Positions 1-64,000 of a stretch of 64,000 bases of DNA are shown here, piece after piece. How positions within the stretch are numbered: the stretch's first letter is position 1; each line of letters starts with the position of its first letter. The DNA comes from an uncultured Bacilli bacterium (GTDB lineage Bacteria; Bacillota_I; Bacilli_A; RF39; UBA660): NCBI GenBank assembly GCA_934129885.1, contig CAKOWU010000007.1, forward strand, positions 13,566 to 77,565, read 5' to 3'. The notes under the pieces are model-generated. The model ran no database searches and was not told where the DNA came from. It worked only from the letters and a program-made list of their open reading frames with translations. Both the position numbers and the translations under genes were made by a program.

Positions 1-215
1 CCAGTAATTTTTTCATTTGCATTAACAGCTATAATGATTAAAATAATAGATAAAATTTCTGGTGTAAAAAATATTTTTTTAGCGCTATTTTTAATATAAT
101 TAAAATATTTTTTTGAACTAAATTCTAATTTTTCAAGCTCTATCAAGCCATCACTACATTTAAAACTTATATACGTTATATAAGTTACCAAAGATATAAA
201 GAAAAATATAGGCAT
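1..215 (-). CDS. hypothetical small membrane protein, partial (runs off window start)
   Basis: ATG at 215-213 overlaps the asnB stop (TAATG). The frame stays open to position 1. Translation is hydrophobic (MPIFFFISLVTYITY...). Absent from the ORF track because it is truncated. Confidence 0.3.
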   Translation of the reverse strand, partial: MPIFFFISLVTYITYISFKCSDGLIELEKLEFSSKKYFNYIKNSAKKIFFTPEILSIILIIIAVNANEKIT

Positions 216-2038
216 TACATCTCTCCTCCAAAGTATATTTTATGCCAAAGTAAGAATACATATATAGTCCAAATTTTTCTACTATTATCTTTTTTACCTT
301 GTTTATGTTCATCAAGTAATTTAACAATACGTTTAACATTGAAAAATTCATTTGCCTTAACAAAGTGGCTCTTTATAGTATTATATACGTCATCATCACG
401 CATCCATACTCTAATAGGAACTGGAAATCCTAGTTTCTTTTTATCAGATACCTTAGATTCTAATTTTTCATGGGCAATATCTCTAAATATTTTTTTTGTT
501 TTATATTTATCAACTTTATATTTAGTAGGTAATTTTCTAGCATAATCAATAAGTGGTCTATCTAGAAAAGGCACCCTAACTTCTAAAGAGTTAGCCATAC
601 TCATTTTATCAGCTTTAAGTAAGATATCGCCAGTTAACCAAAAATTGAAATCAATATATTGCATTTTAGTAACATCATCTTTATCTTCTACTGCCTCATA
701 ATATTTTTTAGTTAAATCCTGAAAGCCATTTGTATTTCTCTTGAAAGATAGTATTTTACTAACTTCTTTGTTATTAAAGATAAAGGCGTTTCCTACAAAT
801 CTATCTTCTAACTTTTTACCACGTCTAACAAGAAAATTAAGTCCCCTATGACTTGGGAAAACACTTGCGACTTTACCAATTGCTTTTCTAATTCCATATG
901 GTACTTTATAATACCAAGACCACACAAAAGGTTCTTGATATATATTATATCCACCAAATATCTCATCAGCACCTTCACCAGATAATGACACTTTTACATT
1001 TTCACTGGCTATACTTGTAACAAAGTAAAGAGCCACAGCTGATGGGTCTGCGAGAGGTTCATCCATATAATACATTATGTTAGAAAGATTCTTGAAATAC
1101 TCTTCTTTTGTAACTGTCTTGTTTATATTTACCGTATTAATTTTCTTTGATAAGTCTTTAGCATAACTAATTTCACTATAATTTTTATTATCAAAACCAA
1201 CAGTAAAAGTTTTTGATACATTACTACTTGCAGCAACAAACGATGAATCCACACCACTTGATAGAAACGACCCGACTTCAACATCACTAATTTTATGAGC
1301 CTTTATAGAGTCTTCTAATCTTTCTTTAATACCTTGCTTCCACTCATCATAACTTAATGTATCGTCTTCTTCAAATTTAAGTTCATAATATTTAGTTATA
1401 TCAAGTTTCCCATCTTTATATTTTAAATAATGACCAGGCATTAATTTAAATACGTTTTTGAAAAAAGTTTCCTCCATAGCATTATATTGGAAAGTCAAAT
1501 AATACTCTAAAGCATCAGGGTTAAAATCGCGTACAAAATCAGGGTGGACTAAAAAACTTTTTATTTCAGAGCCAAACATAAAAGTGTCACCCATCATAGC
1601 ATAATAAAATGGTTTAATTCCGTAAAAATCTCTAGCAGCAAAAACTTCTTTTGTACTTTTATCATATATAACAAAGGCGAACATACCACGTAGTTTGTCT
1701 AGAATCTTTTCGCTATACTCTTCATAACCATGGAGAATGACTTCAGTATCGGTGTTGGTGGAAAATTTATGTCCTTTTTTTTCTAAATCACCTTTTATGT
1801 CTTTAAAATTATATATTTCACCATTAAAAATAATAACCTTGGTTTTATCTTCATTATAAATAGGTTGTGATCCATTATTTAAATCTATTATAGATAATCT
1901 TCTAAACCCCATAGCGATAGTATCATCAGTATAATATCCATCAGAATCTGGTCCCCTATGCACGATTAGGTCAGCCATTTCTTTTATGGTATCCTTTTTA
2001 TCTTTTTGTTTGTTTACATATCCTACAAATCCGCACAT
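215..2038 (-). CDS. asnB: asparagine synthetase (glutamine-hydrolysing)
   Basis: N-terminal MCGF (class II amidotransferase Cys2), SGVDSS PP-loop motif, 607 aa. AGGAGG lies 7 nt upstream of the ATG. Confidence 0.93.
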   Translation of the reverse strand: MCGFVGYVNKQKDKKDTIKEMADLIVHRGPDSDGYYTDDTIAMGFRRLSIIDLNNGSQPIYNEDKTKVIIFNGEIYNFKDIKGDLEKKGHKFSTNTDTEVILHGYEEYSEKILDKLRGMFAFVIYDKSTKEVFAARDFYGIKPFYYAMMGDTFMFGSEIKSFLVHPDFVRDFNPDALEYYLTFQYNAMEETFFKNVFKLMPGHYLKYKDGKLDITKYYELKFEEDDTLSYDEWKQGIKERLEDSIKAHKISDVEVGSFLSSGVDSSFVAASSNVSKTFTVGFDNKNYSEISYAKDLSKKINTVNINKTVTKEEYFKNLSNIMYYMDEPLADPSAVALYFVTSIASENVKVSLSGEGADEIFGGYNIYQEPFVWSWYYKVPYGIRKAIGKVASVFPSHRGLNFLVRRGKKLEDRFVGNAFIFNNKEVSKILSFKRNTNGFQDLTKKYYEAVEDKDDVTKMQYIDFNFWLTGDILLKADKMSMANSLEVRVPFLDRPLIDYARKLPTKYKVDKYKTKKIFRDIAHEKLESKVSDKKKLGFPVPIRVWMRDDDVYNTIKSHFVKANEFFNVKRIVKLLDEHKQGKKDNSRKIWTIYVFLLWHKIYFGGEM

Positions 2039-2146
2039 ATAACTGCCTCCTATGCTTGTAAATATAAATATATTTTACCACATAAATATCAACCTTACAA
2101 GGTTGATAGAAAAAAAAGACAGCTCAGGCAATGTCATTAACTTAAT

Positions 2147-2187
2147 AAAAAAGTTAGAAATAATATAAAGTTTTTTCTAACTTTTTT
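2147..2187. terminator. bidirectional A/T-flanked hairpin terminator between the HAD gene and asnB
   Basis: AAAAAAGTTAGAAA (2147-2160) is the exact reverse complement of TTTCTAACTTTTTT (2174-2187), with a 13-nt loop. Confidence 0.5.
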
Positions 2188-2421
2188 GTTATTTCATTGA
2201 ATTTAGGTATAATCCCCTTACCCCAAAATCAATAGGCTATTTAAATATTATAATTAAAACGATTTTTTGTTAATGTGATATTATATTATAGTTTCTTCTT
2301 CACTATAATTTTTTCCACATTAACATACTTCACATTTATGCATACCATCATTGATTACTTTTCAAGTTTTTATAATTAACTCTGCCTGTTTATAAATATT
2401 CATTCGTTCATTTCTCTTCTA

Positions 2422-2913
2422 TTAATTATTTTTCAAGATTAAATCTAATCTATCGATAACAGGATAGCCCTTTCCATCCATGTCTAAATCAAATTTTATA
2501 GATCTACCACCAGATTTTGTCCATTCATCTAAATTAGCAACATAATCATCCACCAAAATAGCATCTCGAGCGTCTAACATTTCTGTTTTCGAAAGACTTT
2601 TTGGTACTGAAATAATAGTTATATTTTTTAAATATTTTCTTATATATTTAACTTTAGCCTCTATTTCGTGCAGTGAAGTTACATGTGTAAGTATTGCCAC
2701 ATTATATTTGCCAGTATCTTTTATTCTTTTAATAGCGTTAAAAGCATCATTTATTGGTTTCGCTTTTTCAAATACCTCTTCCCAATTAAGAGTTTGAAAA
2801 AACTGAAGATAATTCTCATAATTCTTTTCAAGTCCTTGTTTTTCAGCCATTGCATAAGATATTTCTATAGTATTTACTATTACGCCATCAAAATCAATAT
2901 ATAAATTTTTCAT
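2422..2913 (-). CDS. HAD-superfamily 5'(3')-deoxyribonucleotidase-like hydrolase
   Basis: MKNLYIDFDGVIVNT carries the DxDG HAD motif I. I placed the start at the internal ATG 2913, because the longer track ORF would overlap murD. Confidence 0.7.
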   Translation of the reverse strand: MKNLYIDFDGVIVNTIEISYAMAEKQGLEKNYENYLQFFQTLNWEEVFEKAKPINDAFNAIKRIKDTGKYNVAILTHVTSLHEIEAKVKYIRKYLKNITIISVPKSLSKTEMLDARDAILVDDYVANLDEWTKSGGRSIKFDLDMDGKGYPVIDRLDLILKNN

Positions 2914-2914
2914 G

Positions 2915-4243
2915 TTACTCAAGTTCTCCGATAATTTCTTTGAATTCCTCTCCTCTTTTTTCGAAAGAATCATATTGGTCCCAACTAGCACAGGCTGGTG
3001 AAAGTAAAATTGTGTCATGTTCTTCTGACAAATTATAGGCACACTTTGTTGCTTCTTTTAGATTAGAAGTAACTGTTACATTTATGCCACGGCTTTTACA
3101 ATAGTCCTCTATTTTATTTTTAGTTTGTCCATAACAAATAACTTCTTTAACATATTCCATATGACCATCTAATTCGTCGAATGATTGTCCTCTATCCAAA
3201 CCTCCTAGTAAAAGTATTACCGGACTTTTAAATGATGATAAAGCAACTATTGTTGATTTATTATTTGTAGCCTTTGAATCATTATAGAACTCTCTACCGT
3301 TAATTCTTGATACAAACTCCATTCTATGTTCTACGCCCCCAAAGTTATTAAGGGTTTCAATAATGGTTCTATTTGAAATATTAAATTCTTTAGCAATCAT
3401 AATAGCACACATAACATTTTCGTAATTGTGCATACCTTTTAATCTAATATCATCTAATTCACAAACAAATTCACCTTTATAATATATTTTATCTTCTTTA
3501 ATATAGCAGTCGCTCTCTTCTATACTATTAAAATACAATTTTGTAGATGGTATTTCTTTGGTATAAGATACTAAGTCTTTATCTCTACCATTTATAATAG
3601 CAATATCTTCTTTTGTATGATGATTAAATATATTAAGCTTATTTTTCTTATAGTTATCATAAGTACCAAACATATCTAGGTGTACTTCGCTAAAGTTGGT
3701 AATAGCACTTATATTTGTTTTAAATTTATCTAGATTAACTAATTGGTGCGAAGATATTTCTAAAACTAATATATCGCCTTCTTTTATATTTTCTAGAATA
3801 CTACATAATGGTATACCGATGTTTCCTCCCAAATGTACTTTAAGATTTGCAGTTTTTAGTATTTCGTAGGTAATAGATGTTGTCGTGGTTTTGCCATTTG
3901 AACCTGTTATACCTACTATTTTTACATTTTTTGGTAAAAGGTTATAAGCAATTTCCATTTCATTAACAATAGGCAATCCTAATCTTTTTGCTTTTAAGAC
4001 TACACAATTATCGGGTTTTACGCCTGGATTTTTAACGACTAGATCAAAACTATTATCTAGTAATTCTTCTTGATTTTCAGTAATAATTACGTTTACTCCT
4101 AGTTTTTTTAATTCTTCTATTTTTTTATTATCTTTAAATTTTATATCAGTAAGTAAGACTTCATTATCTTTACATAATGTTCTAGCCGCAGCCTCACCAC
4201 TTTTTCCCATTCCTAATATAAATATTTTCATGTTTTTATACAT
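2915..4243 (-). CDS. murD: UDP-N-acetylmuramoylalanine--D-glutamate ligase
   Basis: GITGSNGKTTTT P-loop and overall Mur ligase layout. Start moved to ATG 4243 (MYKNMKIF), which has AGGAGG 10 nt upstream. Confidence 0.92.
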   Translation of the reverse strand: MYKNMKIFILGMGKSGEAAARTLCKDNEVLLTDIKFKDNKKIEELKKLGVNVIITENQEELLDNSFDLVVKNPGVKPDNCVVLKAKRLGLPIVNEMEIAYNLLPKNVKIVGITGSNGKTTTTSITYEILKTANLKVHLGGNIGIPLCSILENIKEGDILVLEISSHQLVNLDKFKTNISAITNFSEVHLDMFGTYDNYKKNKLNIFNHHTKEDIAIINGRDKDLVSYTKEIPSTKLYFNSIEESDCYIKEDKIYYKGEFVCELDDIRLKGMHNYENVMCAIMIAKEFNISNRTIIETLNNFGGVEHRMEFVSRINGREFYNDSKATNNKSTIVALSSFKSPVILLLGGLDRGQSFDELDGHMEYVKEVICYGQTKNKIEDYCKSRGINVTVTSNLKEATKCAYNLSEEHDTILLSPACASWDQYDSFEKRGEEFKEIIGELE

Positions 4244-4317
4244 AATAAAACAACCTCCTAGTACATTATAACACAACAAGTAAAAATTATTCTATAAACA
4301 TATATAAATTAGTTATT

Positions 4318-5046
4318 AATTAGGATCCATCCAATTTACTGTAGCACCCGTTGCACCCCATGGAGAGCCATCTATAGTATTTTCTTTAAGATTTATGTTG
4401 ATAGTGGTTAGGTTTGGTACTTCGTAAAAGGCGGTTCTATCCATATTTACTATACCGCTACCGATATTGACTTCTGTTAAACTGTCCATAGCCCAAAAAG
4501 CATATGTTTGTATTGTGGTTACACTATCCGGGATAGTTATTTTTTTAATACCACAATCAAGTACAAAAGAAGCACTTACAATTTTCTTTACATTGTCTGG
4601 TATTACTACTTCTGCTTTTGAACTATTACCATAGGATATTAAAGTAGTATTATCGACATTTCCATTTTCGTCTCTTGCGTATATAAAAGCATCATCGCCT
4701 TCTATTAAGTTAGCGGACGCAATCGTATGATATAAATTTTTGACGGTTGATGGTATTTTTAAACTTTTTAAATCACAAAGTTCAAAAGCACCACCACCAA
4801 TAGTTTTTAGTCCTTCATGAAGAATAAGCCCATCAGAAAATGAGCCGGTCCACGCAAAAGCATAATCTCCTATTTCTTTGACGCTACTAGGAATTTCTAA
4901 AAAATTAATTCGGTTATTATGAAAAGCCTGACTACCAATATATATTAAAGTATTTGGGAATATAATGTTTTTTATACCATTGCTATCAAATGCATTATTA
5001 CCTATTTTAGTAATTGTTAAATTATTTATCTGGCTGGGTATTTTTA
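4318..5046 (-). pseudogene. 5'-truncated BspA-type leucine-rich-repeat (LRR_5-like) surface protein remnant
   Basis: 243-codon open frame begins right after a TAA, with no start codon until near its end. Repeated 'IP.SV..IG..AF' units. The C-terminus ...NLKENTIDGSPWGATGATVNWMDPN* parallels the 44149 ORF. Confidence 0.6.
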
Positions 5047-5222
5047 TTTAGGGAAACACTCTTTTTACTCCTCTCACTAGTAATATACAATGTAAGTAGG
5101 GCAAATTACTTCTTCAAATTGCATTTTTTTTAATTTTCTAAAATTAATTTTCAATATTAATACATGCTCATATAAAGTCAAAGCGAGCAAAAAAAACCAT
5201 CATATTTCTATGACAGCCTATC

Positions 5223-6530
5223 TTAAAACGGCATCTTAAGAGTACCATTATTTAATTTTTTCATCATTAACTTCATTTGTTCAAATTGTTTTAAAAGCCT
5301 ATTTACATCCTCAACCTCTAAACCACATCCACCAGCAATTCTCTTCTTACGACTCGCCTTCAAAATATCCGGATGTCTTCTTTCATAAGGTGTCATAGAA
5401 AGAACTATTGCCTCAATGTGTGCCATTTGTTTCGGATCAATACTAACATTATTAAGTCCCATCTTGCGTGCTCCAGGTAACATCTTAATAATATTCTCAA
5501 GCGGTCCTAGTTTCTTAATCTGATTAAGTTGAACAAGAAAATCCTCCAAATCAAACTTACCCTTTTGCATCTTAGAAGCAACTTTAACAGCATCCTCATC
5601 ATCAAGTATCGCAGAAGCCTTATCTGCAATACTCATCAAATCCCCCATATCTAAAATCCTGTTAGCCATACTTTCTGGATGAAACTTCTCAAGACCATCC
5701 ATCTTTTCAGACACACCAATAAACTTAATAGGAATATTAGTCAAATGCCTAATAGAAAGTGCCGCTCCACCTTTAGTGTCACCATCCATTTTAGTCAAAA
5801 TAGCACCAGTAAGCGGGAGTCTATTATTAAAGCCTTCTATAACATTAATAGCGTCCTGACCAGTCATACTATCAACAACAAGCAATATCTCATTAGGAGA
5901 AGTCTCTCTATTAATCTCCTCTAATTCCTCCATTAGCTCCTCATCAACATGTAACCTACCAGCAGTATCTATCAAAATATAATTATATCCATTAGCGGAA
6001 GCATACTCTAAAGCATTCTTTGCAATAACCACAGGGTCGCCTTTACCCTCACTATAAACTTCAATATTAAGTTCCTTACCTATCTGTTTAAGTTGCTCTA
6101 TCGCCGCAGGCCTATATACATCACAGGCAACCATAAGAGGCTTAACCCCATAATTTTTACGTACAAAATTAGCCAGTTTACCAGTAGTAGTAGTCTTACC
6201 GCTACCCTGAAGACCAGTCATCATAGCCACCGTCCTGCCTTTAACAAGTATTAGTGGTTCATCTTCCTTACCAAGTAAATAGATAAGTTCATCTCTTACA
6301 ATCTTAACAAATACCTCTCCAGGCTTTAAACTCTTTTGAACATCTTCTCCAAGAGCCTTTTCCTTAACATTATTTATAAACTCCTTAACAACCTTATAAT
6401 TAACGTCAGCCTCTAACAAAGCAAGCCTAATCTCTCTAGTAACCTCACTAATATTGCCTTCAGTTATCTTGCCATAACCCTTTATCTTATTAACAGCACT
6501 CTGTAACCTATCCCCTAAACTTTCAAACAT
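5223..6530 (-). CDS. ffh: signal recognition particle protein Ffh
   Basis: MFESLGDRLQ N-terminus, GLQGSGKTTT, DTAGR, and a Met-rich C-terminal M domain. Confidence 0.96.
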   Translation of the reverse strand: MFESLGDRLQSAVNKIKGYGKITEGNISEVTREIRLALLEADVNYKVVKEFINNVKEKALGEDVQKSLKPGEVFVKIVRDELIYLLGKEDEPLILVKGRTVAMMTGLQGSGKTTTTGKLANFVRKNYGVKPLMVACDVYRPAAIEQLKQIGKELNIEVYSEGKGDPVVIAKNALEYASANGYNYILIDTAGRLHVDEELMEELEEINRETSPNEILLVVDSMTGQDAINVIEGFNNRLPLTGAILTKMDGDTKGGAALSIRHLTNIPIKFIGVSEKMDGLEKFHPESMANRILDMGDLMSIADKASAILDDEDAVKVASKMQKGKFDLEDFLVQLNQIKKLGPLENIIKMLPGARKMGLNNVSIDPKQMAHIEAIVLSMTPYERRHPDILKASRKKRIAGGCGLEVEDVNRLLKQFEQMKLMMKKLNNGTLKMPF

Positions 6531-6554
6531 AAATTATCTATCACCTCAAAAATC

Positions 6555-6971
6555 CTATTCATAACTACTACTATAACCATCCGTACAGTAATCACTACCA
6601 CACTTTAAATATGGCACATAACTCATTTTACTATTGTCACGCCTATAAAAAACATAGCCATCACACTCTTTTCCCTTCTCATCAGTAAGCGTATTAATCA
6701 AATTTTTATCCTTTAAAGTATCTAAACTAACATACCCCTCATCTCCATTATCTAAAGGTTTATGATAATTCAAAACATACCCAGCTCCAGCACTCTTTAA
6801 AGTATTTTCTAAATCAACATAAGACTTACTACTAGGACCCTCAAAAATTTCTTTAAACGACTTATTATACATAAACATCGTTATAAATATACAAAGCATA
6901 ATAGTTACCAAAAAAAGCATACTTTCTTTTAAACCAAAACCATATTCATTCATCTTTTCATCCCCTAACAC
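6555..6971 (-). CDS. hypothetical membrane-anchored protein
   Basis: ORF with an N-terminal TM helix, translationally abutting the upstream ORF. No recognisable family. Confidence 0.55.
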   Translation of the reverse strand: MLGDEKMNEYGFGLKESMLFLVTIMLCIFITMFMYNKSFKEIFEGPSSKSYVDLENTLKSAGAGYVLNYHKPLDNGDEGYVSLDTLKDKNLINTLTDEKGKECDGYVFYRRDNSKMSYVPYLKCGSDYCTDGYSSSYE

Positions 6972-7468
6972 TACACCAAGGACTCTTTATTAAGAAGGAT
7001 CTTATCATATAGAATCGCAACACTTAAATTAAATGAAGGCTCACTTTCTATTTTAGTCATAAGTTCATCATATTTTTCTTCCTTTAAATAATCAGAAAAA
7101 AACGAAGAATCATAACTCTTTACCACCTTATTTTTCTTAAGAATAGTCTTTAAATACGAAATACTAGAAGATATATTTTTATAATTACCACTATCTTCAA
7201 AAATTTTAATAACCCTAATCATCTCAAAAGTTATAAGTTCATGACCATAATTACTCTTAAAATATTCATTTAAAAGTTTATACTGTTCCCTGTATTCTTC
7301 ATCATTAGTTAAATAATTAAAATCCTCATTATAAAGTGCAAGCACTAACTTTACAACATCATACTTTTTATAATCATACTTAACAGCCGTCTTTAAAATA
7401 GCCTTTGTAACGTTATTATATAATGAGTTAGAAAACTCCTGCTTTATTCGTATATCCTTGTAATTCAT
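6971..7468 (-). CDS. hypothetical protein
   Basis: 165-aa ORF co-oriented with ffh. No family recognised. Confidence 0.55.
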   Translation of the reverse strand: MNYKDIRIKQEFSNSLYNNVTKAILKTAVKYDYKKYDVVKLVLALYNEDFNYLTNDEEYREQYKLLNEYFKSNYGHELITFEMIRVIKIFEDSGNYKNISSSISYLKTILKKNKVVKSYDSSFFSDYLKEEKYDELMTKIESEPSFNLSVAILYDKILLNKESLV

Positions 7469-7597
7469 AATTTATCATCCCTCTAAATTCATAATCTGAT
7501 TATATCATTTTGCCTATTACCAGTCAATGGAGAAACAAAATCAATTGCAACTTTCCAAATTATATAGTATAATTAAGAAAATGAGGAGGCTACAAAC

Positions 7598-7939
7598 ATG
7601 AACGATTTATTTGACGAATTAAGTAGTAGTGATGATAACACAACCCCTGCAGTTTCAGGAAAAAAAGATAATAACTTTCCTAAAATCATAAATGAAGAAG
7701 AAGATGAACTAGAAAAAACAATGGAAATAGAAGTGCTAGATCTAAACTTTGGCTCTGTTTCAAATGAAATAGATAATATTTATGAAAACAAAAAATCAAA
7801 AAAAAGAAAAGTGTTTTTACCTATAAACATATATGAAGATCATATTATACAAAGAACCTTTGTAAACTGTTCCATCCTAGGTTTTATTACTCTTTTCTTT
7901 AGTTATGGAGAAATTATATACATACTAACACATATTTAA
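7598..7939 (+). CDS. hypothetical protein with acidic N-terminal part and C-terminal TM helix
   Basis: GAGGAGG lies upstream of ATG 7598. C-terminal hydrophobic segment. Confidence 0.5.
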   Translation: MNDLFDELSSSDDNTTPAVSGKKDNNFPKIINEEEDELEKTMEIEVLDLNFGSVSNEIDNIYENKKSKKRKVFLPINIYEDHIIQRTFVNCSILGFITLFFSYGEIIYILTHI

Positions 7940-7940
7940 A

Positions 7941-8690
7941 CTATGCCCTTTTATCTTTCATAAACTCTCGGAGCATCTTCGTAAGTGCTCTTTTTTCTAT
8001 TCTAGAAACATAACTTCTAGATATTCCAAGCTTTCTAGCAATCTCTCTCTGTGTTATCTCCTCTTTGCCATCAAGACCATACCTTTTAATAATTATATCC
8101 TTTTCTCTATCCGTCAAAATCTTAAAATACTTACTTAAATATTTCAAATTATCCTCTCTATGTAGTTCCATCGCAAAATCAGGATCCTTCGTCTTCAAAA
8201 TATCCAAAAGTGTTATCACATTTCCCTCTTTGTCATACCCTACCGCCTCATCAATACTAACATTTTTATTATTCTTCTTATTACTTCTAAAATACATTAA
8301 TATTTCATTTTCAATACACCTAGCACAATATGTCGTAAGCCTTGTTTTATGTTTAGAAGAATAACTGTCTACACCTTTAATAAGCCCAACCGTACCTATA
8401 CTAATAAGATCATCCATATCCTCATTTCTATAATCATATTTTTTAACAATATGCGCCACTAAACGAAGATTATGCTCGATAAGTTTACACCTTGCCTCCT
8501 TATCTCCCATATTAGCCTTCAATAAAGTCTCCTCTTCCTCCTCTTTAGAAAGTGGCTGCGGAAATATATTATTAGAATACGATGCCGTAAAAATGTAAAA
8601 ATTACTAAATAATCTCTTTAAAAATTTTAATATAATTATCACCTCATTTAAAGATATGCACATAACAAAGAAAAAAGTGCCTTTATGCAC
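7941..8690 (-). CDS. sporulation-type sigma-70 family factor (SigK/SigE-like, with pro-sequence-like N-terminus)
   Basis: FPQPLSKEEE...GD.EAR..LIEHNLRLVAHIVKKY...DDLISIGTVGLIKGV...YCARCIENEILMYFR and a C-terminal region 4 HTH. The true start is uncertain; the track start is GTG, and ATG 8663 is possible. Confidence 0.85.
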   Translation of the reverse strand: MHKGTFFFVMCISLNEVIIILKFLKRLFSNFYIFTASYSNNIFPQPLSKEEEEETLLKANMGDKEARCKLIEHNLRLVAHIVKKYDYRNEDMDDLISIGTVGLIKGVDSYSSKHKTRLTTYCARCIENEILMYFRSNKKNNKNVSIDEAVGYDKEGNVITLLDILKTKDPDFAMELHREDNLKYLSKYFKILTDREKDIIIKRYGLDGKEEITQREIARKLGISRSYVSRIEKRALTKMLREFMKDKRA

Positions 8691-8974
8691 TATTTTGTCG
8701 TAATTTCTTCCTTAATACCCATATCCTCTAGTTCTTTCGATATATCTTCCTTTACAAAAAGTTCAATAGGAACATTAAGTTTAAGTGATAAATAATAAAG
8801 AACCCCAAGAGAAAATGTTTGCTCCGTCTTCTCACTTTCTATATTCGCAATAAATCCTCTAGAAAAAGTTGAATTTCTTGATAACTCCTCCTGCGTTAGA
8901 TTGTTATATTTTCTAAAAATCTTTATTCTCTTCCTTGCCCGCTCATATATATAACTTATATTATCTTTTTCCAT
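8690..8974 (-). CDS. XRE-family helix-turn-helix regulator
   Basis: LTQEELSRNSTFSRGFIANIE HTH. Its stop abuts the sigma gene start. Confidence 0.75.
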   Translation of the reverse strand: MEKDNISYIYERARKRIKIFRKYNNLTQEELSRNSTFSRGFIANIESEKTEQTFSLGVLYYLSLKLNVPIELFVKEDISKELEDMGIKEEITTK

Positions 8975-9101
8975 ACTACTACTTCCTTACAAATAATTTT
9001 ACCAATTTATACCAGCATTTTTTATCAGCATATAGTTGCACATATATAGTAAAAATGTTAATATAATACTATAAACAAAAAACAGAAAAGGATTGGAATA
9101 A

Positions 9102-9275
9102 ATGAAATTAATAAAAGACGTAAAAATACCCGTAATGATAATAAAAAATGGCGAAAAATTAATTATCACCACAAATGGCAAAGGATATATTACCATATCT
9201 TGTGAAAAAAATATTTTAAAAGTTGACACTACTTGTGAATCATTAAAAGAAGCCGAGGACTCTCTTAATGGATAG
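9102..9275 (+). CDS. small protein translationally coupled to the Fic-like gene (possible antitoxin/partner)
   Basis: 57-aa ORF (MKLIKDVKIPVMIIKNGEKLIITTNG...), too short for the track. Its stop overlaps the Fic-like ATG (AATGGATAG). AAGGA lies upstream. Confidence 0.45.
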   Translation: MKLIKDVKIPVMIIKNGEKLIITTNGKGYITISCEKNILKVDTTCESLKEAEDSLNG

Positions 9276-9810
9276 ACCAATAAACGCCGATTCACTATGG
9301 GTAGAGAATGGTATATTAAAAAATAAACAAGGCATCACTGATCAAAACGAACTAGACCAAATAGAAGAAAAAATAGTAAAACAAAAACTTACACAAATAA
9401 AAATTAAAGAATTTAATAAAAATTCTTTAATTAACCTGCACAAAAGCCTTTACGAAGATTTATATAACTTCGCCGGAAAACTTAGAAACGAAAACGTCGT
9501 CTATAATGATATCATGGCTTGTCAGTACGAAATAATAGATATGTGTCTAACAGACTTATTTAACGCTGACTACTCTAACGTAGACTTCACAAAAACCTTT
9601 ACATATCTTCTTAGTGAACTATATATCATACTCCCCTTTAGAGATGGTAATAGAGAAACAATAAATAAATTCCTAGAAGACTACGCCGAAAGTAAAGGCT
9701 ATAGAGTATTAATACCACAAAATATAAAAAAAGAAATAAAAGCCGCCTACTACGGTGACATAAGTAAACTATATAATATAATTTCTAGCCAAATAGAACC
9801 TACTAAATAG
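9268..9810 (+). CDS. Fic/DOC-fold protein with degenerate active-site motif
   Basis: LHKSLYEDLYNFAGKLR plus ILPFRDGNRETINKF. This aligns to HPFxxGNGRxxR, but the His is replaced by Leu and the second Gly is missing. Confidence 0.7.
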   Translation: MDRPINADSLWVENGILKNKQGITDQNELDQIEEKIVKQKLTQIKIKEFNKNSLINLHKSLYEDLYNFAGKLRNENVVYNDIMACQYEIIDMCLTDLFNADYSNVDFTKTFTYLLSELYIILPFRDGNRETINKFLEDYAESKGYRVLIPQNIKKEIKAAYYGDISKLYNIISSQIEPTK

Positions 9811-9813
9811 GTT

Positions 9814-11793
9814 CTATAATATTAAATTTATAATAAAACATAAAATAATCGCACACCCTAGAGGAATAAATATAGATAAAAACGTATACTTAAGGCTTTT
9901 AGTCTCCTTAAAAATAGTAACTATCGTTGTCATACATGGAAAATGTATAATCGTAAAAACAAGCATACAAATCGCCGTGGTAAAAGTCCAGCCATTATCT
10001 ATAAACAAAGATTTTAAATTACCAAGTGAACTAGGCTCTATTAATTGCCCAGCACCCATATACCCTACTATTATTAAAGGTATAACAATCTCGTTCGCTG
10101 GTAATCCTAAAATAAACGCTAAAACAATAACCCCGTCAAGCCCTATCAAAGCCGCTGCTGGGTCCAAAAAATTAGAAGTAACCAAAAGTAAAGAATCGCC
10201 ATCAATTTTTACATTAGCCATAAACCATATTATTAAACCAGCCGAAGCGGATATATAAACCGCTCTTTTTAAAATAAATAAAGCCCGGGTAATAACCGAA
10301 TGAATAATAACACTTCCTATTTTAGGCATTCTATATGGCGGAAGTTCTAATGTAAAAGAACTCTTCTCACCCTTTAATATAGTAAGTGATAATATCTTCG
10401 TTATCAAAAAGGTAAACAATATACTAAAAATAATCAAACCAGTAAGTACCAAAGAACTAACAAATGAATTTGCACTTGTTACAATAAATAAAGAAATTAT
10501 CGTTATCAAAATAGGAAATCTCCCATTACATGGAATAAAACTATTAGTAATAATTGATAATATCCTCTCTCTTTTAGAATCAATTATTCTAGCACCTGTA
10601 ACCGCCACCGCATTACAACCAAACCCCATAGACATCGTTAAAGCCTGCTTACCGCAAGAACCACACTTACTAAAAACATTATCCAAATTAAATGCCACTC
10701 TAGGTAAATACCCTAAATCCTCAAGTAACGTAAATAATGGAAAAAATATAAGCATAGGTGGAAGCATAACTGCCACTACCCAAGCCATCGTCCTGTATAC
10801 ACCATTTACTAAAACGTCCGTAACCAAATACGGCATATGTATAAAATTAAAAAAATCTATCAAATAATCATCTAAAGTAAAAAATAAGCCATATAACAAA
10901 TCAGACGGATAATTCGCACCCTTTATCGTCAAATAAAATATAAATATCAAAAGTAATATCATTAGTGGATAACCAAATACTCTACTAGTTAATATCCTAT
11001 CAATAAAAATATCTCGCTTATTATAATTTTCTTTATGAAACACCACTACCTTACCCGCAATATCCTTACTTATGTTTTGAATAGTAGTAGATATAGAAGT
11101 ATTTATCTCTTCTACACCGCTGTCACACAAATACCTTCTAATCTTATCTAGTTTACTAGCCAGTTTTTCATCATTACCATAGTTCCGAGCAAAATTCTTA
11201 TCACTTATTAACTTTAAAGCTTCTGCCCTACTAGATGTATAATCATCAAGCATTCTTATCGCACTTTCTATTGTATGATTATATCTAGGTTTATAAGTTA
11301 CCCTACTGTTTTCACATACATTATCCAAAGCCTCAGTTATTTTATCAAGTCCCTCTTTATTTTTTGCCACCACGGGTAAAACCGTAACATTAAGTAAATG
11401 CGATAACTCCTTATATTTTATCTCTATCCCTTTCTTTTTAGCCTCATCAACTAAATTAACACATATTACTGCCTTGTCAGTTACCTCTAAAATATTAAGT
11501 ACCAAATTTAAATTTCTCTCCAAAGAAACTGCATCACATACAATAAGCAAAGCATCATAATCATCAAAATATATAAAATCTCTAGTTACCTCTTCCTCCT
11601 TTGAATGAGCCATCAAAGAATAAGTACCAGGAAGATCTATAAACTCATAAACCGCATCACAACCAGTTTTATAACCAGAAGCCGTATCTACTGTCTTACC
11701 AGTCCAATTACCAGTGTGCTGATGAAGACCCGTTAAAGCATTAAAAATCGTACTCTTACCAACATTTGGATTACCAACTAATCCTATTCTCAT
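9814..11793 (-). CDS. feoB: ferrous iron transporter FeoB
   Basis: GNPNVGKSTIFNALTG G-domain followed by a polytopic membrane domain, 659 aa. Confidence 0.96.
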   Translation of the reverse strand: MRIGLVGNPNVGKSTIFNALTGLHQHTGNWTGKTVDTASGYKTGCDAVYEFIDLPGTYSLMAHSKEEEVTRDFIYFDDYDALLIVCDAVSLERNLNLVLNILEVTDKAVICVNLVDEAKKKGIEIKYKELSHLLNVTVLPVVAKNKEGLDKITEALDNVCENSRVTYKPRYNHTIESAIRMLDDYTSSRAEALKLISDKNFARNYGNDEKLASKLDKIRRYLCDSGVEEINTSISTTIQNISKDIAGKVVVFHKENYNKRDIFIDRILTSRVFGYPLMILLLIFIFYLTIKGANYPSDLLYGLFFTLDDYLIDFFNFIHMPYLVTDVLVNGVYRTMAWVVAVMLPPMLIFFPLFTLLEDLGYLPRVAFNLDNVFSKCGSCGKQALTMSMGFGCNAVAVTGARIIDSKRERILSIITNSFIPCNGRFPILITIISLFIVTSANSFVSSLVLTGLIIFSILFTFLITKILSLTILKGEKSSFTLELPPYRMPKIGSVIIHSVITRALFILKRAVYISASAGLIIWFMANVKIDGDSLLLVTSNFLDPAAALIGLDGVIVLAFILGLPANEIVIPLIIVGYMGAGQLIEPSSLGNLKSLFIDNGWTFTTAICMLVFTIIHFPCMTTIVTIFKETKSLKYTFLSIFIPLGCAIILCFIINLIL

Positions 11794-12023
11794 ATAATAT
11801 GCACCCTTATCTTGGAGGTATCATCTTTCCGTAAAGCCACAGTAGTTCCCTTTATCTGATACGCTACCATGTTCTCCCCAGCATTAAGCATAATAGGAAC
11901 AATCATAGTCCCAGGTACAAAACCAATATCCATAAGTCTACCCTTTATATTTGGACTTGCTGAAAGTTCATCTATAATCGCTTGCATTCCAACATCTAAA
12001 TCATTTAAATACACATAAATCAC
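11790..12023 (-). CDS. feoA: FeoA family iron transport protein
   Basis: 77-aa SH3-like FeoA pattern (GRLMDIGFVPG). Overlaps the feoB start by 4 nt. Confidence 0.88.
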   Translation of the reverse strand: MIYVYLNDLDVGMQAIIDELSASPNIKGRLMDIGFVPGTMIVPIMLNAGENMVAYQIKGTTVALRKDDTSKIRVHII

Positions 12024-12546
12024 CCACTTACCTAGTTCTATTATATGCTAGGTATCTAAAATGGGTACAAAATAAAAATTACACACTTTTCTTAGCATTT
12101 CCCCTTTTAGCAAAACAAAAAAACCTACCAAACGGCAAGTCTCTTACTAGGAATTATTCTTTTCAGGTTCTTTATCTCTTATTATTCTAACTACACTACT
12201 AGATTCTACCGTTGTTTTAGCAAGTTCTGAATTATTAAATCTAGTAATTAATTCATCTGAAAAAATATTTTTTTAGGGCACTTTCTTTAGCACTCGCATA
12301 AAGTCCAATATATTATTGCCTTAACTACTCTCTTACATATAAAAATTTTCCATCGATACTTTTTTAAAATGCATTATTATTTATTTAATTTAACTATCTT
12401 TATATATTAATAATTTTCATAATAAAATAAAAAAATAGGGCTCCATCAAAAATGACAGTACCCTTGTTTCTACTTTTTCCTCGCATAATCATAATTATGT
12501 CAAAATATTTTCTACAAAATAAGTAACAATATATTAAAAATTAGAA

Positions 12547-12993
12547 TTAATCTTCTAATTTCATATTTTCATCTTCTTCATCTATAATAGAAAAATCCTC
12601 ATCCATATCGTCATCAATATTAGAAGTATCATCGTCATCCATCTCTGGATCAATAATCTCCTCAAAATCTTCCTCTTCCTCCTCAAACGATTCTGGATTA
12701 TCTTCCTCATAGATATCCTCATCATCTTCCAAAATCACAGGAGCGGGATGATGATCTCTTAAATCCCATTTACCATCTTCTAATAAAACAAAATCTTTAT
12801 CAGTAGTTAAAGACGTATAAAAATCTCCTATCTTATCAGCATACTCATCATCACTCATATCAAGTAATGAACATATCTTTTTAAAAATTGCTGGAGTATT
12901 TAACGGTTCCTTTTCCTCCTCAAGAATATATTTAGTAAGTTCCTCGTATGAGAATTGTTCAAGTTCTTCTTTTGATAATTCATTAAGTTTCAT
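12547..12993 (-). CDS. rpoE: DNA-directed RNA polymerase delta subunit
   Basis: N-terminal HARE-HTH-like region (SYEELTKYILEE...TPAIFKKI) and a long Asp/Glu tail. Start at ATG 12993, with GGGAGGAA upstream. Confidence 0.85.
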   Translation of the reverse strand: MKLNELSKEELEQFSYEELTKYILEEEKEPLNTPAIFKKICSLLDMSDDEYADKIGDFYTSLTTDKDFVLLEDGKWDLRDHHPAPVILEDDEDIYEEDNPESFEEEEEDFEEIIDPEMDDDDTSNIDDDMDEDFSIIDEEDENMKLED

Positions 12994-13033
12994 ATAATTC
13001 CTCCCTAACATCAATCCTAAACATTGTACCATA

Positions 13034-13411
13034 TTATTTTAGGCTGTCAATACCAAATTTAAAAAATAAATCAAAATCCCCTATAAACATTTCTCCAATA
13101 TATTCTTTATACCTTATATTTATCATATCATTCTCCTTTTTTACTAAATACGTATCAGTATAAATATCCATACAGCCTTCGGGACTATTATATGTAGTAT
13201 GCATATTTTTATTAATACAAAAGCCCAATTTTATATAATAGTCAGATTTTCTCTCTAAATAAACCACATCTCCCAAAGTGATAATCGTTTTAACGCCCTC
13301 ATCATTAAAAATAATTTTGTTATCCTTTTTAATTCCTTTACCAGCATACTCATAAATTTCATCACTAGTTTTTAAAATCATCTTTACATTTATTTTACTC
13401 AAAAAAATCAC
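13034..13411 (-). CDS. hypothetical beta-rich protein (possibly DUF1934/YwiB-like)
   Basis: 125 aa, located immediately upstream of rpoE as ywiB-like genes are in Bacilli. Family assignment is tentative. Confidence 0.45.
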   Translation of the reverse strand: MIFLSKINVKMILKTSDEIYEYAGKGIKKDNKIIFNDEGVKTIITLGDVVYLERKSDYYIKLGFCINKNMHTTYNSPEGCMDIYTDTYLVKKENDMINIRYKEYIGEMFIGDFDLFFKFGIDSLK

Positions 13412-13466
13412 CTGCCAAAATTATACAACAATTTTACTTATAATTTCCACAAAAACACAAATAATA

Positions 13467-15443
13467 ATGTTAGAAATGGGTGATCGAATGAAAAAATACA
13501 AAAAAACAAAAATACTAATTATCTTCATTCTTTTACCCATATTAGTAATATTAAGTATTTATCTATATGCTTACATATCCCCAAAACTTTCAATAGATGG
13601 TGCGAATGGCTACTACTTATACGATAATACCCAAAAACTATATAATGGTAGTAATGAAGACTGGGCAAACCTAAACCAAATATCAAATAACTTAATAAAT
13701 GCTACCATTTCTATCGAAGATAAAAACTTTTACAAACATAAAGGCTTTGACCCCTTAAGAATAATAAAAGCCTTATTTATAAATATAAAATCAAACGCCA
13801 CCATCCAAGGTGCCTCCACAATATCCCAGCAATATTCAAAAAACCTATTTCTAGACTTCGATAAAACCTGGTCTAGAAAACTAAAAGAAGCCTGGATAAC
13901 AGTACGTCTAGAAACCCACTATACCAAAGACGAAATATTAGAAGGATATCTAAACACCATCAACTACGGTGGTATATTTGGTATCGAAAACGCCTCAAAC
14001 TATTACTTTGGTAAAAACTCGCATGACCTTACCCTCGCAGAAGCATCCATGTTAGCGGGTATCCCCAAAAACCCTAGTACCTACTCTCCACTTATAAATG
14101 AAGAAAAAGCCAAAAAAAGGCAAAAAAGCATTTTAAACTCCATGGTTATAAATGGCTATATTACAGAAGAAGACGCAAATGCAGCCTATAAAGAAAAATT
14201 AACCTATAAAAGTAAAGATGACTCTGCCAATCTAAAAATGATGATGTACTATCAGGACGCCGTTATGGATGAACTAGAATCATTAGAAGGACTTCCCGCT
14301 TCCTTTCTAGATACCGGAGGTCTTAAAATATATACAAATTTAGATACTAACGCTCAAAAGTTATTAGAAAAATCTGGGAACAAAAATATCACATCAGATG
14401 GTATTCAAATGGCTGCTGTTGCTATCGAGCCTACAACCGGTAAAGTAATAGCATTAACAGGCGGAATGGATTACAATAAAAGTGAATACAATCGTGCCAC
14501 CAAAAGCACCAGACAAGTAGGATCTACCATAAAACCTTTTCTATACTATTCAGCCCTAGAAAATGGTTTCACTCCTTCCACAACATTTACCAGTGAAAAA
14601 ACAACCTTTACATTTGATAACAATAAAACCTATACTCCTAAAAACTACAACAATGAATATCCAAACAAACAAATAAGTATGGCCGCTGCCATCGCCTATT
14701 CAGATAACATATATGCCGTAAAAACCCATCTATTTCTAGGAGAAAATAATCTCACAAACACTTTAAAAAGAGTTGGTATAACTAAAGAAGTAAAAAACCT
14801 ACCCTCACTAGCACTCGGTGCCGAAGAAATAAATCTAATGGAAATGATGGAAGGCTATACTACACTAGCAAGTGGTGGCAACAAAATTAAGCCATATTTT
14901 ATCTCCAAAGTAACCGATATGAAAGGCAATATTTTATACGAAAATACTGGGAAGCCAGAAAGCGCCCTAAACAAAAGTACCACATATATACTAAATGAAT
15001 TACTTACAACAACATACTCTAAAGAGTTTATTGACTATAACACACCAACATGCTACTCAATATCTCCTAAAATGAGTCATAAATACGCAATAAAAAGTGG
15101 TACCACTAATACAGATAACCTAATATTTGGATACAACAAAAATATATTAGTAGGAATGTGGACTGGATATGATACCAACAAAGAAGTGACAAACAAGGAC
15201 AGCGCCAACATAAAAAATGCTTGGATAGACTTTACCGAAAGTTACCTAGAAGACAAAGACAAAGAAAACGAATGGTATACCGTGCCAGAAAACGTCGTCG
15301 GTGTTGCTATTGACCCAATAAGTGGAAACATCGCAAATGCCACATCAAAAACTAAAATACTATACTATATTAAAGGAACAGAACCTAAAAAAGATAATTA
15401 TAGTCTAGAAGATACCATTCCAACAATAAAAGAGCAGAATTAG
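13467..15443 (+). CDS. class A penicillin-binding protein (glycosyltransferase + transpeptidase)
   Basis: GT51 motifs (EDKNFYKHKGFD, GASTISQQ, RKLKEAW) and transpeptidase STIKPF and KSGTT. ATG 13488 (MKKYKK) is an alternative start. Confidence 0.93.
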   Translation: MLEMGDRMKKYKKTKILIIFILLPILVILSIYLYAYISPKLSIDGANGYYLYDNTQKLYNGSNEDWANLNQISNNLINATISIEDKNFYKHKGFDPLRIIKALFINIKSNATIQGASTISQQYSKNLFLDFDKTWSRKLKEAWITVRLETHYTKDEILEGYLNTINYGGIFGIENASNYYFGKNSHDLTLAEASMLAGIPKNPSTYSPLINEEKAKKRQKSILNSMVINGYITEEDANAAYKEKLTYKSKDDSANLKMMMYYQDAVMDELESLEGLPASFLDTGGLKIYTNLDTNAQKLLEKSGNKNITSDGIQMAAVAIEPTTGKVIALTGGMDYNKSEYNRATKSTRQVGSTIKPFLYYSALENGFTPSTTFTSEKTTFTFDNNKTYTPKNYNNEYPNKQISMAAAIAYSDNIYAVKTHLFLGENNLTNTLKRVGITKEVKNLPSLALGAEEINLMEMMEGYTTLASGGNKIKPYFISKVTDMKGNILYENTGKPESALNKSTTYILNELLTTTYSKEFIDYNTPTCYSISPKMSHKYAIKSGTTNTDNLIFGYNKNILVGMWTGYDTNKEVTNKDSANIKNAWIDFTESYLEDKDKENEWYTVPENVVGVAIDPISGNIANATSKTKILYYIKGTEPKKDNYSLEDTIPTIKEQN

Positions 15444-16726
15444 TTAATATCTATCTGCTTCTTTTTTACTTTAGGAAATCCTTCCTCTAAAATAATACCA
15501 TTTGCAAAAAGTTTCAAATAACTTTCTCTATTCTCTTCATTAAAACTAGTAATACCGTATTTAGCAAGACTATCCATAAATACATTTTCTTTATCCACAC
15601 CAATACCAGTTTCAATCAAACTATTAAACATAGGGTCAACAATAAAATTTTTTGCTCCTTTTTTATCGTGGTAACAAACAGTAATATAATTATGATTTAA
15701 AACATCTTTACCTTGTTCACTAGTATTATGTAAAGCACAATCAATCCCCTCACTTACTAAACGAGAAAATATATGCAGGCTTATATCGTCATTCCATAAA
15801 TCATGACTAATACATTCTTTTTCTATTCTATTCTTCCATCCACTAGTTTGTTTTAATATTTGTTCTGGAATAGGAATATCACCATAAAGTTTTGGTTTGA
15901 TTCCTAGCTCAAAAATTGAATCACATATTTTATAATAATAAAACTGTATAATCGCCTCACAGTTATCACTATCATCTCCTATAGCCTTATTCATAGCCTT
16001 TTTATAAGCCATATCTTCATTTGTCGATATATAAATAGAAGGAAGTCCAACATTTAAAAATAGTTTATTAATAAAACCTCTAATACTCCTACCATTACCA
16101 TCCACAAACGGGTGTATCTTAATAAGTTTACATTTAAATCTTATACATGCATCAATATAATCAAATAGCTTCTCTGGCATTTCTGGTATCTGTTTAGCCA
16201 AAACCATAATATCCTCTAAATCATAATTAGCGTCCCTTAAAGCCGGCCAAATACTTAAATAATCCAAAAAATTAACCCTAGAGCCATTAATATGACAATC
16301 AGAATTTCTTGTATGACCACCAAACGTATAATCAGCATCATAATTATTATTTTGCACAATTTCTGCATCTATTACTGAATAAAGCTTTTGATGCAAATCA
16401 AGTAATGTATAAATATCAAAGTTATCATCTATTTCTGGTGAATGAATATATTCATACATTGCGGCCATGCCCTCTTTTTCCTGGTGACTATGACTACCTT
16501 CTAAAATAGCTTCGCATTCAATATAATGATTAACAAAATTATCAGTTAAATCATCCAAATTACGCTCACTCGCATCTAAAGAATAATAATAACGAATAAG
16601 ATTCTTCGGAATATCTAAATTTTCTTTTTGATATAGTATTCCCTCATCTTTCTGCTTTTCATATCCTGAAAATAACATAATAATAATATTTTCAAGTTCC
16701 CTACCACTTATTTTACCAATATTCAT
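15440..16726 (-). CDS. Fic-domain protein with canonical active-site motif
   Basis: IHPFVDGNGRSIRGF equals HPFxDGNGRxxR, embedded in a 428-aa protein with long flanking regions. Confidence 0.85.
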   Translation of the reverse strand: MNIGKISGRELENIIIMLFSGYEKQKDEGILYQKENLDIPKNLIRYYYSLDASERNLDDLTDNFVNHYIECEAILEGSHSHQEKEGMAAMYEYIHSPEIDDNFDIYTLLDLHQKLYSVIDAEIVQNNNYDADYTFGGHTRNSDCHINGSRVNFLDYLSIWPALRDANYDLEDIMVLAKQIPEMPEKLFDYIDACIRFKCKLIKIHPFVDGNGRSIRGFINKLFLNVGLPSIYISTNEDMAYKKAMNKAIGDDSDNCEAIIQFYYYKICDSIFELGIKPKLYGDIPIPEQILKQTSGWKNRIEKECISHDLWNDDISLHIFSRLVSEGIDCALHNTSEQGKDVLNHNYITVCYHDKKGAKNFIVDPMFNSLIETGIGVDKENVFMDSLAKYGITSFNEENRESYLKLFANGIILEEGFPKVKKKQIDIN

Positions 16727-16789
16727 ATAATCACCACCTCTTTGTGCAGTTATTATAGCAAATTTTAAAAATTAGTCAATTTTTTCCAT

Positions 16790-17030
16790 ATATATTATTA
16801 GTTTTATAGCTATCACGAAACCCTTTTATTTTAAATTTAGAAAAACCACTTTGTTTAAAAGATGACTATAAACACATTTTAAGTCGTTAGAATCATTTCT
16901 AAGAGAGAGGCTATCAACTTCTCTTAAAAATTTATTATAAATAAATCAGTTTTATTTATCAAAATTCTTTGCTCTATATTTGGATAAAGTCTAAAAATAT
17001 ATCCTCTAAGTATTTTTACATAATCACCTC
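16790..17030 (-). pseudogene. decayed IS200/IS605-family tnpB (OrfB) 5' fragment
   Basis: GAGGTGA then ATG-TAA, then frameshifted pieces (V)KILRGYIFRLYPNIEQRILINKT, REVDSLSLRNDSNDLKCVYSHLLNK and SGFSKFKIKGFRDSYKTNN. These match the conserved TnpB N-terminal pattern (YKFRLYPN.EQ, PKFKSKK..SY.T). Several stops, and truncated after about 110 codons. Confidence 0.55.
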
Positions 17031-17127
17031 GATTCACTATATATAGCATAACGTTTAAAATAAATGTTTGTAACGTTTGCTTTAAAATTTTTATGACTTT
17101 CCTATTACATAAAAAAGAAACTAAAAC

Positions 17128-17778
17128 CTAGTTCCTTTCTCTACCAAATATCTTTAATAATTCAATAAATAAATTAATAAAATCAAGATATAAATTAAAC
17201 GCTCCTAAAATAGCATAATTCTCATTACCATAACCAGAAGTATTCATTCTTCCAATTCGCTGCATATCATATGCAATATAACCAATAAATATTATTACAC
17301 CAATAATAGCCGTTACCATATTAAGTGTACTATTAAGCATAAAAATATTTACTACTTCAAGAACTATAATAACAAGTAATCCTATCAATAAATACGTTCC
17401 AAGCTTGTTTAAATCTACCTTAGTTTTTGAACCAATAAGTGCAAAAATACCAAATATAACAGCAGTCGCAAGTAATATATACATAACAGACGTCATTTCA
17501 AACATATAAAATATACTAGCAAACGTTAACCCTGTTAAGGCCGTATAACCGACATATAGTATTTTAGCAGTCGCTGGTTGCATCTTTTCTATTCTAATAG
17601 ACAACACAAGACACAAAACTATCTGAACTATAAATATTATCCAATAAGCTCCACCAGAAAATATCCTATTTAAAAGTTCCTCATTAGTAAGTGTATAATA
17701 ACCAGTAGCAAAAGTAATAAGTAATCCAATAAAAAGCCACATAAACACTTTTGAATAAAAATTATTCATTCTCTCCAT
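17128..17778 (-). CDS. BAX inhibitor-1/YccA family membrane protein
   Basis: Seven hydrophobic segments and a C-terminal LYLDFINLFIELLKIFG motif. Confidence 0.88.
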   Translation of the reverse strand: MERMNNFYSKVFMWLFIGLLITFATGYYTLTNEELLNRIFSGGAYWIIFIVQIVLCLVLSIRIEKMQPATAKILYVGYTALTGLTFASIFYMFEMTSVMYILLATAVIFGIFALIGSKTKVDLNKLGTYLLIGLLVIIVLEVVNIFMLNSTLNMVTAIIGVIIFIGYIAYDMQRIGRMNTSGYGNENYAILGAFNLYLDFINLFIELLKIFGRERN

Positions 17779-17868
17779 TCCTCTTTCTATTATTTATATT
17801 ATAGCACACATATCATTTAATCATCTAACATATATCATTAATTTACATCACTTATGTATAATTATATT

Positions 17869-18801
17869 TTATTTTTTTAACTTTTTTGAATAAATATGAA
17901 GAAAATCTAACTTAGTTTCATCATCCTCATATATTAAATCAGATAAATCAATAGCTTTATCCAAATTTAAAGGAGCATGAGTGACATTACCTTTTTGTTT
18001 AGATATCATTCTATCTATATACTCCTCATCAAAATTAGGACTCATAGAATAATCTAATAATGATTGATAGAATTTTACAAGTTGTTGCCAATGTAAAGGC
18101 TTTAATGTTCCATTCGCACATCTAAATTCTATGGTATTTTTACCAGTTGGTTTAATTACCTCATCTCTCAAATTAGCTATATTCAAAGCCGAACTTCTAG
18201 CTAAATAAAGATAATCTAATACCGTTTTATACCTTTTACCTCTCGCACATTCTAGCAATTCCAATACAAAATCAAGGCCCATACTCACTGGAACTGAATA
18301 CCTTTCAATAGATTCTCGTGGTCCTTTACCAAAATAACCAAAATTAAATATTACATCTTCATAAGCAATCCAAAGTTTATAAAGGTTTAATAAATAATAT
18401 GGATCACTTGCAAACTCTGTTCCATCTATATGAACATGAGCCCCGCACTTATTAGTAATAAAATAATTCATCATCTTTATTTCCTTACATACATTTTTTA
18501 ATTCTTTCCACGTTTCTTTTGTATCTGATAAAATAGGTGAAACAAACTCATAGCCAATTATTTCTTCACTATAATCATTTATAGAACGGTCATTAACAAA
18601 CTGCCACGAAGTCTTATATAACTTCTTATTAGGAAATATCCTATCAGTACCATCAACTACATTTTCATCAAATTCCAAAAAATTTTCAGTATGTTCCATA
18701 CTTCCAACTTCTATTTCAACACCAAAAGATCTTTTAACACACATTATTTTTTTATATTTAGGTTTATGCTTTTGGATTTCATCTAATCTATACTTTTTCA
18801 T
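17869..18801 (-). CDS. amidoligase-like (Amidoligase_2 / glutamine-synthetase-fold) enzyme
   Basis: FGVEIEVGS, GYEFVSPIL, CGAHVHID and NTIEFRCANGTL occur in the order typical of the putative amidoligase family. Starts 55 nt downstream of the RT stop. Confidence 0.7.
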   Translation of the reverse strand: MKKYRLDEIQKHKPKYKKIMCVKRSFGVEIEVGSMEHTENFLEFDENVVDGTDRIFPNKKLYKTSWQFVNDRSINDYSEEIIGYEFVSPILSDTKETWKELKNVCKEIKMMNYFITNKCGAHVHIDGTEFASDPYYLLNLYKLWIAYEDVIFNFGYFGKGPRESIERYSVPVSMGLDFVLELLECARGKRYKTVLDYLYLARSSALNIANLRDEVIKPTGKNTIEFRCANGTLKPLHWQQLVKFYQSLLDYSMSPNFDEEYIDRMISKQKGNVTHAPLNLDKAIDLSDLIYEDDETKLDFLHIYSKKLKK

Positions 18802-18856
18802 AAGAATTCCCCTTTTTTATAACGTATATTATAGTCATTAATAAATTTATGTCAAA

Positions 18857-19960
18857 TCATAACTTAAGTCTATATAAAAACTCTCTAGCATTTGCCATCA
18901 TAAAATATCCCTTATAGCTAGCCTTTACAAGTTCGTATTTTTTACCACCTTTCCTCTTTAACCTGCGTAACTTTCTTTTTATCCTTTTTTTATTTTGATT
19001 ACGAAGTAAAACAATTAACCTTTTCTCCTTTAATACAAATTTATACCCAAGAAAATCAAAACCTTTATTCAAATCATAAATTTGAGTTTTAATATTTAAT
19101 TCTAACTTAAGTTTATGTACCTCATCCCCTATTATTTTCAAAACTTCTTTTAAATACTCTTTATCATGGTGAACAATTAAAAAATCATCCATATAACGTA
19201 CATAATTTTTTATCCTTAACTTTTCCTTAATGAAATGATCAAAATCACTTAAATAATAAATTGCCAATATCTGACTAGTTTCATTCCCAATAGGTAACCC
19301 CTTACCATTTTTATATCTAGGTAAATAACTCAGTTCCTTTTTTTTCTTATCTAAATCAGTAAGACCCATTTGCGTAATACGAGCAATTTCTCTCTTAACC
19401 GCACTATCAATAAATTTATTAACCTCAACCTTCTCTGTACTTTCTATAATATTTTTTACCACGTTGTATATATCAGGATCAGTAATATCTTTTCTTAACT
19501 TATTAAGCAATATTTCATGATCAATATTATAAAAATATTTACTTATATCACACTTTAAAACATATAACTTATCAAAATTTTCTTTTTCTCTATTTATAAA
19601 CTTTTTTAAATACTCTATTCCTTTTTTAGTACCCATACCTTTCCTTGTCGCAACATTAGTATTTATAAATTTTTTTTCTAAACTAGGCAGTAAAGCATAA
19701 TGACTAATCAAATGATTAACAATTTTATCACCCAAAGTCTCACTCATAATAATACGATATTTTGGTTCCTTTATTAAAAATACATTATAATGATGGTGAT
19801 TATACTCTTTTCTTCTTAAAATATCTAATATATATACAATATTACTGGTAAAAGCTAGTTCAAATCGAACTAGCTTCTCTTTGTGACATGTATTCGTGCG
19901 AATATTCTCATACACATTTTTTATCTTATCAATAGATAGTAAATCTTCGTACTTAACCAT
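18857..19960 (-). CDS. reverse transcriptase, DGR type
   Basis: RT motifs LKCDISKYFYNIDH and YVRYMDDFLIV (YMDD), plus the DGR-specific motif-4 signature LPIGNETSQ ([I/L]GxxxSQ). Its ATG overlaps the stop of the upstream ORF (TAATG). Confidence 0.9.
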   Translation of the reverse strand: MVKYEDLLSIDKIKNVYENIRTNTCHKEKLVRFELAFTSNIVYILDILRRKEYNHHHYNVFLIKEPKYRIIMSETLGDKIVNHLISHYALLPSLEKKFINTNVATRKGMGTKKGIEYLKKFINREKENFDKLYVLKCDISKYFYNIDHEILLNKLRKDITDPDIYNVVKNIIESTEKVEVNKFIDSAVKREIARITQMGLTDLDKKKKELSYLPRYKNGKGLPIGNETSQILAIYYLSDFDHFIKEKLRIKNYVRYMDDFLIVHHDKEYLKEVLKIIGDEVHKLKLELNIKTQIYDLNKGFDFLGYKFVLKEKRLIVLLRNQNKKRIKRKLRRLKRKGGKKYELVKASYKGYFMMANAREFLYRLKL

Positions 19961-20595
19961 TACTTAACACCACTTAAATAATAACTTTTATTTGACTTAT
20001 CATATACAAAAGTTTTACTTGTACCCTTATCTAAAACATCATTTAAAGTGTCCTCATTATAGTCTCCTATCTCTTCAGATGCTAAATTATAAACCTTATC
20101 GTCCCGAGCATATCCAAACTTAACATCTACAAGTAACTGGTCAATGCTGTAACTATACCCAAATAATTTTGAAACATATTTTGTATCACAATTATCTGTT
20201 TTCTCCCTTGTAATCTTATCACCAGATAAAGTATATTTATAACCACCATAAACAAACTCATTAAAAGTTACATCTTTATTACCAGCTACTGCCTTAATAG
20301 CCTTATTATAACTTTCTACATTAATACTATCACTTAATAACTTATCATTTTTCATCATTGAAAACGCCATATAAATAATCGCATCATTTTCATTATTGGC
20401 ATTTCCTAAAGTAGTGCACTCATCAGCCATAATATTTTCATAAAGAGTATCAACGACATCATGCTTTACAGTTTCCTTCTGTGCAAGTTCATCACTATCA
20501 TCCTTCTTTACTAATACAAAGGTCAAAAATATAATAATAATTACTATAACAAATACTATAGCGATAATAACTTTCTTATTTTTTAACTTCTCCAT
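19960..20595 (-). CDS. hypothetical membrane-anchored protein between avd and RT
   Basis: 211 aa with an N-terminal TM helix (VIIAIVFVIVIIIIFLTFVLV). Overlaps the avd end by 20 nt and the RT start by 1 nt. No family recognised. Confidence 0.65.
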   Translation of the reverse strand: MEKLKNKKVIIAIVFVIVIIIIFLTFVLVKKDDSDELAQKETVKHDVVDTLYENIMADECTTLGNANNENDAIIYMAFSMMKNDKLLSDSINVESYNKAIKAVAGNKDVTFNEFVYGGYKYTLSGDKITREKTDNCDTKYVSKLFGYSYSIDQLLVDVKFGYARDDKVYNLASEEIGDYNEDTLNDVLDKGTSKTFVYDKSNKSYYLSGVK

Positions 20596-20938
20596 TTATA
20601 TCATTCCTTTTTTTTAATCCATAAATCATTTTTCTAATCTCTGTAAAAAACCTTCCTAAAACTTCAAACTGATGTTTACTAATAATTTTTTTATCATATG
20701 AAACTCTAACATAAAAATCTAACATCGATGTCTTAATGAGCATATCTTTCAAATTCTTTTCTCTAATTCTATCAGTATCATTAATACTGTATGCAAAAAC
20801 AAGTTCAACTAACTGATAACAAGCCTGCTCTATATTATTACTTAAAATCATTTCTCTTTTAGGGTAATTTATTAATAACTTGTTAAAATAATTAACTGTT
20901 TTATAAATATTATTTAGTATTTTAAAATTGTAATTCAT
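20576..20938 (-). CDS. avd: Avd-like four-helix-bundle protein (accessory variability determinant / 23S rRNA IVS protein family)
   Basis: 120 aa from ATG 20938, with AAGGTGA 5 nt upstream. Pattern YPKREMILSNNIEQACYQLVELVFAY is typical of this helical family. Sits beside a DGR-type RT. Confidence 0.72.
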   Translation of the reverse strand: MNYNFKILNNIYKTVNYFNKLLINYPKREMILSNNIEQACYQLVELVFAYSINDTDRIREKNLKDMLIKTSMLDFYVRVSYDKKIISKHQFEVLGRFFTEIRKMIYGLKKRNDINGEVKK

Positions 20939-21015
20939 AATTTCACCTTTTAATAATTGTGTGGCGAAAGGGAAAGCAATAAAATCAAAGATGACCCTAA
21001 CCCACCGATATAGCA

Positions 21016-21206
21016 ATAGTTATATAAACACACTCGCAGTTATATAACGTCTATATCATCTTTTTAGGCATATGCCAAGGAATTAACCTTGTTTCCAATC
21101 TGAATAAGATTATTGCCAAAATGGCAACTACTTCCTCTCGTTATTAGCCTTAACCAAATAACATCACGGTTCATTAGTAAATAATTACTAATCGTAGTAG
21201 GAAATT
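21016..21206 (-). promoter_or_regulatory. structured non-coding leader between the cassette array and avd
   Basis: Palindromes GGCATATGCC (21067-21076), CAAGGAATTAACCTTG (21076-21091) and TTGCCAAAATGGCAA (21113-21127). Direct repeat AGTTATATAA x2 (about 21019-21050). Function unknown. Confidence 0.3.
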
Positions 21207-21207
21207 G

Positions 21208-21312
21208 GGCGGACGCCGAGACTATTCCACGTATTAGTTTCGTTCAAGTTACCCGTACTACCCAGATATAACTCGTTAGCGTTAAACCTGTTGTTATAGT
21301 TAGACGGCGACA
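21208..21312 (-). repeat. silent cassette C1 (Asn/AAC-rich, template-like)
   Basis: Box GGCGGACGCCG to box GACGGCGACA spans 105 nt. Minus-strand frame: VSPS-NYNNRFNANELYLGSTGNLNETNTWNSL-GVRP, with 9 Asn (7 AAC). Confidence 0.85.
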
Positions 21313-21364
21313 CCTATAAACCACCATACATTAAGGTTAATCCCTATTACCCTTTTGGAAAATG

Positions 21365-21469
21365 GGCGGACGCCGAGCCAATTGTTAGTATCCCAGTTAT
21401 CGAACTCACCAGAATCACGCACCATAATCTCGTTAGCGTTGAACCAGTTATTGAAGTGGAACGGCGACA
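21365..21469 (-). repeat. silent cassette C2 (Asn/AAC-rich, template-like)
   Basis: 105 nt box to box. VSPF-HFNNWFNANEIMVRDSGEFDNWDTNNWL-GVRP, with 7 Asn (5 AAC). Confidence 0.85.
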
Positions 21470-21518
21470 CACAAAACCTTACTCTAAAGTTAATCCCTAT
21501 ATCTTTTTTTTGGAAAGT

Positions 21519-21623
21519 GGCGGACGCCGATCGTATTCCAAGTGTTCCAATTATCCATAGAACCTATAGAATTAACGATATACTCGTTAGCATTGAACCA
21601 ATTGTTGAAAAGAGACGGCGACA
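21519..21623 (-). repeat. silent cassette C3 (Asn-rich, template-like)
   Basis: 105 nt box to box. VSPS-LFNNWFNANEYIVNSIGSMDNWNTWNTI-GVR, with 8 Asn. Confidence 0.85.
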
Positions 21624-21671
21624 CATACAACCTATCTTAAGGTTAATCCCTAATATTCTTTTTCGGAAAGT

Positions 21672-21776
21672 GGCGGACGCCGAGCCAGCTAGCGGGGTCC
21701 CACTCAATAATAGAACCATTCTCATGTACTAAAAACACATTAGAAGCAAGCCAACTATCAAAAAGGGACGGCGACA
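21672..21776 (-). repeat. silent cassette C4 (Asn-poor, diversified-looking)
   Basis: 105 nt box to box. MSPS-LFDSWLASNVFLVHENGSIIEWDPASWL-GVR. Confidence 0.85.
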
Positions 21777-21823
21777 TCCATAGCCTCATCTTAAGATTAA
21801 TCCCTATATCTTTTTTGGAAAGT

Positions 21824-21928
21824 GGCGGACGCCGAGCTCATTCCAAACATTCCAATCATTCATAGAACCCACAGCATGCACTGCAATCTCAGGAGCAGCG
21901 AGCCAATCTTTGAAACGAGACGGCGACA
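21824..21928 (-). repeat. silent cassette C5 (Asn-poor, diversified-looking)
   Basis: 105 nt box to box. MSPS-RFKDWLAAPEIAVHAVGSMNDWNVWNEL-GVR. Confidence 0.85.
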
Positions 21929-21976
21929 TCTATAACCTATCTTAAGATTAATTCCTAATATCCTTCTTGGAAATTG

Positions 21977-22081
21977 GGCGGACGCCGTACCATGAATGCA
22001 TACTAAAGAAATCAATAGCACCAGATACACTTATGAAAAGCCCATAAGAGGTCTGCCAATGATCAAAGCGGGACGGCGACA
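21977..22081 (-). repeat. silent cassette C6, identical to the expressed variable module
   Basis: 105 nt box to box. VSPS-RFDHWQTSYGLFISVSGAIDFFSMHSWY-GVRP. Positions 21976-22081 equal 22542-22647 (106/106 nt). Confidence 0.9.
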
Positions 22082-22129
22082 CACATACCTTAATTTAAGA
22101 TTAACACCTATATTCTTTTTTGGAAATTG

Positions 22130-22234
22130 GGCGGACGCCGTAAGTATTCCACACATTAGTTCCATAAAGGTAACCTAAACTACCCAGATAAAACATGCTA
22201 GCATAAAAGCCATAATGGAAAACGGACGGCGACA
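22130..22234 (-). repeat. silent cassette C7 (Asn-poor, diversified-looking)
   Basis: 105 nt box to box. LSPS-VFHYGFYASMFYLGSLGYLYGTNVWNTY-GVRP. Confidence 0.85.
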
Positions 22235-22400
22235 AATCGCACATAATTTTAGGTTAATCCTTACTCGGAAAATTTTTTTATTGCTATGAAGCAATATCCT
22301 ATATCCAAGTTTTAAATTATGGGGGCATCCTTTTTATTTATCTTGCGGTCCCCCATGCCCATTATTTATTTATCACTCTCCACACATCATATTCATCGCG

Positions 22401-22428
22401 GGACAAAAATGATGAGTCATTTTTGTCC
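22401..22428 (-). promoter_or_regulatory. perfect 12-bp stem / 4-nt loop hairpin downstream of the target gene
   Basis: GGACAAAAATGA-TGAG-TCATTTTTGTCC. No U-tract follows on either strand, so it is not a typical intrinsic terminator. Confidence 0.5.
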
Positions 22429-22455
22429 ATCAATGTTCTGATTATATTTCATGAA

Positions 22456-22479
22456 ATGTGGTTTCTTACGAAACCACAT
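22456..22479 (-). promoter_or_regulatory. 10-bp stem hairpin whose tetraloop contains the target-gene stop codon
   Basis: ATGTGGTTTC-TTAC-GAAACCACAT. On the coding strand the loop is GTAA (GNRA-type), and its TAA is the stop of the 975-aa ORF. Confidence 0.5.
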
Positions 22480-25393
22480 ATGGATCTTCTTTCGTACCTG
22501 TTCCAGTAAATGTCAGATTATCAGTATTCAGATTGAGAACCGGGCGGACGCCGTACCATGAATGCATACTAAAGAAATCAATAGCACCAGATACACTTAT
22601 GAAAAGCCCATAAGAGGTCTGCCAATGATCAAAGCGGGACGGCGACATGGTCCAATAGTTCGTACCACTGTATAGATAATAGAGGGAGTTCATGGCTCCT
22701 GCCATTCCCCCTGCCATATTTACTTCATCGGCTGTAATTAAACCAATAGCCTTTGTCAAAGAGCCGTTACTGATGCTATACTCATCATCTGAATTACATA
22801 ATAACGTTGGTCCCTTAGGTGAACCACCCCAATTCCAAAATCTTTCATAACCATAAATAGTAGGTGTTATTCCGTATCCTGTATTCTTATAAGTACCAGA
22901 CTGAAGTGTTGATATATTTTTATTATTACAATATGTCGTATTCTTTGAGAACTTATCTGTATAACTAGATAAATTACTATCATACCAACTATCCAAATAA
23001 GTTTTTATAGTACTATTAGTTACTTTCGCAAATGCCCCTTCTTTCGAAGTAGAACCATAGCCTTTGCCACTTACTGTCATAGATGAAGAACTCACATATT
23101 TTTTTGTATAAAACAAACGCTGACATGAATTGTTTTTATTAGTATCGAAGCAAGTATAATACCCTACCTTATCAGTGGCTAATGTTCCACTAATTAAATC
23201 ACCAGAAACCTTATAACTTTTAGTACTCTTATCGAACGTATAACTAGTTCCAAAATAATACTTTGATGTAGAAGATAAACCAGTATAATTAAATGTTAAA
23301 TCTCCACTATCAGTCTGTACAAAATTACTTTCGTCTCCATACATATACCCAACATAAGCATTATCATTAATATATGAATTAAAAGCCCTAGTACCGACCT
23401 GTCTATCACTAGTCGATTCTCCATTAGGATGTGCACTAGAGCCATCATATATCATTCTAACAGAGCCATCACCATTTACCCTTATTATTCTCCAATATTT
23501 ATTCGCAAACTTAACATAGTTACCACCAACAGAACCACGATAATAATAAGTATCCCCATCATTATCAGTACCTGCATACATGCCAACATCTTTAGTATCA
23601 TAACTTGCCATATTCTGTGTATAGTTATACTTAGTAAATGTATAAGTTTTAGTACCAGTAGTAGAATTAGTACTCGCACTTACACTAGATATCTTATACA
23701 TAGTAGACGCTATAGTATTCCAATTTTGTCCAAGCGTATAATATGTAGTACTAGTATAATCAAGATTACCAGGTTCAACAGTACTACCACCAGTTATTTG
23801 ATACATACCAGTATTAGTATTAAACGTATAACCAGTACCTATATATACATCAGATAAAGTCGTTGACCAAGTTGATAAACTAGTCGCAGCCTTTTCACTA
23901 TAACTTAATTTAGGCGAAGTACTTGTAAAACTTGGAGTACCTTTAGCCTTAATAGTACTTTTCGCAGACGTAATATCAGTATCCTTTGCCTCACTCGCAA
24001 TAACACAATCCCCTAAATCAGTAATACCATTCTTTTCACAGTAACTTTTATGCTTTATAGCAGTCGTTCCCGCTTTAGTAGAAGAAGTATTTCCCGCCTT
24101 ATCTTGAACATAAACATTAACTATATACTCACCCTCTGATAAAGACGTAAACGTATAATTAGCGTTTTCGCTAGAAGTATATGTCTGTCCACCATCTTTA
24201 CTATAATAGTAAGTATTAAGGCCACTATCCTTATCAGAAGCATTTACCTCTACCGTCATAGTATCATCATCAGGAGTAACCGTTACACTATTTACCGTTG
24301 GATCAACGTTATCTACTAAATAACTATCCGAACACTGTTCAGTACTGTTACCAACTCTGTCAGTAGCCTTAAAACATAACTTTTGCTCACTACTACTTCC
24401 ATCAAAAACATAATTAAAAGTATTATCATCCGATAAAGTAGCCTCTTTAGTAGGAGTACATGTTTCATCTGTAGTTACACAATATAAAAACGTTTTTATT
24501 TTATCATTATCTGTTACTGTATTTGTTAGGGTAACCGCCTTATTCCAATTATTATTACCTTGTATTATTTCTTTTTCTTCTATTTTTATGGTTGGTTTAG
24601 TAGTATCTATAGTTTTAGTAGTAGATGTTGATACTACAACATTACCATCTTTATCTTCAGCCTTAACATATATAGTATAGTTGGTATTAGGAGTTAGATC
24701 AGTTAAAATATAGTTATCATTCATGCTGGTATACCATTTATCATTATCGTATGAATAATAATAATTTACAGCATCTGTAGCACTTACTCTTACATTTATT
24801 CTATTTTCTTCTGGGGTTAAGGAAATACCTGCGATAGATAGGTTATCAATAGAGGGAGCATCTGCACCTGAAAATTCTGTTTTACTACCTTCTTGGACAA
24901 AATTTAAATCGGCGGTTATATCAAAGGTTTTATTACCTACACTTGTAGTTACATTTTCATCATATGTGATAGTGACATAAAAGGTTTTACTATCACCTGA
25001 TTTTAAAACATCACCAGAACTGATATCCTCTATTTTAGATTTTAGGATGCTGGAGTCATTCATATTTATTTTAATATAGTCTAAGGCAGCATTTAGTGTC
25101 CCTTCATTAGATACAGTAATGGCGTATTTAGCACTATCACCTGGAGACTTAAAATTTACATTCATAGATGCGTTAAGTTCACTAAAAGTGGCATCACTTT
25201 CTTCGGTAGCCATGCCAGTTAATTTTTCTAATTTTATATTTGTTATTACTACTTTCCATTTTGTAGAAATACTGCTGGTACCTTTAATATCAAGTTGACT
25301 GCTAAAAGCAGAATAGCCTACTGCCATCAAAGTCATAATTCCAAGCATAAAAACAATTAGATAATTTTTCCTTATCATGTCTCTTCTTCTCAT
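22466..25393 (-). CDS. large secreted/surface protein, putative DGR target (Ig/FN3-like repeats plus C-terminal 'YW..SP...GVRP' binding module)
   Basis: N-terminal signal/anchor (LIVFMLGIMTLMAVGYSAF). Repeated beta-sandwich-like units (NYTIYVKAEDKDGN, EYIVNVYVQDKAGN, KATDRVGN). GAGG RBS before ATG 25393. The C-terminal region is homologous to the 59452 paralogue. Confidence 0.85.
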   Translation of the reverse strand: MRRRDMIRKNYLIVFMLGIMTLMAVGYSAFSSQLDIKGTSSISTKWKVVITNIKLEKLTGMATEESDATFSELNASMNVNFKSPGDSAKYAITVSNEGTLNAALDYIKINMNDSSILKSKIEDISSGDVLKSGDSKTFYVTITYDENVTTSVGNKTFDITADLNFVQEGSKTEFSGADAPSIDNLSIAGISLTPEENRINVRVSATDAVNYYYSYDNDKWYTSMNDNYILTDLTPNTNYTIYVKAEDKDGNVVVSTSTTKTIDTTKPTIKIEEKEIIQGNNNWNKAVTLTNTVTDNDKIKTFLYCVTTDETCTPTKEATLSDDNTFNYVFDGSSSEQKLCFKATDRVGNSTEQCSDSYLVDNVDPTVNSVTVTPDDDTMTVEVNASDKDSGLNTYYYSKDGGQTYTSSENANYTFTSLSEGEYIVNVYVQDKAGNTSSTKAGTTAIKHKSYCEKNGITDLGDCVIASEAKDTDITSAKSTIKAKGTPSFTSTSPKLSYSEKAATSLSTWSTTLSDVYIGTGYTFNTNTGMYQITGGSTVEPGNLDYTSTTYYTLGQNWNTIASTMYKISSVSASTNSTTGTKTYTFTKYNYTQNMASYDTKDVGMYAGTDNDGDTYYYRGSVGGNYVKFANKYWRIIRVNGDGSVRMIYDGSSAHPNGESTSDRQVGTRAFNSYINDNAYVGYMYGDESNFVQTDSGDLTFNYTGLSSTSKYYFGTSYTFDKSTKSYKVSGDLISGTLATDKVGYYTCFDTNKNNSCQRLFYTKKYVSSSSMTVSGKGYGSTSKEGAFAKVTNSTIKTYLDSWYDSNLSSYTDKFSKNTTYCNNKNISTLQSGTYKNTGYGITPTIYGYERFWNWGGSPKGPTLLCNSDDEYSISNGSLTKAIGLITADEVNMAGGMAGAMNSLYYLYSGTNYWTMSPSRFDHWQTSYGLFISVSGAIDFFSMHSWYGVRPVLNLNTDNLTFTGTGTKEDPYVVS
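22543..22647 (-). other. expressed variable module (VR-like) of the surface protein
   Basis: Same two GC-rich boxes as the cassettes, 105 nt apart. Encodes MSPS...YGVRP (codons 916-950, ending 25 codons before the stop). Confidence 0.85.
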
Positions 25394-25475
25394 ATACTAT
25401 ACCTCTTTCACGCATATTTTTAATATGCAAATGTTCTCTACCATCTTCCTACAATATACTTATACTTATGCTAAA

Positions 25476-25505
25476 ATTATAATATGTAACGCCAAATCTT
25501 GTCAA
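25476..25505 (-). promoter_or_regulatory. consensus sigma-A promoter of the target gene
   Basis: Minus strand reads TTGACA (25505-25500), an 18-nt spacer, then TATAAT (25481-25476), about 80 nt upstream of the ATG. Confidence 0.65.
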
Positions 25506-25599
25506 GATACTTATGGATAGAACACACAAAATAAAAAAAGTTTAAAAAAACATTAGATTCTATTTCTAATGTTTTTGCTTTACACTATCATATCCTTTA

Positions 25600-26025
25600 C
25601 TAGAACAAGTCATAATATATCTCTTCATTATACTTATCTACTCGTTTTAGCATTTCATCCATATTATCTTTAATATATCTACACATTTCTTTATAATTTT
25701 CTACACTTATGTAATTACTTTCACTCATATATTGATAAAACTTCTTTACACTAGAAGTTGTTTTTTTTAATGAGTTTCTTGATGATCATAGACACTTTTC
25801 TATAAACCATCCACCTAAAAACGAAGCAACTTCAAAAACTCCATCTTCCGCTTTTGTAACGTCATAATAAGTTAAATAATCATTAATAAACAATCTAGCA
25901 TTACCTACATGCTTTCTTACAGTCTTATTAGATAAATCTTTTTCCTCTAACCATTTTTGAAAGCCCTTTAAATATTTCTCATTTCTTTTTATGTTTTTTT
26001 CCGCTTCTACTTCATAATCCCTCTT
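25600..26025 (-). pseudogene. decayed small ORF resembling an integrase N-terminal SAM-like (core-binding) domain
   Basis: 142-codon frame with no start codon (ATG-AAG-TAG in a neighbouring frame) and an in-frame TGA at 25786-25788. Translation: ...NEKYLKGFQKWLEEKDLSNKTVRKHVGNARLFINDYL...*SSRNSLKKTTSSVKKFYQYM... Family call is tentative. Confidence 0.35.
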
Positions 26026-26037
26026 TTAATCACGGCC

Positions 26038-26631
26038 TTACTTTTCCTTAAAAAATTCTCTATTAACACTATAATACTGTATCCCTGAAATAACTGACAA
26101 AGTAGTTGCAAGTATTAGCAGAAAGTCCGATATCCTTAAATTCAAAAGTTCAAATGGCATATTATAAAATAACGTCAAAACAAGACCAACCATCATTGAA
26201 GCAGTTTTCACTTTACCTAGCATCCCAGCTGGTATGACTTTTCCATTTTTGCTGGCAACCATTCTTATAGAATCTACAAAAGTATCACGCATAATGATTA
26301 TCACTGGTATTATTGGGTGAATAAAACCTTGCGCTGATAATATTACTAGTACAGCATTCACAAGTATTTTATCAGCTACAGCATCCATAAACTTTCCAAA
26401 ATCAGTTACTAAATTATACTTTCTTGCAATATATCCATCTATAAAATCAGTTAAAGACGCAATGATAAATAAAACACCCGCAACTAAGTACCTAACATCT
26501 ATCACTATTGTTTCATTCACAAATATTTGTGCTATATCAATTCCCATCGCCGAAAACGGAAATAAGAGTATTACTACTATTATTAATGTTAATATTATTC
26601 TAAATATTGTTAATTTATTTGGTGTATTCAT
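26038..26631 (-). CDS. pgsA: CDP-diacylglycerol--glycerol-3-phosphate 3-phosphatidyltransferase
   Basis: NKLTIFRI...DFIDGYIARKYNLVTDFGKFMDAVADK CDP-alcohol phosphatidyltransferase motif. Confidence 0.92.
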   Translation of the reverse strand: MNTPNKLTIFRIILTLIIVVILLFPFSAMGIDIAQIFVNETIVIDVRYLVAGVLFIIASLTDFIDGYIARKYNLVTDFGKFMDAVADKILVNAVLVILSAQGFIHPIIPVIIIMRDTFVDSIRMVASKNGKVIPAGMLGKVKTASMMVGLVLTLFYNMPFELLNLRISDFLLILATTLSVISGIQYYSVNREFFKEK

Positions 26632-26729
26632 TTTTAATTTTTATGATATATAACAGTTAGATACAAGAGAGATTTTGTATTTTACTTCTTTCTATTATAC
26701 ATCATTTATCCTTTATTATATTTCTCTCA

Positions 26730-27197
26730 TTATTTACTTTCAGTAATTATTGTTCCTTCTTTAAAGTCATCATCATCAGTATTTAAAGTTATTACTAAAT
26801 ATAAAGTGACTATTATTAAAGCTGCGATTAGCCCATATACAACAAAAGGTATTATCCTCATATTCGAATTTCGCTCTATAGTATATGGTGACTTTATTAC
26901 CTTTTTTGGTTTCTTCTTCTTCCTTGCTTGTTTTATGTCATCTAAGGATAACTTGGAAGTATAATCAAAAAGGTATTCATTAAATTCATCAACCAGATCC
27001 TCTTTATTTAGACCTAGATATTTAGCGTAATCTCTAATAAAATATTTTAAATAAAAAATATCATCAAAGGCTTCTTTATTACCAGCTTCAATATTCTCTA
27101 TTTGAGAAGGCCTAATTTTTAAATCCTCACTTGCTTCTTCTATCGATATTCCCATGCTTTCACGGGCTTCTTTTAATTGTTTACCTATTTCTTTCAT
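26730..27197 (-). CDS. rodZ: RodZ-like HTH membrane protein
   Basis: N-terminal HTH (IGKQLKEARESMGISIEEAS) plus a single TM. Located upstream of pgsA, like ymfM/rodZ in Bacillus. Confidence 0.65.
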   Translation of the reverse strand: MKEIGKQLKEARESMGISIEEASEDLKIRPSQIENIEAGNKEAFDDIFYLKYFIRDYAKYLGLNKEDLVDEFNEYLFDYTSKLSLDDIKQARKKKKPKKVIKSPYTIERNSNMRIIPFVVYGLIAALIIVTLYLVITLNTDDDDFKEGTIITESK

Positions 27198-27224
27198 TTA
27201 ATCACTTTCCTATTATATAAAAAA

Positions 27225-27576
27225 AATAATATTTTATAAGCCATATTCTGTTCCTCTTACGAGGCGACAAACATTTATCTATTAGTTTCCTAATCCCAGC
27301 CAGAATTCATTTCTTCCTTTTGAGTTCCCCTACCATAATTTGGGTTGCTTGCTTGCGGAGTTTACCACGTTTCACCTTTTTGTTTCCAAAAAATTCGTCA
27401 CTGCGGCACTTTATGTTCTAGACCATGGATAATCTTTAGGTCATCAAACGTCGTTAGCCAAAGGCTACCTCAGGTTATCTTTTTCCTGAGCACAATCACT
27501 ACGACCATCGCAGGTTCGTGCAAGTATGGACTTTCCTCTACATTACAAAGAATGCAGCGTTTGTCAAAATATTATT
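27225..27576 (-). ncRNA. rnpB: RNase P RNA (type B)
   Basis: Minus strand reads CGCTGCA..TGTAGAGGAAAGTCCATACTTGCAC, nearly as in B. subtilis rnpB, and ACAGAATATGGCTTA near the 3' end. P1 pairing is TAATATTTT (27574-27566) with AAAATATTA (27235-27227). It follows gpsB, as in Bacillus. Ends are approximate. Confidence 0.85.
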
Positions 27577-27898
27577 TTTCTCCATATATTATTTTTTCAA
27601 GATTAGATATTCTTCTTAGTAAATCAGCATTATTTACATCCCCAATGTTACTAGAATCCCTAAGAATTTCTATTTTTGAACGCAGATTTCTTATTTCCTG
27701 TTTTAGGTGCATATTTTCTTCAACTAATTCTTTTCTATCTCTTTCATACTCTCTTAACATAGAAAATAGTTCTTCATAATCACTGATAATAGTATCTAGA
27801 AACTTATCTACTTCTTGAGGCCTGTATCCTCTTGTATCTATCTTAAATTCTTTTTCTAGGATATCTTTTGGTGTAAGTGCAATTCTTTCTTGGTACAT
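27572..27898 (-). CDS. gpsB: cell-cycle protein GpsB (DivIVA domain)
   Basis: LTPKDILEKEFKIDTRGYRPQEVDKFLD followed by a coiled coil. Start at ATG 27898, with GGAGAGGG upstream. Confidence 0.85.
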   Translation of the reverse strand: MYQERIALTPKDILEKEFKIDTRGYRPQEVDKFLDTIISDYEELFSMLREYERDRKELVEENMHLKQEIRNLRSKIEILRDSSNIGDVNNADLLRRISNLEKIIYGEK

Positions 27899-28232
27899 GT
27901 TCGCACCCTCTCCCTTGTATAACATTTTAAAATAAATTGTACACTTTGTCAACCACATGTCATAAGAAAATTCACGCTATTTCTTAAGTTTTTTAGACTA
28001 CACTAGACTCAAAAACATATAACTCATATAAAAATACGCTATATAAAGTAATCTTTATCCATTATTTTAAAAATTTCATATATAATATGTTTTATTCTTA
28101 TTTATAAGAGCAATATTCTGATATTTTTAATAATTGACTTTTCATATTTATAATTAAAAAATATTCTTATCACTATACACTTATGAATTTACATCTTGCT
28201 TTATACATGATACAATTAATTTAGGTGATGAT

Positions 28233-28808
28233 ATGGATGATTCCTTATATAAAATGTTAAGACCTATTTTAACAGGCTGGTTCAAACTGTTTTTTAGACC
28301 TACTATTACAGGAAAAGAAAATATTCCAACATCTGGCAGAATAGTTTTAGCGGGTACACATACAAGCATCTTAGACCCTGTTTTTATCCTTGCCTGTAAT
28401 AAAAGAGTAATTCATTTTCTAGCAAAAGACGAACTTATAAATGGGCCACTAGGCTTTGCCTTTAAAAAGATGGGAATTATTCCCGTTAATAGAAAAGAAA
28501 AAGATGTAACCGCTATGCCCTCTTCTATTAAAATTTTAAATAATGACGAGGTGGTTGGAATATTCCCAGAAGGAACAATTAATAAAACAGATGATATTAC
28601 CATGAGATTTAAAACAGGTGCCATAAGAATGGCTTATGAAACAAATAGTGAGATTGTTCCTTTCGCCATTACTGGCAAATACAAAATATTTAGAAAGTCT
28701 GTTAAAATTATTTACGGAAAGCCTTATAAGGTTCATTCTAACGATTTTAGAAAAGAAACTGATATACTTAGAAGTAAAGTTAATAAACTTATTATAGGGG
28801 GCGAATGA
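28233..28808 (+). CDS. PlsC-family lysophospholipid acyltransferase
   Basis: HTSILD (Hx4D) and FPEGT motifs. Confidence 0.85.
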   Translation: MDDSLYKMLRPILTGWFKLFFRPTITGKENIPTSGRIVLAGTHTSILDPVFILACNKRVIHFLAKDELINGPLGFAFKKMGIIPVNRKEKDVTAMPSSIKILNNDEVVGIFPEGTINKTDDITMRFKTGAIRMAYETNSEIVPFAITGKYKIFRKSVKIIYGKPYKVHSNDFRKETDILRSKVNKLIIGGE

Positions 28809-28809
28809 T

Positions 28810-30543
28810 ATGGATACAATTAATAAAATTAAAAGATTAAAAAAGCCTAAAGCACCATGGCAAAAATATTATAAAAAAAATGAACGAGATATCAAAATCC
28901 AAAATAAAACTATTTATGAATATTTTGAACAGTCCGCTTTAAAATTTTATGATTTAACAGCAATTGAATACTTTGGCAAAAAAATTAGCTACTCTAACTT
29001 ACTTAAAATGGTTAATAATACAGCAGTATCTTTCAAAAACTATGGAATAGGTACAAATGACGTAGTTACTATATGTAGTGCAAATACTCCAGAAGCCATA
29101 ATTTGTTTTTACGCAATTAATAAAATAGGTGCAATTGCGAATATGATACATCCTCTATCAGCTGAAGAAGAAATTAAAAACTATTTAATAAATAACCACA
29201 CAAAGATGTTAGTGGCAATTGACGTTTGCTTTGCAAAAATCAATAACATAATAGACTTCACCAAAGTAGAAAAAACAGTTATTATCTCAGCCAAAGATTC
29301 TATGCCTTTACATTTAAAAGCTGGGTACTCGCTTACTAAAGGACGCAAAATAAAAGGCCCAAACAATAAAGATAACCATTATATACTCTGGAAAAATTTT
29401 TATAAAAAATATAAAGAAAACATTCCCACAAACAAAAGAGGTATGGATGCCCCAGCCGTTATGTTACATAGTGGCGGAACAACAGGCACTCCTAAAGGTA
29501 TTATTTTAAGTAATAAAAACCTTAATGCTCTAACAGAACAAGCAAAATTTATTTTTAAAAATGTTTCGCCTGGGGATGCTGTACTTACTATTTTACCCCT
29601 TTTCCATGGATTTGGTTTAGGCGTTTGTACCAATACACCTTTATGTTTTGGTGCAAAAGTTATTTTAGTACCACAATTTGACTCTAGAAAATTTGACATA
29701 CTTATTAATAAAACAAAACCTAATCTAATTATGGGTGTACCAACACTCTACGAGGCTTTAGTAAATTCACATAATGTCAAAAACTTAGATTTATCATATT
29801 TAAAATATGTTATTTCAGGCGGAGATACCCTTTCCGCTGGATTAAATAATAGAATTAACAAATTCTTAAAAGATCACGGCTCAAACGAAGTAGTATGCCA
29901 AGGATACGGAATGACCGAAGCACTTGCGGCAGTTGCACTAGCTTTTGGAGGTACCAATAAAGAAGGTAGTATTGGTATCCCATTCCCTGGTAATTATTTT
30001 AAAATTGTAAATCCTGATACAGGTGAAACATTAAAGCCTTACGAAGACGGCGAAATATGCATATGTGGTCCAACTGTAATGATGGGTTATTTAGACAATG
30101 AAGTCGCAACTAATGAAATCTTAAGAATTCATGATGATGGGCATCTATGGTTACACACTGGAGATATTGGCTGCATGGATAAAAATGGAATTTTCTATTA
30201 TAAACAAAGACTTAAAAGAATGATAATCTCTTCTGGATATAATGTATACCCTAGTTATATTGAAAATATTATACTCCAGCACCCCGCAGTACTTAGTTGT
30301 ACAGTTATCGGTATTCCCCATTCTTATAAAGTTGAAGTACCTAAAGCATTTATTGTACTAAAAAATGATTATATAGGCCTTAATCCTAAAGGAAGCATTA
30401 AGAGATTTTGCGAAAAACACCTATCTAAACATTCTATTCCTTATGAATTTGAATTTAGAAAAAGTTTACCTAAAACTTTAATTGGTAAAATTGATTACAG
30501 AAAATTAATGGAAGAGGAGAAAAAGAAGCATCATGATGTATAA
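28810..30543 (+). CDS. AMP-dependent acyl-CoA synthetase/ligase (long-chain fatty acid type)
   Basis: HSGGTTGTPKGI, GYGMTE and TGDIG adenylate-forming motifs. Confidence 0.88.
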   Translation: MDTINKIKRLKKPKAPWQKYYKKNERDIKIQNKTIYEYFEQSALKFYDLTAIEYFGKKISYSNLLKMVNNTAVSFKNYGIGTNDVVTICSANTPEAIICFYAINKIGAIANMIHPLSAEEEIKNYLINNHTKMLVAIDVCFAKINNIIDFTKVEKTVIISAKDSMPLHLKAGYSLTKGRKIKGPNNKDNHYILWKNFYKKYKENIPTNKRGMDAPAVMLHSGGTTGTPKGIILSNKNLNALTEQAKFIFKNVSPGDAVLTILPLFHGFGLGVCTNTPLCFGAKVILVPQFDSRKFDILINKTKPNLIMGVPTLYEALVNSHNVKNLDLSYLKYVISGGDTLSAGLNNRINKFLKDHGSNEVVCQGYGMTEALAAVALAFGGTNKEGSIGIPFPGNYFKIVNPDTGETLKPYEDGEICICGPTVMMGYLDNEVATNEILRIHDDGHLWLHTGDIGCMDKNGIFYYKQRLKRMIISSGYNVYPSYIENIILQHPAVLSCTVIGIPHSYKVEVPKAFIVLKNDYIGLNPKGSIKRFCEKHLSKHSIPYEFEFRKSLPKTLIGKIDYRKLMEEEKKKHHDV

Positions 30544-31108
30544 ATTTTTTAGATTTATTTTAAGCCCATTGTTTAAACTTTGGTATAATCCAAAAGTTAT
30601 TAATAAAGAAGCCTTAAATGTCAAAGGTCCTATTATTATTGCTGGCAATCATAAACACGTGTATGATCAATGTCTAACAATTATATCCACTAAAAAAATT
30701 ATAACTTATATGGCTAAAAAAGAATATTTCGAAGGAAACCTAGCATGGTTTTTCAAAGCCGTAAACTGTATTCCAGTTGATAGGGGCAATAAAGAAGATA
30801 ACGCTAGTGAAAAAGCACTAGAGGTTTTAAAGCATGGTGGTGCTATTGGAATATTTCCAGAAGGTACCAGAAACAAGACAAATAAATTTTTATTACCATT
30901 TAAATTTGGTGCCGTTTCTATGGCAAAAAAGAGTAACGCAACAATAATCCCTTTTGGACTTACTGGTGACTACAAATTTAGAAGCAAGAATTTGACAGTA
31001 AGATTTGGAAAGCCCTTTAAGGTTACTGGTAATTTAGAAAGTGCAAACGAAAAACTATATAATGAAGTCAAACATTTAATGGAAGAAAATATAAAAACTG
31101 ACCAATAA
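30533..31108 (+). CDS. PlsC-family lysophospholipid acyltransferase (second copy)
   Basis: NHKHVYD (Hx4D) and FPEGTRN. Overlaps the ligase stop by 11 nt. Confidence 0.85.
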   Translation: MMYKFFRFILSPLFKLWYNPKVINKEALNVKGPIIIAGNHKHVYDQCLTIISTKKIITYMAKKEYFEGNLAWFFKAVNCIPVDRGNKEDNASEKALEVLKHGGAIGIFPEGTRNKTNKFLLPFKFGAVSMAKKSNATIIPFGLTGDYKFRSKNLTVRFGKPFKVTGNLESANEKLYNEVKHLMEENIKTDQ

Positions 31109-31582
31109 CAAAATTAGTCAGTTTTTTCGTGGAGCCAATATAATTTCCTTTGAAGTAAGGAGTGCCTCCATAAAGAAGCAGTAATAAACTAAAATGAATA
31201 AAAATTTTTTTAAATATTAGAAATAGAAGTATAAAAATATTATATAATCATGTGATTCATAAAAATATCCAACACTAGATAGGCTATAAAGAAAGATGGC
31301 TCCACACATTAAATAACTTATGCCCAATATATAAGGTGTTGGAGTAGTAAAAACTTGGGAGCATTAAGTCATTTAATCTTGAAGAAACATACTATCTGTT
31401 CCTTCAGCTAACACTATAGCACCATTAAAATGTATATGCAAACGAAGGTTTCAGGTAAATTCAGGCTTATTTTTAAAGCAATTTACCCAAATTTCTCTAA
31501 GGTAAATTTAGGTAAATTGATAAATTTTTTGTAGCGAATTTGAGTAAAAGTCACAAATTTTATTTTTTTTTACTTTTTTTTA

Positions 31583-31591
31583 TGCTATAAT
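31583..31591 (+). promoter_or_regulatory. extended -10 (TGCTATAAT) in front of tRNA-Leu
   Basis: TGnTATAAT lies 11 nt before the tRNA 5' end, with a T-rich upstream region. Confidence 0.45.
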
Positions 31592-31601
31592 TGTTTTAGT
31601 T

Positions 31602-31688
31602 GCTTGCGTGGTGGAATTGGTAGACGCGTTGGACTCAAAATCCAATGGTAGCAATACCGTGAGGGTTCAAGTCCCTCCGCAAGCACCA
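31602..31688 (+). tRNA. tRNA-Leu (anticodon CAA)
   Basis: Acceptor GCTTGCG/CGCAAGC, anticodon loop CTCAAAA, long variable arm, GGTTCAAGTCC T-arm and encoded CCA. Confidence 0.9.
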
Positions 31689-31808
31689 TATTAATAAAAA
31701 CACGAACTTTTAGAGGTAATATAAAACAACTTATCAAAAATTCGTTTTTATGTTACTATGAATATGCCGAGGAAACTTGCATATAATAAATGATTTTTAA
31801 TACTTTAT

Positions 31809-31841
31809 AAAGTTATTCCAGTGTACTGGAATAACTTTTTT
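31809..31841 (+). terminator. rho-independent terminator
   Basis: AAAGTTATTCCAG-TGTA-CTGGAATAACTTT followed by TTT. Confidence 0.7.
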
Positions 31842-32004
31842 GGCACTTAAATGCAGTTAAAATAAAATGCAAACACATAATATTGTTTAATTTTTTATTA
31901 TATATGGCAGATTATTGCTACTTTATTATTATTTTATTATAATTTATTTAGAATTAACAGTTTAGAAATTTTAATATTTTACATAAATAGAAAGGCATTC
32001 TGAT

Positions 32005-32442
32005 ATGACTAATAAATCAATAAATGAACTTACATATGTAGGGAAAAATTTAGTAAAAGCAACATACTTATTTTTAACAAACAAAGAAATAAAAAATATT
32101 AAAAAGTATGTCCTACAGGCATTAAAAGATGTACCATGCCTAGTAATCATTAAAGACAATAATGACTCACCTATTGCCTTTATGGGAATAGATGATACTA
32201 AACTTGAAATGTTATTTGTTAAAGATAATGAAAGGGGTAAAAGATTTGGAAAATATTTATTGAATTACGGTATAGAAAAATACGGAATTAATATGCTTAC
32301 GGTAAATGAACAAAATCCCGCAGCAAAAGATTTTTATAAACACATGGGATTTAATGTATACAAAAGAAGTGAAATAGATGAACAAGGTAATCCTTATCCT
32401 ATTTTATATATGAAAATAGAAAGTCCTAAAAAGCCAATATAA
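32005..32442 (+). CDS. GNAT family N-acetyltransferase
   Basis: RGKRFGKYLLNY...AAKDFYKHMGF acetyl-CoA binding pattern. Confidence 0.8.
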   Translation: MTNKSINELTYVGKNLVKATYLFLTNKEIKNIKKYVLQALKDVPCLVIIKDNNDSPIAFMGIDDTKLEMLFVKDNERGKRFGKYLLNYGIEKYGINMLTVNEQNPAAKDFYKHMGFNVYKRSEIDEQGNPYPILYMKIESPKKPI

Positions 32443-32660
32443 ATCTAGAAACATTAACCCTACTGTCTTGATGCCAAGTAGTAGTGTAATGAATCTAAAA
32501 ATAACTATTAGTTCATCCAGTTATATAATTATTACTACATATATTATAAAAAACCTTTAAATATCACAATTTATACCTAAAAGTAAGTATGTGCATACTT
32601 ACTTTTTAGTTTGTTATATTATAAAATTAAAGTGTAAGAAAGAGAGAAAAAAATAAATAT

Positions 32661-32972
32661 ATGAAAAATTATTTAATAGGACATGCTGATGGGGCAAGAA
32701 CAGAATTCCATCAAACTTTAGGTTTAACAAGTGCTGAAGTTAGTGTAAATACTTTACCCGCAGAAGCTAGCGTGCCATTTGTACACTTCCATAAAGAAAA
32801 TGAGAAAATTTATATCATCACTGAAGGTAGTGGTAATTTAAACATTGATAATGAAATTGTAGCCGTAAAAAAAGGAGGTGTAATTAAAATATCTCCCAAA
32901 AGTAAAAGACAATTTGAGACTTCTAATGATGAAGCAATGTCATATATTTGCGTCCAAGTCAAAAAAAATTAA
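32661..32972 (+). CDS. cupin domain protein
   Basis: VHFHKENEKIYIITEGSG...VKKGGVIKISP cupin motifs. Confidence 0.7.
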   Translation: MKNYLIGHADGARTEFHQTLGLTSAEVSVNTLPAEASVPFVHFHKENEKIYIITEGSGNLNIDNEIVAVKKGGVIKISPKSKRQFETSNDEAMSYICVQVKKN

Positions 32973-33017
32973 CTACATGAATATACTGAAGACGACGCTG
33001 TTGAATATACAGCATCC

Positions 33018-33287
33018 TTGATTGCAAGTAAATGGAAAATCCTTATATTAAGAGATTTGATTGATGGCGCCAAAAGATACAATGAACTTACAAGTTCTGT
33101 TAAAGGTATAATCGCTAAAATACTTACCAAAAATTTAAGAGAACTTGAAAAAAACGGAATTATAACAAGAAAAGTTTATCCAGTTGTACCCCCTAAAGTC
33201 GAATATTCTATGACTGATAAAGGAAATGAACTTAAACCTATAATTAATTTAATGCATGATTATGGAAATAAATATAAAGACAAATAA
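33018..33287 (+). CDS. HxlR-family transcriptional regulator (N-terminally short, TTG start or truncated)
   Basis: SKWKILILRDL..GAKRYNEL...LTKNLRELEKNGIITRKVY..VPPKVEYSMTDKG. Confidence 0.7.
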   Translation: MIASKWKILILRDLIDGAKRYNELTSSVKGIIAKILTKNLRELEKNGIITRKVYPVVPPKVEYSMTDKGNELKPIINLMHDYGNKYKDK

Positions 33288-33299
33288 CCGGGTTATAGT

Positions 33300-34016
33300 C
33301 TATTCTATTTCTAGTAAAATTAATCTGTGATCACTTAAAGCCGTATCTAAAATCTGAAAATTAAGTATTTTACAGTTTTTCGGAACGAAGACATGATCTG
33401 GATTCCAAAGATTACCTGCTCCTTTATAGGTATTAGTTTCAATTGGTACTAACTTACTACCACAGGCTTCCATGAATATAACAAAATCTTCAAATATTTC
33501 GTCATTTGTATTAAGATTAAAATCTCCTGTTAATATAATAGGAGAATTTTTATTTTCTCTAACTATCTGTTTTAAATATTCTAGTTGCCTTTTCCTAGCA
33601 ATATTACTTAAATGGTCTAAATGAGTATTAATAATAGTTAAACCATTTGATAATTTTACCAACGTTGCGATACGAGGAAATATTGAAAAAAAACTTCTTT
33701 TACCTTGTTTACTTCTGTGTGCAAGCGGATATGTCCTATCTTCAGTAACCTCAAGATTCGTAATTATTGAATTGTTTTCATTACAACGTTTATACCAAGG
33801 ACTATTCTTTTTAAATCTGTTATCACCATAAAAGTTAAAATCTGGTAAAAATTTTTTAAGTTTATTTTTATAATTGTCATTGACCTCTTGGAGACATACC
33901 ACATTAACATGATAACCCCTTATTAGCCTGCTTAATCTTTCTGGGAACTTCCCTCCATCGTAGTTTTTCTTCTTAATATCATTTTTAACATTAAAATCAA
34001 TAATGGTTATTTTCAT
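33300..34016 (-). CDS. endonuclease/exonuclease/phosphatase (EEP) family protein
   Basis: VVCLQEV, TGDFN and SDHRLI motifs. Start at ATG 34016, with AGAGGTGA upstream. Confidence 0.85.
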   Translation of the reverse strand: MKITIIDFNVKNDIKKKNYDGGKFPERLSRLIRGYHVNVVCLQEVNDNYKNKLKKFLPDFNFYGDNRFKKNSPWYKRCNENNSIITNLEVTEDRTYPLAHRSKQGKRSFFSIFPRIATLVKLSNGLTIINTHLDHLSNIARKRQLEYLKQIVRENKNSPIILTGDFNLNTNDEIFEDFVIFMEACGSKLVPIETNTYKGAGNLWNPDHVFVPKNCKILNFQILDTALSDHRLILLEIE

Positions 34017-34082
34017 AAATTCACCTCTTTTTAGTATCAAAACAAATTTATAAAATATCATTTAAATTTTCCAAATTAAGAT

Positions 34083-34111
34083 TTGTAAAAATTACAATTT
34101 AGTGATATAAT
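34083..34111 (+). promoter_or_regulatory. sigma-A promoter of tRNA-Gln
   Basis: TTGTAA, a 17-nt spacer, then TATAAT (preceded by TG at -15/-14). The -10 ends 8 nt before the tRNA. Confidence 0.6.
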
Positions 34112-34119
34112 CATTGTAT

Positions 34120-34193
34120 TGCCCCATGGCCAAGTGGTAAGGCAGTGGACTCTGACTCCACGATCGCAGGTTCGAATCCTTCTGGGGCAGCCA
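34120..34193 (+). tRNA. tRNA-Gln (anticodon CTG)
   Basis: Acceptor TGCCCCA/TGGGGCA, GCCAAGTGGTAAGGC D-arm, anticodon loop CTCTGAC, GGTTCGAATCC T-arm and encoded CCA. One C-T mismatch in the T stem. Confidence 0.85.
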
Positions 34194-34202
34194 ATATGTT
34201 TA

Positions 34203-34235
34203 TTAAACCCTTGATTTTTCAAGGGTTTCCTTTAT
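34203..34235 (+). terminator. rho-independent terminator after tRNA-Gln
   Basis: AAACCCTTG-ATTTTT-CAAGGGTTT followed by a T-rich tract. Confidence 0.7.
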
Positions 34236-34796
34236 TTGTAAGGGCTTTATCCTATTTTTCTACTTGTGTTGTCTGATTTAAAAAGTAGTAAAAAATAAGG
34301 CCAAAATATTAATCACTAACTTGTGATTTTTTTCATTATATCTTATTAATCACTTACCATATATTTATGATAACACATATAACAAAATAAATACAATTAA
34401 TTGACTATTTTATATTCTGTTTTTACATTTTATGTGTCAACACTAATCCTAATTTTAATTAATATACTATTTAATTTTTGTTATAATCGTAACTGAGACA
34501 ACTCTAATATACTAGGTATTTACCTCCGCATTATTTTAATAATAAGAGGAGGTGATGCGTTATGAAAATTTCATATGAAAAGAATTCCGAATGGAATATC
34601 TGGTGATTTTAGTAATCATCTTAGTTCTAATACTGAGCATACTAAAAAAAAATTAATAAACACTTAATATAGAGATACACCCAACAGTGCAAATTAAGGT
34701 TATCTCTTTTTTATTATATGCAAGAACTGAAAATAATTATATCTCTTACAATGCCATTATAACAATTTTTAAAATAACCTTCTTTTATCAAAAATT

Positions 34797-35354
34797 TTAT
34801 TCTTCAGTATATTTTGAAGTAAATAATTCGGTATCTTCCCCTTTATCCTCCTCTATATGTATCTCTGGCAAGTCCTTAACTGAAGTAATACCAAAATAGT
34901 CAAGGAACTCATCCGTTGTCGCATAAAGATTTGGTTTACCTGGTAAATCAGATTTACCAGCCTCTTTAATAAGATTTAAAAATAATAACTTTCTAACAAG
35001 ATGACTACTACTAACACCTCTTATATCGTCAATAGTTACTCTAGTTACTGGCTCATTATAAGCAATAATTGCAAGAGTTTCTAATGCTGCTGGTGTAAGA
35101 GTTTTATTTTCATTACTATTAAATAATTTTTGATAATAACTCGCATAATCTTTTTTTGTTACCATTTTTATTTTATTCCCATAAAATTCTAAAATAAGCC
35201 CCCTATCACTTTCCTCATAATCTTTACTTAAAGATATTATAGTCATATTTAACTCTTCTTTAGTTATATCTAGTATCTCTAGTAGTTCATCTAATGAAAT
35301 ACCTTCATCCCCTACTATATATAATAATCCCTCTAGTATAGGTTTCTTATCCAT
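34797..35354 (-). CDS. scpB: segregation and condensation protein B
   Basis: ILEGLLYIVGDEGISLDEL and winged-helix repeats. Follows scpA with an overlapping stop/start. Confidence 0.92.
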   Translation of the reverse strand: MDKKPILEGLLYIVGDEGISLDELLEILDITKEELNMTIISLSKDYEESDRGLILEFYGNKIKMVTKKDYASYYQKLFNSNENKTLTPAALETLAIIAYNEPVTRVTIDDIRGVSSSHLVRKLLFLNLIKEAGKSDLPGKPNLYATTDEFLDYFGITSVKDLPEIHIEEDKGEDTELFTSKYTEE

Positions 35355-36079
35355 TATTTCACTTCCTTTACTTGTAAGAATATTTTCGCTAGATTATTGT
35401 CTTGTTTTATAGTTATCTTTCCTTTTTTCGTTAAATCAAGTATTGAAAGAAATGATACAACCACATAGTCTTTTGTCATTACCTCAAATAATTCATCAAA
35501 AGCTATCTTTTTGTGTAGTTTTAGTCTAGCAAGTATTTCATCATTTCTTTTATGAACAGAATATTCCTTTTTCGTCACAACCGTATTTAATGGCTTTTCT
35601 AATTCTTTGCGTCCCATTAAATCTCGAAATGCTTTTATTAACGCATCCAAAGATACATCTTCATTCAATTCTATCTTATCACTTTTATACTCTTCCATAA
35701 ATGTTTGAGCCTTAGAAAATTCTTTATTTCTTTCCTCTTCTAGACTTCTAAGTTCTACACAAACATCTTTATAGGCCTGATACTCTAAGAGCCTATTTAT
35801 TAGTTTTGCTTTAGGATCTTCTTCCTCCTCGTTTTCTTCATTATTAGGAAGTAATTCACGAGACTTCATCTCTATTAAGTCAGCAGCCATAGTTAAATAT
35901 TCACTTGAAATATTTAAATTTATCTCTTTCATACCATTAATATATTCTAAATATTCTTCCACTATTTCCGATATCTTTATTTCAAATATATTTATATCAG
36001 CCTTTTTAATTAGATGTAACAAAAGATCTAACGGTCCTTCAAAATTCATGGTTTTAAAACTATACTCCACGTGTATCAC
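35354..36079 (-). CDS. scpA: segregation and condensation protein A (kleisin)
   Basis: FEGPLDLLLHLIKK N-terminus, 241 aa. Confidence 0.92.
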   Translation of the reverse strand: MIHVEYSFKTMNFEGPLDLLLHLIKKADINIFEIKISEIVEEYLEYINGMKEINLNISSEYLTMAADLIEMKSRELLPNNEENEEEEDPKAKLINRLLEYQAYKDVCVELRSLEEERNKEFSKAQTFMEEYKSDKIELNEDVSLDALIKAFRDLMGRKELEKPLNTVVTKKEYSVHKRNDEILARLKLHKKIAFDELFEVMTKDYVVVSFLSILDLTKKGKITIKQDNNLAKIFLQVKEVK

Positions 36080-36159
36080 CTAATTTTCATTATATCATAG
36101 TTATTTTAGATAATGTGCAAATAAATGAAATTTTTTAATATTATTAATTAGGTGGTTAT

Positions 36160-36363
36160 ATGACTAGATGGTTTATTTTGATTATTGGCATTCTTATGAT
36201 TACTCTTGGAATAGTATACTGCATTTGTTACTTAAATCTAATGACTTTAGGGTATAGTTTCAGAGAATATGGGAATTTTATTTGTAGAAGATTTGAATGC
36301 TTAATGTTACCTTTAGGCTGTTTGATTGTACTTGGAATTATTTTTATTGGAGGCGATAAATAA
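36160..36363 (+). CDS. small membrane protein
   Basis: Two hydrophobic helices, RBS AGGTGG, stop overlaps the next start. Confidence 0.5.
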   Translation: MTRWFILIIGILMITLGIVYCICYLNLMTLGYSFREYGNFICRRFECLMLPLGCLIVLGIIFIGGDK

Positions 36364-37001
36364 TGAATTATGCATATGATATTTTATTAAATTTCCAAGA
36401 TGTTTATTATGACTTTTTTGAATGGAACGAAGAAGACGAAATTGTTCACGTGAAAAAAATTCCTATTTTTCTAATTTCACATAGTTCTTATGTAGAAATA
36501 AAAAATTATAATATTAAAGTATCAAAAGACTTTATCTCTAACATTTATAATAAATGCGAAGTTTTTAACCATTACAGACGTAGCGGACTTTACGGAGCAT
36601 TCATTATCAGTAACGGGGATGAGTCCATGGCAATAAAATTTGATAAAAATGGATATTTAATCTCAAGAAGTTCTTTAATATTTGATGAAAATGACGATAT
36701 AAGCAGAGCCGCAAGTAACCTTGATGAGGTTAAATTTAGTTATGAAATTATAAATAACAATACAGAAAACATTTTTTTAACAAGATTTGAACGCACAAAT
36801 ACAAAAGATAATTTAGATAAATTAAAATCACTCTTTGATAAAAAAGATTTTGATAAGATCAATTATTTATATTTAGAATGTTTTAATTCTTCATGTAATG
36901 ATAAGAAAAAAGTATATCATAGACTTTGTGAAGAAATAAAATCTTGTGGTAGTGCATACGAAAAAATTAATAGCTTTTTCAGAATTTTAGAACAAAAATA
37001 A
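36363..37001 (+). CDS. hypothetical protein
   Basis: 212-aa ORF coupled to the preceding small ORF. No family recognised. Confidence 0.55.
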   Translation: MNYAYDILLNFQDVYYDFFEWNEEDEIVHVKKIPIFLISHSSYVEIKNYNIKVSKDFISNIYNKCEVFNHYRRSGLYGAFIISNGDESMAIKFDKNGYLISRSSLIFDENDDISRAASNLDEVKFSYEIINNNTENIFLTRFERTNTKDNLDKLKSLFDKKDFDKINYLYLECFNSSCNDKKKVYHRLCEEIKSCGSAYEKINSFFRILEQK

Positions 37002-37010
37002 AAGGCTACA

Positions 37011-37541
37011 CTAGCCTAAATAATTTTTTATAAACGGTAACGCAACTATAAATGCGACTATAATGACAGCAAGAACAACTACAAATGTAAAAGTACTTTT
37101 GTTACTTGACTTTTCTTCTTTTGTAGTAACGTTATTTTCTACATTAATAGTTTGAGCTTGCTCGTTTGCTTCAAGTTTATCTTCTAATGGGGCTACACTA
37201 GTGGAACCCTCTTCACTTTGAGTAGCGTCCATTAGAGGTACTGAAACATCTACCATTTTTGGTACTTTTACAGGTGCCACAGTAGGTACTTCAGTAGATG
37301 GTTCTGACAAAGTATCTACCACAGGCGTAGTTTCAACCGTAGCAGTAAATATTGGCTCTGTTTCTGTAACAGGCGAAGTTACTGGTGCTGTTTCTGTAAC
37401 AGGCGAAGTTACTGGTGCTGTTTCAGTTGCTGCCACCTGTGCATTTACATCCTCTGGTTTATTTACTTGACTAGCAAAATCAAAACTATAATCTAAATTA
37501 CCATTATTTGTTTCATTATTATTTTTATTTTCCTCAATCAC
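37011..37541 (-). CDS. Pro/Thr/Val-rich repeat protein with C-terminal TM anchor
   Basis: Contains an exact 30-bp tandem duplication (37358-37387 equals 37388-37417) encoding TETAPVTSPV units. C-terminal TM FTFVVVLAVIIVAFIVALPFI. Confidence 0.6.
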   Translation of the reverse strand: MIEENKNNNETNNGNLDYSFDFASQVNKPEDVNAQVAATETAPVTSPVTETAPVTSPVTETEPIFTATVETTPVVDTLSEPSTEVPTVAPVKVPKMVDVSVPLMDATQSEEGSTSVAPLEDKLEANEQAQTINVENNVTTKEEKSSNKSTFTFVVVLAVIIVAFIVALPFIKNYLG

Positions 37542-37608
37542 TATTTTTTCCTCCTTATTCTACTAAAGACATTTTATCAAAAATATTTATAAAAATAAAG
37601 TTTTTTAT

Positions 37609-39648
<2,040 letters not shown>

Positions 39649-39712
39649 TTATGTTTTATCATATAACTTATAGTAATGTAGAAAAAACAGCATGAATTAT
39701 CATGCTATTTTA

Positions 39713-40615
39713 TTACTTCCATAAATATCTTGGATACTTCTCTTCATTAATATAAATATTTATTGCATTTACTAAATCTTCTTTGTCTTCCTTATAAGTT
39801 ACTCCATGCCATTTAGCAGTCGTTCCTTTAATATAAACAGTTGCAGTCTTATCATTTATTTGTTTTGATATAATATCAGGCACTAGATATTCAGCATCTA
39901 AGTTATTTATATTCTCATCTAAAAATTTAGGAAACTCTTCTTCGATAGCTTTCATATAGTTTACTGTAAAACCAAATAGATTTACAGTTGCAAGAGCGTC
40001 CTCCTCTAGTTTAAACGTTCTACTGCCATCCAAAGGATATGCCATCATAATATTATTCTTAACTTCTACTTTACTTTCAGTTATTTTTTCTAAAATACCA
40101 TTTTTTGCGGTTACTATCCCCCTTTTTACAGAACCATTTTTTGATAGCGTATTTACTACTTTATAACAAACTGCCAGATAATGAGTCCTATCCTTATTAT
40201 TTTTAAGAAAATCTATTAATATCTCATAAGCATTATATCCATAGAAATCATCAGCATTTATAACTGCGAATGGACCTTTTATCATATCTCTAGCACTATA
40301 TATTGCGTGTGCAGTTCCCCATGGTTTAGTTCTATCCTTTGGGACTTCATAGCCTTCTGGTAAATCATTTATTTGCTGAAAAGCATATTCCACTTTAACC
40401 TTGTCCTCTAATCTTTTGCCAATTGTTTCTTTAAATATTTTCTCTTGTTCTTCTTTTATAACAAATATAACCCTATTAAAGCCTGCCTTTACAGCATCAT
40501 ATATTGAATAATCAATTATAAACTCACCACCCGGTCCAATAGGTTCTATTTGTTTAGGCCCGCCAAATCTACTTCCGGCACCCGCAGCCATAACTAATAA
40601 TGTATATTCTTCCAT
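39713..40615 (-). CDS. sugar-phosphate nucleotidyltransferase family protein
   Basis: LVMAAGAGSRFGGPKQ N-terminal NTP-transferase signature. Confidence 0.75.
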   Translation of the reverse strand: MEEYTLLVMAAGAGSRFGGPKQIEPIGPGGEFIIDYSIYDAVKAGFNRVIFVIKEEQEKIFKETIGKRLEDKVKVEYAFQQINDLPEGYEVPKDRTKPWGTAHAIYSARDMIKGPFAVINADDFYGYNAYEILIDFLKNNKDRTHYLAVCYKVVNTLSKNGSVKRGIVTAKNGILEKITESKVEVKNNIMMAYPLDGSRTFKLEEDALATVNLFGFTVNYMKAIEEEFPKFLDENINNLDAEYLVPDIISKQINDKTATVYIKGTTAKWHGVTYKEDKEDLVNAINIYINEEKYPRYLWK

Positions 40616-40629
40616 ACCTTTTGTCTCCT

Positions 40630-40842
40630 TTAATTTTTATTCAATGTCCTATATACTACACCAAAGATAAATAATCCAATTAAGAAGAATGCTCCCCATA
40701 CCACTGGATTATTATGGTTAGCATATAACCAGTCTCTCGCAGGTTCTAGCCATTCATTTAGCTTTTGAATAATATTATTACCCGCAACTTTATCGTTCAC
40801 ATCACTAAACCAACGACTTATTTTATTTAATACTTGATCCAT
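40630..40842 (-). CDS. small membrane protein
   Basis: 70 aa with a C-terminal TM. Overlaps the pcrA 3' end by 20 nt. Confidence 0.45.
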   Translation of the reverse strand: MDQVLNKISRWFSDVNDKVAGNNIIQKLNEWLEPARDWLYANHNNPVVWGAFFLIGLFIFGVVYRTLNKN

Positions 40843-42922
40843 CTTTTTCCACCTTCTTTATACTTTTATGACCTTTCATTATTTTAATGATACCATATTT
40901 ATGAGAAAATGCAATAGTAAGAATGCTGCCAACATTAATTATTATACCTTCACCATATTTATCATGAATAACTTTATCCCCAACATTATAAATAGCATTT
41001 TCGTCTATCATATTACTCTTAAATACCTTTGGCTTTTCAGGCTTAACATCACTATCTAGATATTCTTTATTTATTTCACTTATAAACCTACTTGGAGGAT
41101 TTATACTAGTATTACCAAATAACATCCTACGCCTAGCATTTAAAACATAAAGATTTTTTTTTGCTCTAGTAATCGCAACATAACATAATCTTCTCTCTTC
41201 TTCTAATTCTTCATCACTATCCATAGAGTTGATATGCGGAAAGATTCCTTCTTCTACTCCTACTATAAATACATGCTCAAATTCTAATCCTTTCGCCGAA
41301 TGAATAGTCATAAGCGTTACTACATCATTATTATTTTTATGTTCTTCAACATCTGACACAAGACTTATTTCAAATAAGAAATCTTCTAAAGATATTATTC
41401 CATTTTGTTCCTCAAAGTTTTTAGTTATTGATTTAAACTCTTCCAGATTTTCTAACCTTATTTCAGATTCAATTGTCTTTTCATTTTTAAGTGCATTACG
41501 CATTCCAGTTTTATCCAAAACAAGATCTACTAGTTCAGTTAGTGACATGTTTTTACTTTCTTCTTTAATTTCTTCTATTATATTTTTAAATAATAACTCT
41601 TTACCACTATCTATCGCATCATATAATGAACAATTATTATCTATCGCTTTAGTACTTAAATTTTCAAGAGTTCTAGGCCCTATCTGACGCTTTGGAACAT
41701 TTATTACACGCATTAAACTTATATCATCATTAGAGTTATATATTAATTTTAAATAACTTATTAAATCTTTTATTTCCTTTCTATTATAGAAATAAAATGA
41801 TCCTACTACCTTATATGGAATATTTTCTTCAAGTAAAGCCTCTTCAATATTTCTTGACTGGGCATTTGTTCTATAAAGAACCGCTATTTCACTTTTAGAT
41901 GTACCACTTTGAATTAATCTCTTTATCTTATCCATTACATAATGAGCCTCATCTTTTTCATCATAAGCACGATGATATTTTACTTTGTCGCCCGCTTCAT
42001 TTTGAGTCCAAAGTATCTTTTCTTTCCTTTTTTTATTGTTTTTAATAACATCATTCGCTGCGTTTAAAATGTTGCTGGTTGAACGATAATTTTCTTCTAA
42101 CTTTATAGTTTTAACGTTTGAATAATCTTTTTCAAAATTCAAAATGTTTTGATAATTGGCTCCTCTAAAACCATATATTGATTGGTCAACATCTCCAACC
42201 ACACAAACATTCTTATATTTAGCACTAAGCATTTTTATTAAGGTATATTGTGCTTCATTAGTATCTTGATATTCGTCTACCAAAATATACCGAAACCTTT
42301 CTTGATACTTTGCTAAAATATCTTTATTTTCTTTAAATAATTTTATAGGTAAAGTAAGCAAGTCATCAAAATCTAAAGAATTATTAGCTTTTAATTTATC
42401 TTCATATTTTTTATAGATGTCATGTATAATTTGTTCATAGTCTGAATGCACAAACCTAGCATATGCGTCCACATCTATCAGTTCGTTTTTAGCACCACTT
42501 ATTTTATTTCTAATAGCTCTTGGACTATACATTTTAGGATCTAAATTTTTATCTTTAATTATTTTTTTTATTATAGCTAAAACATCATCAGTATCTAAAA
42601 TAGTGATTTGTTTATTATATCCTAGTTTTTCATAGTTTTCTCTTATAAGGAGAAGTCCTAACGAATGAAACGTTGATATTTGAATATCATAAGAAACTGG
42701 TCCGAGCATTCTATGTATTCTTTGTTTCATTTCTTTCGCCGCCTTATTGGTAAAAGTTATAGCTAAAATATTATAAGGATTTATTTGCTTATCTTCTACC
42801 AGGTACGCTACTCTAGTAGTCAAAACTTTTGTTTTACCTGAACCAGCACCCGCTAATACAAGTAATGGGCCTTCAGTTGTCCTAACTGCTTCTTTCTGCA
42901 TATCGTTTAAATTTTCTATCAC
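40823..42922 (-). CDS. pcrA: ATP-dependent DNA helicase PcrA (UvrD family)
   Basis: LNDMQKEAV, AGAGSGKT and DEYQDT motifs. Start set to GTG 42922, with GAGGTGA 7 nt upstream. The track ORF extends further to 43036. Confidence 0.93.
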   Translation of the reverse strand: MIENLNDMQKEAVRTTEGPLLVLAGAGSGKTKVLTTRVAYLVEDKQINPYNILAITFTNKAAKEMKQRIHRMLGPVSYDIQISTFHSLGLLLIRENYEKLGYNKQITILDTDDVLAIIKKIIKDKNLDPKMYSPRAIRNKISGAKNELIDVDAYARFVHSDYEQIIHDIYKKYEDKLKANNSLDFDDLLTLPIKLFKENKDILAKYQERFRYILVDEYQDTNEAQYTLIKMLSAKYKNVCVVGDVDQSIYGFRGANYQNILNFEKDYSNVKTIKLEENYRSTSNILNAANDVIKNNKKRKEKILWTQNEAGDKVKYHRAYDEKDEAHYVMDKIKRLIQSGTSKSEIAVLYRTNAQSRNIEEALLEENIPYKVVGSFYFYNRKEIKDLISYLKLIYNSNDDISLMRVINVPKRQIGPRTLENLSTKAIDNNCSLYDAIDSGKELLFKNIIEEIKEESKNMSLTELVDLVLDKTGMRNALKNEKTIESEIRLENLEEFKSITKNFEEQNGIISLEDFLFEISLVSDVEEHKNNNDVVTLMTIHSAKGLEFEHVFIVGVEEGIFPHINSMDSDEELEEERRLCYVAITRAKKNLYVLNARRRMLFGNTSINPPSRFISEINKEYLDSDVKPEKPKVFKSNMIDENAIYNVGDKVIHDKYGEGIIINVGSILTIAFSHKYGIIKIMKGHKSIKKVEKDGSSIK

Positions 42923-43226
42923 GTTTTCGTCACCTCGTATGTTAATCATATCATATTTACTTATTTTATTAAAGTTAATACATAAAACTTCCAAATTTTC
43001 CAAATTGCAAGAGCTTAAAATAAAAAAATATTTCATAAAGGCCTAAAATACAAGAACATTTTTTTAGGTTATAACTAATTTATTTTTACAAATTAACCCT
43101 TGTGCGATGTAGTAAACACAAAAAAGCCCTAAATTTATAAGAAAAGTTAAAAAAACTCAAAAACTTCCGAAAAAAAAAGAAATTTGCGAATAAACACAGT
43201 ATGATACTAATAGAAGGGAGGTGACT

Positions 43227-44102
43227 ATGACTGAACATGTACTTGCAACTATGAATGAAAGAATTTCATACGGATTTTCTTCAGAGCACATGGCTCTTGA
43301 TTTAGTTCCAGAAAACGGAGGCGATACGGACGCTATCGCATTTGCTGAAGGAACTGTAGAAGTAGCGGTAAGTAACGTAAAATATACTAATCACAGTAGT
43401 AAAGGAAATGCAACGTACGGTAACTATGTCATCATAAAGCATCCAAATGGTTATAAGACTTTATATGCACATTTAAAATACGAAAGTATTCTTGTAAATG
43501 CTGGAGATTATGTATCTAAAGGCCAAAGACTCGCGACTATTGGTCAAACAGGTAATGCTTACGGCGTTCATTTACATTTTGAAATTAGAGGACCAGATAA
43601 TAAACTAGTTAATCCAAATGATTATTTATTTAGAAACAATACCGCATTTAGTCCTAATGAGAGTACTGAAAATAGTTCTTTAGAAAACACTAATAAAAAT
43701 ACTACTGTAAGTGAGAACAACAATAATACAAATACTTCTAATATAAAGACCGATGCCACAAATGAAGATAAACAAGCTTTTAAAGATAAAATGGACAATA
43801 CTAAAGGAAATATAGAAGGAAATTCTAACAATCCAATAGACGCTAATGAAACAGTAAATTTTAGTAACGAGATTACGGATAATAATGAGACGGTAAAAGT
43901 AAATAATGACGATTATTTAAAAAATACTAGTTATACCGGTGGCTCTATTGTTGACGGTCTTAAAGGTCTTAGCGAAGATAGTTCGTTTGATCACCGAGCA
44001 ATTTTGGCTTTGGCTAATGGGATCGATAACTATGTAGGCTCTTTTTCTCAAAATGTTTTCCTTTTAAAGTTGCTTAAAACTGGTGAACTTGTGCGTGCTT
44101 AA
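43227..44102 (+). CDS. M23 family metallopeptidase with Asn-rich low-complexity C-terminal half
   Basis: YGNYVIIKHPNGYKTLYAHL...GQTGNAYGVHLHFEIR. ATG 43227 follows GGGAGG. Confidence 0.88.
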   Translation: MTEHVLATMNERISYGFSSEHMALDLVPENGGDTDAIAFAEGTVEVAVSNVKYTNHSSKGNATYGNYVIIKHPNGYKTLYAHLKYESILVNAGDYVSKGQRLATIGQTGNAYGVHLHFEIRGPDNKLVNPNDYLFRNNTAFSPNESTENSSLENTNKNTTVSENNNNTNTSNIKTDATNEDKQAFKDKMDNTKGNIEGNSNNPIDANETVNFSNEITDNNETVKVNNDDYLKNTSYTGGSIVDGLKGLSEDSSFDHRAILALANGIDNYVGSFSQNVFLLKLLKTGELVRA

Positions 44103-44148
44103 AAAAATCAATACATATCGGTATTGTTTTTTTTAGAACTATTATTAT

Positions 44149-44880
44149 TTAACCCTTCCAGTTCACTATCGCATTACTAGCACCCCATGGGGCACCCTCT
44201 ATAGTATTTTCTTTTTTACAAATATTTATTTTTTTTAAAGTTGGAGTATCACTAAATGCATATCCAAGCATTTTAATCGTAGATGGTAAGTTAATTGATG
44301 ATATATTCAATTTACTAAATGCATAAGAAAAAATTTCTTCTACCCCCTCTTCAATTGTTATTTTTTTTGCTTCACTGCCATAAAAGGTATAACCATCAAT
44401 TTCTTTGATGCGGCCAGCTATAGTTATCTCCTCGTAATGAACATTTACATACGCTTTCGTTTGAATAACTGTTACCGTATCTAGAATAAAAGACCCTGTG
44501 GCATCTTTGCCAACATAACTATTTAAAACAGAATAATTTGTACTGTCATCTGAATTAATACCATAAATAAAGGCGGCATCACCTTTTAGATTGTTTTGTG
44601 GAAAAATATCACCACCTAACTTAGTTACAGAAGATGGAATTTTTATTTCAGTAAGATAATTAGAGTCAAAAGCATCAATACCAATCTCTTCTATTCCATC
44701 ATTTAAATTTAATTTCTGAATTGAATTTAATCTAAAGGCATAATCTTTTATAGTCCTTAAGTTATCTGGCAAAGTTAAAATTTCAATTTTATTTATTGAT
44801 TATGGTTATTGTCCCATTACCATGGTCAGAGATTTCATAGCATTTATCAGATACTTGATATACATTACCAATTGAGAATT
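44149..44880 (-). pseudogene. decayed BspA-type LRR (LRR_5-like) surface protein gene
   Basis: The track ORF (MPDNLRTIKDYAF...) continues upstream as FSIGNVYQVSDKCYEISDHGNGTITIINK* plus a frameshift. It is cut off at the terminator hairpin at about 44889-44925. C-terminus KKENTIEGAPWGASNAIVNWKG*. Confidence 0.55.
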
Positions 44881-45006
44881 TATTCACAGAAAAACACTTT
44901 ATCGTATAGAAATAAAGTGTTTTTTATTACATAAATAAATTATGATGTAGTTTTAATCTTTACCTGTACAATTCATTGTTACATTTGTGGAGACCTACTA
45001 TAACCA

Positions 45007-45729
45007 CTAGCACTCCTTATCACAAGACTTACTTAAACTAAATAATGTCTTAAACTGCTTCTCCTCATCCTTAAGCATCTCATCAGTAAGTTTCGCGTTC
45101 GCATCCTTTTGAACATCAGAAGTACCCTCAACTAACTTAATAGCTTTTCCCTCTTTAACATAAATAAAATTAGGCGCAAATATCCTCTTTTCACCAACAG
45201 ATACCTCATTACCCTCATCATCAGTTAAAGTGTAATCCGCAAGCACATTATCAAAATACTTAAGTAACTTCTTATACTCTTTCGTGCCTGCACTTACCAT
45301 CTTCGGCTTATTTTCATCATCAAGTTCATACTTATCTCTTAAAAGCTCATTATGTTCATTATCCCATATATTAACATAATAAATAGTACCAACATTATAC
45401 TTTTTAGAAACCTCTATAGCCTTCTCTATCGCACTACGGCACCAAGGACATTGCTTATCACCAAAATAAACAAAAAATGTCTCATTATCATCCATCATCT
45501 TAACAATATCACTCGTACTTGCGTACACAAATGGATTATCCTTATCAATAGATACATCCCTGTATTTACTACCATAAGAACTAGTCTTACCATTAAGTCC
45601 CTCATATTCATCCTTAAACTTCATCGCATCACTATTCGCACACCCAACAAGAGAAAATATCCCAGCACACAAAATAATAACCAAAATTAATTTTCCCAAA
45701 CTTTTATTCATTATAAAACTTTTATTCAT
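45007..45729 (-). CDS. thioredoxin-fold lipoprotein
   Basis: Lipobox LVGC and a CPWC redox motif. Confidence 0.78.
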   Translation of the reverse strand: MNKSFIMNKSLGKLILVIILCAGIFSLVGCANSDAMKFKDEYEGLNGKTSSYGSKYRDVSIDKDNPFVYASTSDIVKMMDDNETFFVYFGDKQCPWCRSAIEKAIEVSKKYNVGTIYYVNIWDNEHNELLRDKYELDDENKPKMVSAGTKEYKKLLKYFDNVLADYTLTDDEGNEVSVGEKRIFAPNFIYVKEGKAIKLVEGTSDVQKDANAKLTDEMLKDEEKQFKTLFSLSKSCDKEC

Positions 45730-45829
45730 TACTTACACCTCAGAAACAATTCTAACCCAAAACCATCAAAAACGAAATAAACAACTAGTTGAAAAAGATT
45801 TCAACCAAAAGTTGAAATCCACTTAAAAA

Positions 45830-46537
45830 CTAATTATCACAATCATCCTCACTAATCTCTAAAGGTATTTTATAAGAAATAGTCTTATCCGCACTATCCG
45901 AAGCCTTAATCTCCATATACATTTTAGAAGACACAAACATTGTACACTTTGCGGAATAATGGTCCATCTTAATCTTTAAACTCTCCAAATACTCCTTTAA
46001 AGTTTCATTACTTGCACTCTCACAAGAACTTATTTTCGTCCTCTTACCACTCATATCCTCATATAAACCACAAGAAAGTTTACTATAAATAGTATTGTCC
46101 TCCGTGCCATTATACGACACATCACTGATTATCAAAGACGTCCTATTATCAGAATAAACCACCGAACCAGAAATCGAAAACTCATTATTAGTTGTACTTA
46201 TCTCATTAAAATTAAAATTATCATCGTCTCTATTAGTAAAAATTAAAAACAAAATAACAACTACAAACACACAAACTACCAAAGCAATCATCAAAACATA
46301 TTTAAAACTTTTATCACGTTTATCACCCGCAAATTCCCCATTAATAATCTCCTCAATACTGACGCCAAACTGCTTGCTTATCTCCTTCAAAATAGCCATA
46401 TCCGGCAAATTTTTACCGTTCTCCCACTTGCTCACAGCCTGAAACGTCACTCCAAGTCTCTCAGCAAACTCTGACTGCGATAAATTATTTCTCTTTCGAA
46501 TCTCTCTTATAAACTGTCCAATTTTCTCTTGATCCAT
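45830..46537 (-). CDS. XRE-family HTH protein with TM segment and extracytoplasmic domain
   Basis: LSQSEFAERLGVTFQAVSKWENGKNLPD followed by a single TM. Confidence 0.8.
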   Translation of the reverse strand: MDQEKIGQFIREIRKRNNLSQSEFAERLGVTFQAVSKWENGKNLPDMAILKEISKQFGVSIEEIINGEFAGDKRDKSFKYVLMIALVVCVFVVVILFLIFTNRDDDNFNFNEISTTNNEFSISGSVVYSDNRTSLIISDVSYNGTEDNTIYSKLSCGLYEDMSGKRTKISSCESASNETLKEYLESLKIKMDHYSAKCTMFVSSKMYMEIKASDSADKTISYKIPLEISEDDCDN

Positions 46538-46629
46538 AACTTACCTCCAATCAAACAACATACCCATTATACCATAATTCCTTAAAATCTTTTTATTTAA
46601 ACTACATAATATATGAAGAAAAAAGATGG

Positions 46630-48231
46630 CTAATCATCATCTTTTTCATAACAATACTTATTGTCATTACCTTCACATATATACTTATTACTGTCATAAT
46701 GTAAACCATCTTTATCATAAGAAAATTCAGAAATATCTATATCATCAGCATCCACACTAACGCATTTGTGATAATAATCATTCTCTAGGTAACACACAGC
46801 ATCACCATCATAATCATATTCCATACTTAAATAATACTTATTACCATCTGTACTAAATTTAGTAACATTACCATCAGACAATTTAGAAATAATCTTTTTA
46901 ATATTATCTTCACTTGTAATAATCACCGTACTAGGTTCATCATAAACATAACTATAAATAGTATTTTCCTTTAAACCAGAAACTATCTTTTTATAAAATG
47001 TAAAAACATTATCCACATTATTATCATAATGTAAAGAAACATCATTGTCATTTTTAGAAAATCTAACTGTGTTTATATCTTTATTATATTTAACCTCAAA
47101 CTTAATCTTATCAGCTAAACTATTGTCCACCATAAAAGTATAATCATTTAAATAACTTACAATATTAATATTATTATCATATTTATAAGTTTTAACTAAA
47201 CTATCTGTATTTTCATAAATTACATCCTTGTATTTCATATTAATAAATGAAGTAAAAGTCAAAGCCATACCTACGCCACCAAGAACTAAAGCAATAATAA
47301 ATATTACAAAAATTCTCTTAATATTATTTTTTCTATTAAAGATAAATCCAAATAATAAAAGTAAAATAAGTATCGTTACAGTTATACCTGCAATACCACA
47401 AATAGTAAGTCCCACAAATATAAAGTGAACGAAAATATGATATATAAATAATGCTGTATTAAATACCAAGAATATTAAAAATATTGATATCATAGCAAAT
47501 ATAATTCCTGTAAAACATTTAAAGATAAAAAATGCAATCTTAAGTAATCCATTAATAAACCTGTATTCAGCATGTTTAGGATCCCTAATAATAATCTTTT
47601 CCTTATCCTTTACTTGTATCTTCTTGTCATTTTTATCATCATCTTGCACATCATCAGGTGTATCATCTTCCCTAATTATCTCATAGTAATCTAAATATCT
47701 CGTCTTAAATACATGAATAAAAATAACAAAACCAAATACCAAATATATAATGCCATATATAATTTCAAATATTCTATATATTACTGAATATATATTAGAC
47801 GGCAATACCCCAAATATCCCGGAAAGGACCCATTCAAGAATACCTCCAAGTACCGCATATACAAACAGTAAAATCAAAATAATAACAAACTGTTCAAATA
47901 AACATTTGATCTTTTCTTTAAAAGTCATCGCACTAAACATATCAATAGACTTAGTAATAAACTTAAGAAAATCATCAATATACTTATTCACCTTATTACG
48001 TGACTCTTGTCTATCTTTAACATCTTTAATATCCTGATTTAAAAGTTCATCAACCTTAAGATTAAAAATATTACATAACTGTAAGACCTTATCCATCTCT
48101 GGATATGCCTGCGATGACTCCCACTTTGAAATACTTTGTCTAGATACTCCAAGTTTGTCCGCTAACTCTTCCTGTGATAAACCACTTTCCTTTCTTATCT
48201 TCTTCAAATTATCAGCAAAATTCGCTTTCAT
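46630..48231 (-). CDS. XRE-family HTH protein with polytopic membrane domain
   Basis: LSQEELADKLGVSRQSISKWESSQAYPE plus several TM helices. Start at ATG 48231, with AAGGAGGAA upstream. Confidence 0.8.
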   Translation of the reverse strand: MKANFADNLKKIRKESGLSQEELADKLGVSRQSISKWESSQAYPEMDKVLQLCNIFNLKVDELLNQDIKDVKDRQESRNKVNKYIDDFLKFITKSIDMFSAMTFKEKIKCLFEQFVIILILLFVYAVLGGILEWVLSGIFGVLPSNIYSVIYRIFEIIYGIIYLVFGFVIFIHVFKTRYLDYYEIIREDDTPDDVQDDDKNDKKIQVKDKEKIIIRDPKHAEYRFINGLLKIAFFIFKCFTGIIFAMISIFLIFLVFNTALFIYHIFVHFIFVGLTICGIAGITVTILILLLLFGFIFNRKNNIKRIFVIFIIALVLGGVGMALTFTSFINMKYKDVIYENTDSLVKTYKYDNNINIVSYLNDYTFMVDNSLADKIKFEVKYNKDINTVRFSKNDNDVSLHYDNNVDNVFTFYKKIVSGLKENTIYSYVYDEPSTVIITSEDNIKKIISKLSDGNVTKFSTDGNKYYLSMEYDYDGDAVCYLENDYYHKCVSVDADDIDISEFSYDKDGLHYDSNKYICEGNDNKYCYEKDDD

Positions 48232-48434
48232 ACAATTCCTCCTTCCCACACATCATACCTTAGAAACCAGTTGCGTACAACCAACTTTTAGTTGTTTTTT
48301 GTCACTTTTTAGTTGCGCATCCCCATAAATTATATCATAAATAGATAATATTCCTCAAGAAAAAAATAGGGTCATATTTTCCCTATAAATAATTTTTCAA
48401 TAATGCCTTCCGCATAATCATTACCAATTTAAAT

Positions 48435-48944
48435 TTACTTTTCACTAGAAGTAATCATATTATCTAAAATAGTTAAAATCTCACTTTGATTTTTAAGTAA
48501 AAGAACTATCTTATTATGTAAATCTTCTAAAATAACCTCACTTTTTAAATCCGTTATATAATCATTTTGATTTCGCACACTGTCCTTCATCGCCGCTCTA
48601 TTTTGACTCATCATAATAATCGGTGCCTGTACCGCTGCCACACAAGACAAAATCAAATTAAGTAAAATAAATGGATATGCATCTATCTTTATAAAAAATA
48701 AATTGAGAACTATCCATAAAAACAAAAACAAAGTTACCATTATAATAAACTTCCAACTACCTAAACTACTAGATATCTTATCCGCCATCTTATCCCCTAT
48801 ACCGGCTCTTTTCTCCTCTTCCTTATCCACATCCAATGAAATATGATCAACTATCAATAATGATGCCAGTTCATCTATCTTATCCTCACTTAATTTATTA
48901 GAAACGAGTAATTTAACTATATCCTTTTTCTCCATATTTATCAC
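48435..48944 (-). CDS. DUF1003-like membrane protein
   Basis: GSWKFII...PFILLNLILS..AAVQAPIIMMSQNR pattern. Confidence 0.75.
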   Translation of the reverse strand: MINMEKKDIVKLLVSNKLSEDKIDELASLLIVDHISLDVDKEEEKRAGIGDKMADKISSSLGSWKFIIMVTLFLFLWIVLNLFFIKIDAYPFILLNLILSCVAAVQAPIIMMSQNRAAMKDSVRNQNDYITDLKSEVILEDLHNKIVLLLKNQSEILTILDNMITSSEK

Positions 48945-48972
48945 ATAATTATTATGCTCAAAAAAAGTAAGT

Positions 48973-50523
48973 TTAATCCCTAAACCTACTTATTAAAAAA
49001 TTATAAAGTATCCAAAAAGTACATAAGCCACCCAATATTAAATACAAATAAAATATAAAAGGTAAATCTTCCTTATTATTAATAACAATTAAACTAGTAC
49101 CAACAATATATGCCACATCAAGTATCGTGAAAATAAGTAAATACACTAAATTCTCTATACTAAATAATTGCTTTTTAGAATCATTAATCTCAATATTAAA
49201 CTTAACCTCTCCTCTGTTCACACCTTGAACAAAAGTCAAAACCTCATTAGGTAAAGATACTAAATCGCCCGCACTAAGCATCCCATTGCTTATAATTTTT
49301 TTAAGTTTATTCGCATTTATAATATTCCCAGAATTAACATGTGTACTAAGTATCTCCATTAAATTAATAGAAGGATCAATTGTCTTTAAAGTACCCTCTA
49401 TCGTAAGAATCCCCCTAATAAGCATCGTTATATTTTTAGGTAAACTAATATTATTTTTAGAAAGCATTTTAAGCATATCATTCAAAAATACCTTCATATC
49501 AATATCACTAATATTTGCGTTCTTTACCTTATCTAAAATCGTCCTAATATCATTGTTAAGTTCCACATGATTTACATCTGACTTTGCTGACCCAAGCGTC
49601 AAAAGTATACGCGAAACCTCTCTAATATCATCTTTTAAAATAGCAATAATACACTCACTAAGTAAAGATCTATCTAAAGAAGATAACTTACCCATCATTC
49701 CAAAATCTAAATAAACGATCTGTCCATTTTTAATCCTAATATTATCAGAATGCGGATCAGCATGAAAGAACCCGTCATCAATTGCTTGCTTTACATAATT
49801 CGCCGCAAGTTTCTTCGCTACCTCACTAGGATTATACCCTTCTTTCATTATTTTAGATACATCGTCTAATTTTGTACCATCAATATACTCCATTACTAAA
49901 GCCGCACTAGTAGATATATCCGCATATACTTCTGGTACTTTTATATACTTAATATTCTTGTTTAATTCTTTAAACTTCAGCATATGTTCTCTTTCTTTAA
50001 CAAAGTCCATTTCTTCTTTAGCACTTTCAAAAATTTCATTTAAAACATCACAAAAATCCATAGGGGAATTGAATAACTTATCAATATGTGATAAATTAAT
50101 AGCCTTTTTAAATAAACTAACGTCCATACTCATCATTTCATATATATGTAAACGTTTAATCTTAATAACCACATAATTACCATTTTTAAGCATCGCCTTA
50201 TGTACCTGTGCAATAGAAGCACTTCCAATTGGCTCTAGTTCAATAAATTTAAATATTTCTAAAGTTTCACCATTATATTCCTTATCAAGAATGTTCATAA
50301 CTTCACTAAAAGGCATAGGCTTTACATTACTCTTTAAATTCTTAAGTTCATCCGCATACACCTGCGGAATAATATCATCCCTATCAGACATAATTTGTCC
50401 TAACTTAATAAACGTAGGTCCTAACTTTTCAAGTACTAACCTTACATTTTCTGGACTTCTATCTGAAACTAAATGACATTCTTTTATAACCGATATTATC
50501 TCTTCTAATCTTTCTTTTTCCAT
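48973..50523 (-). CDS. ABC1/UbiB (AarF) atypical kinase family protein
   Basis: LGPTFIKLGQ, IGSASIAQVHKA and FHADPHSDN, with C-terminal TM helices. Confidence 0.9.
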   Translation of the reverse strand: MEKERLEEIISVIKECHLVSDRSPENVRLVLEKLGPTFIKLGQIMSDRDDIIPQVYADELKNLKSNVKPMPFSEVMNILDKEYNGETLEIFKFIELEPIGSASIAQVHKAMLKNGNYVVIKIKRLHIYEMMSMDVSLFKKAINLSHIDKLFNSPMDFCDVLNEIFESAKEEMDFVKEREHMLKFKELNKNIKYIKVPEVYADISTSAALVMEYIDGTKLDDVSKIMKEGYNPSEVAKKLAANYVKQAIDDGFFHADPHSDNIRIKNGQIVYLDFGMMGKLSSLDRSLLSECIIAILKDDIREVSRILLTLGSAKSDVNHVELNNDIRTILDKVKNANISDIDMKVFLNDMLKMLSKNNISLPKNITMLIRGILTIEGTLKTIDPSINLMEILSTHVNSGNIINANKLKKIISNGMLSAGDLVSLPNEVLTFVQGVNRGEVKFNIEINDSKKQLFSIENLVYLLIFTILDVAYIVGTSLIVINNKEDLPFIFYLYLILGGLCTFWILYNFLISRFRD

Positions 50524-50651
50524 TAATCGTCCCTCTATTCTAGAAAAATTATAACACAAATTAAAACATCAATAAAGTTTTTTCTTTAACTACACAAGTA
50601 TATAGTTATTGTTAATAGCAAAACAAGACCAAAATAAATTCTAACATATTA

Positions 50652-50676
50652 AAACCCTTATAAAATAAGGGTATTT
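50652..50676 (-). terminator. terminator hairpin after ssrA
   Basis: ACCCTTAT-AAA-ATAAGGGT with T-runs on both sides. Confidence 0.55.
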
Positions 50677-50683
50677 TTCATAT

Positions 50684-51039
50684 TGGTGGAGCCGAGGAGA
50701 TTTGAACTCCTGTCCAAATATGTTTCAAAGAAAGTCTCTACAAGTTTAGTTAGTCCATAAATGTCCTAATGAATAAAGGAACTAACTGCTAATTCATTAG
50801 TAAGCCTATATTATTCATTATTACTATTAGGCCTAGTAACAATATATCCCATTATGTATGAGTCCCTTAAAAACTTTATGGGAGAAAGTTAATAAAGAAC
50901 GCTTTGCACTATCTTAGGCAAAAGCAAGTTGGCCATTATAGCCTTTTTCGTTTCCAGTTATATTTAACTGTGTATTTTACGAGTACCCTCGGCTTGCAAC
51001 TTCAATCTCCGCATACCTGTCGAAACCAAAAACGGCCCC
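50684..51039 (-). ncRNA. ssrA: tmRNA
   Basis: 5' GGGGCCGTTTTTGGTTTCGACAGG and 3' GGAGTTCAAATCTCCTCGGCTCCACCA. Internal tag frame ...GNEKGYNGQLAFA*. Confidence 0.93.
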
Positions 51040-51063
51040 ATTCGAGAGATATTATAGCATTTC

Positions 51064-51498
51064 TCAGCGTTTAAGTCTAGCCTTAATATCTCTTTCAATA
51101 TCTCTTTGTTTTATTGTTTCTCTTTTATCATAGTTTTTTTTACCTTTAGCAATACCAAGTTCTATTTTAGCAATTCCATGTTTAAAATATATTTTTAGAG
51201 GAACTAAAGTATATCCTTCTAAAGTTATTTTACTTTCTATCTTTTTTATTTCTTTTTTATGCAATAATAGTTTTCTAGTTCTTGTCTCCTCATGATTAAA
51301 TATATTGCCATTTTCATATGGACTAATATGCATATTTATCAGTAGAGCCTCACCTTTTTTTATAGTTGCATAACTGTCTTTAATATTCGCTTTACCACTT
51401 CTTATAGATTTTATTTCAGTACCAGTTAAAACAATCCCCGCTTCTATAGTATCAAATATTTGATAATTATATCTGGCTTTCCTGTTTAATATTTCCAT
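51064..51498 (-). CDS. smpB: SsrA-binding protein
   Basis: [25 protein letters not shown] pattern, adjacent to ssrA. Confidence 0.94.
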
Positions 51499-53602
51499 TC
51501 TTTGCTCCTTTTGGTATTATGAAATCTATTTGTCCTTTTTCTTTGCTTACATTTGATACTTCTACTTCAAGTTCCTGCCCTAATGTATATACTCTCTTCT
51601 TATTTTTTCCAATTAAACTAAATGACTCTTCTTGATAATAATAATAATCATCATTTAAATCTTCTACTTTTACAAGTCCTTCCACTAAATTTGGTAACTC
51701 CACATACATACCATATTTTGTAACAGTATTTATAACGCCTTTGTACCTTTCACCAATATGATTTTCCATATATTCGGCCATTTTCATATCAGTAACTGCT
51801 CTTTCACAATCCACTGCCGCTCTTTCTCTATCTGAAGATTGCTTAGTTATCGCTGGTAGTGTTACTTCTAAAGCATTTATAGTTTCATTATTTATATTAT
51901 GTTTAAATAAATATGTTCTAAGTAATCTATGTACTGTTAAATCTGGAAATCTTCTAATTGGTGACGTAAAGTGTGTATAACATTTACTAGCAAGTCCAAA
52001 GTGCCCTATATTGTTAACATCATATATAGCCTTCTTCATACTTCTTAATAACATTGAAGATAAAATGGGATATTCTTTTTTATCTTTTAATTGTCCCAAA
52101 ATACTTTGAATAGTTTTAGGTGTAATGTTTTTAGTATTCGCATTTACATGATAACCTAATATACCTGTAAATTTAAGAAAGGTTGACACTTTTTCTTCAT
52201 CTGGAAGGTCATGCACTCTGTAAACAAATGGAAGATCCATATAAAATATTGTACTTGCCACGGCTTCGTTCGCACATATCATAAAGTCCTCAATTAATTT
52301 TTCACCTTCGCCTCTTTCTCTTTTTTGAACATCTATAGCTTTTCCTGTTTCGTCTACAATTATTTTAGGCTCGTCGATATCAAAATCAATATAACCTTTA
52401 TTCACTTTATTTTTTCTAATTATTTTGGCAAGTTCATGCATTTGTTTTAATTTTTCAGCATATGGCTCATAGCCTTCTGGAATAATATCTTCTTCTATTA
52501 TTTTATTAACATTTTTATATGTCATTTGTTTTCTAGATCTGATAACACTTTCAAATATTTCACTACTTACATTGTTACCTTTATCATCTATTTCCATAAT
52601 ACATGAAATTGCAAGTCTATCTACTTCTGGATTAAGAGAGCATATGCCATTTGAAAGCTGATGTGGTAACATTGGTATTACTCTATCAGCCAAATATGAA
52701 CTAGTTCCTCTTGTTAAGGCCTCTTCATATAAAGGAGTTCCTTCTTTCACATAATATGATACATCAGCAATATGTACTCCTAAACTATAATTACCATTCG
52801 GCAAAACATCAATACTTATAGCGTCATCAATATCTTTAGTATCATCCCCATCAATAGTAAATATCATTTTATCTCTAAAGTCTTTACGGCCCAATTTTTC
52901 TTTCTCTGATACTTCTTCTGGAACGTTCTCTAACTGCTCTATAACTTCTTTTGGAAACTCATCAAAGATATTATAATGTGCCGCAATAGATAAAATATCT
53001 ACTCCCGGATCATCTTTGTGTCCTATTATTTTAACAATTTTACCTTGATAGTAATTGCTTTTTGCAATATTATTTTCTATTTTGACAACTACTTTATGAC
53101 CAGGGACTGCACCTTTGGCATCTTCATCTTTTATTTCCACAATTATTTTTAATTTAGAATCATCTAGTTTGATAAAATTTTTATCATCTTTTTTATAAAA
53201 TTCTCCCACTAACAAATCTTTTAGATTTCTTTCATTAATACGTAGTACAGTGGCATCGTGGTGTTGTTCATTGATAACATTTATTACAACAACATCACCA
53301 TTTATTGCACCATTTAAATTATTTTTAGAAACATAATAATCTTCTTCTTCTCCTTCTACCATAACAAAACCAAAACCTTTAGGATTTATAATGATAGTAC
53401 CAACTTTCTGCATTCTATCATGAAACTTTTCATACTTGCCTTTATTTGTTACCCTTATTTTTAAATTTTTCTCTAAGCTTACTAATACCTCTGGTAATTT
53501 TTCTATTTCTTCCTTTGTAAGTTTTTCTTCTAACTCCTCATAAGTAACTGCCTTATTTTTGCTTTCAATAAGTGATAGGACTTTTATCTCTAATTCTTCC
53601 AT
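51467..53602 (-). CDS. rnr: ribonuclease R
   Basis: Cold-shock-like N-terminal domains, RNB domain ([15 protein letters not shown]) and C-terminal S1. Confidence 0.94.
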
Positions 53603-53679
53603 AAGTCTCTCCTCTCTGTTTCCATTATAATATTTTATTTCGTAAAATTATAGCGATTTATTAAAATATTGATACTAGT

Positions 53680-54240
53680 TTACATTGTTTTTAAATTTTT
53701 TCTGGTTGCAAGATAATACATTAAATAAACTATACCGCCGATAGTGGCAACTATAATATCAGTCATAGTATCTGTTACCCCTGTTTTAGCAACTAACTGT
53801 GCATCAAATCCAAAAAAGATATCACAAGTAAACTCAAATATTTCCCATACACCAGCACACATAACCGTAAATGACATTATAAGCAAAATACTAAAGCTCT
53901 TACTTTTTATATGGTTCATTTCAATTATCGTACCAGCAATTACTGCGGTGATAACACCTGAAAATGTATGTGTTATTTTATCTAAATACTCCCATTTATT
54001 ATAGTAACTTTCTATCACACCTAAATAATGAGCAAAAAAGATAAATATTATCCAAAGTGTTATAAGTGATGGTTTTATCTCTATTTTGAATAATTTACTT
54101 ATTATATATGGGATTGTAAGCGTTAGTACTATACTTAAATCTTTTAATATTATTATTATTCCTTTGTCTAATTCTGAAAATACAGTAAAAAATGACAACA
54201 TACTAATAAATACAACTAAAAATATATTAATTTTTTTCAT
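53680..54240 (-). CDS. polytopic membrane protein (possibly YjdF/DUF2238-like)
   Basis: Five or six TM helices and a WEIFEF motif. Family is tentative. Confidence 0.55.
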   Translation of the reverse strand: MKKINIFLVVFISMLSFFTVFSELDKGIIIILKDLSIVLTLTIPYIISKLFKIEIKPSLITLWIIFIFFAHYLGVIESYYNKWEYLDKITHTFSGVITAVIAGTIIEMNHIKSKSFSILLIMSFTVMCAGVWEIFEFTCDIFFGFDAQLVAKTGVTDTMTDIIVATIGGIVYLMYYLATRKNLKTM

Positions 54241-55300
54241 TTATGTTCTCCTCTATTTCTACACCATTTATTGCATCAAATCTTTTAGTTATTTTATTTG
54301 TTGTAGTATGGATATCTTTTACATCCTTACTAACAGTTTCAATACTTCTAGCAAGTTTGTCCCATCTCATTTTATAGCGTCCAAATTCTTCTGATAAAAG
54401 TCTTAATTCCTTTTGTATTTCTTTAGCGTATTTATCTCTTTCTAAATTTTTCATAATTACCTGCATAGTGGTCAAGGTACTCATCAAAGTCGTTGGACCA
54501 GCAATCCAAACTTTTTTCTTATAGGCATAATCAATAACATCTTGATGATAAGCATTTACTTCAGCAAATATTGCCTCTGCTGGAAGAAATAATATCGCAC
54601 TATCGGTAGTCTCGCCTGGAATGATATATTTATCCGCAATGGCATCAATATGTTTTTGCATATCTTTCTTGAAAAGTCTAGCAGACATATTTCTATTTAT
54701 ATTTTTTTTATCTACCATATTACGATAATTTTCAAGTGGAAATTTTGAATCTATAACTATAAGTCCAGTAGGTTCTGGAGCAAAGATAACCGAATCAGCA
54801 ATAGTACCATTGCTTAAAGTATACTGCAAAGAATATATTTTTGTGTTGTTTTCGCCAAAAACATTTTCAAGTATATGCTTTAAAGTTACCTCCCCAAATA
54901 TTCCTCTAGTTTTTTTATCAGTAAGTATAGTTTCTAGTGAAACAATATCACTTGAAAGACTATCTATTTTCTTTTGGGCCTCGTCTATCTTGGAAAGCCT
55001 TTCTAAAACCGATGAAAATGTCTTATTAGTTCTTTCAAAGTTTTGATCTAGCCTTTCATTAACTTTATCATTCATATCATTTAATTTTAGTTCCATCTTA
55101 TCATTTAATTTATTAAAATTATAGTTATTATTTTCTGTAAGATTGCTTTTGAAGTTTCCAAGTTCCTTTATAAGTTCTGTTTCTAGTTTGCCTAAACGCT
55201 CTGTTATATTAGACTCATTAATATTTTTAGTAAGTGAGATTATACTAACAATAAGTATTAATATTAGAAGTCCGATTATTATATATTCCATTTTTATCAC
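54227..55300 (-). CDS. rmuC: DNA recombination protein RmuC
   Basis: N-terminal TM plus coiled coil. RGIFGEVTLKHILE...VIDSKFPLENY nuclease core. Confidence 0.88.
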   Translation of the reverse strand: MIKMEYIIIGLLILILIVSIISLTKNINESNITERLGKLETELIKELGNFKSNLTENNNYNFNKLNDKMELKLNDMNDKVNERLDQNFERTNKTFSSVLERLSKIDEAQKKIDSLSSDIVSLETILTDKKTRGIFGEVTLKHILENVFGENNTKIYSLQYTLSNGTIADSVIFAPEPTGLIVIDSKFPLENYRNMVDKKNINRNMSARLFKKDMQKHIDAIADKYIIPGETTDSAILFLPAEAIFAEVNAYHQDVIDYAYKKKVWIAGPTTLMSTLTTMQVIMKNLERDKYAKEIQKELRLLSEEFGRYKMRWDKLARSIETVSKDVKDIHTTTNKITKRFDAINGVEIEENINEKN

Positions 55301-55333
55301 CTATATTAATTATAGGGTACGTTTGTATGTATG

Positions 55334-55633
55334 TCAATATGTTTTTGAATTTTTGTATGCACTATAACCGCCAATAATACTAATGGTCTTATAACCTTGA
55401 TTATTTAAAATATTAGTTAAATTTTGAGATGTCATCCCCTTGGTACAGTAAATATAATAGTTTTGATTTTTATCTAAATATAATGCGGGATTTATTAAAA
55501 GATTCATATACTCAATATTTTTAGCACCTTCTATATGTCCCATATTATAGCTTTGTGATGACCTTATATCTATAATATTTGGATTTGACAAAGCTTTTAA
55601 CTGCTTTAATGTAATATTCATACTATTTATCAC
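55334..55633 (-). CDS. rhodanese-like domain protein
   Basis: IIDIRS...GHIEGAKNI...YIYCTKG with an active-site Cys loop. Confidence 0.8.
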   Translation of the reverse strand: MINSMNITLKQLKALSNPNIIDIRSSQSYNMGHIEGAKNIEYMNLLINPALYLDKNQNYYIYCTKGMTSQNLTNILNNQGYKTISIIGGYSAYKNSKTY

Positions 55634-55711
55634 CTCTTTATTTTACTATATTCTATAAACTATATTTAGCGTTTACAGATAACCAAAAAGAACTGATTTT
55701 TTATACAGTTC

Positions 55712-56611
55712 TCATATGTTTAAATACTTTCTAACAGCTCTCCATGATCCTATCATACCTACTATTACACCTATTACCAATAATAATAATGATATAGTAT
55801 ATACAAACGGTACTGGTGGTATTAATTTGATAAATGGTGAAAATAATTGCCCACCAAAGTTTTCATAGACTGTTCTGTATCCTACTACCGTTAATATTAT
55901 TGGAATAATAGACCCTAAAGCCCCTAATAATAAACCTTCAATTATAAATGGTATTTTTATATTTATATTAGATGCTCCAATTAAACGCATAATACCTATT
56001 TCAGTTTGTCTTGAAGATATTGTTATTTTGATAGTATTTGATATTAAGAAAGCAGTTACCAAGATAAGGGCTAGTACAGACACCAAGCATATTTTATGAA
56101 TTATAGTAAATACTGATACTAATTTATCAACTGTACCCTCTCCATATTTAACTAAAGTTATACCATCTATCTTTTTTATTTTGTTTGCAACTTCATCAAT
56201 TAAGTTTATATCTTTTACTTTAACCTGATAAGTATTTTGAATAGGGTTTTCATCATCCGTCCAATTTTTCATAATACTAGAAAAAGTATCAGATGAATCC
56301 ATCATTTCTTTAGTTATAGAATTTTTAGAAATAAATTCATTTGTTTCAACATTATCTATAACATCTATTCTATCTTTTATTTTATCTATTTGTTCCTGAG
56401 ATAAGTCATTATCTAGAAACGCTACTATGGTTACATCTTTTTCTACTAAATTGGTAAAATTTTCAACATTGTATGAAAGTATTATTGACACAGCGACAAC
56501 AATCAGAGTTATAGTTATACATGATATTGAAGCAAGAGAAAGAGAAAAGTTTCTAAATACTCCTTTGAATGCATCTCTTATGTCTCTGCCTATTATTCTT
56601 ACTGTCTTCAT
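55712..56611 (-). CDS. ftsX: cell division permease-like protein FtsX
   Basis: Four-TM FtsX topology. Follows ftsE with a 4-nt overlap. Confidence 0.9.
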   Translation of the reverse strand: MKTVRIIGRDIRDAFKGVFRNFSLSLASISCITITLIVVAVSIILSYNVENFTNLVEKDVTIVAFLDNDLSQEQIDKIKDRIDVIDNVETNEFISKNSITKEMMDSSDTFSSIMKNWTDDENPIQNTYQVKVKDINLIDEVANKIKKIDGITLVKYGEGTVDKLVSVFTIIHKICLVSVLALILVTAFLISNTIKITISSRQTEIGIMRLIGASNINIKIPFIIEGLLLGALGSIIPIILTVVGYRTVYENFGGQLFSPFIKLIPPVPFVYTISLLLLVIGVIVGMIGSWRAVRKYLNI

Positions 56612-57294
56612 TCTGTATATGTCCCCTCCTTATAGTCTTTAAGTACCCTACCAGTATCCAAAACAACGGTTCTTCTTTGCATTTCTTTAACGATATCAAT
56701 ATCATGAGTAACCATAATAATTGTTGTTCCAAGTTTATTGATTTCTTCCAATACACGCATTATTTCCATACTGGTTCTAGGGTCAAGGTTACCTGTTGGT
56801 TCATCACAGATAAGAAGTCTTGGACCATTTACTATAGCTCTAGCAATAGCAACTCTCTGTTGTTCTCCACCTGATAATTCGTCTGGGTAATTCTTTATTT
56901 TATGTTTTAAACCAACTAGTTCTAGAACTTTTAACACTTTAGCATGAATTTCATCTTTTGGAAGTCCAAATATTTCAAGAGCAAAAGCCACGTTTTCATA
57001 GACAGTTGATTTAGGTAAAAGTTTAAAGTCTTGAAATACTACTCCGATTTTTCTTCTTATTTTATACACTTTACCATTTCGAAGTTTACCAACATCAACA
57101 CCACCTACATATATTTGCCCAGAAGTTGGTTTTTCTGCCCTATAAAGCATTTTTACTAAAGTAGACTTACCACATCCAGTTGAGCCTATGATAAATACAA
57201 ATTCACCTTTAGTTATAGTTAAATTTAAATCTTGAATGGCGGTTACCCCAGTTTTGTATACTTTTTTAGCATTTACTATTTTTATTAGTTCCAC
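56608..57294 (-). CDS. ftsE: cell division ATP-binding protein FtsE
   Basis: GSTGCGKST Walker A, LSGGEQQRVAIARA and LLICDEPTGNLD. Confidence 0.94.
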   Translation of the reverse strand: MELIKIVNAKKVYKTGVTAIQDLNLTITKGEFVFIIGSTGCGKSTLVKMLYRAEKPTSGQIYVGGVDVGKLRNGKVYKIRRKIGVVFQDFKLLPKSTVYENVAFALEIFGLPKDEIHAKVLKVLELVGLKHKIKNYPDELSGGEQQRVAIARAIVNGPRLLICDEPTGNLDPRTSMEIMRVLEEINKLGTTIIMVTHDIDIVKEMQRRTVVLDTGRVLKDYKEGTYTE

Positions 57295-57308
57295 ATTATT
57301 CCTTCTTT

Positions 57309-58184
57309 CTAATTTCCGCCACTTACTTCATATGTATCTGTTACTATGAAGAAGGCTTTTTTATCAATTTGGTTTATTCCCTCTTTTAATATAAAATATT
57401 CTTTAGTAGGTATAGTACAAAGTATAATTTTTGAACGCTCATCGCTGAAGCCACCTTTACTTTCTATTAATGTTGCACCATGTCCCATTTGATTTAATAT
57501 GAATTTTTTGATTTCTTTTTCTCTAGTTGTAATAATTTGGAATGTTTTATATTCAGATATTCCAATTACTACTTTATCAGTTATAATACCAACAATTATT
57601 ATCGATATTATAGAGTATATAAATGTTTGCCAGCCAAAGGCAAAAAGTCCAATGGTAACGATTACTCCTTCTACATATGTAGTTGCTTGGCCTAATGTTT
57701 TTTTACCATATTTAGATACTAGTTGTTTTAAAACATCAGTTCCTCCAGTAGTATAACCTACTTTTAAAACTAAACCAGTACCAAAACCATATAAAGTAGC
57801 ACCCGCAAGAACAAGAACCGCAGGCTCTGTTGTTCCAAGGTCTATATAAGATACTACAAAACTAGTAAGTTCAATAAATAGTGGATATAAAATAGCACCT
57901 ATAATAGTCCTACTAGTTGATTTTGTACCTAAATATATCAGGCTAGCGATTACTAAAATCATATTTATCATAAATATGGTATAGGAAGGTGCGACTCCAA
58001 AAGCATCATTTATTACTATACCAACACCACTTATTCCAAATGTTAAATTAGTTGGCGACATAAATATATTAAAAGCAAGAGCCTGCACTAAAACACCAAA
58101 TATAAATAAGGTGTATCTATGCACTTTATCACTCTTATATATTTTTGTTATGATATCATTATCATCAAAACTTTTTATCCGCAT
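57309..58184 (-). CDS. YitT family membrane protein (DUF2179 C-terminal domain)
   Basis: YTTGGTDVL motif and a C-terminal soluble domain (GATLIESKGGFS). Confidence 0.85.
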   Translation of the reverse strand: MRIKSFDDNDIITKIYKSDKVHRYTLFIFGVLVQALAFNIFMSPTNLTFGISGVGIVINDAFGVAPSYTIFMINMILVIASLIYLGTKSTSRTIIGAILYPLFIELTSFVVSYIDLGTTEPAVLVLAGATLYGFGTGLVLKVGYTTGGTDVLKQLVSKYGKKTLGQATTYVEGVIVTIGLFAFGWQTFIYSIISIIIVGIITDKVVIGISEYKTFQIITTREKEIKKFILNQMGHGATLIESKGGFSDERSKIILCTIPTKEYFILKEGINQIDKKAFFIVTDTYEVSGGN

Positions 58185-58185
58185 A

Positions 58186-59260
58186 TTAATTCCCCTTTAA
58201 ATATTCATTTATAAATTCATCTATATCTCCATCTAACACTTTATTTACATTAGGATTTTCTTTATTAGTCCTATGGTCTTTTACCAATGTATATGGACAC
58301 ATAACATAACTTCTTATTTGCGATCCAAAGTTTATTTCCTTTTGGTTTCCTTTTATTTTATTTAATTCTTGTTTTTGTTTTTCAAGTTCAATTTCTATTA
58401 ATTTACTTTTAAGTATCTGCATACATCTTTCTTTATTCTGAAGTTGGCTACGTTCATTTTGACAGGTTACTACTATTTTAGTTGGAATATGAGTTATTCT
58501 AACCGCAGAGTCTGTGGTGTTTACCCCTTGTCCTCCAGCACCTGTACTTCTATAAACATCTATCCTTAAATCTTTATCATCGATAGTTATCTCGTTATTA
58601 TTTTCTATTACTGGCGTTACCTCAACAGATGCGAATGAAGTATGTCGTCTTTTATTACTATCAAAAGGAGATATTCTAACTAATCTATGAATACCTTTTT
58701 CACTTTTTAAGTAACCATAGGCATTATGTCCTTTTACAACTAATGATATTGATTTATAACCTACTTCCCCGCCCTTTACTTCGTCAATAACATCTATTTT
58801 ATAATTATGCTTTTCACACCATCTTTTATACATACGATAAAGCATATCAGCCCAATCACAGGCTTCAGTACCACCTGCACCAGAATGTATTTCTAATAAG
58901 GCATTGTTTTGATCATAAAGGCCATTTAACAATACTTGCATTTCTAATTCTTCTAATTTGCTTGCCACTTTAGTTTGGTTATCTCTTGGATAATCAAAAT
59001 CATTTTCATCTAGAGAGTATCTGCAAAGTTCTATTTCTTCTTTTATACTATTAGCCATATCAATGATTGACTTTAAAGCATTTAATTCATTTATAACTTT
59101 TTCACTTTCTCTTTTATCATTCCAAAAGTCTGGATCTTTCATTTTTATTTCTAGTTCATTTATTCTTTTACCTTTAGTATCCCAGTCAAAGAGACCTCCA
59201 TAATTCGTCTATTTTGGTTTGGTATTTGTCATATTGCTCTTTTAATTCTTTGTTATCCAT
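58186..59260 (-). CDS. prfB: peptide chain release factor 2, with programmed +1 frameshift
   Basis: ORF0 is MDNKELKEQYDKYQTKIDELWRSL then TGA. The shift site CTTTGAC (59191-59185) is preceded by GGAGG. The +1 frame continues DWDTKGKRINELEIKMKDPDFW... Contains SPF and GGQ motifs. Confidence 0.93.
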
Positions 59261-59451
59261 ATCGCACCTCCATATTATATTAACATTATAACATTTTATT
59301 GTAGTATTTTCTAGTAAAGTATTTAAATAAAAGAAAAAACCTATAATATTTTAGGTTTTAAAACTACACCGCTATAAAGTTAGTGTGTAAAATATATTTT
59401 AATACATATCTAGTTGGTAATTTTTGACTTTCCAGTAATTAACATGGTAAA

Positions 59452-60468
59452 TTAATTCACTATACTATAAGGTTCATCTTGCGTACCACTTCCGTTTATT
59501 ACTGTATCTTTAGATAGGTATACTACTGGAAATACATTTCTTGTTGTCGCTGCATACTGTAATGCTGAACTGTCGTAGTCTATTCCAGCACCGCCAACGG
59601 TACCATTTTTTCGTACAGTCCAAACATCGGCAATAGAATTGCTCCAAGGATCTATAAGCCAATAATACACATTTTTATTTAAATAATTTTGATTTTTACA
59701 GTGAGAACCACCTTCAATCCTTGCACTATAAAGCGTTGTACAACTAGTATCTAAACTAGACTTTATATAATCAGATAAATTTAATAAGCCAACAAAACCA
59801 TTCCATGTATATTTCTTTTCTTTAGTTATTACCCCATTAATATTTAAGACATTACTACTATCGGGATATGGAACACCACCAAAGTAATATGTTTTACTAA
59901 TTATAGAAGTAGTATTTATAGTATTTAAGTATTCATTATTTAGATATGTAGTTAAACTAGCGTTTTCAGTAACCGTTCCCGTTTGTGTACCATTTACAAA
60001 TTCTGTAGATAATGCACCCCATGCATTACAACTATGATAATACCCAGAAGGATAAAAACCACAATAAGTATTGGCACTATTTAAGCTTGGACCCGTAGTA
60101 GTTGTCGTTCTTATATCAAATGCAAACTGACCAATACTATCGTTCCTCATTATTTCTATAGTATCATCACTTTCTATCGCTACAATTCTCCAAAGGTCAT
60201 TACCGAATTTTATATAATTATCCGGATTTGTACCCTTGTAAATATACCTATTTTCTTCAGTACTATCTTTCTAAAGGACATCGCCACTAATAGTAACTTT
60301 AGTCTTTAAATACTTAGAAATCTTAACTTCTTTAATATTCCCTTTAACATTTACATTTATATTTGTTTCAAAAACAGAATAGGCAATTTCAAGAGAAATA
60401 ACAACACATAAAAATAAAATAATGATAATCTTCCTAGATTTGCATGACTTTCTTCTTTTCTTTTTCAT
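59452..60468 (-). pseudogene. paralogue of the DGR target family interrupted by a single in-frame TAG
   Basis: Track ORFs 60271-60468 (signal/anchor) and 59452-60150 are in the same frame. The 40 codons between them are open (KDSTEENRYIYKGTNPDNYIKFGNDLWRIVAIE...). The only break is TAG at 60273-60271. Confidence 0.7.
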
Positions 60469-60597
60469 GCTTTAAGCCTCCTACATCTCGCATAGTATTT
60501 ACTGTAATTTTAATGTAACACAATATAAATTTACGGTAAATATCTTGCGTGTTTTTAAAGACATAAATAATATCATAATTATAGGAGGCAAGGATAT

Positions 60598-60885
60598 ATG
60601 ATAATGCATTTTGATAATTTAAAAGATTTACTTGTCTTTAATACAAAGTATTATAGATATTTGAATAATTTATCACAGGAAAAACTTTCAGATTTATGTG
60701 GACTTAGTACAAAATATTTAACAGATATTGAAAGAGGCCTGCACTGCCCTACTATTTTAAAAATAGATGCACTTGCAAAAGCCCTTGAAGTAGAACCATA
60801 TGTTTTGTTTCAAAACCCTAAACGTGATAAAGATATAATAAATAGAATGAACAGTTCTAGACAATATAATCAAAGTAATAAATAA
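60598..60885 (+). CDS. XRE-family HTH regulator
   Basis: LSQEKLSDLCGLSTKYLTDIERG. AGGAGG upstream. Confidence 0.8.
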   Translation: MIMHFDNLKDLLVFNTKYYRYLNNLSQEKLSDLCGLSTKYLTDIERGLHCPTILKIDALAKALEVEPYVLFQNPKRDKDIINRMNSSRQYNQSNK

Positions 60886-60896
60886 AAAAATTATCC

Positions 60897-61178
60897 CTAA
60901 TAAGATAACTTTTTTAATATGAAGTGCTTACACCCATAAGCACAATTTTCTTTGATATAATTTTCTATAGTCTCATAATCATTTAGCTTTTTATATTTAG
61001 GGTTTTCTTTTGTGCAAAAACCTTTCAGCCTAAGCCTTCCAGACGCCCAGTCGCCTAAAATATAATCATAATCATCAAAATAATCAGTAAGATTATCAGT
61101 AATAGCCTCTTTATCTACCGCATCACGATAATCTTTTATTATTTGATATTTTATTGTTCTAACTGTTATGGATTTCAT
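60897..61178 (-). CDS. YutD-like (DUF1027) protein
   Basis: DYDYILGDWASGRLRLKGF motif. Start choice among ATGs 61205/61184/61178 is uncertain. Confidence 0.65.
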   Translation of the reverse strand: MKSITVRTIKYQIIKDYRDAVDKEAITDNLTDYFDDYDYILGDWASGRLRLKGFCTKENPKYKKLNDYETIENYIKENCAYGCKHFILKKLSY

Positions 61179-61285
61179 AAACATCACCGATAAACATTTT
61201 ATCATGTATTTTTAGTCATAACAAGTCATTTATTTATGAGTATTATATGCACAATTTGAGAAATTCAGAAATTTATCAAATTACA

Positions 61286-61314
61286 TTGAAAACCAAAAGT
61301 AGATTTATTATAAT
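61286..61314 (+). promoter_or_regulatory. near-consensus sigma-A promoter of the small-ORF transcript
   Basis: TTGAAA (61286-61291), a 17-nt spacer, then TATAAT (61309-61314). The predicted TSS at about 61321 coincides with the 5' arm of the long-range helix. Confidence 0.6.
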
Positions 61315-61378
61315 GGCAATGGAACGTTTAACTGTTTAAGTGTCTACCAAATCTCACATAGAGAGGAGGTTTGATGTG

Positions 61379-61471
61379 ATGAAGAATAAAACTTTTATTA
61401 TAAGGTTTTTATTTCTTACTTCTATCAATCTATTACTACTAATCACCCTGATTATAGTAATCAAAAAATGA
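61379..61471 (+). CDS. 30-aa hydrophobic peptide, type-I-toxin-like
   Basis: GAGGAGG lies 9 nt upstream. Translation MKNKTFIIRFLFLTSINLLLLITLIIVIKK* has a single TM plus Lys ends, and sits inside a highly structured roughly 235-nt unit. Confidence 0.45.
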   Translation: MKNKTFIIRFLFLTSINLLLLITLIIVIKK

Positions 61472-61676
61472 CACTTAATTCATATGTGAATTAAATGTCA
61501 CAACCAATTATTTTAGGTAGACATTTAACATGGCAAGTTAAACGCTTCCTTTTTTTATTATATGCAAGAATCACTTGCTAAATGTATATTATCATAAAAA
61601 CTAAAACTTTTCAATATGCACATCACTTGATTTTTATATTAAAAAGTATATAATCTTTATCAAGAAAGGAGTAGTT

Positions 61677-61976
61677 ATGAAAAAAAATGTTAATATTCTT
61701 AACTTATACAGAAAAGTTATATGTTCTTTATTATGCATAATTAAAAACACAAAAAATTCTAATTTAAAAAATGAAACTTCAAAATACCTAGATGAATTTT
61801 TAAAGCAATATGAATTATATAATAATCAAGGAACATATTCTTTAAACAACTATGATAAAATTATAAATTTTTGTAACGAATGTTATGAAGACAAAGACAT
61901 CTTTGACTATGCAGAAGATGTTGAATACGGCTTGAAAGAACTAATGGAAATAACTATTAATAAAGGAGAAAATTAA
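61677..61976 (+). CDS. hypothetical protein
   Basis: AAGGAG RBS, 99 aa, coupled to the next ORF. Confidence 0.5.
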   Translation: MKKNVNILNLYRKVICSLLCIIKNTKNSNLKNETSKYLDEFLKQYELYNNQGTYSLNNYDKIINFCNECYEDKDIFDYAEDVEYGLKELMEITINKGEN

Positions 61977-61977
61977 A

Positions 61978-62529
61978 ATGGCAAAGAAAACAGACGGAGA
62001 TATATGGCTAGATGTAAATAGCAATGATAAAAAAGGGCACGTAAATATTTATGGAAGCGACCCTAAAAAACCACATAATGAATCTATACACGTTAATATT
62101 AATTATGATAAAGGGACTTTTACAATCAACGAAAAGTCCAATGGTAAAAAAACATCAACAAATTGCGGTTGTTATTTAACAACTGCATGTATGAGACATA
62201 AATTGGAACAATTTGACGATAATTGTGAAGAATTAACCATTCTTAGATGGCTTAGGGATAACTTTGTTTCAAAAGAAGATATAGAGCACTACTATGAATC
62301 TGCTCCAATTATTGTAGAAGCGATAGATAAACAAGAAAATAATGATGAATTATATAATTATATTTATTATAATATTATAAGTGCCTGTGTAGATGCGATA
62401 AAGAAAGGTGATTACGAATTTGCATATAACAGATATAGAAGTAGTATATTAACATTAGAAGAACAATTCATTAAACCTCAACTTGAAGAAAAGCCAATAA
62501 AAAGATTAAAATTGGAAAGATGTAATTAA
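61978..62529 (+). CDS. hypothetical protein with Cys-rich CGCYLTTAC motif and helical C-terminal half
   Basis: 183-aa ORF with GGAG upstream. Family not confidently recognised. Confidence 0.55.
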   Translation: MAKKTDGDIWLDVNSNDKKGHVNIYGSDPKKPHNESIHVNINYDKGTFTINEKSNGKKTSTNCGCYLTTACMRHKLEQFDDNCEELTILRWLRDNFVSKEDIEHYYESAPIIVEAIDKQENNDELYNYIYYNIISACVDAIKKGDYEFAYNRYRSSILTLEEQFIKPQLEEKPIKRLKLERCN

Positions 62530-62575
62530 ATTTGATGATGTTTTATCATCATTTTTTCAAAAAAATCACTAACTG

Positions 62576-63334
62576 TTACTTTTCAGTAGGTACTACAACT
62601 GACGGAGTTTCATCAGTTATACCATTAGAATAATATTTAGGAACAGTTCCAGTAACAATTTTCATAGCAACTGGGGCTTTAGTACTTACTTCTATTGGTT
62701 CGTTATAAAAAGGTAATATTACTTTTTCACTTATTTTTAAATTAACATAAACCTCTATCATAGCACTATTAATACCATAATTTTTAACCGTAGTAGATAT
62801 ATTACTAGTAGCGTCCCCTATTAAATTTATTTTAACAGGAATTTTAGGGCCAACATTTGAAAGTAAAACATTACCAGTAATAATACCTGGGGTAACCTGA
62901 TATATTATCCCCCTTTTTAAATTACTTTTGTCATAGTCTACCGTTATACTGTCTAAAAACTCTAAAGAATCAATATTGCCTTTTTCTATATTTCTTAAAT
63001 TTATTTGTATACTATTAGTGGTTTCCGTTAAAAATTTATTTATCAGTGGCGTATTAAAATCAATAGATTTTATCTCTCCTGTAGAATCAGTAGTTACAGT
63101 AAACATATCATCAGTACTTAACTCTTCCGTAATATGTTTGTTTATTGCCTTATTTATAATAATACTAGAAAACTTTTTGGCCTCCAGCGAAGCGTACTGC
63201 ATTATTATTGGAGAAATCCTTTTATTTGTATAGTTCAAAACCTGCAGGCATAAGAAAATAACTAGTATAATGATTAATATTAGTTTATTTGTTTTAGTTA
63301 ATTTTATACCCTTAGCTTTCTTTATTTTTTTCAT
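62576..63334 (-). CDS. yunB: sporulation protein YunB
   Basis: N-terminal TM. LSNVGPKIPVKINLIGDATSNISTTVKNYGINSAMIEVYVNLKISEKVILPF...KIVTGTVPKYY closely parallels B. subtilis YunB (GNLGPKIPVRFNLIGDA...YGINNALIDI...). Confidence 0.9.
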   Translation of the reverse strand: MKKIKKAKGIKLTKTNKLILIIILVIFLCLQVLNYTNKRISPIIMQYASLEAKKFSSIIINKAINKHITEELSTDDMFTVTTDSTGEIKSIDFNTPLINKFLTETTNSIQINLRNIEKGNIDSLEFLDSITVDYDKSNLKRGIIYQVTPGIITGNVLLSNVGPKIPVKINLIGDATSNISTTVKNYGINSAMIEVYVNLKISEKVILPFYNEPIEVSTKAPVAMKIVTGTVPKYYSNGITDETPSVVVPTEK

Positions 63335-63390
63335 AGTAATATATATGTATAAAATTAGTGTTTTAGGCTAAAAATATAACTGGTGATTTC

Positions 63391-63816
63391 ATGAAGATTA
63401 AAGATATTATGTCAAAGGATGTTATATGCTGTGATATAAATGATTCCATTAAAGATGTTTGCAACATAATGAAAAAGTACGATGTAGGTTTTATTGTTGT
63501 CTATGATAATGACAAAGTTTGTGGTTGTTTGACCGATAGAGATATCGTTTTAAATTATGGTAACGAAATAAAAGATATAATTAGTTCTAACTTAATTACC
63601 ATTAAACCAAGTGATACCTTGCGTTTTGCTGCAGAAATCATGGGCGAAAACAAGATCAAACGCATTATTGTTATAGATGAAGAAGATGCCTGCGGTGTTG
63701 TTAGTTTATCAGACTTAATTAGATATATAGACTGCTACGAAGAGATTAAAAAGATTTATTCCATTGATAAAAATGACGAATACCAAGAAGTTTCAGTTGA
63801 TGATTTCGAATTATAA
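63391..63816 (+). CDS. CBS domain pair protein
   Basis: Two CBS repeats (IMSKDVICC..., GCLTDRDIV, GVVSLSDLI). Confidence 0.82.
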   Translation: MKIKDIMSKDVICCDINDSIKDVCNIMKKYDVGFIVVYDNDKVCGCLTDRDIVLNYGNEIKDIISSNLITIKPSDTLRFAAEIMGENKIKRIIVIDEEDACGVVSLSDLIRYIDCYEEIKKIYSIDKNDEYQEVSVDDFEL

Positions 63817-63832
63817 AAGACACTAAATATTT

Positions 63833-64000
63833 TTATAGTGTCTTTTTAGTTTCAGTATTATCAGTATATGGTTCTTTTGATTTTTCTATATTATCAATAG
63901 CCCTAATAGCGTCATCTAGGCTGTCATTATCTAACTGGTTTATAAGTTTTATAAGTGGCCTTCTTTTAATAATATTTTTATAATCTTCAGATGTTAAGTC
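63833..64000 (-). CDS. hypothetical protein, 3' end only (partial)
   Basis: Open minus-strand frame from the window edge to TAA at 63835-63833 (...DLTSEDYKNIIKRRPLIKLINQLDNDSLDDAIRAIDNIEK...). The shared hairpin AAGACACTA/TAGTGTCTT overlaps its end. Confidence 0.3.
   Translation of the reverse strand, partial: DLTSEDYKNIIKRRPLIKLINQLDNDSLDDAIRAIDNIEKSKEPYTDNTETKKTL

Follow-up and report, generated by a model that had tools for sequence, protein, structure and literature searches.

A probable diversity-generating retroelement of uncultured gut Bacilli with seven tandem template cassettes for one variable region

We have analyzed a 64,000-nucleotide stretch of DNA from an uncultured Bacilli bacterium (contig CAKOWU010000007.1; the window) together with homologous loci in strains of the same species and in related gut Bacilli. 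With a probability of roughly four in five, the window holds an active chromosomal diversity-generating retroelement (DGR) in which a single template repeat (TR) has been expanded to seven tandem alternative templates for one variable region (VR). Judging from the sequences of sister strains, the cassettes are stable while the VR turns over, its alleles consisting of one cassette plus substitutions at adenines, with some mosaics among them. Different cassettes apparently rewrite the same tip of a surface protein, so that allele switching is combined with hypermutation.

[quoted passage not shown] Between the target and avd are about 1.5 kb of non-coding DNA, corresponding to repeat families D1-D5 and made up of seven tandem units of ~153 nt (TRF period 152-154). 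These are followed by avd, the DGR accessory variability determinant (20576..20938; 120 aa), the membrane-anchored ORF211 (19960..20595; 211 aa) and the RT (18857..19960; 367 aa). Overlaps of 20 nt between avd and ORF211 and of 1 nt (TAATG) between ORF211 and the RT bear out the stop/start coupling of the three genes that had been proposed in the original prediction, and each feature of its parts list was found in its place on the minus strand. Its count of seven cassettes in the array also stands, but it had overlooked an eighth box-to-box unit, which is the VR within the 3' end of the target gene. The prediction had further counted an amidoligase-like ORF as part of the element. This ORF (17869..18801, minus strand) does match the Amidoligase_2 profile (3.6e-14); as a DGR component, however, it can be ruled out, given its own 12/12 consensus promoter at 18855..18828 and the lack of a counterpart at homologous loci of other species. 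The amidoligase merely neighbours the element.

The RT matches the RVT_1 profile at 1.6e-18 and PHROG 1423 at 1.3e-81. Its top relative in the PDB is 8ub7_A, a 328-aa RT (E value 1.5e-22), while group II RTs score 4.8e-11; we take entries 8ub7-8ube to be bRT, the DGR enzyme of Bordetella phage BPP-1. The two motifs by which DGR RTs are recognized, [I/L]GxxxSQ in motif 4 and YxDD, are present as IGNETSQ and YMDD. Assignment of the protein to the DGR type is supported by these motifs and by its top PDB relative. An identical RT protein occurs on at least 23 contigs. The earlier identification of Avd, made from the letters alone, was corroborated by the Pfam bAvd profile (4.8e-12; 46.8 bits against a cut-off of 40) and by PHROG 3206, 'Avd protein of DGR' (5.9e-17). 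The match to NCBIfam DivGenRetAVD (2.9e-11) lies below the cut-off, and a search of the Avd sequence against the PDB gave no match. ORF211 has an N-terminal TM helix and matches no Pfam, NCBIfam or PHROG family; a word search returned close homologues only. Its AF2 model (pLDDT 77.6) gave no significant fold in the PDB, the best match being NTF2-like with E ~0.09. In 17 relatives with an RT 56-64% identical to the query, a homologue of ORF211 (33-49% identity) is found immediately 5' of the RT. Lying between avd and the RT and translationally coupled to them, ORF211 belongs to the conserved accessory genes of this DGR subfamily.

The target protein has an N-terminal signal anchor, an Ig-like/PKD/Big_13 region and a DUF6273-like C-terminal variable domain. 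The Big_13/PKD matches are weak and the DUF6273 match is sub-threshold (E value 1.2e-3); homologues of the target bear PF19789. The C-terminal 444 aa, searched by sequence against the PDB, gave no match, and Foldseek with an AF2 model of the C-terminal 375 aa (pLDDT 82) found nothing significant in the PDB and just weak matches to DUF6273 phage proteins in BFVD. A C-type-lectin fold was not confirmed, because the model had no significant PDB match. The VR (22543..22646, minus strand, box to box) encodes SPSRFDHWQTSYGLFISVSGAIDFFSMHSWYGVR, is the putative recipient of cassette information and ends 77 nt before the target stop codon. In the window it is identical to cassette C2 at 104/104 positions. 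As expected of a DGR, the VR is situated at the 3' end of a coding target, and the template is non-coding and nearly invariant between strains. The VR and every cassette share the GC box GGCGTCCGCC, directly past which their sequences diverge. A candidate DGR target-recognition hairpin, ATGTGGTTTC-GTAA-GAAACCACAT, spans the target stop codon (22456..22479, minus strand); it begins 63 nt past the 3' box and has a 10-bp AT-rich stem and a GTAA loop. It matches only in part the published pattern of a 7-10 bp GC-rich stem with a GRNA loop 4-34 bp from the VR (PMC3240598). The hairpin is present in 10 of 15 other related loci examined, with a shorter and partly different stem (GTTGTTTC..GAAACAAC) in which pairing is kept. 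A second hairpin, GGACAAAAATGA-CTCA-TCATTTTTGTCC, is found 3' of the target gene (22401..22428, minus strand) and is conserved in relatives; most of the examined related loci have the same AAAATGACTCWTCATTTT hairpin ahead of their first template unit.

Every cassette is exactly 104 nt long, from GTCGCCGT to GGCGTCCGCC. The window contains 8 copies of the 3' box where 0.12 would be expected, and all 8 are within the DGR locus. The flanking identity between VR and cassettes amounts to just ~12-14 nt per side. The cassettes, all on the minus strand and each with an upstream 11-nt motif that we call a selector, are of two kinds. C1 to C4 are adenine-poor and VR-like: C1 (22130..22233; 18 A; selector AGGATTAACCT, 22261..22251), C2 (21977..22080; 16 A; selector GGTGTTAATCT, 22108..22098), C3 (21824..21927; 17 A; selector GGAATTAATCT, 21955..21945) and C4 (21672..21775; 15 A; selector GGGATTAATCT, 21804..21794). 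C5 to C7 are TR-like and rich in AAY codons: C5 (21519..21622; 26 A, 8 AAY codons; selector GGGATTAACCT, 21650..21640), C6 (21365..21468; 23 A, 7 AAY codons; selector GGGATTAACTT, 21497..21487) and the terminal C7 (21208..21311; 30 A, 9 AAY codons; selector GGGATTAACCT, 21344..21334). No adenine-only pair exists within the window, where all pairs of cassettes differ at 27-53 positions, at most 40-55% of them adenines. As the function could not be decided from the window by itself, population data were needed.

The same-species set comprises 11 loci on metagenome contigs (L053-L063, the window included) with 100% identical RTs. Among their seven VR alleles, four are derived from C6, one from C5 and one from C7, and one is equal to C2. 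When each strain's own cassette is taken as reference, 53 of 56 substitutions fall at template A (p = 9e-30). The adenine-specific relation of template to VR, which the window lacks (0 differences), is found in these sister strains with an identical RT. C5 is the template of the VR in L056 and L062 (11 A-substitutions), and C6 that of the four alleles in L054, L055, L059 and L060 (8, 10, 10 and 2 A-substitutions, with one non-A change); the L061 VR differs from that strain's own C7 by 12 A-only substitutions. The C5-derived VR of L056 and L062 also contains the 3' end of C1 (ACTTAC). None of the seven alleles of this species comes wholly from C1, C3 or C4. A VR carries 2-13 substitutions relative to its template cassette, whereas cassettes vary by 0-5 nt between all strains but L061, where the difference reaches 9 nt. 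The suggestion in the original prediction that the retroelement chooses among several templates agrees with these adenine-mutagenised copies of C5, C6 and C7, and with the internal cassettes that serve as templates in other species.

The arrays of the 11 loci differ only in which of eight shared cassettes they contain; C3, for example, is missing from L055 and L061. C2 is present, with 0-1 difference, in L056, L059, L060 and L062, whose VRs are derived from C5 or C6. Slot 2 of the array, which holds another cassette in L054, was considered as a rewritable position and rejected, as L059 and L060 hold both cassettes adjacently. A VR equal to C2 was found on 14 contigs, from strains that form one clade with 0-4 SNPs per 2.8 kb. 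Independent recurrence of this state is ruled out by the phylogeny, which puts the carriers in one clade and shows that it was a single event.

Other species of gut Bacilli have between 1 and 9 cassettes per locus. Relatives with a single TR show 12-20 A-only differences. In relatives with 2-9 cassettes it is an internal cassette that the VR matches, with 12/1 adenine/other changes in L002, 14/0 in L006, 9/0 in L008, 12/0 in L010, 8/1 in L017 and 14/0 in L067. Overall, adenine-specific template/VR pairs are found in at least 12 related loci. Strains of the same species differ in the cassette used (L002 vs L067; L010 vs L083), and mosaic VRs made from two cassettes occur in L020 and L056. The original prediction had named homologous arrays in genomes without an RT as evidence against it; all homologous arrays with sufficient flank adjoin an RT, and neither an RT outside the DGR clade nor a conventional adenine-only TR/VR pair elsewhere, which it had named as well, was encountered. 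According to its record title, L017 comes from a whole chromosome of 1.52 Mb assembled with hifiasm, and two relatives have chromosomes of 1.3 and 1.5 Mb. In JGI metagenomes a species-specific DNA pattern gave 0 matches and a general box pattern matched 20 loci, of which roughly half are chance matches in GC-rich contigs.

Behind the terminal cassette is a conserved, structured spacer (Sp) RNA element (21007..21207, minus strand), predicted with RNAalifold from a 20-sequence alignment. In this structure 97.5% of cells are paired, compared to 34-52% in slid controls, and compensatory change is seen at 20 pairs, compared to 1-6. C7 is the sole cassette with such a long spacer RNA behind it, a position that corresponds to the single TR of canonical relatives; the internal cassettes are without one. 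The Sp RNA contains the dock AGGTTAATTCC (21089..21079, minus strand), complementary to the cassette selectors, and GAGAGGAAGT (21139..21130, minus strand), which pairs with AATTTCCT.CT immediately behind the cassette. The predicted selector-dock helix has 11 bp and displays covariation, including UA:9/CG:9 at one pair. Selectors are 11/11 complementary to the dock of their own locus in 29 of 31 internal cassettes and in 1.4% of random controls. This suggests, from complementarity and covariation, that the template is chosen by competing selector-dock pairing. The conservation of the selectors could be due to inheritance from unit duplication instead of selection. An Rfam scan of positions 17000-26500 (E <= 1) gave no match.

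These observations could be accommodated as follows. The array and the spacer RNA behind C7 would be transcribed together, and RT-Avd would assemble on the spacer RNA. Pairing of a cassette's own selector with the single dock would present that cassette for reverse transcription; alternatively, one long cDNA might read through several cassettes. The adenine-mutagenised cDNA would then replace the VR between both boxes, partial replacement yielding mosaic VRs. In this way the A-rich C5-C7 could yield hypermutated variants on three different scaffolds, and the A-poor C1-C4 would be nearly fixed alternative alleles, installable with few or no changes, as in VR = C2. At the sister-strain rate of 0.36 substitutions per A, the chance that all 16 adenines of C2 remain unchanged is ~8e-4; the published in-vivo rate for BPP-1 (PMC12875486) gives a chance of 0.003 for an unchanged C2 copy. 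Because this chance is low, the C2 transfer may have used another route (RecA gene conversion) or may have been selected.

That other route leads to the first alternative, which is unlikely: silent-cassette gene conversion in the style of pilE/pilS or vlsE, without the RT and with the DGR as a separate matter, or in a weaker form limited to the A-poor cassettes and VR = C2. The layout, with promoterless partial-gene cassettes behind an expression site, is consistent with it, as are 0/16 changed adenines in VR = C2, transfer that is exact from box to box and the existence of mosaic VRs. However, some 12-14 nt of flanking identity per side is short for RecA, the arrays are always beside an RT, and in the other transfers 53 of the 56 changes are adenine-specific, the signature of a DGR RT.

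Likewise unlikely is a two-tier, possibly two-way repertoire in which the A-rich cassettes would be variant generators and the A-poor ones stored products of earlier mutagenic retrohoming, with choice by selector and dock. The A-poor cassettes would then preserve, as a heritable memory, binding sites that had worked in the past. Because they contain few adenines, the A-poor cassettes could on this reading be reinstalled almost unchanged. The stronger proposal that successful VR alleles are written back into the array, so that C1-C4 would be past variants and a heritable memory, is improbable. C1-C4 and C2', an extra cassette of other strains, are A-poor, the VR of the window is exactly C2, and differences from the nearest A-rich cassette favour the adenines of that partner: C1 shows directional loss of A relative to C7 (15 vs 3, p = 0.0075). 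Because of this bias, C1-C4 may be products of past mutagenic reverse transcription, and all four carry a footprint left by adenine mutagenesis in the past. This footprint is explained equally well, however, if mutagenic homing was now and then directed into a duplicated template. The presence/absence variation of shared cassettes suggests unequal recombination, and no strain-specific new cassette was found among the eleven same-species loci. C2 is also present in the clade B strains (~1.2% diverged), and because these have C6-derived VRs, C2 predates the VR = C2 state. We know of no mechanism for transfer from VR to array. The idea of the original prediction that the element archives variants finds no direct support, as strains differ by whole shared cassettes and not by newly written ones, although the footprint in four cassettes remains.

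A conventional one-template DGR, in which only the avd-proximal C7 would act as template and C1-C6 would be inert relics (duplicated TRs or fragments of the target 3' end), is very improbable. It would fit the conserved ~200-nt spacer RNA, present only behind C7 as it is behind the single TR of canonical relatives, and the A-poverty of C1-C4. Against it, 6 of the 7 VR alleles of this species come from C5, C6 or C2, with A-only changes, L002, L006, L008, L017 and L067 have internal cassettes as their templates, and cassette sequences and selectors are intact across strains. Independent assemblers and L017 oppose an explanation of the C5- and C6-type VRs as assembly errors. That assemblers collapsing a hypervariable population created the repeats or the VR = C2 identity can be practically dismissed: population VRs are heterogeneous and the window probably comes from a metagenome assembly, but the same array was obtained by several assemblers from several cohorts (k141_, NODE_ and scaffold_ contigs), VR = C2 is on 14 contigs, the path from VR flank to C2 core needs real reads because the shared boxes (8-13 nt) are far below assembly k-mers, and arrays are not short-read artefacts because the title of L017, a relative with an array, names a hifiasm whole-chromosome assembly.

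The element as we interpret it, a DGR supplied by several templates, resembles canonical DGRs (BPP-1 mtd/avd/TR/brt and those of Treponema, Legionella and Bacteroides) in its RT with the [I/L]GxxxSQ motif and its Avd, in having the VR in the 3' end of the gene for a ligand-binding surface protein, and in a G+C-rich 3' boundary common to template and VR. Adenine-specific substitutions, AAY-rich templates and a structured spacer RNA behind the template are likewise shared. Canonical DGRs have one TR, whereas here seven tandem templates (1-9 in relatives) serve one VR, and four of the seven are adenine-poor. The gene order also differs, being target, templates, avd, extra membrane ORF and RT, so that avd and ORF211 part the array from the RT. 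Unlike in canonical DGRs, each template has its own motif complementary to the spacer RNA, and one VR allele is an unmutated template copy. The seven-for-one architecture is the point of novelty and no ground for exclusion from the DGRs. The original prediction knew of no described DGR with such an array, and our search of the openly accessible literature likewise turned up no account of one VR served by templates in a tandem array. DGRs with several TRs near one RT have been reported (Yan et al. 2019, PMC6642488; zeta crAss-like phages, PMC12386605), in which each TR matches its own VR or target. In these TR1 pairs with VR1 and TR2 with VR2, whereas the cassettes described here all have the boundaries of one VR, and that VR is rewritten from different cassettes in different strains.

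The locus shares with Neisseria pilE/pilS, Borrelia vlsE/vls and the chicken Ig pseudo-V genes an expression site with adjacent promoterless partial cassettes and conserved flanks, as well as segmental or mosaic transfers (here in L020 and L056); the chicken Ig system also combines a coarse choice of cassette with point hypermutation. Unlike these systems, the transfers here bear the adenine-specific mark of an RT, the array is tied to RT and Avd, and flanking homology is very short. Faithful transfer of the silent-cassette type is limited here to the single C2 event, whereas transfers from C5-C7 carry adenine-specific substitutions. Splicing of Dscam1 exon 6 similarly has one dock, a complementary selector before each cassette and one pairing at a time. 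Dscam1, however, is a case of eukaryotic splicing, whereas the pairing proposed here, from complementarity and covariation, would choose a template for reverse transcription. Strain-specific new units, as in CRISPR-like array growth, are absent among the eleven same-species loci.

In the current understanding of DGRs, diversification comes from one invariant template and is confined to the adenine-encoded positions of a fixed scaffold. A template array would add a combinatorial layer, with seven or eight scaffolds and mosaics of them, followed by adenine mutagenesis, and would bring sequences within reach that changes at the adenine positions cannot give. The antibody genes of birds and rabbits are layered in a parallel way, by gene conversion plus hypermutation. 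Standard DGR finders seek a single TR/VR pair with A-only mismatches, and would miscall both the window, with its VR = C2, and the 'orphan' VRs left by array deletions. The array also raises the question of how the RT-Avd-RNA complex picks one template; the selector and dock are testable in E. coli reconstitution systems. If VR sequences were written back to the array, protein variants would be stored in a memory based on a retroelement. The hosts are uncultured gut Bacilli with small genomes, and the attachment of such bacteria may depend centrally on a hypervariable adhesin.

Every feature listed in the original prediction is present in the window, all on the minus strand. A promoter matching the consensus at 12 of 12 positions (25505..25476) precedes the target ORF (25393..22466), which encodes a protein of 975 aa with an N-terminal hydrophobic anchor and weak Ig-like, PKD and Big_13 matches; its variable domain bears a weak likeness to DUF6273. 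Beyond ~1.5 kb of non-coding DNA lie avd (20938..20576; bAvd, 4.8e-12; PHROG 'Avd protein of DGR', 5.9e-17), a membrane-anchored ORF of 211 aa (ORF211, 20595..19960) and a reverse transcriptase (RT) of 367 aa with the motifs IGNETSQ and YMDD (19960..18857). The overlaps are 20 nt between avd and ORF211 and 1 nt between ORF211 and RT. In 17 relatives, with RTs 56-64% identical to the query, the gene immediately upstream of the RT encodes an ORF211 homologue (33-49% identity); ORF211 therefore belongs to this DGR subfamily as a conserved accessory gene. No family was found for ORF211, and its AF2 model (pLDDT 77.6) gave no significant fold match. The next ORF, an Amidoligase_2 gene (18801..17869), had been taken as part of the element; it was rejected as a DGR component since it has its own perfect promoter (TTGACA-16-TATAAT, 18855..18828, minus) and no homologue at the DGR loci of other species; it is a species-specific neighbour. 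The gene surroundings (pgsA, RodZ-like HTH, DivIVA, PBP, FeoAB) are those of an ordinary chromosome, not a prophage. Flanking the region on the downstream side of the DGR are two genes with Fic/DOC domains: the first encodes 428 aa and adjoins the Bax1-I gene (window 15440-16726, minus), and the second encodes 180 aa and is more distant, ~9 kb past the RT (20151-20693 in the coordinates of the same-species locus L053).

Within the non-coding stretch are seven repeat units with a period of ~153 nt (cassettes C1 to C7, C7 being the terminal, avd-proximal one), each containing a core of exactly 104 nt bounded by GTCGCCGT and GGCGTCCGCC. The expected number of 3' boxes in the 64-kb window is 0.12; the observed number is 8, all of them within the DGR locus. 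The eighth box pair, overlooked in the original prediction, delimits the variable region (VR) at 22646..22543, inside the target gene; the VR is in the classical position, since it ends 77 nt ahead of the target stop codon. All cassettes are open, with no stop codons, in the reading frame of the VR. They are of two kinds: C5, C6 and C7, adjoining avd, with 23-30 adenines and 7-9 AAY (Asn) codons each, and C1-C4, with 15-18 adenines and 0-3 such codons, which resemble used VRs. Richness in adenines and AAY codons is a hallmark of DGR templates. The VR of the window is identical to C2 (104/104), the match being lost within a few bases beyond the boxes. No adenine-only pair was found among all cassette pairs of the window, so that the role of the array cannot be read from the window alone. 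An assembly artefact is excluded, because the window's array was recovered by several assemblers and that of a related locus, L017, comes from a record whose title gives hifiasm as the assembler and a whole chromosome of 1.52 Mb.

The identical RT protein is found on at least 23 other contigs, and the 90% cluster of the target has 14 members with differing VRs. Eleven same-species loci (L053-L063, the window included) were read, and VR substitutions were counted against each strain's own array. The cassettes are near-invariant between strains (0-5 differences, up to 9 in L061); the VR differs in almost every lineage. It matches C6 in L054 (8 adenine substitutions), L055 (10, plus one G→T creating a stop codon), L059 (10) and L060 (2), C5 in L056 and L062 (11), C7 in L061 (12), and C2, with 0 substitutions, in the window, L053 and L063. 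Template adenines, which are 23.7% of positions, take 53 of the 56 substitutions (p = 9e-30). This argues strongly for an active DGR that has used at least four of the array's cassettes as template. At its 3' end the L056 VR is made identical to C1 by its two non-adenine changes, which suggests a C5/C1 mosaic. The arrays of different strains vary only in which whole cassettes they contain (8 in L059 and L060, 7 in the window, 7 in L054 with one different member, 6 in L061 and 5 in L055), a pattern that unequal recombination between repeats would give. The G→T change in the L055 VR (L055:7714-7817, ERZ27287356) turns GAG into TAG and cuts the target to 936 aa; the same truncation is seen in the target variants P0123 (on 7 contigs) and P0130, so the target has apparently been knocked out by a non-adenine error in a circulating strain. 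Two other variants, P0129 and P0132, have 960 aa, 15 residues shorter than the 975 aa of the window.

A genome scan with an RT alignment yielded 50 loci. Their hosts are uncultured gut Bacilli, recorded as 'Tenericutes', Firmicutes bacterium CAG:822 or Candidatus Coprosoma, which we take to be RF39-like. All arrays with enough flank adjoin avd (where detectable), an ORF211 homologue and an RT. Single-template relatives (L009, L011, L016, L022, L040) display the textbook DGR pattern of 12-20 adenine-only differences. Other relatives have 2-9 cassettes, and in several the VR matches an internal one. Counting differences at adenines and at other positions, the VR matches an internal cassette in L006 (14/0), L008 (9/0) and L017 (8/1), the fourth of eight extracted cassettes in L002 (12/1; this locus has nine cassette-type 3' boxes), the second of seven in L067 (14/0) and the first template-spacer (TR-Sp) unit in L010 (12/0). 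The cassette used differs between conspecific strains (L002 versus L067; L010 versus L083), and the L020 VR is a clean chimera of two cassettes: the terminal one supplied the 5' half and the internal one the 3' half, with the junction in a shared stretch. The earlier suggestion of a DGR choosing among several templates is thus supported both by the same-species population and by VR/cassette matches across species. The L066 VR (L066:8570-8950) derives from a cassette absent from its own array and kept as the terminal one by the conspecific L073 (L073:200-470); it is an 'orphan' resulting from deletion within the array, of a type that standard DGR finders would judge wrongly.

Whole template-plus-long-spacer units are duplicated in L002 (L002:6928-8990), L010 (L010:7888-8640) and L017 (L017:8025-9000), giving 2-3 copies of a structured RNA of ~200 nt, in place of duplication of the short cassette unit alone; arrays thus grow in two ways. 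The CAG:822-like group has a short avd-proximal cassette (78 nt; L002:8673-8750, L017:8681-8758, L067:6135-6212, L072:1193-1270) that contains only 4-7 adenines, is conserved between species and is followed by a full spacer RNA; by its composition it would have little capacity to diversify. L007 has a single box pair (L007:8602-8983), preceded by VR-type sequence within the target gene and followed by spacer RNA of the template type; the VR seems to have been fused with the terminal template by a deletion that took the target 3' end and the whole array.

The ~200-nt stretch after the terminal cassette (21207..21007 in the window) is strongly conserved across species. RNAalifold predicts eleven helices in this spacer RNA from a 20-sequence alignment, with 97.5% paired cells versus 34-52% when partners were slid, and compensatory change at 20 pairs versus 1-6 in the slid controls. 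Three of the predicted helices take in template sequence. Helix 1, a long-range helix of 11 bp, joins a selector motif ~30 nt upstream of the cassette (GGGATTAAYCT) to a dock in the spacer RNA (AGGTTAATTCC, 21089..21079) and exhibits clear covariation (UA:9/CG:9 at one pair). Helix 2 pairs the two boxes and is invariant, thus uninformative. Helix 3 joins AATTTCCT.CT, directly after the cassette, to AG.AGGAAGT in the spacer RNA, and its first 5-6 nt are retained at each internal cassette. Each internal cassette also has its own selector, and over all loci 29 of 31 are complementary at 11/11 positions to the dock of their own locus, compared with 1.4% of random controls. From this complementarity we propose a scheme of one dock and many selectors, in which the selectors would compete for the single dock and pairing would decide which cassette reaches RT-Avd, much as in the docking/selector pairing of Dscam exon 6 choice. 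Selector conservation could, alternatively, be simply inherited through unit duplication, or a long read-through cDNA might recombine at the boxes in place of selector/dock choice. A hairpin with the conserved core AAAATGACTCWTCATTTT separates the target gene from the first template unit (window 22401-22428, minus); it is present at equivalent positions in most of the related species examined (L002-L040) and directly abuts the selector motif in single-template loci. Possible roles for this hairpin are termination, processing and a part in target recognition.

None of the 16 adenines of C2 is changed in the VR of the window; the chance of this is 8e-4 at the sister-strain rate of 0.36 substitutions per adenine and 0.003 at the in-vivo BPP-1 rate of 30.65% (PMC12875486). 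The rate is heterogeneous, given that only 2 of 23 adenines are changed in L060. The strains with a C2-identical VR form one tight clade with the C5-type L056 and L062, and clade B strains, ~1.2% diverged and with C6-derived VRs, have C2 as well; the simplest reading is thus a single C2→VR transfer in the ancestor of the tight clade. Either recombinational conversion or selection for an infrequent cDNA without mutations could account for such a transfer. Differences of the A-poor cassettes from the nearest A-rich cassette fall on adenines of the A-rich partner (directional counts 15:3 for C7 versus C1, p = 0.0075). This directional footprint marks the A-poor cassettes as old products of mutagenic reverse transcription, now in template positions. 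They may have arisen by homing into duplicated templates; write-back from the VR would be another route, but no strain-specific new cassette was found among the eleven same-species loci. The same absence counts against the idea, also raised in the original prediction, that the array archives variants; the old footprint of adenine mutagenesis in the A-poor cassettes speaks for it, and we consider an archive improbable.

The element has the defining features of a DGR, namely an RT, Avd, a VR at the 3' end of the target and transfer with adenine-specific changes. It differs from canonical DGRs in its tandem multi-template array serving one VR, its A-poor templates, its extra conserved membrane ORF and the selector motif of each template. 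Surveys describe DGRs with several TRs, each TR with its own VRs (PMC6642488; PMC12386605). We found no description of a tandem template array for one VR in a search of the openly accessible full-text literature. In function the system resembles silent-cassette gene conversion combined with hypermutation, although here it would be performed by a reverse transcriptase. A multi-template DGR of this kind should be of high interest to both retroelement and microbiome biologists.

Follow-up and report, generated by a model that had tools for sequence, protein, structure and literature searches.

Genes and repeats of the locus

We analysed a 64-kb stretch of DNA (hereafter the window), in which the following elements succeed one another on the minus strand: a target gene with one variable repeat (VR), a hairpin, seven units each made of a 5′ motif and a 105-nt cassette, a structured RNA of ∼250 nt, avd, a gene for a 211-aa protein, and a reverse transcriptase (RT) gene. 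The RT (367 aa; 18857–19960, minus strand) is of the DGR type. It matches RVT_1 (E = 1.6e-18) and carries YMDD and LPIGNETSQ, of which GNETSQ is invariant across 20 relatives; none of the NCBIfam RT models attained its cutoff on this protein. The avd gene (accessory variability determinant, 120 aa; 20576–20938, minus strand) was recognized by Pfam bAvd (47.8 bits, cutoff 40), while the NCBIfam DivGenRetAVD score of 44 bits was under the cutoff of 80. The 211-aa gene located between avd and RT (19960–20595, minus strand) codes for a protein with an N-terminal transmembrane segment and is retained at the same position in 18 related loci. The original prediction, which had tied the array to avd and RT genes, was correct in this respect.

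The target gene (22466–25393, minus strand) encodes a surface-type protein of 975 aa with Pfam matches to Big_13, PKD and fn3. Its N terminus has a hydrophobic segment, Ig-like/PKD/fn3-like repeats are present, and the C-terminal domain, which bears the VR, is DUF6273-like. A perfect TTGACA-18-TATAAT site at 25505–25476 is a candidate for the promoter of this gene. The DUF6273 match is weak (3.5e-4, below the gathering score), and 28 of 48 homologues match. When the AF2 model (pLDDT 81) was used in a BFVD search, the best matches were DUF6273 proteins, again weak (E 0.06–0.6). DGR targets typically have a C-type lectin fold. This fold was not confirmed for the target: a PDB sequence search gave a chance match only, and Foldseek with the AF2 model returned no PDB match with E < 2.

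The VR (22543–22647, minus strand; 105 nt) encodes SPSRFDHWQTSYGLFISVSGAIDFFSMHSWYGVR and ends 26 codons ahead of the stop codon of the 975-aa ORF. Its 3′ boundary (22535–22553, minus strand) is IMH-like: the GC-rich box CGGCGTCCGCC comes first and is continued by a flank specific to the VR, CGGTTCTC. After CGGCGTCCGCC, the cassettes of the array carry CAATTTCC, CATTTTCC or ACTTTCC (IMH*-like) instead of CGGTTCTC. This split between VR-type and cassette-type 3′ flanks was seen in all the relatives.

The box GGCGGACGCCG is present in eight copies in the window (plus-strand positions 21208, 21365, 21519, 21672, 21824, 21977, 22130 and 22543) against 0.02 expected by chance, and none of 100 shuffles reached eight. 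The end box, [AG]ACGGCGACA, ends at 21312, 21469, 21623, 21776, 21928, 22081, 22234 and 22647; that of C2 is AACGGCGACA, unlike the other cassettes. Every unit of the window measures exactly 105 nt, and the start-to-start distances within the array are 157, 154, 153, 152, 153 and 153. Our recount of box positions and lengths agrees with the original prediction of seven in-frame 105-nt cassettes that share boundary boxes, repeat every 152–157 bp and include one deviant end box in C2. The spacers, predicted to be 45–52 nt, measured 47–52 nt. The minus-strand frame is open in each unit, (M/V/L)SP(S/F)...GVR, as predicted; the proline placed after GVR is present in C1, C2, C6 and C7, and is replaced by histidine in C3–C5. 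The predicted match to the frame of the target module also holds, the eighth copy (22543–22647) lying in frame inside the 975-aa gene. The seven cassettes of the array lie outside any long ORF, and a cassette profile search revealed no further copies in the 64 kb.

The seven cassettes, all read on the minus strand, differ in their adenine content. C1 (21208–21312; 30 A, 9 AAY codons), which is the last of the array and adjoins the structured RNA, C2 (21365–21469; 23 A, 7 AAY) and C3 (21519–21623; 26 A, 8 AAY, Asn-rich) are rich in AAY. The remaining four are adenine-depleted: C4 (21672–21776; 15 A), C5 (21824–21928; 17 A; nearest to C3), C6 (21977–22081; 16 A, no AAY codon) and C7 (22130–22234; 18 A, 2 AAY; nearest to C1). 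The differences of C4–C7 from C1–C3 favour adenine sites (50–77% versus 16–41%; Fisher p 3e-4 to 0.08), a preference that was absent in the comparisons among C1–C3 themselves. We rejected the possibility that C4–C7 are plain VR copies of C1–C3, since 13–34 non-adenine differences show that they are not A-only derivatives, though adenine-enriched.

Two assembly pipelines, with at least 10 independent metagenome assemblies between them, gave the same array, and an array of this type is present in the HiFi-assembled chromosome of a related species (L017). Therefore, the array is not an assembly artefact, an outcome that the original prediction had named as one of its refutations. In keeping with the prediction, the content of the array varies among strains while the frame is maintained. 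The exact conservation of length applies to all the units of the window; conspecific strains have a 102-nt cassette as well, and related arrays mix 105-nt and 108-nt cassettes.

Donors of the variable repeat

In the window, VR and C6 are 100% identical over the 105 nt, the identity ending at the boxes, with 0 of 16 adenines changed; hence the window itself holds no adenine-specific difference between a template (TR) and the VR. Donor comparisons were made in conspecific strains with identical RT, and the pattern there was different. C2 was the donor in strains L052, L053, L062 and L063: in three cases 8, 10 and 2 of its 23 adenine sites were changed without any non-adenine change, and in the fourth 10 of 23 were changed together with one non-adenine position, which created a stop codon. 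The VR of strain L061 differs from the strain's own allele of C1 at 12 of 30 adenine sites and nowhere else, and that of L054 differs from C3 at 11 of 26 adenine sites and two other positions. VR alleles of the C1, C2 and C3 types were confirmed in the protein cluster. Altogether, six of the seven distinct VR alleles of the species have untemplated changes at donor adenines, the C6-type allele alone being faithful. C6 is also carried by strains whose VR is derived from C2 or C3. Among the VR alleles found, there was no A-mutagenized derivative of C4, C5 or C7, and the sole hint of the use of C7 is that three bases at the 3′ end of the L054 VR match it.

As the VRs are derived from C1, C2 or C3 and are changed almost only at template adenines, we read these three cassettes as alternative DGR TRs. 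We consider it highly probable that the array is a set of tandem alternative TRs of a chromosomal DGR, in which many templates feed one VR.

Similar arrangements were observed in related species. At least two TR-type cassettes are present in 11 of 17 complete related loci. About two thirds of the related loci have 2–8 TRs, and the donor is usually an internal cassette (L002, L006, L008, L016, L017 and L064; the last is the informative one of two loci returned by a metagenome pattern scan). In these species one array cassette matches the VR except at 5–20 adenine sites and 0–1 other sites, a pattern seen at about 15 related loci. In a second species, the donors were slots a, b and d at the nucleotide level; 15 VR alleles compared at the protein level pointed to slots a, b, d and e, so that four of the five slots were used overall. 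The length of the VR in this species toggles between 105 and 108 nt with the donor.

The slots of the array are also overwritten, exactly or with A-to-N changes. In L069, from this second, sister species, the sequence of slot b has overwritten slot d exactly (0 of 29 adenines changed), and a partly depleted slot serves as a donor. In L070, slots b and d share two identical A-to-N changes. Array slots are sometimes recipients, and so any directional block by IMH/IMH* is leaky.

RNA elements and a proposed mechanism

We searched the minus strand from 20947 to 22675 for sigma-70-like promoters and found none at 9/12 or better, in agreement with the prediction that the array has no promoter. Two terminator-like matches in the region were rejected as terminators: the one at 21128–21112 corresponds to a hairpin conserved in the structured RNA, and the one at 21779–21766 is the 5′ box of C4. 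The hairpin GGACAAAAATGACTCATCATTTTTGTCC (22401–22428, minus strand), downstream of the target stop codon, is conserved, and the base of its stem covaries among the related loci.

The structured RNA, which we call the long element (20959–21207, minus strand), is present in a single copy of ∼250 nt downstream of the last cassette, C1. From the alignment we obtained a consensus fold of 61 pairs, 27 of them with compensatory changes. Rfam gave no match to the spacer or the long element, either at the gathering score or with E allowed up to 1. The long element is a candidate functional analogue of the spacer/priming RNA of DGRs.

The 5′ motif, A(A/G)G(G/A/T)(A/G)TTAAYYT, occurs seven times on the minus strand between 21334 and 22262 (22251–22262, 22098–22109, 21945–21956, 21794–21805, 21640–21651, 21487–21498 and 21334–21345), once per cassette and 27–32 nt upstream of it. 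Its complement in the long element is AAGGTTAATTCC, and the partner of the motifs there, GGAAACAAGGTTAATTCCTTGG (21075–21096, minus strand), shows covariation across the loci. Every TR-type cassette forms 11–12 of the 12 pairs, compared to 7–9 for the VRs; the motif windows were picked by best pairing, and the paired fraction is somewhat inflated by this choice. Across the loci the helix is 97% paired, and 6 of the 12 pairs are compensatory; none of 500 shuffles equalled this, and slid controls were far lower.

A second pairing is predicted between GAGAGGAAGTAG (21128–21139, minus strand) and AUUUCCU directly 3′ of a cassette. The UUUCC/GGAAG helix is invariant and covariation thus gives no support for it. 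An alternative CUACU/AGUAG pairing is possible, and the internal spacers are devoid of it. We hypothesize that the UUUCC/GGAAG pairing brings internal cassettes to the priming site.

The observations suggest the following mechanism. The array would be transcribed, probably as read-through from the target promoter, and the 5′ motif of any one cassette, perhaps together with the UUUCC after it, would pair with the single downstream scaffold RNA. This pairing might present the chosen cassette to RT-Avd. The cDNA, with misincorporations at template adenines, would then take the place of the VR segment bounded by the two conserved boxes; the GC-rich box at the 3′ end and its flank would serve as IMH/IMH*, and the 5′ box would give homology. 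C4–C7 may be slots previously overwritten by mutagenized copies, and the identity of C6 and VR could have come from a faithful transfer between slot and VR in either direction, by gene conversion or by error-free homing. The outcome would be a two-tier diversification, made of the choice of the template scaffold and of adenine mutagenesis.

Alternative explanations and relation to known systems

We also entertain, though as a rather unlikely extension of the multi-template reading, that the array is a rewritable template library, in which variants that arose in the VR, or were copied to it, are written back to the slots, faithfully or with A-to-N changes, and are then reused as templates. The identity of C6 and VR, the adenine-depleted but frame-perfect C4–C7, the partly depleted donor slot of L069 and the overwriting in L069 and L070 all leave room for it. 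If true, write-back would let the retroelement evolve cumulatively and keep earlier solutions in heritable form, so that it would not always restart from one invariant master template.

The identity of C6 and VR is known from assemblies alone, and it could be a consensus artefact if C6 were an active TR and a hyperdiverse VR population had been threaded through better-covered unmutated k-mers. If less than half of the adenines change per event, the unmutated base would be locally the commonest one, and the C6 locus itself would add coverage to the C6 k-mers. We consider this improbable. Fourteen contigs, on two protein backgrounds and from two assembly pipelines, carry the exact C6-type VR. 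Other VR alleles of the species recur unchanged in 4–8 contigs, which points to clonal VRs that change slowly, and not to hyperdiverse populations.

The same identity could instead arise if the promoterless array were a store of silent cassettes feeding the adjacent expression site by RecA-type gene conversion, independently of the RT, the DGR genes being incidental or secondary. The exact copy of C6 bounded by short boxes, the faithful slot-to-slot copy in L069 and the absence of a promoter in cassettes directly next to an expressed gene are consistent with this. Like silent-cassette systems, the locus has a promoterless partial-gene array with short shared repeats; apart from the C6-type allele, the faithful mosaics without untemplated changes that belong to such systems were not found. 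The remaining VR alleles of this species and those of about 15 related loci depart from their donors almost solely at donor adenines, and such an adenine-restricted pattern is beyond what gene conversion can produce. Moreover, the DGR-associated structured RNA covaries with an RNA motif carried by every cassette. An RT-independent origin of the variation is therefore quite improbable in our view. Simple cassette swapping finds its one support in the exact identity of C6 and VR, and faithful conversion probably coexists with retrohoming, not as the main process.

It is very improbable that the cassettes are functionless, decaying tandem duplications of a TR or VR region with a single real TR among them. 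Decay would explain that most AAY codons are gone from C4–C7, that C7 has point changes private to strains (including GVR to GVC in L052 and L061), and that entire units are deleted in some strains. However, there are three distinct donor cassettes in this species and four of five in another, no cassette has lost the frame, either box or the covarying 5′ motif, the core of C4 is identical in all 10 strains compared, and multi-cassette arrays recur among the related loci.

That the cassettes are small translated ORFs encoding peptides of 41–56 aa is hardly credible: each cassette here opens with an ATG, GTG or TTG codon and runs through 35 codons without a stop, with a purine-rich AGG or GAGG 7–10 nt upstream of several, but the NTG codon is the Met codon of the target's WTMSPS motif, AAY templates cannot yield stops by adenine changes so that open frames are expected without translation, and we rejected this reading on the ground that the cassettes of L002, L017 and L064 begin with (T/S/C)TPS and have no in-frame start codon. 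The original prediction of exchangeable coding modules under selection is thus retained as regards exchange and frame matching, and not as regards free-standing ORFs; the units are rather TRs read as RNA, because the VR changes at template adenines, the RNA motifs covary and the L002 cassettes lack a start codon.

With its DGR-type RT, Avd gene, non-coding TRs and a VR at the 3′ end of the target, the locus has the composition of a DGR; the adenine-restricted TR/VR differences are found in conspecific strains (2–12 adenine versus 0–2 non-adenine changes) and not in the window. The DGR of the Bordetella phage BPP-1 comprises the VR of mtd, avd, one TR and brt. Common to both are the RT and Avd, a surface or ligand-binding gene whose 3′ end carries the VR, an AAY-rich template with adenine-specific TR-to-VR differences, a structured RNA adjoining the TR, and a GC-rich element at the 3′ ends of both repeats, with different flanks in donor and recipient (IMH versus IMH* in BPP-1, IMH-like and IMH*-like sequences here). 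Unlike BPP-1, seven tandem TRs (1–8 in relatives) serve one VR here, one structured RNA is common to the whole short-spacer array, the TRs are located between target and avd, an extra membrane protein gene is conserved, and TR slots are overwritten, hence the templates are not invariant.

Silent cassettes for antigenic variation are exemplified by vlsE with the vls cassettes of Borrelia and by pilE/pilS of Neisseria. The present locus resembles these in the arrangement of partial-gene cassettes, without a promoter, next to one expression site, with short conserved direct repeats as bounds, in non-reciprocal replacement, and in the presence of one exact cassette copy (C6) in the expression site. 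It differs from them in that the locus codes for RT and Avd, the cassettes have RNA-level docking motifs and most transfers bring untemplated adenine changes. The gene conversion of pseudo-V genes with hypermutation in chicken and rabbit immunoglobulins offers an analogy, the shared logic being arrayed donor choice plus point mutagenesis at one site; the machinery and kingdom are unrelated and homology is not implied.

In a textbook DGR, each variable region has a single template that is protected and invariant, and the non-adenine positions and length of that template therefore set the limits of the search space. What is new here is a DGR with many templates for one VR, the templates themselves being mutable. 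[quoted passage not shown] One report counts 53 DGRs with at least two TRs (PMC11661182), and another describes Stenotrophomonas sp. SKA14, where two TRs accompany six VRs (PMC6642488). These likewise have more than one TR per RT; they are listed without analysis, or their TRs are paired with several VRs or targets, whereas here tandem TRs serve a single VR and there is strain-level evidence of template choice, length switching and overwriting within the array.

The DGRs of this clade of gut Bacilli have up to eight alternative templates per variable region. In the strain series the choice of template varies, the length of the displayed loop follows the template, and templates get overwritten. 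With multiple templates, the accessible sequence space grows combinatorially. The array is a natural system for studying template selection and priming by RT-Avd and the protection of TRs from self-homing. It also suggests a compact multi-template DGR design for directed evolution, with about 150 nt per added template and one shared scaffold.

Anatomy of the locus

The 11-nt box GGCGGACGCCG occurs eight times in the window against 0.02 copies expected by chance, and every copy has a partner box, [AG]ACGGCGACA, 105 nt away. Seven of the units form a tandem array (21208–22234, minus strand; spacing 152–157 nt, spacers 47–52 nt), here named C1 to C7. The eighth copy, the variable repeat (VR; 22543–22647, minus strand), belongs to the reading frame of a 975-aa ORF, close to its 3′ end. 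The minus-strand reading of each unit is stop-free and has the form (M/V/L)SP(S/F)...GVR. VR and C6 are identical across all 105 nt, and the match stops exactly at the boxes. A cassette profile search of the 64 kb found no copies beyond the eight. Box counts, spacing and frames were rechecked, and the array as described in the original prediction was accurate save for small details; it is a real feature, not an artefact.

In minus-strand order, the target gene (25393 to 22466) is followed by the array, with C7 first and C1 last, about 250 nt of non-coding DNA, avd (20938 to 20576; over the cutoff of Pfam bAvd), a gene for a 211-aa protein (19960–20595; overlapping avd and the next gene by a few bases each), and a 367-aa reverse transcriptase (RT) carrying YMDD and the IGNETSQ motif typical of diversity-generating retroelements (DGRs). 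The target protein matched DUF6273 weakly, and structural searches with it gave nothing significant. RT relatives sharing 58–66% identity belong to uncultured gut Bacilli, among them Firmicutes bacterium CAG:822, "Tenericutes" MAGs and Ca. Coprosoma. RNase P class B and tmRNA, encoded elsewhere in the window, point to a chromosomal setting. A DGR-type RT, avd, a VR near the 3′ end of its target ORF and, in conspecific strains, adenine-specific differences between template and VR were found as defining DGR features, and the locus is a DGR, a variant having many templates for one VR and mutable templates. A perfect promoter lies upstream of the target gene; a scan of the minus strand from 20947 to 22675 found none, which bears out the claim that the array is promoterless. 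In the proposed mechanism, the array would be transcribed and the boundary boxes would act in cDNA integration.

The 211-aa protein has an N-terminal transmembrane segment and is kept at the equivalent position in 18 related loci (33–51% identity). A family search with it gave no significant match; its role may be that of a DGR accessory protein specific to the clade. An Amidoligase_2 gene (17869–18801, minus strand) with a perfect TTGACA-16-TATAAT promoter-like site (18855–18828) follows immediately downstream of the RT. None of the 50 related loci has this gene, which is therefore probably unrelated to the DGR. Fic/DOC-domain proteins are encoded nearby (15440–16726, minus strand; 20151–20693 in the conspecific strain L051), with no DGR link seen.

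Template donors of the VR

C1–C3 are rich in adenine (23–30 A) and in AAY (Asn) codons (7–9), a composition that marks DGR template repeats (TRs); C4–C7 are poorer (15–18 A, 0–3 AAY). Many metagenome contigs encode an RT protein identical to that of the window, and among the 14 members of the target protein's 90% cluster there are seven distinct VR alleles. We compared the VR of each strain with its donor cassette at the nucleotide level, scoring altered adenine sites separately from non-A changes. With C2 as donor, adenine sites were changed at 8/23 in strain L052, 10/23 in L053, 10/23 in L062 and 2/23 in L063; non-A changes were absent except for one in L053 (G-to-T, creating a stop codon). 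The VR of L061 derives from its own C1 allele (12/30, non-A 0), that of L054 from C3 (11/26, non-A 2), and those of the window, L051 and L060 match C6 (0/16, non-A 0). Therefore, three different array cassettes have templated the single VR with adenine-specific mutagenesis, and the process is DGR retrohoming that draws on several alternative TRs. The VR of L054 ends in ACT TAC, as in C7 and not as in its donor C3, which hints at mosaic events.

The stop in the C2-derived VR of the L053 lineage, a GAG to TAG change, cuts the target to 936 aa. This premature-stop allele (proteins P0123 and P0130; 8 contigs) persists over several samples.

In its layout the locus is like silent-cassette antigenic variation systems, but it fails to show the faithful mosaics by which those systems are recognized. 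In literature searches of incomplete coverage we met no account of tandem alternative TRs for one VR, nor of a shared scaffold RNA or rewritten TR slots.

The cassette profile was also run on 50 loci around the RT relatives. Two groups emerged: six ordinary loci have a VR and one TR, and 11 of 17 complete loci carry 2–8 TR-type cassettes. In the latter, one array cassette, and one only, matches the VR save for 5–20 adenine-site and 0–1 other differences. The donor is an internal cassette in L002, L006, L008, L016 and L017, as well as in L064 from a metagenome scan; the L017 array sits on a HiFi-assembled chromosome. A second species (RT P0073, loci L066–L071) has a five-slot array, and at the nucleotide level its VR derives from slot d in L066, b in L067, L068 and L071, and a in L069, always with no non-A change. 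Here the length of both VR (108 versus 105 nt) and protein (912 versus 911 aa) changes with the donor. Of 15 VR alleles from the protein cluster of this species, six are assigned to slot b, five to slot d and two each to slots a and e.

Many short-read MAG contigs end at or beside the array (L003, L005, L012, L015, L038, L055, L056), and therefore public assemblies and DGR surveys probably contain too few such arrays, or truncated ones.

Boundary flanks, structured RNA and docking helix

The 3′ flank of the VR is CGGTTCTC (coding for PVL), and that of every array cassette is CAATTTCC, CATTTTCC or ACTTTCC. This split holds in all relatives and resembles the IMH versus IMH* distinction of the Bordetella phage system, making the flanks candidate directionality elements.

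The stretch 3′ of the last cassette is conserved between species. The consensus fold of this ~250-nt long element has compensatory changes in 27 of 61 pairs, and no Rfam family matched it. A motif, GGGRYTAAYCT, lies 22–36 nt upstream of every TR-type cassette, single or arrayed, and is complementary to AAGGTTARTYCC within the long element, pairing at 11–12 of 12 positions for TR cassettes and 7–9 for VRs. Over 25 distinct motif/partner combinations this docking helix is 97% paired, a fraction somewhat optimistic since motif windows were picked by best pairing. The compensatory substitutions are unaffected by this choice: 6 of 12 pairs changed on both sides (T/A to C/G, C/G to T/A, A/T to G/C and a matched one-base deletion). 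None of 500 shuffles reached the observed values, and slid controls were far lower. Docking would be the mechanism of template choice.

The "conserved spacer" of the original prediction stood, and mapping of the docking motif resolves it into three parts: a TR-type 3′ flank (CCAATTTCC and variants), an A-rich linker and the docking motif belonging to the following cassette. A further helix of the consensus fold joins AUUUCCU, just 3′ of a cassette, to AGGAAGU of the long element, and UUUCC is kept in all short spacers. As this helix is invariant, the pairing is put forward as a hypothesis.

The long element follows the last cassette only in short-spacer arrays (window, L002, L004, L006, L008, L012, L016, L017, L020, L025), and each cassette has its own in long-unit arrays (L010, L014, L018, L019). 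CAG:822-type loci have two copies, with an extra cassette of atypical 3′ flank after the second (L002 6940–7200, 8120–8370 and 8382 onward; L064, L065, and L017 8394 onward). In L064 and L065 a stop-containing degenerate cassette comes next, then another long element. The layout suggests duplicated or nested template modules.

Past the target stop codon lies a conserved hairpin with core AAAATGACTCWTCATTTT (22401–22428, minus strand), also present just 5′ of the first cassette in L004, L006, L009, L012, L013, L020, L022, L025 and L038. Its stem foot covaries between species (GGTC/GACC, GGAC/GTCC, GGGC/GCCC) and it is without a T-run; it may be a DGR target-recognition hairpin/cruciform or an attenuator ahead of the array. 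A second, GC-rich hairpin (ATGGGGG...CCCCCAT; 22319–22356, minus strand) sits within a ~130-nt insertion that separates the conserved hairpin from the first docking motif and is lacking in most relatives. It is possibly a terminator or attenuator affecting read-through into the array.

Adenine-depleted cassettes and overwriting of array slots

The differences found rule out C4–C7 as A-only derivatives of C1–C3. Between the two sets, differences concentrate at adenine sites (50–77% versus 16–41%; Fisher p 3e-4 to 0.08), and C1–C3 among themselves have no such bias; therefore C4–C7 bear an adenine-mutagenesis signature atop older divergence. They are stable: the C4 core is identical in 10 strains, and C6 is found in divergent backgrounds whose VR derives from C2 or C3.

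In L069 of the second species, slot d has had its interior replaced by unaltered slot b sequence (20/20 differences switched, 0/29 adenines changed) with its slot-specific flanks retained, and the partly depleted slot a is the donor of the VR (5/21 adenine sites changed). In L070, slots b and d share two identical A-to-N substitutions, and the VR derives from a slot-d template now gone from its array. From these two loci, array slots are recipients too, and faithful and adenine-mutagenic copying both occur. By analogy, C4–C7 would most simply originate as slots overwritten by mutagenised copies, and the faithful copying behind the identity of C6 and VR would most simply be a transfer between slot and VR. 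That this identity is instead a consensus artefact, a hyperdiverse VR threaded through C6 k-mers, is unlikely, as 14 contigs, produced by two pipelines and with two protein backgrounds, carry exactly this allele, and other VR alleles recur unchanged across several samples.

Compared between strains, array content differs by whole units. An eighth cassette of 102 nt is present in L062 and L063, C6 is missing from L052 and three units from L053, and the L061 array contains a hybrid junction.

Follow-up and report, generated by a model that had tools for sequence, protein, structure and literature searches.

A DGR of an uncultured gut Bacilli bacterium with seven tandem cassettes, one of them identical to the VR of the target gene

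Organisation of the locus

The stretch of DNA analysed (64 kb, hereafter the window) contained a target gene with its VR at the C-terminal end, an array of seven 106-nt cassettes in tandem (C7 to C1), a spacer RNA, avd, a 211-aa ORF and a reverse transcriptase (RT) gene, all encoded on the minus strand:

22466-25393, minus strand: DGR target gene, an ORF of 975 aa with Ig-like (Big_13/PKD-type) Pfam domains and a C-terminal variable domain
22542-22647, minus strand: VR, 106 nt, with 5' box TGTCGCCGT and GC-rich 3' box CGGCGTCCGCCC; identical to C6
22235-22465, minus strand: intergenic leader that separates the array from the stop codon of the target gene
22129-22234, minus strand: C7, adenine-poor (18 A); its 3' end matches that of the chimeric VR of locus L004
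21976-22081, minus strand: C6, adenine-poor (16 A, no AAY codon), donor-like and identical to the VR; kept in the arrays of both strain clades
21823-21928, minus strand: C5, adenine-poor; nearest relative C3
21671-21776, minus strand: C4, adenine-poor
21518-21623, minus strand: C3, adenine-rich template (26 A, 8 AAY codons); VR donor in L004 and in P0006, P0008, P0012 and P0014
21364-21469, minus strand: C2, adenine-rich template (23 A, 7 AAY codons); VR donor in L002, L003, L008 and L009
21207-21312, minus strand: C1, adenine-rich template (30 A, 9 AAY codons), nearest to the spacer RNA; the L010 VR derives from the C1 variant of that locus
20990-21206, minus strand: structured spacer (Sp) RNA that follows the last template, conserved with covariation
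20576-21016, minus strand: avd, longest ORF; metagenome records call the start ATG at 20938, giving 120 aa
19960-20595, minus strand: conserved 211-aa ORF between avd and RT, with a hydrophobic N-terminal stretch
18857-19960, minus strand: DGR reverse transcriptase, 367 aa, Pfam RVT_1

The RT carries the motifs LPIGNETSQ (IGxxxSQ) and YMDD. Among solved structures, group II intron and retron RTs ranked behind its best match, 8ub7_A, a 328-aa reverse transcriptase (E = 1.5e-22) that we take to be the BPP-1 RT. The enzyme was assigned to the DGR type by its [LIV]GxxxSQ motif (QG in group II intron RTs) and this structure match rather than by phylogeny, and its protein sequence is identical in the window and in L001-L006. 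The avd product matched Pfam bAvd (E = 4.8e-12; 46.8 bits against a cut-off of 40); DivGenRetAVD, its sole NCBIfam match, scored 43.6 bits, below the cut-off of 80. Pfam and NCBIfam searches found no known domain in the 211-aa ORF, the hydrophobic stretch of which is a possible membrane anchor. A counterpart that is 39% identical (E = 7e-38) occupies the same position in L012.

The same target gene was found in the same context in L001-L010. About 25 codons (75 nt) lie between the VR and the stop codon that closes the 975-aa ORF. The C-terminal 299 aa matched DUF6273 weakly (E = 8.7e-4, below the family cut-off), and DUF6273-like domains have been reported to be similar to C-type lectin domains (PMC10743442). 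No PDB sequence matched the variable domain, and its AlphaFold2 model was unusable (pLDDT 41.8).

The cassettes are intergenic, between the target gene and avd, and the array counts seven of them in the window and five to eight in sister strains. Each is 106 nt long and bounded by the same two boxes, which are GGCGGACGCCG and ACGGCGAC on the plus strand and read TGTCGCCGT (5') and CGGCGTCCGCC (GC-rich, 3') on the coding strand. Both boxes occur exactly eight times in the 64-kb window (seven cassettes and the VR), on one strand only, and they are the sole GC-rich islands of a genome with about 29% GC. Read in the VR frame, all eight cassettes are free of stop codons, the other two frames containing 1 and 3-8; the joint shuffle probability of the open frames is about 1e-6. 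C4-C7 are adenine-poor like real VRs. C4 is 100% conserved wherever the array covers its position (L001-L005 and L007-L010), the divergent L010 included.

Every cassette is followed by the tag CAATTTCC, with which the Sp RNA also begins. In the window the VR is followed by CGGTTCTC instead, and the same distinction was observed across species, where cassettes are all followed by CAATTTCC and VRs by C(A/G)GTTNTC. The Sp RNA (about 215 nt) is conserved over 12 copies from eight related loci, and 15 of its 39 predicted pairs show compensatory changes; its single-sequence fold gave z = -2.35, and it matched no Rfam family. In BPP-1 the Sp region recruits RT-Avd and primes cDNA synthesis (PMC12875486). 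The Sp RNA described here has the same position relative to the template, and by analogy we infer the same role for it. Internal cassettes are followed by spacers of only about 47 nt. As a guess, the UUCC of the tag after any cassette might pair with an invariant GGAA of the spacer RNA and so serve the internal cassettes; these pairs number four and are all invariant, which leaves no room for covariation support. The leader contains a hairpin (22401-22428, GGACAAAAATGA..TCATTTTTGTCC) that is kept across species, its stem varying in sequence and retaining its pairing. A spacer-like motif, TTTTCC..AGGATTAACCT, stands at the leader end, directly before C7.

Identity of the VR and cassette C6

Direct comparison of 21976-22081 with 22542-22647 showed that 106 of 106 nucleotides are the same and that the match cannot be extended by a single base on either side. 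Other cassette pairs are about 50-75% identical, which excludes a chance match between C6 and the VR. In the coding (minus) orientation, AATTTCC follows C6 and GGTTCTC follows the VR; on the upstream side, C6 has ..GTGTG and the VR has ..ACCATG. The identity, its abrupt ends and these flanks had been described in an initial annotation of the sequence and were borne out, as was its assignment of the element to the DGRs, given the RT, Avd and the adenine-specific VR changes of conspecific loci. Its count of about 17 core adenines was revised to 16 coding-strand adenines for the common segment. The view that sequence recently moved between an expression site and an array of silent, in-frame cassettes is likewise supported.

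The same arrangement was recovered in L001 (megahit k141), which was assembled independently from another sample, and in L007, a scaffold from another study that is 3 SNPs away. Exact 975-aa proteins with the C6-type VR are recorded on nine contigs (P0001) and five contigs (P0002).

Template use, mutagenesis and direction of transfer

In conspecific loci the VR segment is swapped for adenine-mutated copies of C1, C2 or C3. Counts were made in independent conspecific assemblies, L010 being scored against its own C1 variant. VRs derived from C2 had 8/23 template adenines and 0/81 other bases changed in L002, 10/23 and 1/81 in L003, 10/23 and 0/81 in L008, and 2/23 and 0/81 in L009. The VR of L004 derives from C3 (11/26 adenines, 2/78 other bases) and has a C7-like 3' end, making it a C3/C7 chimera, and the L010 VR had 12/30 adenines and 0/74 other bases changed. 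Pooled over these six alleles, which are not fully independent events, 53 of 148 template adenines were changed versus 3 of 473 non-adenines. The spectrum of substitutions was broad (A to G 23, T 20, C 10). C3-derived VRs retain the last base of the VR itself (CGCCC, not CGCCA), and the transfer boundary therefore lies inside the box.

Multi-template arrays recur in related gut Bacilli, where the VR can be traced to a single cassette and shows adenine-specific changes relative to it. The adenines and non-adenines changed were 11/28 and 0/83 in L021, 10/30 and 1/81 in L020, 13/30 and 2/81 in L023, 5/27 and 1/84 in L016, 9/30 and 2/82 in L015, and 12/31 and 5/81 in L012. Inspection of the L024 VR indicated a mosaic of two cassettes.

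Collectively, these comparisons showed that different strains use different cassettes, that mosaics occur and that the adenine-rich C1-C3 yield adenine-mutated VRs. At least four cassettes (C1, C2, C3 and C6), and part of C7, match VRs in the population. The conspecific assemblies show all the cassettes to be alternative template repeats (TRs) of one DGR, and this is the unusual feature of the locus.

The C6-type VR, with 0/16 adenines changed, was the sole unmutated VR among the alleles compared. Such an outcome has a probability of about 8e-4 at the pooled rate of 0.36 per adenine, about 0.04 when averaged over the six per-allele rates, and 0.23 at the rate of L009, the least-mutated allele. 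[quoted passage not shown] The initial annotation had called the absence of any adenine difference unusual for a DGR, and values of about 0.001-0.04 agree with this. A special mechanism is not required, given the sister allele at 2/23 and the expected fraction of error-free cDNAs. Non-mutagenic transfer as a general property of the element was contradicted by the sister strains, which have an identical RT protein and show the adenine bias counted above. In the window genome alone no adenine differs, hence no mutagenic transfer from C6 is visible in it. No other VR from an adenine-poor cassette was found, and copying fidelity from such cassettes rests on n = 1.

The reading that we favour, and hold to be probable, is that of a chromosomal DGR of an uncultured low-GC gut Bacilli bacterium with a seven-template tandem array, from which C6 was used for the last rewrite here. 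By analogy with BPP-1, transcription would cover the array together with the structured spacer RNA that follows C1, RT-Avd would copy one cassette into cDNA, and this cDNA would replace the VR between the two boxes. The last such rewrite in the window genome would have used C6, in the presumed direction from array to gene. Mediation of this step by the RT is inferred with less certainty than its direction. The exact copy could come from a rare faithful cDNA and subsequent selection: with 16 adenines and none in an AAY codon, error-free C6 cDNAs would not be vanishingly rare, and C6 probably encodes an already functional binding site, in which case selection is predicted to favour an exact copy.

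RT-independent gene conversion is an unlikely alternative, though likelier than archiving or an artefact. It holds that C6 entered the VR through DNA recombination or replication template switching, a faithful cassette replacement of the pilE/pilS or vlsE kind, with direct repeats 566 nt apart and the GC-rich boxes as microhomology. The exact copy with 0/16 adenines changed, the end of identity at the boxes and the standing of these boxes as the only GC-rich islands in the genome all speak for it, as do the chimeric VRs of L004 and L024, which reveal exchange points within cassettes. Set against this, the flanks have only 9-12 nt in common, and RecA-type recombination usually needs homology far above that length. 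Adenine-specific changes in all six C1-C3-derived VR alleles indicate that the RT route dominates the locus, and unmutated copies of adenine-rich cassettes, expected if gene conversion were common, were seen neither in the window species nor in ten related loci. As a rule for the locus, faithful RT-independent DNA-to-DNA transfer was rejected, with six of seven VR alleles carrying adenine-specific substitutions; the exact C6 copy fits either route.

Archiving, the opposite direction of transfer, is considerably more doubtful. On this account the VR came into being before C6 and was later deposited in the array, C6 being the record of an earlier VR that had proved successful and the identity seen today the result of that deposit. 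From the strain comparison, array-to-gene transfer is likelier than recent archiving because C6 also sits in the arrays of strains with VRs derived from C3 (L004) or C2 (L008 and L009). L004 differs from the window by 1 SNP in 9.4 kb and has a different VR, and clade B strains only 6-23 SNPs apart carry three different VRs. VR turnover within so few SNPs makes it improbable that an archived VR stood still across the split between the two strain clades (about 65 SNPs in 9.4 kb); a deposit would have to predate this split with the VR static since, for which our rough estimate is at most 0.05. The initial annotation had left room for recent archiving, and this old membership of C6 in the array, together with the fast VR turnover relative to SNP accumulation, disfavours it. 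The composition of the cassettes does point towards archiving. C6 is VR-like, with no AAY codon and a core A content of 19%, inside the 15-21% of real VR alleles (adenine-rich cassettes and gene background, 27-35%), and L015 carries an analogous adenine-poor cassette. C4-C7 differ from C1-C3 preferentially at the adenines of the latter, and no such bias was seen in reverse. A-to-N changes outnumber N-to-A in the nearest pairs (15 versus 3 for C1/C7, 14 versus 5 for C3/C5), but this adenine-loss statistic is partly circular for any adenine-poor/adenine-rich pair. Boxes common to cassettes and VR make mis-homing of cDNA into the array conceivable. C6 is nevertheless no adenine-only derivative of an extant cassette, since 31-41% of non-A sites differ from C1-C3, and in no strain examined is one cassette a recent adenine-mutated copy of another. 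Reverse flow has no known mechanism, and the flanks of cassettes and VR differ in the manner that sets direction in BPP-1.

That the identity is a repeat mis-assembly, or C6 a dead, roleless duplicate of the gene end, is scarcely credible. Assemblies are often broken at tandem repeats, and L005 and L006 stop in or near the array, but the structure is repeated in slightly different strains and across independent samples and assemblers, and the k-mer of 141 given in megahit contig names exceeds the 106-nt repeat in length. Comparable arrays occur in L019 and L087, MAGs with hifiasm in their record titles (L087 having only a two-copy box, one VR and one TR), and the cassettes are kept across strains, open in frame and demonstrably act as donors. 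Mis-assembly and a fixed expression site were the two outcomes named by the initial annotation as counting against its reading; the former is unlikely on this evidence, and the latter was not seen, conspecific VRs deriving from C1, C2, C3 or C6.

A broader reading, speculative and with the balance against it, is that the array is a two-way memory. C1-C3 would be exploratory templates, the mutagenised products of which are occasionally written back, by cDNA mis-homing or VR-to-cassette conversion, stored as the adenine-poor C4-C7 and CX, and later reinstalled almost unchanged. If so, the identity of VR and C6 would be the redeployment of a stored cassette, and the DGR would pair hypermutation with the inherited storage of solutions that have already proved themselves, in a rudimentary form of explore and recall.

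Comparison with known systems

Canonical DGRs (Bordetella phage BPP-1 mtd/avd/TR/brt, Treponema TvpA, Legionella LdtA and the Bacteroides pilus DGRs) likewise have an IGxxxSQ RT and Avd, unidirectional TR-to-VR transfer with adenine-specific substitutions, and a surface-type protein that carries the VR C-terminally. At the 3' end, the GC-rich boundary and the difference between TR and VR flanks resemble IMH*/IMH, and a structured spacer RNA likewise lies immediately 3' of the template. TR/VR differences almost confined to template adenines, absent in the window where the VR equals C6, are present in conspecific loci and related species. A single TR per element is the usual DGR architecture, without being a formal criterion, and seven cassettes were found here. 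Whereas canonical DGRs have one TR, five to eight divergent templates (about 50-75% identical) in tandem serve one VR at this locus, the template in use varies by strain, mosaics are found, and half of the templates are adenine-poor, one of which was copied unchanged. The DGR surveys searched describe one TR serving one or many VRs and mention computational calls of 'two TR' or 'six TR' in only a few cases (PMC5758913, PMC6642488, PMC8144416), and no description of multi-template DGR arrays was found in the searched literature. DGRs with several VRs or targets per TR (for example Treponema, Stenotrophomonas, multicellular cyanobacteria) similarly combine one RT with repeats that have common boundaries; they have one template and many recipients, whereas within the 64-kb window there are many templates and one recipient.

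Silent-cassette systems (Neisseria pilE/pilS, Borrelia vlsE/vls, Mycoplasma genitalium MgPar, Treponema pallidum tprK) share with this locus one expression site and a nearby promoterless, in-frame array with conserved boxes, non-reciprocal copying into the expression site with mosaic products, and untranslated cassettes kept open in frame. They run on DNA recombination (RecA, RuvAB and similar), without an RT or adenine-specific mutagenesis. Unlike them, the locus described here has RT and Avd alongside, six of seven transfers with the DGR signature, and common flanks of 9-12 nt. As a functional analogy only, chicken and rabbit immunoglobulin diversification (pseudo-V gene conversion and somatic hypermutation) also brings together templated cassette choice and targeted hypermutation in one expressed binding domain, but it differs in its unrelated enzymes (AID, homologous recombination) and organisms and proceeds with no RNA intermediate.

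The cassette array and its expression site

A scan of the window for the boxes that bound each cassette, GGCGGACGCCG and ACGGCGAC (plus strand), returned exactly 8 occurrences in 64 kb, 7 of them in a regular array at 21207-22234 and 1 at 22542-22647, with 0 on the opposite strand. Positions 21976-22081 (cassette C6) and 22542-22647 (the variable region, VR, of the target gene) were identical at 106/106 nt, the match extending 0 bases beyond either end, and a repeat finder placed both copies in a family with a unit spacing of ~153 nt. The full-length identity of C6 and VR described in the initial annotation was confirmed, ending at both edges, and its inference of a recent sequence transfer between array and gene was upheld. 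The box and identity scan, together with independent assemblies showing the same arrangement, excluded both a chance match and an assembly error as explanations. The locus is organised as follows:

25393..22466, minus strand: target gene, a 975-aa ORF with Ig-like domains
22647..22542, minus strand: VR segment, 106 nt, 75 nt before the target stop codon
309 nt from the VR end to C7, minus strand: last 75 coding nt, stop codon and a 231-nt non-coding leader with hairpins
21207-22234, minus strand: cassettes C7 to C1, with conserved spacers of ~47 nt between them
~215 nt after C1 and before avd, minus strand: non-coding stretch
minus strand: avd (Pfam bAvd), followed in coding order by the 211-aa ORF and the reverse transcriptase (RT)
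19960-20595, minus strand: 211-aa ORF between avd and RT
minus strand: RT, 367 aa, with the motif LPIGNETSQ typical of diversity-generating retroelements (DGRs) and YMDD

The best solved-structure match of the RT was the 328-aa reverse transcriptase of 8ub7-8ube (E 1.5e-22), group II intron and retron enzymes ranking lower, and its closest relatives were all from uncultured gut Bacilli, 'Tenericutes' and Firmicutes bacterium CAG:822. The host chromosome has ~29% GC, and class B RNase P and tmRNA were found. All cassettes (7/7) are stop-free in the VR frame and encode a common peptide shape, SPSxF..W......G......W...GVR. An AlphaFold2 model of the variable domain built with 25 sequences reached a pLDDT of only 41.8, and a PDB sequence search gave no relevant match. 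Neither the array nor the spacer RNA that follows it matched an Rfam family, and predicted promoters and terminators in the array region were no more frequent than in shuffled sequence. A shufflon or invertase system was rejected: inverted copies of the boxes were looked for and not detected, and a Pfam scan of ten neighbouring ORFs detected no recombinase.

Several further features of the locus were recorded. An in-frame ATG precedes both C4 and C5 (21671-21928; ..GGATGTCGCC and ..AGATGTCGCC), resembling the VR context (CCATGTCGCC); the remaining cassettes have GTG or TTG at this place, and C5 was annotated by gene callers as a 41-aa ORF. A hairpin at 22401-22428 (minus strand; GGACAAAAATGA..TCATTTTTGTCC) lies ~110-120 nt 3' of the VR, just past the target stop codon. 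It is conserved across species (L012, L015, L019, L021 and others), with stems that differ around a constant AATGACTC(A/T)TCATT core, and may serve as a terminator or in target recognition, or mark where the template transcript begins. The 211-aa ORF has a hydrophobic N-terminus and a counterpart at the same position in a related species (L012:6348-7004; 39% identity, E 7e-38). It had no family match, and L021-type loci carry no such ORF, avd abutting RT there; it may be a clade-specific DGR accessory gene. Directly 3' of RT, positions 15440-18801 (minus strand) encode an Amidoligase_2 protein, a Bax1-I family membrane protein and a Fic-domain protein, in an order kept in all conspecific loci reaching that far (L001-L003, L005, L006).

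Cassettes as alternative templates for one variable region

Ten further same-species loci (L001-L010) from independent metagenome assemblies were collected by exact RT-protein look-up and from the members of the target protein's 90% cluster, which comprises 14 sequences only. The VRs differed among these loci, and each could be traced to a single cassette in the array of the same locus, with differences almost all at cassette adenines.

Template assignment of mutated VR alleles (locus; template; adenines changed; other bases changed)
L002; C2; 8/23; 0/81
L003; C2; 10/23; 1/81
L008; C2; 10/23; 0/81
L009; C2; 2/23; 0/81
L004; C3; 11/26; 2/78
L010; own C1 variant; 12/30; 0/74

Pooled over the six alleles, 53/148 adenines were changed versus 3/473 other bases, the adenines being replaced by G (23), T (20) or C (10). 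The window and L001-L006 encode an identical RT protein, and the adenine-specific changes in strains sharing it therefore indicate that the locus is an active, classical adenine-mutagenic DGR. As judged from these sequence comparisons, one VR is served by several alternative templates. The possibility that the cassettes are multiple VRs of a hidden template repeat (TR) was ruled out, as they are intergenic, differ at all base types and are the units to which real VRs map individually. Likewise, C6 is not a simple adenine-mutated copy of C1-C5 or C7, from which 31-47% of its non-adenine sites differ.

Some VRs combine two cassettes. The VR of L004 (L004:7315-7418) has an adenine-mutated C3 body, its last 6-16 nt match C7 and both non-adenine changes fall there; it is therefore a C3/C7 chimera. 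By inspection, the VR of the related-species locus L024 (L024:768-875) is a mosaic of its two cassettes, the 5' half coming from cassette 1308 and the 3' half from cassette 1141. Such mosaics imply that templates are switched between cassettes or that retrohoming proceeds partially and in sequence. In the C2-derived VR of L003 (L003:7620-7723; also in protein variants P0003 and P0010), a non-adenine G-to-T change creates an in-frame TAG and cuts the target to 936 aa. Contigs with this truncated allele numbered 7+1, and some populations therefore maintain a knocked-out target. No further VR alleles of the species came from searching JGI metagenome contigs for the VR flank, and a homologue search with the C-terminal 160 aa of the target returned only other-species fragments with <=63% identity.

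The C6-type VR (protein variants P0001, 9 contigs, and P0002, 5 contigs) was the sole allele without change (0/16 adenines). The probability of this outcome depends on the mutation rate assumed.

Probability of 0/16 adenines changed under different rates
0.36 per adenine, pooled from the six alleles: ~8e-4
[quoted passage not shown]
mean over the six per-allele rates: ~0.04
rate of L009, the least-mutated allele: 0.23

A complete lack of adenine changes (0/16) is thus unusual, yet within the reach of a mutagenic RT. Two considerations in particular speak for this: AAY codons, reportedly the most error-prone context in BPP-1, are absent from C6, and a cassette that is already adapted may be fittest when copied exactly. 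The non-mutagenic transfer proposed in the initial annotation is possible, but it is unnecessary to explain the identity. RT-independent conversion of the VR by C6 through the 9-12-nt boxes appears unlikely; it leaves unexplained that no unmutated copy of an adenine-rich cassette occurs in the window species or in ten related loci.

Array variation and direction of transfer

Differences between the arrays of strains consist of whole units (CX, a 101-nt extra cassette):

C7-C6-C5-C4-C3-C2-C1: window, L001, L004, L007
C7-CX-C6-C5-C4-C3-C2-C1: L008, L009
C7-CX-C5-...: L002
C7-C4-...: L003
C7-CX-C4-...: L010 (divergent)

Two clades, ~65 SNPs apart over 9.4 kb of flanking sequence, both hold C6 in the array; C6 is thus a stable array member, and strains with C2- or C3-derived VRs carry it as well. 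These observations disfavour the other proposal made for the C6/VR event, a recent archiving of the gene sequence into the array. If C6 were an archived VR, its deposit would predate the clade split, and the VR would then have stayed unchanged where several switches are expected: within clade A (0-4 SNPs apart) the C6-type VR has already been replaced in L004, and clade B (6-23 SNPs apart) contains three different VRs. By our rough estimate, such persistence is very improbable. A recent C6-to-VR copy in the ancestor of clade A would be simpler and would have the same direction as the transfers from C1-C3.

Arrays also vary by clean whole-unit deletions. L002 equals the divergent L010 over the first 300 nt 3' of the VR (gene tail and intergenic sequence) and in C7 and CX; by its flanking genes it belongs with L008 and L009, and this pattern suggests that recombination between strains shuffles array segments. 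The base just 3' of the 5' box (GTCGCCGT[C/T]CC) varies between strains in both C2 (window 21461; T in clade A, C in clade B) and C6 (L008:7471; T in L008 only), which may represent small conversion tracts between cassettes.

The cassettes fall into two classes. C1-C3 contain 23-30 adenines and 7-9 AAY codons, with a core of 27-35% A, near the gene background of 35%; C4-C7 contain 15-18 adenines and 0-3 AAY codons, with a core of 18-21% A, like real VR alleles (15-21%). Adenine positions of C1-C3 preferentially differ in C4-C7 (p 5e-4 to 0.15), and the converse was not seen. Non-adenine divergence pairs C7 with C1 (23%) and C5 with C3 (17%), and A-to-N versus N-to-A changes numbered 15 versus 3 for C1/C7 and 14 versus 5 for C3/C5. 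In L015, a comparable adenine-poor cassette adjoins an adenine-rich relative. The adenine-poor cassettes have the appearance of sequences mutagenised at adenines long ago and now lodged in the array, and their VR-like composition keeps a long-term form of the archiving idea alive, an argument that is partly circular. No fresh VR deposit was seen in the array among the strains compared. All cassettes, the adenine-poor ones included (8/8), have 0 stops in the VR frame versus 1 and 3-8 in the others (joint shuffle probability ~1e-6); they are therefore kept usable as donors.

Spacer RNA, related arrays and known systems

A conserved RNA 3' of the last cassette contains several covarying helices, with compensatory changes in 15/39 predicted pairs. 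Its position is that of the BPP-1 spacer, to which RT-Avd is recruited and from which cDNA synthesis is primed (PMC12875486). The sequence after each cassette is CAATTTCC and that after the VRs C(A/G)GTTNTC, an IMH*/IMH-like difference in flanking sequence that may set the direction of transfer. The consensus fold pairs the UUCC of the tag with an invariant GGAA in GAUUGGAAACAAG. Such pairing could allow the tags of all cassettes to dock with the one spacer RNA and would then account for internal cassettes acting as donors; because the pairs never vary, we put docking forward as a hypothesis. The short internal spacers resemble, in our reading of the sequences, spacer RNAs with the middle deleted, which suggests an origin of the arrays in tandemly duplicated template-plus-spacer units. 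A short hairpin in the internal spacers showed, by eye, no convincing conserved pairing.

Among 80 loci with RTs 41-64% identical to that of the window, many carry tandem arrays, of two designs. The first, with short spacers and the same boxes and CAATTTCC tag as in the window, was found in L012 (9 cassettes), L015 (4), L019 (4; a hifiasm MAG), L024 and L018. In the second, the whole template and a ~230-nt spacer RNA are repeated with a period of 334-376 nt (8 units in L021, 5 in L023, 4 each in L020 and L016). In every locus tested (L012, L015, L016, L020, L021 and L023), a single, frequently internal cassette matched the VR, with changes specific to adenines. The more distant loci L085, L065, L060 and L036 also have three or four templates, and at least three copies of the GC-rich box were present in 11 of the 52 loci with at least 2.5 kb upstream of RT. 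The avd-proximal cassettes of L012 (5640-5751) and L019 (5648-5759) are degenerate, being adenine-poor, with a shorter coding part and stops in the VR frame, and retain the 3' box and the full spacer RNA. Adjacent L012 cassettes (4347-4469 and 4507-4629) show no difference over the 112 nt of each that were compared, suggesting that a unit was duplicated very recently.

With divergent templates arranged as a tandem library, diversification gains a second layer, a combinatorial one, on top of adenine mutagenesis. The binding-site scaffold can be swapped between cassettes 50-75% identical, recombined into mosaics and then hypermutated, so that the reachable sequence space far exceeds the A-to-N changes of one template. 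If adenine-poor cassettes are copied nearly faithfully, the same machine gains a stable, phase-variation-like mode. The arrays raise the questions of how one spacer RNA and RT-Avd complex choose a template, and what keeps cDNA off the templates, which share both boundaries with the VR. Such loci may be overlooked or mis-called by pipelines that search for a single TR/VR pair differing at adenines; the window has zero mismatches. The multi-template design could be copied in engineered DGR mutagenesis systems. The hosts are abundant uncultured gut Bacilli, in which surface-protein variation is likely to matter for colonisation.

In the large DGR surveys and recent mechanistic papers searched, one template serves one or many VRs, and tandem template arrays are not described; the open-access literature searched holds only passing computational mentions of multi-template DGRs, which may be described outside it. 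In the usual picture of a DGR, one invariant template randomises one or more VRs at adenines. The window element agrees with known DGRs in its RT type, Avd, adenine-specific TR-to-VR differences and C-terminal VR, but departs from them in having many templates for one VR. It is in part like silent-cassette antigenic variation systems and, unlike them, bears the signature of an RT.

Follow-up and report, generated by a model that had tools for sequence, protein, structure and literature searches.

The GC-rich boxes that bound a repeated 105-nt module in this DNA very probably mark the 5′ and 3′ ends that one variable repeat (VR) shares with seven alternative template repeats (TRs) in a chromosomal diversity-generating retroelement (DGR). 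The minus-strand locus is a true DGR, comprising a target gene with its VR, seven cassettes (C1 to C7), the structured RNA Sp, avd, an ORF of 211 aa and a reverse transcriptase (RT). In sister strains the VR equals C5, C6 or C7 except at adenines, and the cassettes are therefore alternative TRs, not silent copies of the RecA type. A first-pass annotation of this DNA had read the boxes as retroelement repeat ends rather than RecA homology arms, a reading now borne out by the DGR-type RT, the Avd and the adenine-limited VR changes in six sister strains.

The boxes TGTCGCCGT and CGGCGTCCGCC flank the 105-nt module eight times in the window (the whole 64-kb stretch of DNA analysed), once in the gene and seven times downstream of it, as the first-pass annotation had observed, and neither box is found anywhere else in it. 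All eight units (the VR and C1 to C7) lie on the minus strand, as do all features of the locus given below, and each measures exactly 105 nt from box to box. Across the window, GGCGTCCGCC has eight occurrences and no others even at one mismatch (0.12 expected by chance), while all eight occurrences of TGTCGCCGTC are at unit sites (0.23 expected by chance), C6 carrying the variant TGTCGCCGTT and one unrelated one-mismatch match lying at 30046. The invariant box cores comprise 9 nt for TGTCGCCGT and 11 nt for CGGCGTCCGCC; invariant columns in the interior of the units are scattered and single only, and the outer flanks of the VR are unrelated to those of the cassettes. At the VR, the 5′ box TGTCGCCGTC (22638..22647; codons xTG TCG CCG TCx, M/V/L-S-P-S) marks the 5′ limit of VR-cassette homology, and the 3′ box CGGCGTCCGCC(C) (22542..22553; GGC GTC CGC CCx, G-V-R-P) is the GC-rich 3′ end common to the VR and all cassettes. 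GCCC and GCCAC, the alternative forms of the 3′ box, are distributed as had been stated (GCCC in the VR, C1, C2, C6 and C7; GCCA(C) in C3 to C5). The suggestion that they distinguish donors from acceptors fails, given that C5 (GCCA) and C2, C6 and C7 (GCCC) are all donors. Immediately after the 3′ box, GGTTCTCAATCTGAATA is found in the VR only and [CA][AC][AT]TTTCC in all seven cassettes. The 3′ box is the counterpart of the (GC)14 element in the Bordetella phage DGR, not of the IMH itself; what stands of the proposed IMH/IMH* likeness is a difference of that kind in the next ~17 nt.

The target gene (22466..25393) was identified from its ORF and translation and encodes a 975-aa surface protein with Pfam Big_13/PKD matches and 4200 homologues. 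An N-terminal membrane anchor or signal is followed by Ig-like/PKD-like repeats and a C-terminal domain ending in YWTMSPS-(variable)-GVRPVLNL. The VR (22543..22647, 105 nt from box to box) is in frame, with 25 codons between its end and the target stop. The C-terminus has a weak, sub-threshold match to Pfam DUF6273, and phmmer found no match for this domain among PDB sequences. A C-type-lectin fold was not confirmed with an AlphaFold model of the last 344 aa (pLDDT 73.6), for which Foldseek against the PDB returned nothing below E = 0.85. Beyond the box lies the VR-specific, IMH-like 3′ flank (22525..22541), which is complementary to Sp 21091-21106 and forms part of inverted repeat I12. Two hairpins come next. 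HP1, GTGGTTTC-GTAA-GAAACCAC (22458..22477), has an 8-bp stem and a 4-nt loop and spans the target stop codon; its palindrome, read VVS*ETT, is also present in close relatives. HP2, GGACAAAAATGA-CTCA-TCATTTTTGTCC (22401..22428; inverted repeat I4), has a 12-bp stem and a 4-nt loop and is not followed by a U-run. It is found 81-113 nt past the box in about 18 species, with inner stem and loop conserved and outer pairs covarying. The target strand has positive GC skew, from which we infer that the gene is co-directional with replication, the orientation favoured for retrohoming (PMC12875486).

On the other side of the array, avd (20576..20938; 120 aa from the ATG at 20938) matches Pfam bAvd at 4.8e-12 (46.8 bits, cut-off 40) and NCBIfam DivGenRetAVD at 1.7e-11, the latter below the family cut-off. 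Wherever a related locus still has its upstream flank, an Avd homologue adjoins the RT (84 tblastn hits). The 211-aa ORF (19960..20595), which has an N-terminal TM helix, is kept between avd and the RT in the closest sub-clade only. The RT itself (18857..19960; 367 aa) carries LPIGNETSQ and YMDD, matches Pfam RVT_1 at 1.6e-18 and has 4430 homologues at E<=1e-20. In the NCBIfam library it matched no DGR-RT family and gave only sub-threshold matches to other RT families.

The cassettes are tandem, promoterless and oriented as the target gene. Four are adenine-poor: C1 (22130..22234; GCCC), whose 3′ end recurs in strain L004 as part of a mosaic VR; C2 (21977..22081; GCCC), identical to the VR of the window and kept in strains with a C5- or C6-derived VR; and C3 (21824..21928) and C4 (21672..21776), both GCCA and without stops in the VR frame. 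C5 (21519..21623; GCCA) has 27 A and is rich in AAY codons, C6 (21365..21469; GCCC) has 23 A, and C7 (21208..21312; GCCC), the last TR, has 30 A. The internal TRs are followed by a spacer of 47-52 nt and no Sp of their own; C7 adjoins Sp. All seven cassettes are stop-free in the VR frame (0/252 codons, vs 38/490 in other frames; P = 2.6e-9). In place they are untranslated, and the spacers carry in-frame stops. A simple scan found no promoter upstream of C1, and a promoter and terminator scan of the array region gave nothing above chance. All units are direct repeats, with no inverted sites, and among the ten neighbouring ORFs scanned there was no recombinase; readings of the cassettes as an integron, a shufflon or mini-ORFs were rejected for want of a recombinase and because of the in-frame stops in the spacers. 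Pairwise differences among the eight units of the window number 28-54, only a third to half of them at adenines. Adenine-specific differences among these units are absent inside the window, and sister strains were therefore needed to show DGR activity. An adenine enrichment of the differences between A-rich and A-poor cassettes was set aside as circular, following from base composition.

We compared the VR of each of six sister strains, of the same species and from other metagenomes, with its best-matching local cassette. The VRs differed at 54/149 template adenines vs 3/487 other bases (Fisher p = 2.7e-34), with a spectrum of 23 A>G, 20 A>T and 11 A>C, and the next-best cassette was 31-39 mismatches off. 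C5, C6 and C7 are thus used as mutagenised templates: C6 was the template of the VR in four strains (L002, L003, L088 and L090), C5 in L004 and proteins P0006/8/12/14, and C7 in L089, and C2 is the remaining donor seen. The templates in use therefore include internal TRs lacking their own Sp. The number of TRs varies from 5 to 8 across strains of the species, and in the sister strains the array is intact and the donor internal. In the mosaic VR of L004 the body comes from C5 and the 3′ end from C1, with the junction at the microhomology TGGAATAC. Apart from this C1-like end, no VR derived from C1, C3 or C4 was found among about 8 distinct VR states. Transfer boundaries fall within the boxes; a C5-derived VR retains GCCC, which places the boundary inside the 3′ box. 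The VR 3′ box with its flank, used as an exact pattern, had 0 matches in JGI metagenomes. The same kind of array, with 2-9 TRs, is present in sixteen related gut Bacilli species, and in every one of those checked exactly one TR matches the VR once adenine changes are set aside. In L039, L008, L014 and L012 the VR-matching TR is internal and Sp-less; L039 is a HiFi-assembled complete chromosome.

Between the last TR and avd lies Sp (20939..21207), a structured non-coding RNA that starts with TTTCCTACTAC, contains the invariant AGATTGGAAACAAG and forms three hairpins with 5-9 compensatory changes, the TTCC-GGAA closing pair being invariant. Its segment TATTCAGATTGGAAAC (21091..21106) is complementary over its whole length to the VR flank. 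The predicted duplex of VR flank and Sp has an energy of -18.2 kcal/mol (z = -4.6), vs -4.7 to -11.5 for cassette flanks, and the complementarity follows species (p = 0.0003, in a test that ignores phylogeny). The GGAAA of the same segment is predicted to pair with the cassette TTTCC; this pairing is of modest predicted energy and invariant, and so without covariation support. In BPP-1, base pairs between TR and Sp at the initiation site are required (PMC6182149), and pairing between the primer and the IMH has been proposed to explain directionality (PMC5703328). Reading the BPP-1 sequence directly, we found Sp 48-56 to be perfectly complementary (9 nt) to the IMH and not to IMH*; as to the energy of that duplex, shuffles of this GC-rich sequence fold equally well. 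In the present locus a fold-back of Sp onto the 3′ end of a TR, with a predicted TTCC-GGAA pair, may prime cDNA synthesis.

These elements suggest the following mechanism. The array and the downstream Sp RNA would be transcribed together, and Sp would serve as the assembly site of an RT-Avd complex. Sp would then fold back onto the 3′ end of one TR, the TTTCC past the GC-rich box complementing the invariant GGAAA, and the chosen TR would be copied into adenine-mutagenised cDNA. The Sp-linked cDNA could be guided to the VR by the 16-nt complement of the VR-only flank GTTCTCAATCTGAATA that Sp contains, with the two conserved hairpins coming next on the target side, and the 105 nt between the boxes would be replaced by cDNA with exchange points inside the boxes. 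Diversity would accordingly have two tiers: one of 5-8 diverged 35-codon scaffolds would be picked first, and its adenines would be mutagenised next. One Sp probably serves several TRs by long-range fold-back, its pairing to the flank is probably the targeting step, and the A-poor C1 to C4 may be little-mutated or fixed donors. Somewhat doubtfully, we put forward an extension in which one Sp docks at long range on a TTTCC selector of every TR, C1 to C4 form a heritable archive of successful binding sites that is reinstalled nearly unmutated (C2 here), and C5 to C7 explore new sequence, so that the DGR would combine memory with mutagenesis.

The same DGR might use its templates in another way, which we consider unlikely: the RT could start at C7/Sp and read through the cassettes, one piece of the cDNA recombining via the boxes, or the RT could switch templates. 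The internal cassettes have no Sp of their own, and their TTTCC is predicted to pair only weakly with Sp; internal exchange or switching could take place at the repeated boxes and the shared TGGAATAC, and the mosaic VR of L004 fits template switching. However, in BPP-1 the cDNA has a defined end point, shortly upstream of the TR (per PMC12875486), and the long non-homologous 5′ tails of a read-through product would need removal. Moreover, TTTCC(AA) is kept directly after the box of every internal cassette in all species, although read-through would have no need of it.

Direct docking of Sp on the chosen TR, our preferred reading, must also be weighed against antigenic variation of the pilE/pilS or vlsE type, in which silent cassettes would be recombined faithfully through (micro)homology of the boxes and the RT would be uninvolved. 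The array does resemble Neisseria pilE/pilS, Borrelia vlsE and Treponema tprK in having one expression site with an adjoining set of promoterless in-frame segments, here tandem and in the orientation of the gene, and those systems can install a segment unchanged and yield mosaic products. VR and C2 are identical in the window, as they are in two further assemblies, and the L004 mosaic joins a C5 body to a C1 3′ end at TGGAATAC. The VR of the window matches C2 at all 16 C2 adenines, which has P = 0.017 at the 22% change rate of adenines outside AAY codons; this transfer may have been faithful, selection-shaped or not RT-mediated. Recombination explains at most that single event, and as a general account it is very improbable. 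In six of the eight VR states the differences from the donor lie at template adenines (54/57), which is beyond recombination and is not faithful silent-cassette copying through flanking homology; the homology arms are only 9-11 nt, and the arrays in the 16 other species are always beside RT, Avd and Sp. The locus is not one of plain cassette replacement, the cassettes being template repeats that undergo adenine mutagenesis. Transfer here is very probably by RNA and cDNA, with adenine mutagenesis and with RT, Avd and a structured RNA always linked, and the silent-cassette systems are an analogy of outcome, not of mechanism.

Still less credible is that the boxes are mere conserved codons of the protein family with no DNA or RNA role. 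SPS and GVRP are indeed conserved family residues: YWTMSPS...G[VI]RPV is found family-wide, including in members without a detectable TR copy in the fetched locus, so that the positions of the boxes, and not their spelling, are dictated by the protein. In a genome of 29% GC, however, the boxes are written in the rarest synonymous codons (GTC is 4.5% of Val, CGC 2.5% of Arg, CCC 4.4% of Pro, TCG 4.7% of Ser and CCG 10% of Pro codons), and the joint probability of GGC GTC CGC given G-V-R is 1.4e-4 from codon usage. Seven target relatives without a detectable TR copy in the fetched locus spell the same residues with AT-richer codons (for G[VI]RP, GGT GTG AGA CCT, GGT ATA AGA CCA and GGT GTT CGT CCT). 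The untranslated cassettes conserve the boxes equally, and transfer boundaries map to them. The boxes are under nucleotide-level selection, and the earlier claim that their spelling is no protein requirement holds; the finding that was to overturn it, boxes as general codons of the family, applies to the residues and not to the GC-rich spelling. The same claim had cited a paralogue at 59452-60150 as encoding the same fold without boxes. The boxes are absent there, with AAT GTA TTT CCA at the equivalent place, while the paralogue resembles the target only weakly (BLASTP E = 0.09) and the shared fold is no more than plausible.

Finally, that C7 is the sole template, with C1 to C6 as decayed former VRs or duplicated gene ends of no donor function, has next to no chance of being right: C7 has more adenines than any other cassette (30 A, with ten Asn codons) and alone is followed by a full Sp, and C1 to C4 are adenine-poor like diversified VRs, but the VRs of L002, L003, L088 and L090 agree with C6, and the L004 VR with C5, at essentially all non-adenines, these VRs differ from C7 at >30 positions, every cassette is still stop-free in frame, and in four other species an Sp-less internal TR is the unique adenine-only VR match.

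The closest known system is the BPP-1 DGR (mtd VR, avd, TR, Sp, brt), which, like this one, encodes Avd and an RT of DGR type, has its VR at the 3′ end of a gene for a ligand-binding protein and shows adenine-specific transfer from TR to VR. Both also have a GC-rich 3′ element in the two repeats, followed by a difference between VR (IMH) and TR (IMH*), a stem-loop downstream of the VR, and a structured Sp whose primer-proximal segment is complementary to the VR side. BPP-1 has one TR, located with Sp between avd and the RT, whereas here seven diverged tandem TRs (5-8 across strains) for one VR lie with Sp upstream of avd, the internal ones with a 47-52-nt spacer in place of their own Sp, and the canonical single-TR architecture does not apply. 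In addition, an extra 211-aa ORF separates avd from the RT, and the element is chromosomal, not phage-borne. More than one TR per RT has been reported in the Zeta crAss-like phages Lera/ct1yV3 (PMC12386605) and in a Stenotrophomonas example and MetaCSST counts (PMC6642488). In those reports each TR has its own VR or target, or the numbers are automated prediction counts; here many TRs in a compact tandem array serve one VR. In open-access papers and preprints we found no description of tandem or alternative TRs feeding a single gene. A parallel of another kind is Drosophila Dscam exon 6, where pairing of a docking site with selector sequences chooses among mutually exclusive exons. By analogy, one RNA element (here the Sp GGAAA) could pair with one of several repeats (the TTTCC after the TRs), with the difference that the pairing here is predicted and short and would prime reverse transcription, not splicing.

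DGRs are usually described as one template with one or more targets, whereas this locus and those of at least 16 related gut Bacilli species have 2-9 templates for one target. The hosts of these arrays are uncultured human- and animal-gut Bacilli. Exchange of 35-codon scaffolds on top of adenine mutagenesis multiplies the reachable sequence space, and a template can work without its own adjacent Sp RNA. The Sp-less templates keep only TTTCC and the GC box, which constrains how an RT-Avd-RNA particle chooses where to start on a template. The Sp complement of the VR-only flank tracks that flank across species, which constrains how cDNA chooses the VR over the templates and gives natural comparative support to the primer-IMH pairing proposed for BPP-1. 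For directed evolution based on DGRs, the array also offers a compact natural plan for multiplexing templates. Multi-TR loci will be mis-annotated by automated DGR finders that assume a single TR. As for gene callers, they annotate a 41-aa 'gene' within one cassette.

On the minus strand, a 975-aa target gene (22466-25393) with the C-terminal part ...YWTMSPS-[variable]-GVRPVLNL... is followed by two hairpins, seven cassettes (C1-C7), a 270-nt non-coding stretch, avd, a 211-aa ORF (19960-20595) and a reverse transcriptase (RT). The avd product has a Pfam bAvd match above cut-off, and the RT, 367 aa long and located 3' of the 211-aa ORF, carries IGNETSQ and YMDD. The ORF between these two genes overlaps both, encodes one N-terminal TM helix and has no family match. 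By tblastn it occupies the same place in about 15 species of the closest sub-clade (33-51% identity) and is absent from more distant members of this family of diversity-generating retroelements (DGRs); it may encode a putative lineage-specific DGR accessory protein. The variable repeat (VR) of the target gene is a 105-nt module at 22543-22647, bounded in the coding sense by TGTCGCCGTC at its 5' end and by GGCGTCCGCC at its 3' end. Downstream on the same strand, modules of exactly 105 nt recur seven times, about every 153 nt, as C1-C7 (plus-strand starts at 22130, 21977, 21824, 21672, 21519, 21365, and 21208). Between the boxes, cassettes differ pairwise at 28-54 of 107 positions, and outside them the gene and the cassettes share no sequence. 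Both box 10-mers are confined to the eight modules within 64 kb, where 0.12 and 0.23 occurrences would be expected by chance; the exceptions to an exact count are a variant in C6, TGTCGCCGTT, and one unrelated single-mismatch match at 30046. The 3' box ends in GCCC in the VR, C1, C2, C6, and C7, and in GCCA in C3-C5. In its account of the eight sites, the unrelated flanks and the two 3' forms, the first-pass annotation was accurate.

The window alone is ambiguous as to how the cassettes relate to the VR, since the VR equals C2 exactly and its differences to the other cassettes are not adenine-specific. At least 23 further metagenomic contigs encode the identical RT protein, and in the 90% target-protein cluster, which has 14 members, about eight VR states are present. 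ENA assemblies with this species include ERZ27287288, ERZ27287243, ERZ28615169, and ERZ28615552. We fetched nine of the sister-strain loci. The cassette arrays were nearly identical between strains, while the VRs differed. C6 was the donor in L002 (8/23 adenines changed, no other base), L003 (10/23, and one G>T that creates a stop), L088 (10/23, no other base) and L090 (2/23, no other base). C5 was the donor in L004 (12/27, and two other bases), and the strain's own C7 in L089 (12/30, no other base); the VR was identical to C2 in the window, L001, and L087. Pooled over the six strains with changes, 54 of 149 template adenines were altered, but only 3 of the 487 remaining template positions (Fisher p = 2.7e-34), with a spectrum of 23 A>G, 20 A>T, and 11 A>C, and the next-best cassette was always 31-39 mismatches from the VR. 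Adenine-restricted change is the signature of mutagenic retrohoming by a DGR and cannot be produced by recombination. C5, C6, and C7 thus function as template repeats (TRs), and several TRs feed one VR. The boxes are the ends of TR/VR homology, as the first-pass annotation had proposed in reading them as retroelement boundaries and not as recombination arms. The C5-derived VR retains GCCC in spite of the GCCA in C5 itself, and the flanks always stay in place, which puts the exchange points inside the boxes. A further proposal, that GCCC and GCCA mark acceptor and donors, fails, as cassettes of either form donate. The stop in L003 (VR at 5619-5723) is a GAG>TAG in which G and not A was changed; it cuts the target to 936 aa, and the allele is found on 8 contigs (target proteins P0003 and P0010).

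Could the boxes simply be conserved codons of the protein family? Throughout the family, the residues YWTMSPS and G[VI]RPV are indeed retained. However, seven members with no detectable TR copy in the fetched locus spell the same residues with AT-richer codons (GGT GTG AGA CCT; GGT ATA AGA CCA; GGT GTT CGT CCT), whereas TR-linked members use GC-rich ones, so the boxes are not mere family codons. The spelling is also rare in its own genome: among window ORFs of at least 200 aa, GTC makes up 4.5% of Val codons, CGC 2.5% of Arg, CCC 4.4% and CCG 10% of Pro, GGC 13% of Gly, and TCG 4.7% and TCC 2.7% of Ser, and the joint probability of GGC GTC CGC given G-V-R is 1.4e-4. The position of the boxes is set by the protein and their spelling by the retroelement, and selection on them at the nucleotide level is demonstrated. 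A 232-aa paralogue-like protein (59452-60150, minus strand; C-terminus ...YYWLIDPWS...NVFPVVYL...GSGTQDEPY) has AT-rich codons at the box positions and, as had been noted, no boxes. It is collinear with the target C-terminus but only weakly similar (E = 0.09), so that the proposed common fold is plausible. No repeat copies lie near it.

The exact match of VR and C2 is best explained by C2 having donated its sequence to the VR. C2 is also present in strains whose VR derives from C5 or C6, and it shows over 40 mismatches to each of the other cassettes, which makes it an old, stable cassette. None of its 16 adenines is changed in the VR. Adenines changed at a rate of 22% (13/58) outside AAY codons vs 44% (40/90) within them, and at the lower rate 0/16 has P = 0.017. 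The event is thus incompletely explained: the unmutated sequence may have been selected for, few mutations may have been made (compare 2/23 in L090), or the conversion may have proceeded without RT. In L004, the VR (5314-5418) is a mosaic, with a C5 body carrying adenine changes and a last stretch of about 20 nt identical to the 3' end of C1; the junction lies at a shared TGGAATAC, which suggests either that the template was switched or that a crossover took place 5' of the box. Cassette number varies between strains, with five in L003, six in L089, seven in the window, L001, L002, L004, and L087, and eight in L088 and L090. Deletions remove whole units, and the eight-cassette strains have an extra 102-nt, C7-related cassette before C2 ("C2alt") with the 5' box GGTCGCCGTC. 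A partial spacer-like sequence before C1 (22235-22285, minus strand; …ATTTTCCGAGTAAGGATTAACCTAAAATTATGTGCGATT) looks like the remnant of a cassette lost from the VR-proximal end. In the VR frame, all seven cassettes are free of stops (0/252 codons, vs 38/490 in the other two frames; P = 2.6e-9), while the array spacers contain in-frame stops. Even the adenine-poor C1-C4 have therefore been kept coding-competent, presumably through use as donors. Public gene calls include a 41-aa "gene" on C3 (21824-21950, minus strand; L001:6032-6157), whose ATG start is fortuitous and whose reading frame ends in the spacer; the TR array has probably misled the annotation here.

What separates acceptor from donors lies beyond the 3' box. 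Every cassette continues directly with [CA][AC][AT]TTTCC; in C1-C6 this region is followed by a 47-52-nt spacer, while C7 runs on into TTTCCTACTAC..., the start of Sp, the structured non-coding RNA between the last TR and avd. The VR has GGTTCTCAATCTGAATA in place of the cassette-type TTTCC flank. Sp is highly conserved across 20 species, with three hairpins, each having 5-9 compensatory changes, and an invariant AGATTGGAAACAAG, whose GGAA is predicted by RNAalifold to pair with the TTCC after the TR. The same Sp segment (21091-21106, coding sense TATTCAGATTGGAAAC) is complementary to the VR-only flank: of 16 positions, 14 form Watson-Crick pairs and one a wobble, and the predicted duplex has -18.2 kcal/mol (z = -4.6), compared with -4.7 to -11.5 for cassette flanks. 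Beyond the invariant core, flank and Sp co-vary by species (CTA AAT/ATTTAG; CTA GAT/ATCTAG; CTG AAT/ATTCAG), with 45 matches out of 102 vs 34.0 for shuffled species pairings (p = 0.0003, in a test that ignores phylogeny). Of the two hairpins after the VR, HP1 (22458-22477, minus strand) spans the target stop codon, and HP2 (22401-22428, minus strand) has no U-run after it and lies 81-113 nt past the VR box in about 18 species. In about 18 related loci, the inner stem and loop of HP2, CAAAA(A)TGA-CTCW-TCA(T)TTTTG, are conserved and the outer pairs covary; conservation at the sequence level points to recognition of the element, beyond a role as a structure or terminator alone.

These features have counterparts in the DGR of Bordetella phage BPP-1, where cDNA synthesis requires pairing of the TR 3' end with Sp beside the priming adenosine (PMC6182149). 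Naorem et al. proposed for BPP-1 that IMH is a better pairing partner of the RNA primer than IMH* (PMC5703328). We checked the BPP-1 sequence, in which Sp 48-56, AGGTGGTCA, is perfectly complementary to TGACCACCT of the VR and not to its counterpart in the TR; the Sp-flank complementarity here is the same relation. The 3' box thus corresponds to (GC)14, the 17-nt VR flank to IMH and TTTCC... to IMH*. The first-pass annotation's IMH-like reading of the boxes was right in substance about a retroelement boundary, with the 3' box being the GC element and not IMH itself. The hairpins after the VR match the stem-loop requirement of BPP-1 (PMC12875486), and the target, which is on the strand of positive GC skew and so by inference co-directional with replication, has the orientation favoured in the same report (PMC12875486). 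From the conserved sequences and the BPP-1 precedent, we infer that Sp would fold back on the TTTCC and GC box of the TR in use and prime there, and that the Sp-linked cDNA would be guided to the VR by Sp-flank pairing, with the hairpins helping. Internal TRs could be reached by fold-back over a long range, or the RT could read through and switch templates.

Related species show that arrays of this kind are not peculiar to the window. A single TR is found in L015, L017, L019, L026, L062, L065, L078, and L079; L008 has nine TRs, L058 eight, L031 seven, L053 six, L060 five, and L010, L014, L039, and L052 four each, with two in several loci. Two architectures occur: in one, TR+Sp modules recur every 335-400 nt (L058, L031, L051-53, L060); in the other, the array is compact and its internal TRs have the first ~10 nt of Sp alone (the window, L008, L010, L012, L014, L039). 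All 16 species examined have a VR that matches one TR and no other, from which it differs at 6-19 adenines and, in the clearest cases, at 0-2 other bases. The matching TR can occupy any array position, and is internal and without Sp in L039 (1 of 4), L008 (5 of 9), L014 (1 of 4), and L012 (1 of 2). L039 is a HiFi complete chromosome, which rules out an assembly artefact there. TRs without an adjacent Sp are thus used in at least five species.

Every DGR-defining feature that could be tested was found, except the canonical single TR. Several TRs have been described in Zeta crAss-like phages (PMC12386605) and in a Stenotrophomonas example (PMC6642488), but there each has its own VR; the multiple TRs of PMC4891356 are from different strains within one host, and engineered systems form a third group of reports. 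Tandem alternative TRs for one VR are not mentioned in two large surveys (PMC5758913, PMC8144416), and a search of open-access papers and preprints returned no report of them. The locus is a DGR that appears to depart from known ones in having several TRs for one VR, although the absence of earlier reports is not proof.

The surroundings are chromosomal, with a PBP gene, feoB, RNase P RNA class B (27232-27572, minus strand), tmRNA (50684-51039, minus strand; tag GNEKGYNGQLAFA), tRNA-Leu(CAA) (31602-31688, plus strand) and tRNA-Gln(CTG) (34120-34193, plus strand) in a window of 29% GC; these RNA genes confirm a Bacillota-type chromosome and not a phage. Related RTs (47-64% identity) come from metagenome-assembled genomes of uncultured gut Bacilli or "Tenericutes," including Firmicutes bacterium CAG:822 and Mycoplasma sp. 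CAG:776, and GTDB genomes yielded more than 450 RT-linked loci. Between Sp and avd, L010 encodes a 131-aa protein with MutS domain I (4025-4420; Pfam 1.5e-06, above cut-off), and such a gene is at the equivalent position in L009, L011, L012, L015, L016, and L018; in the window, which lacks it, Sp directly adjoins avd. Directly 3' of the RT are minus-strand genes for an Amidoligase_2 protein (17869-18801), a Bax1-I family membrane protein (17128-17778) and a Fic-domain protein (15440-16726), in an order that is the same in all sister strains.
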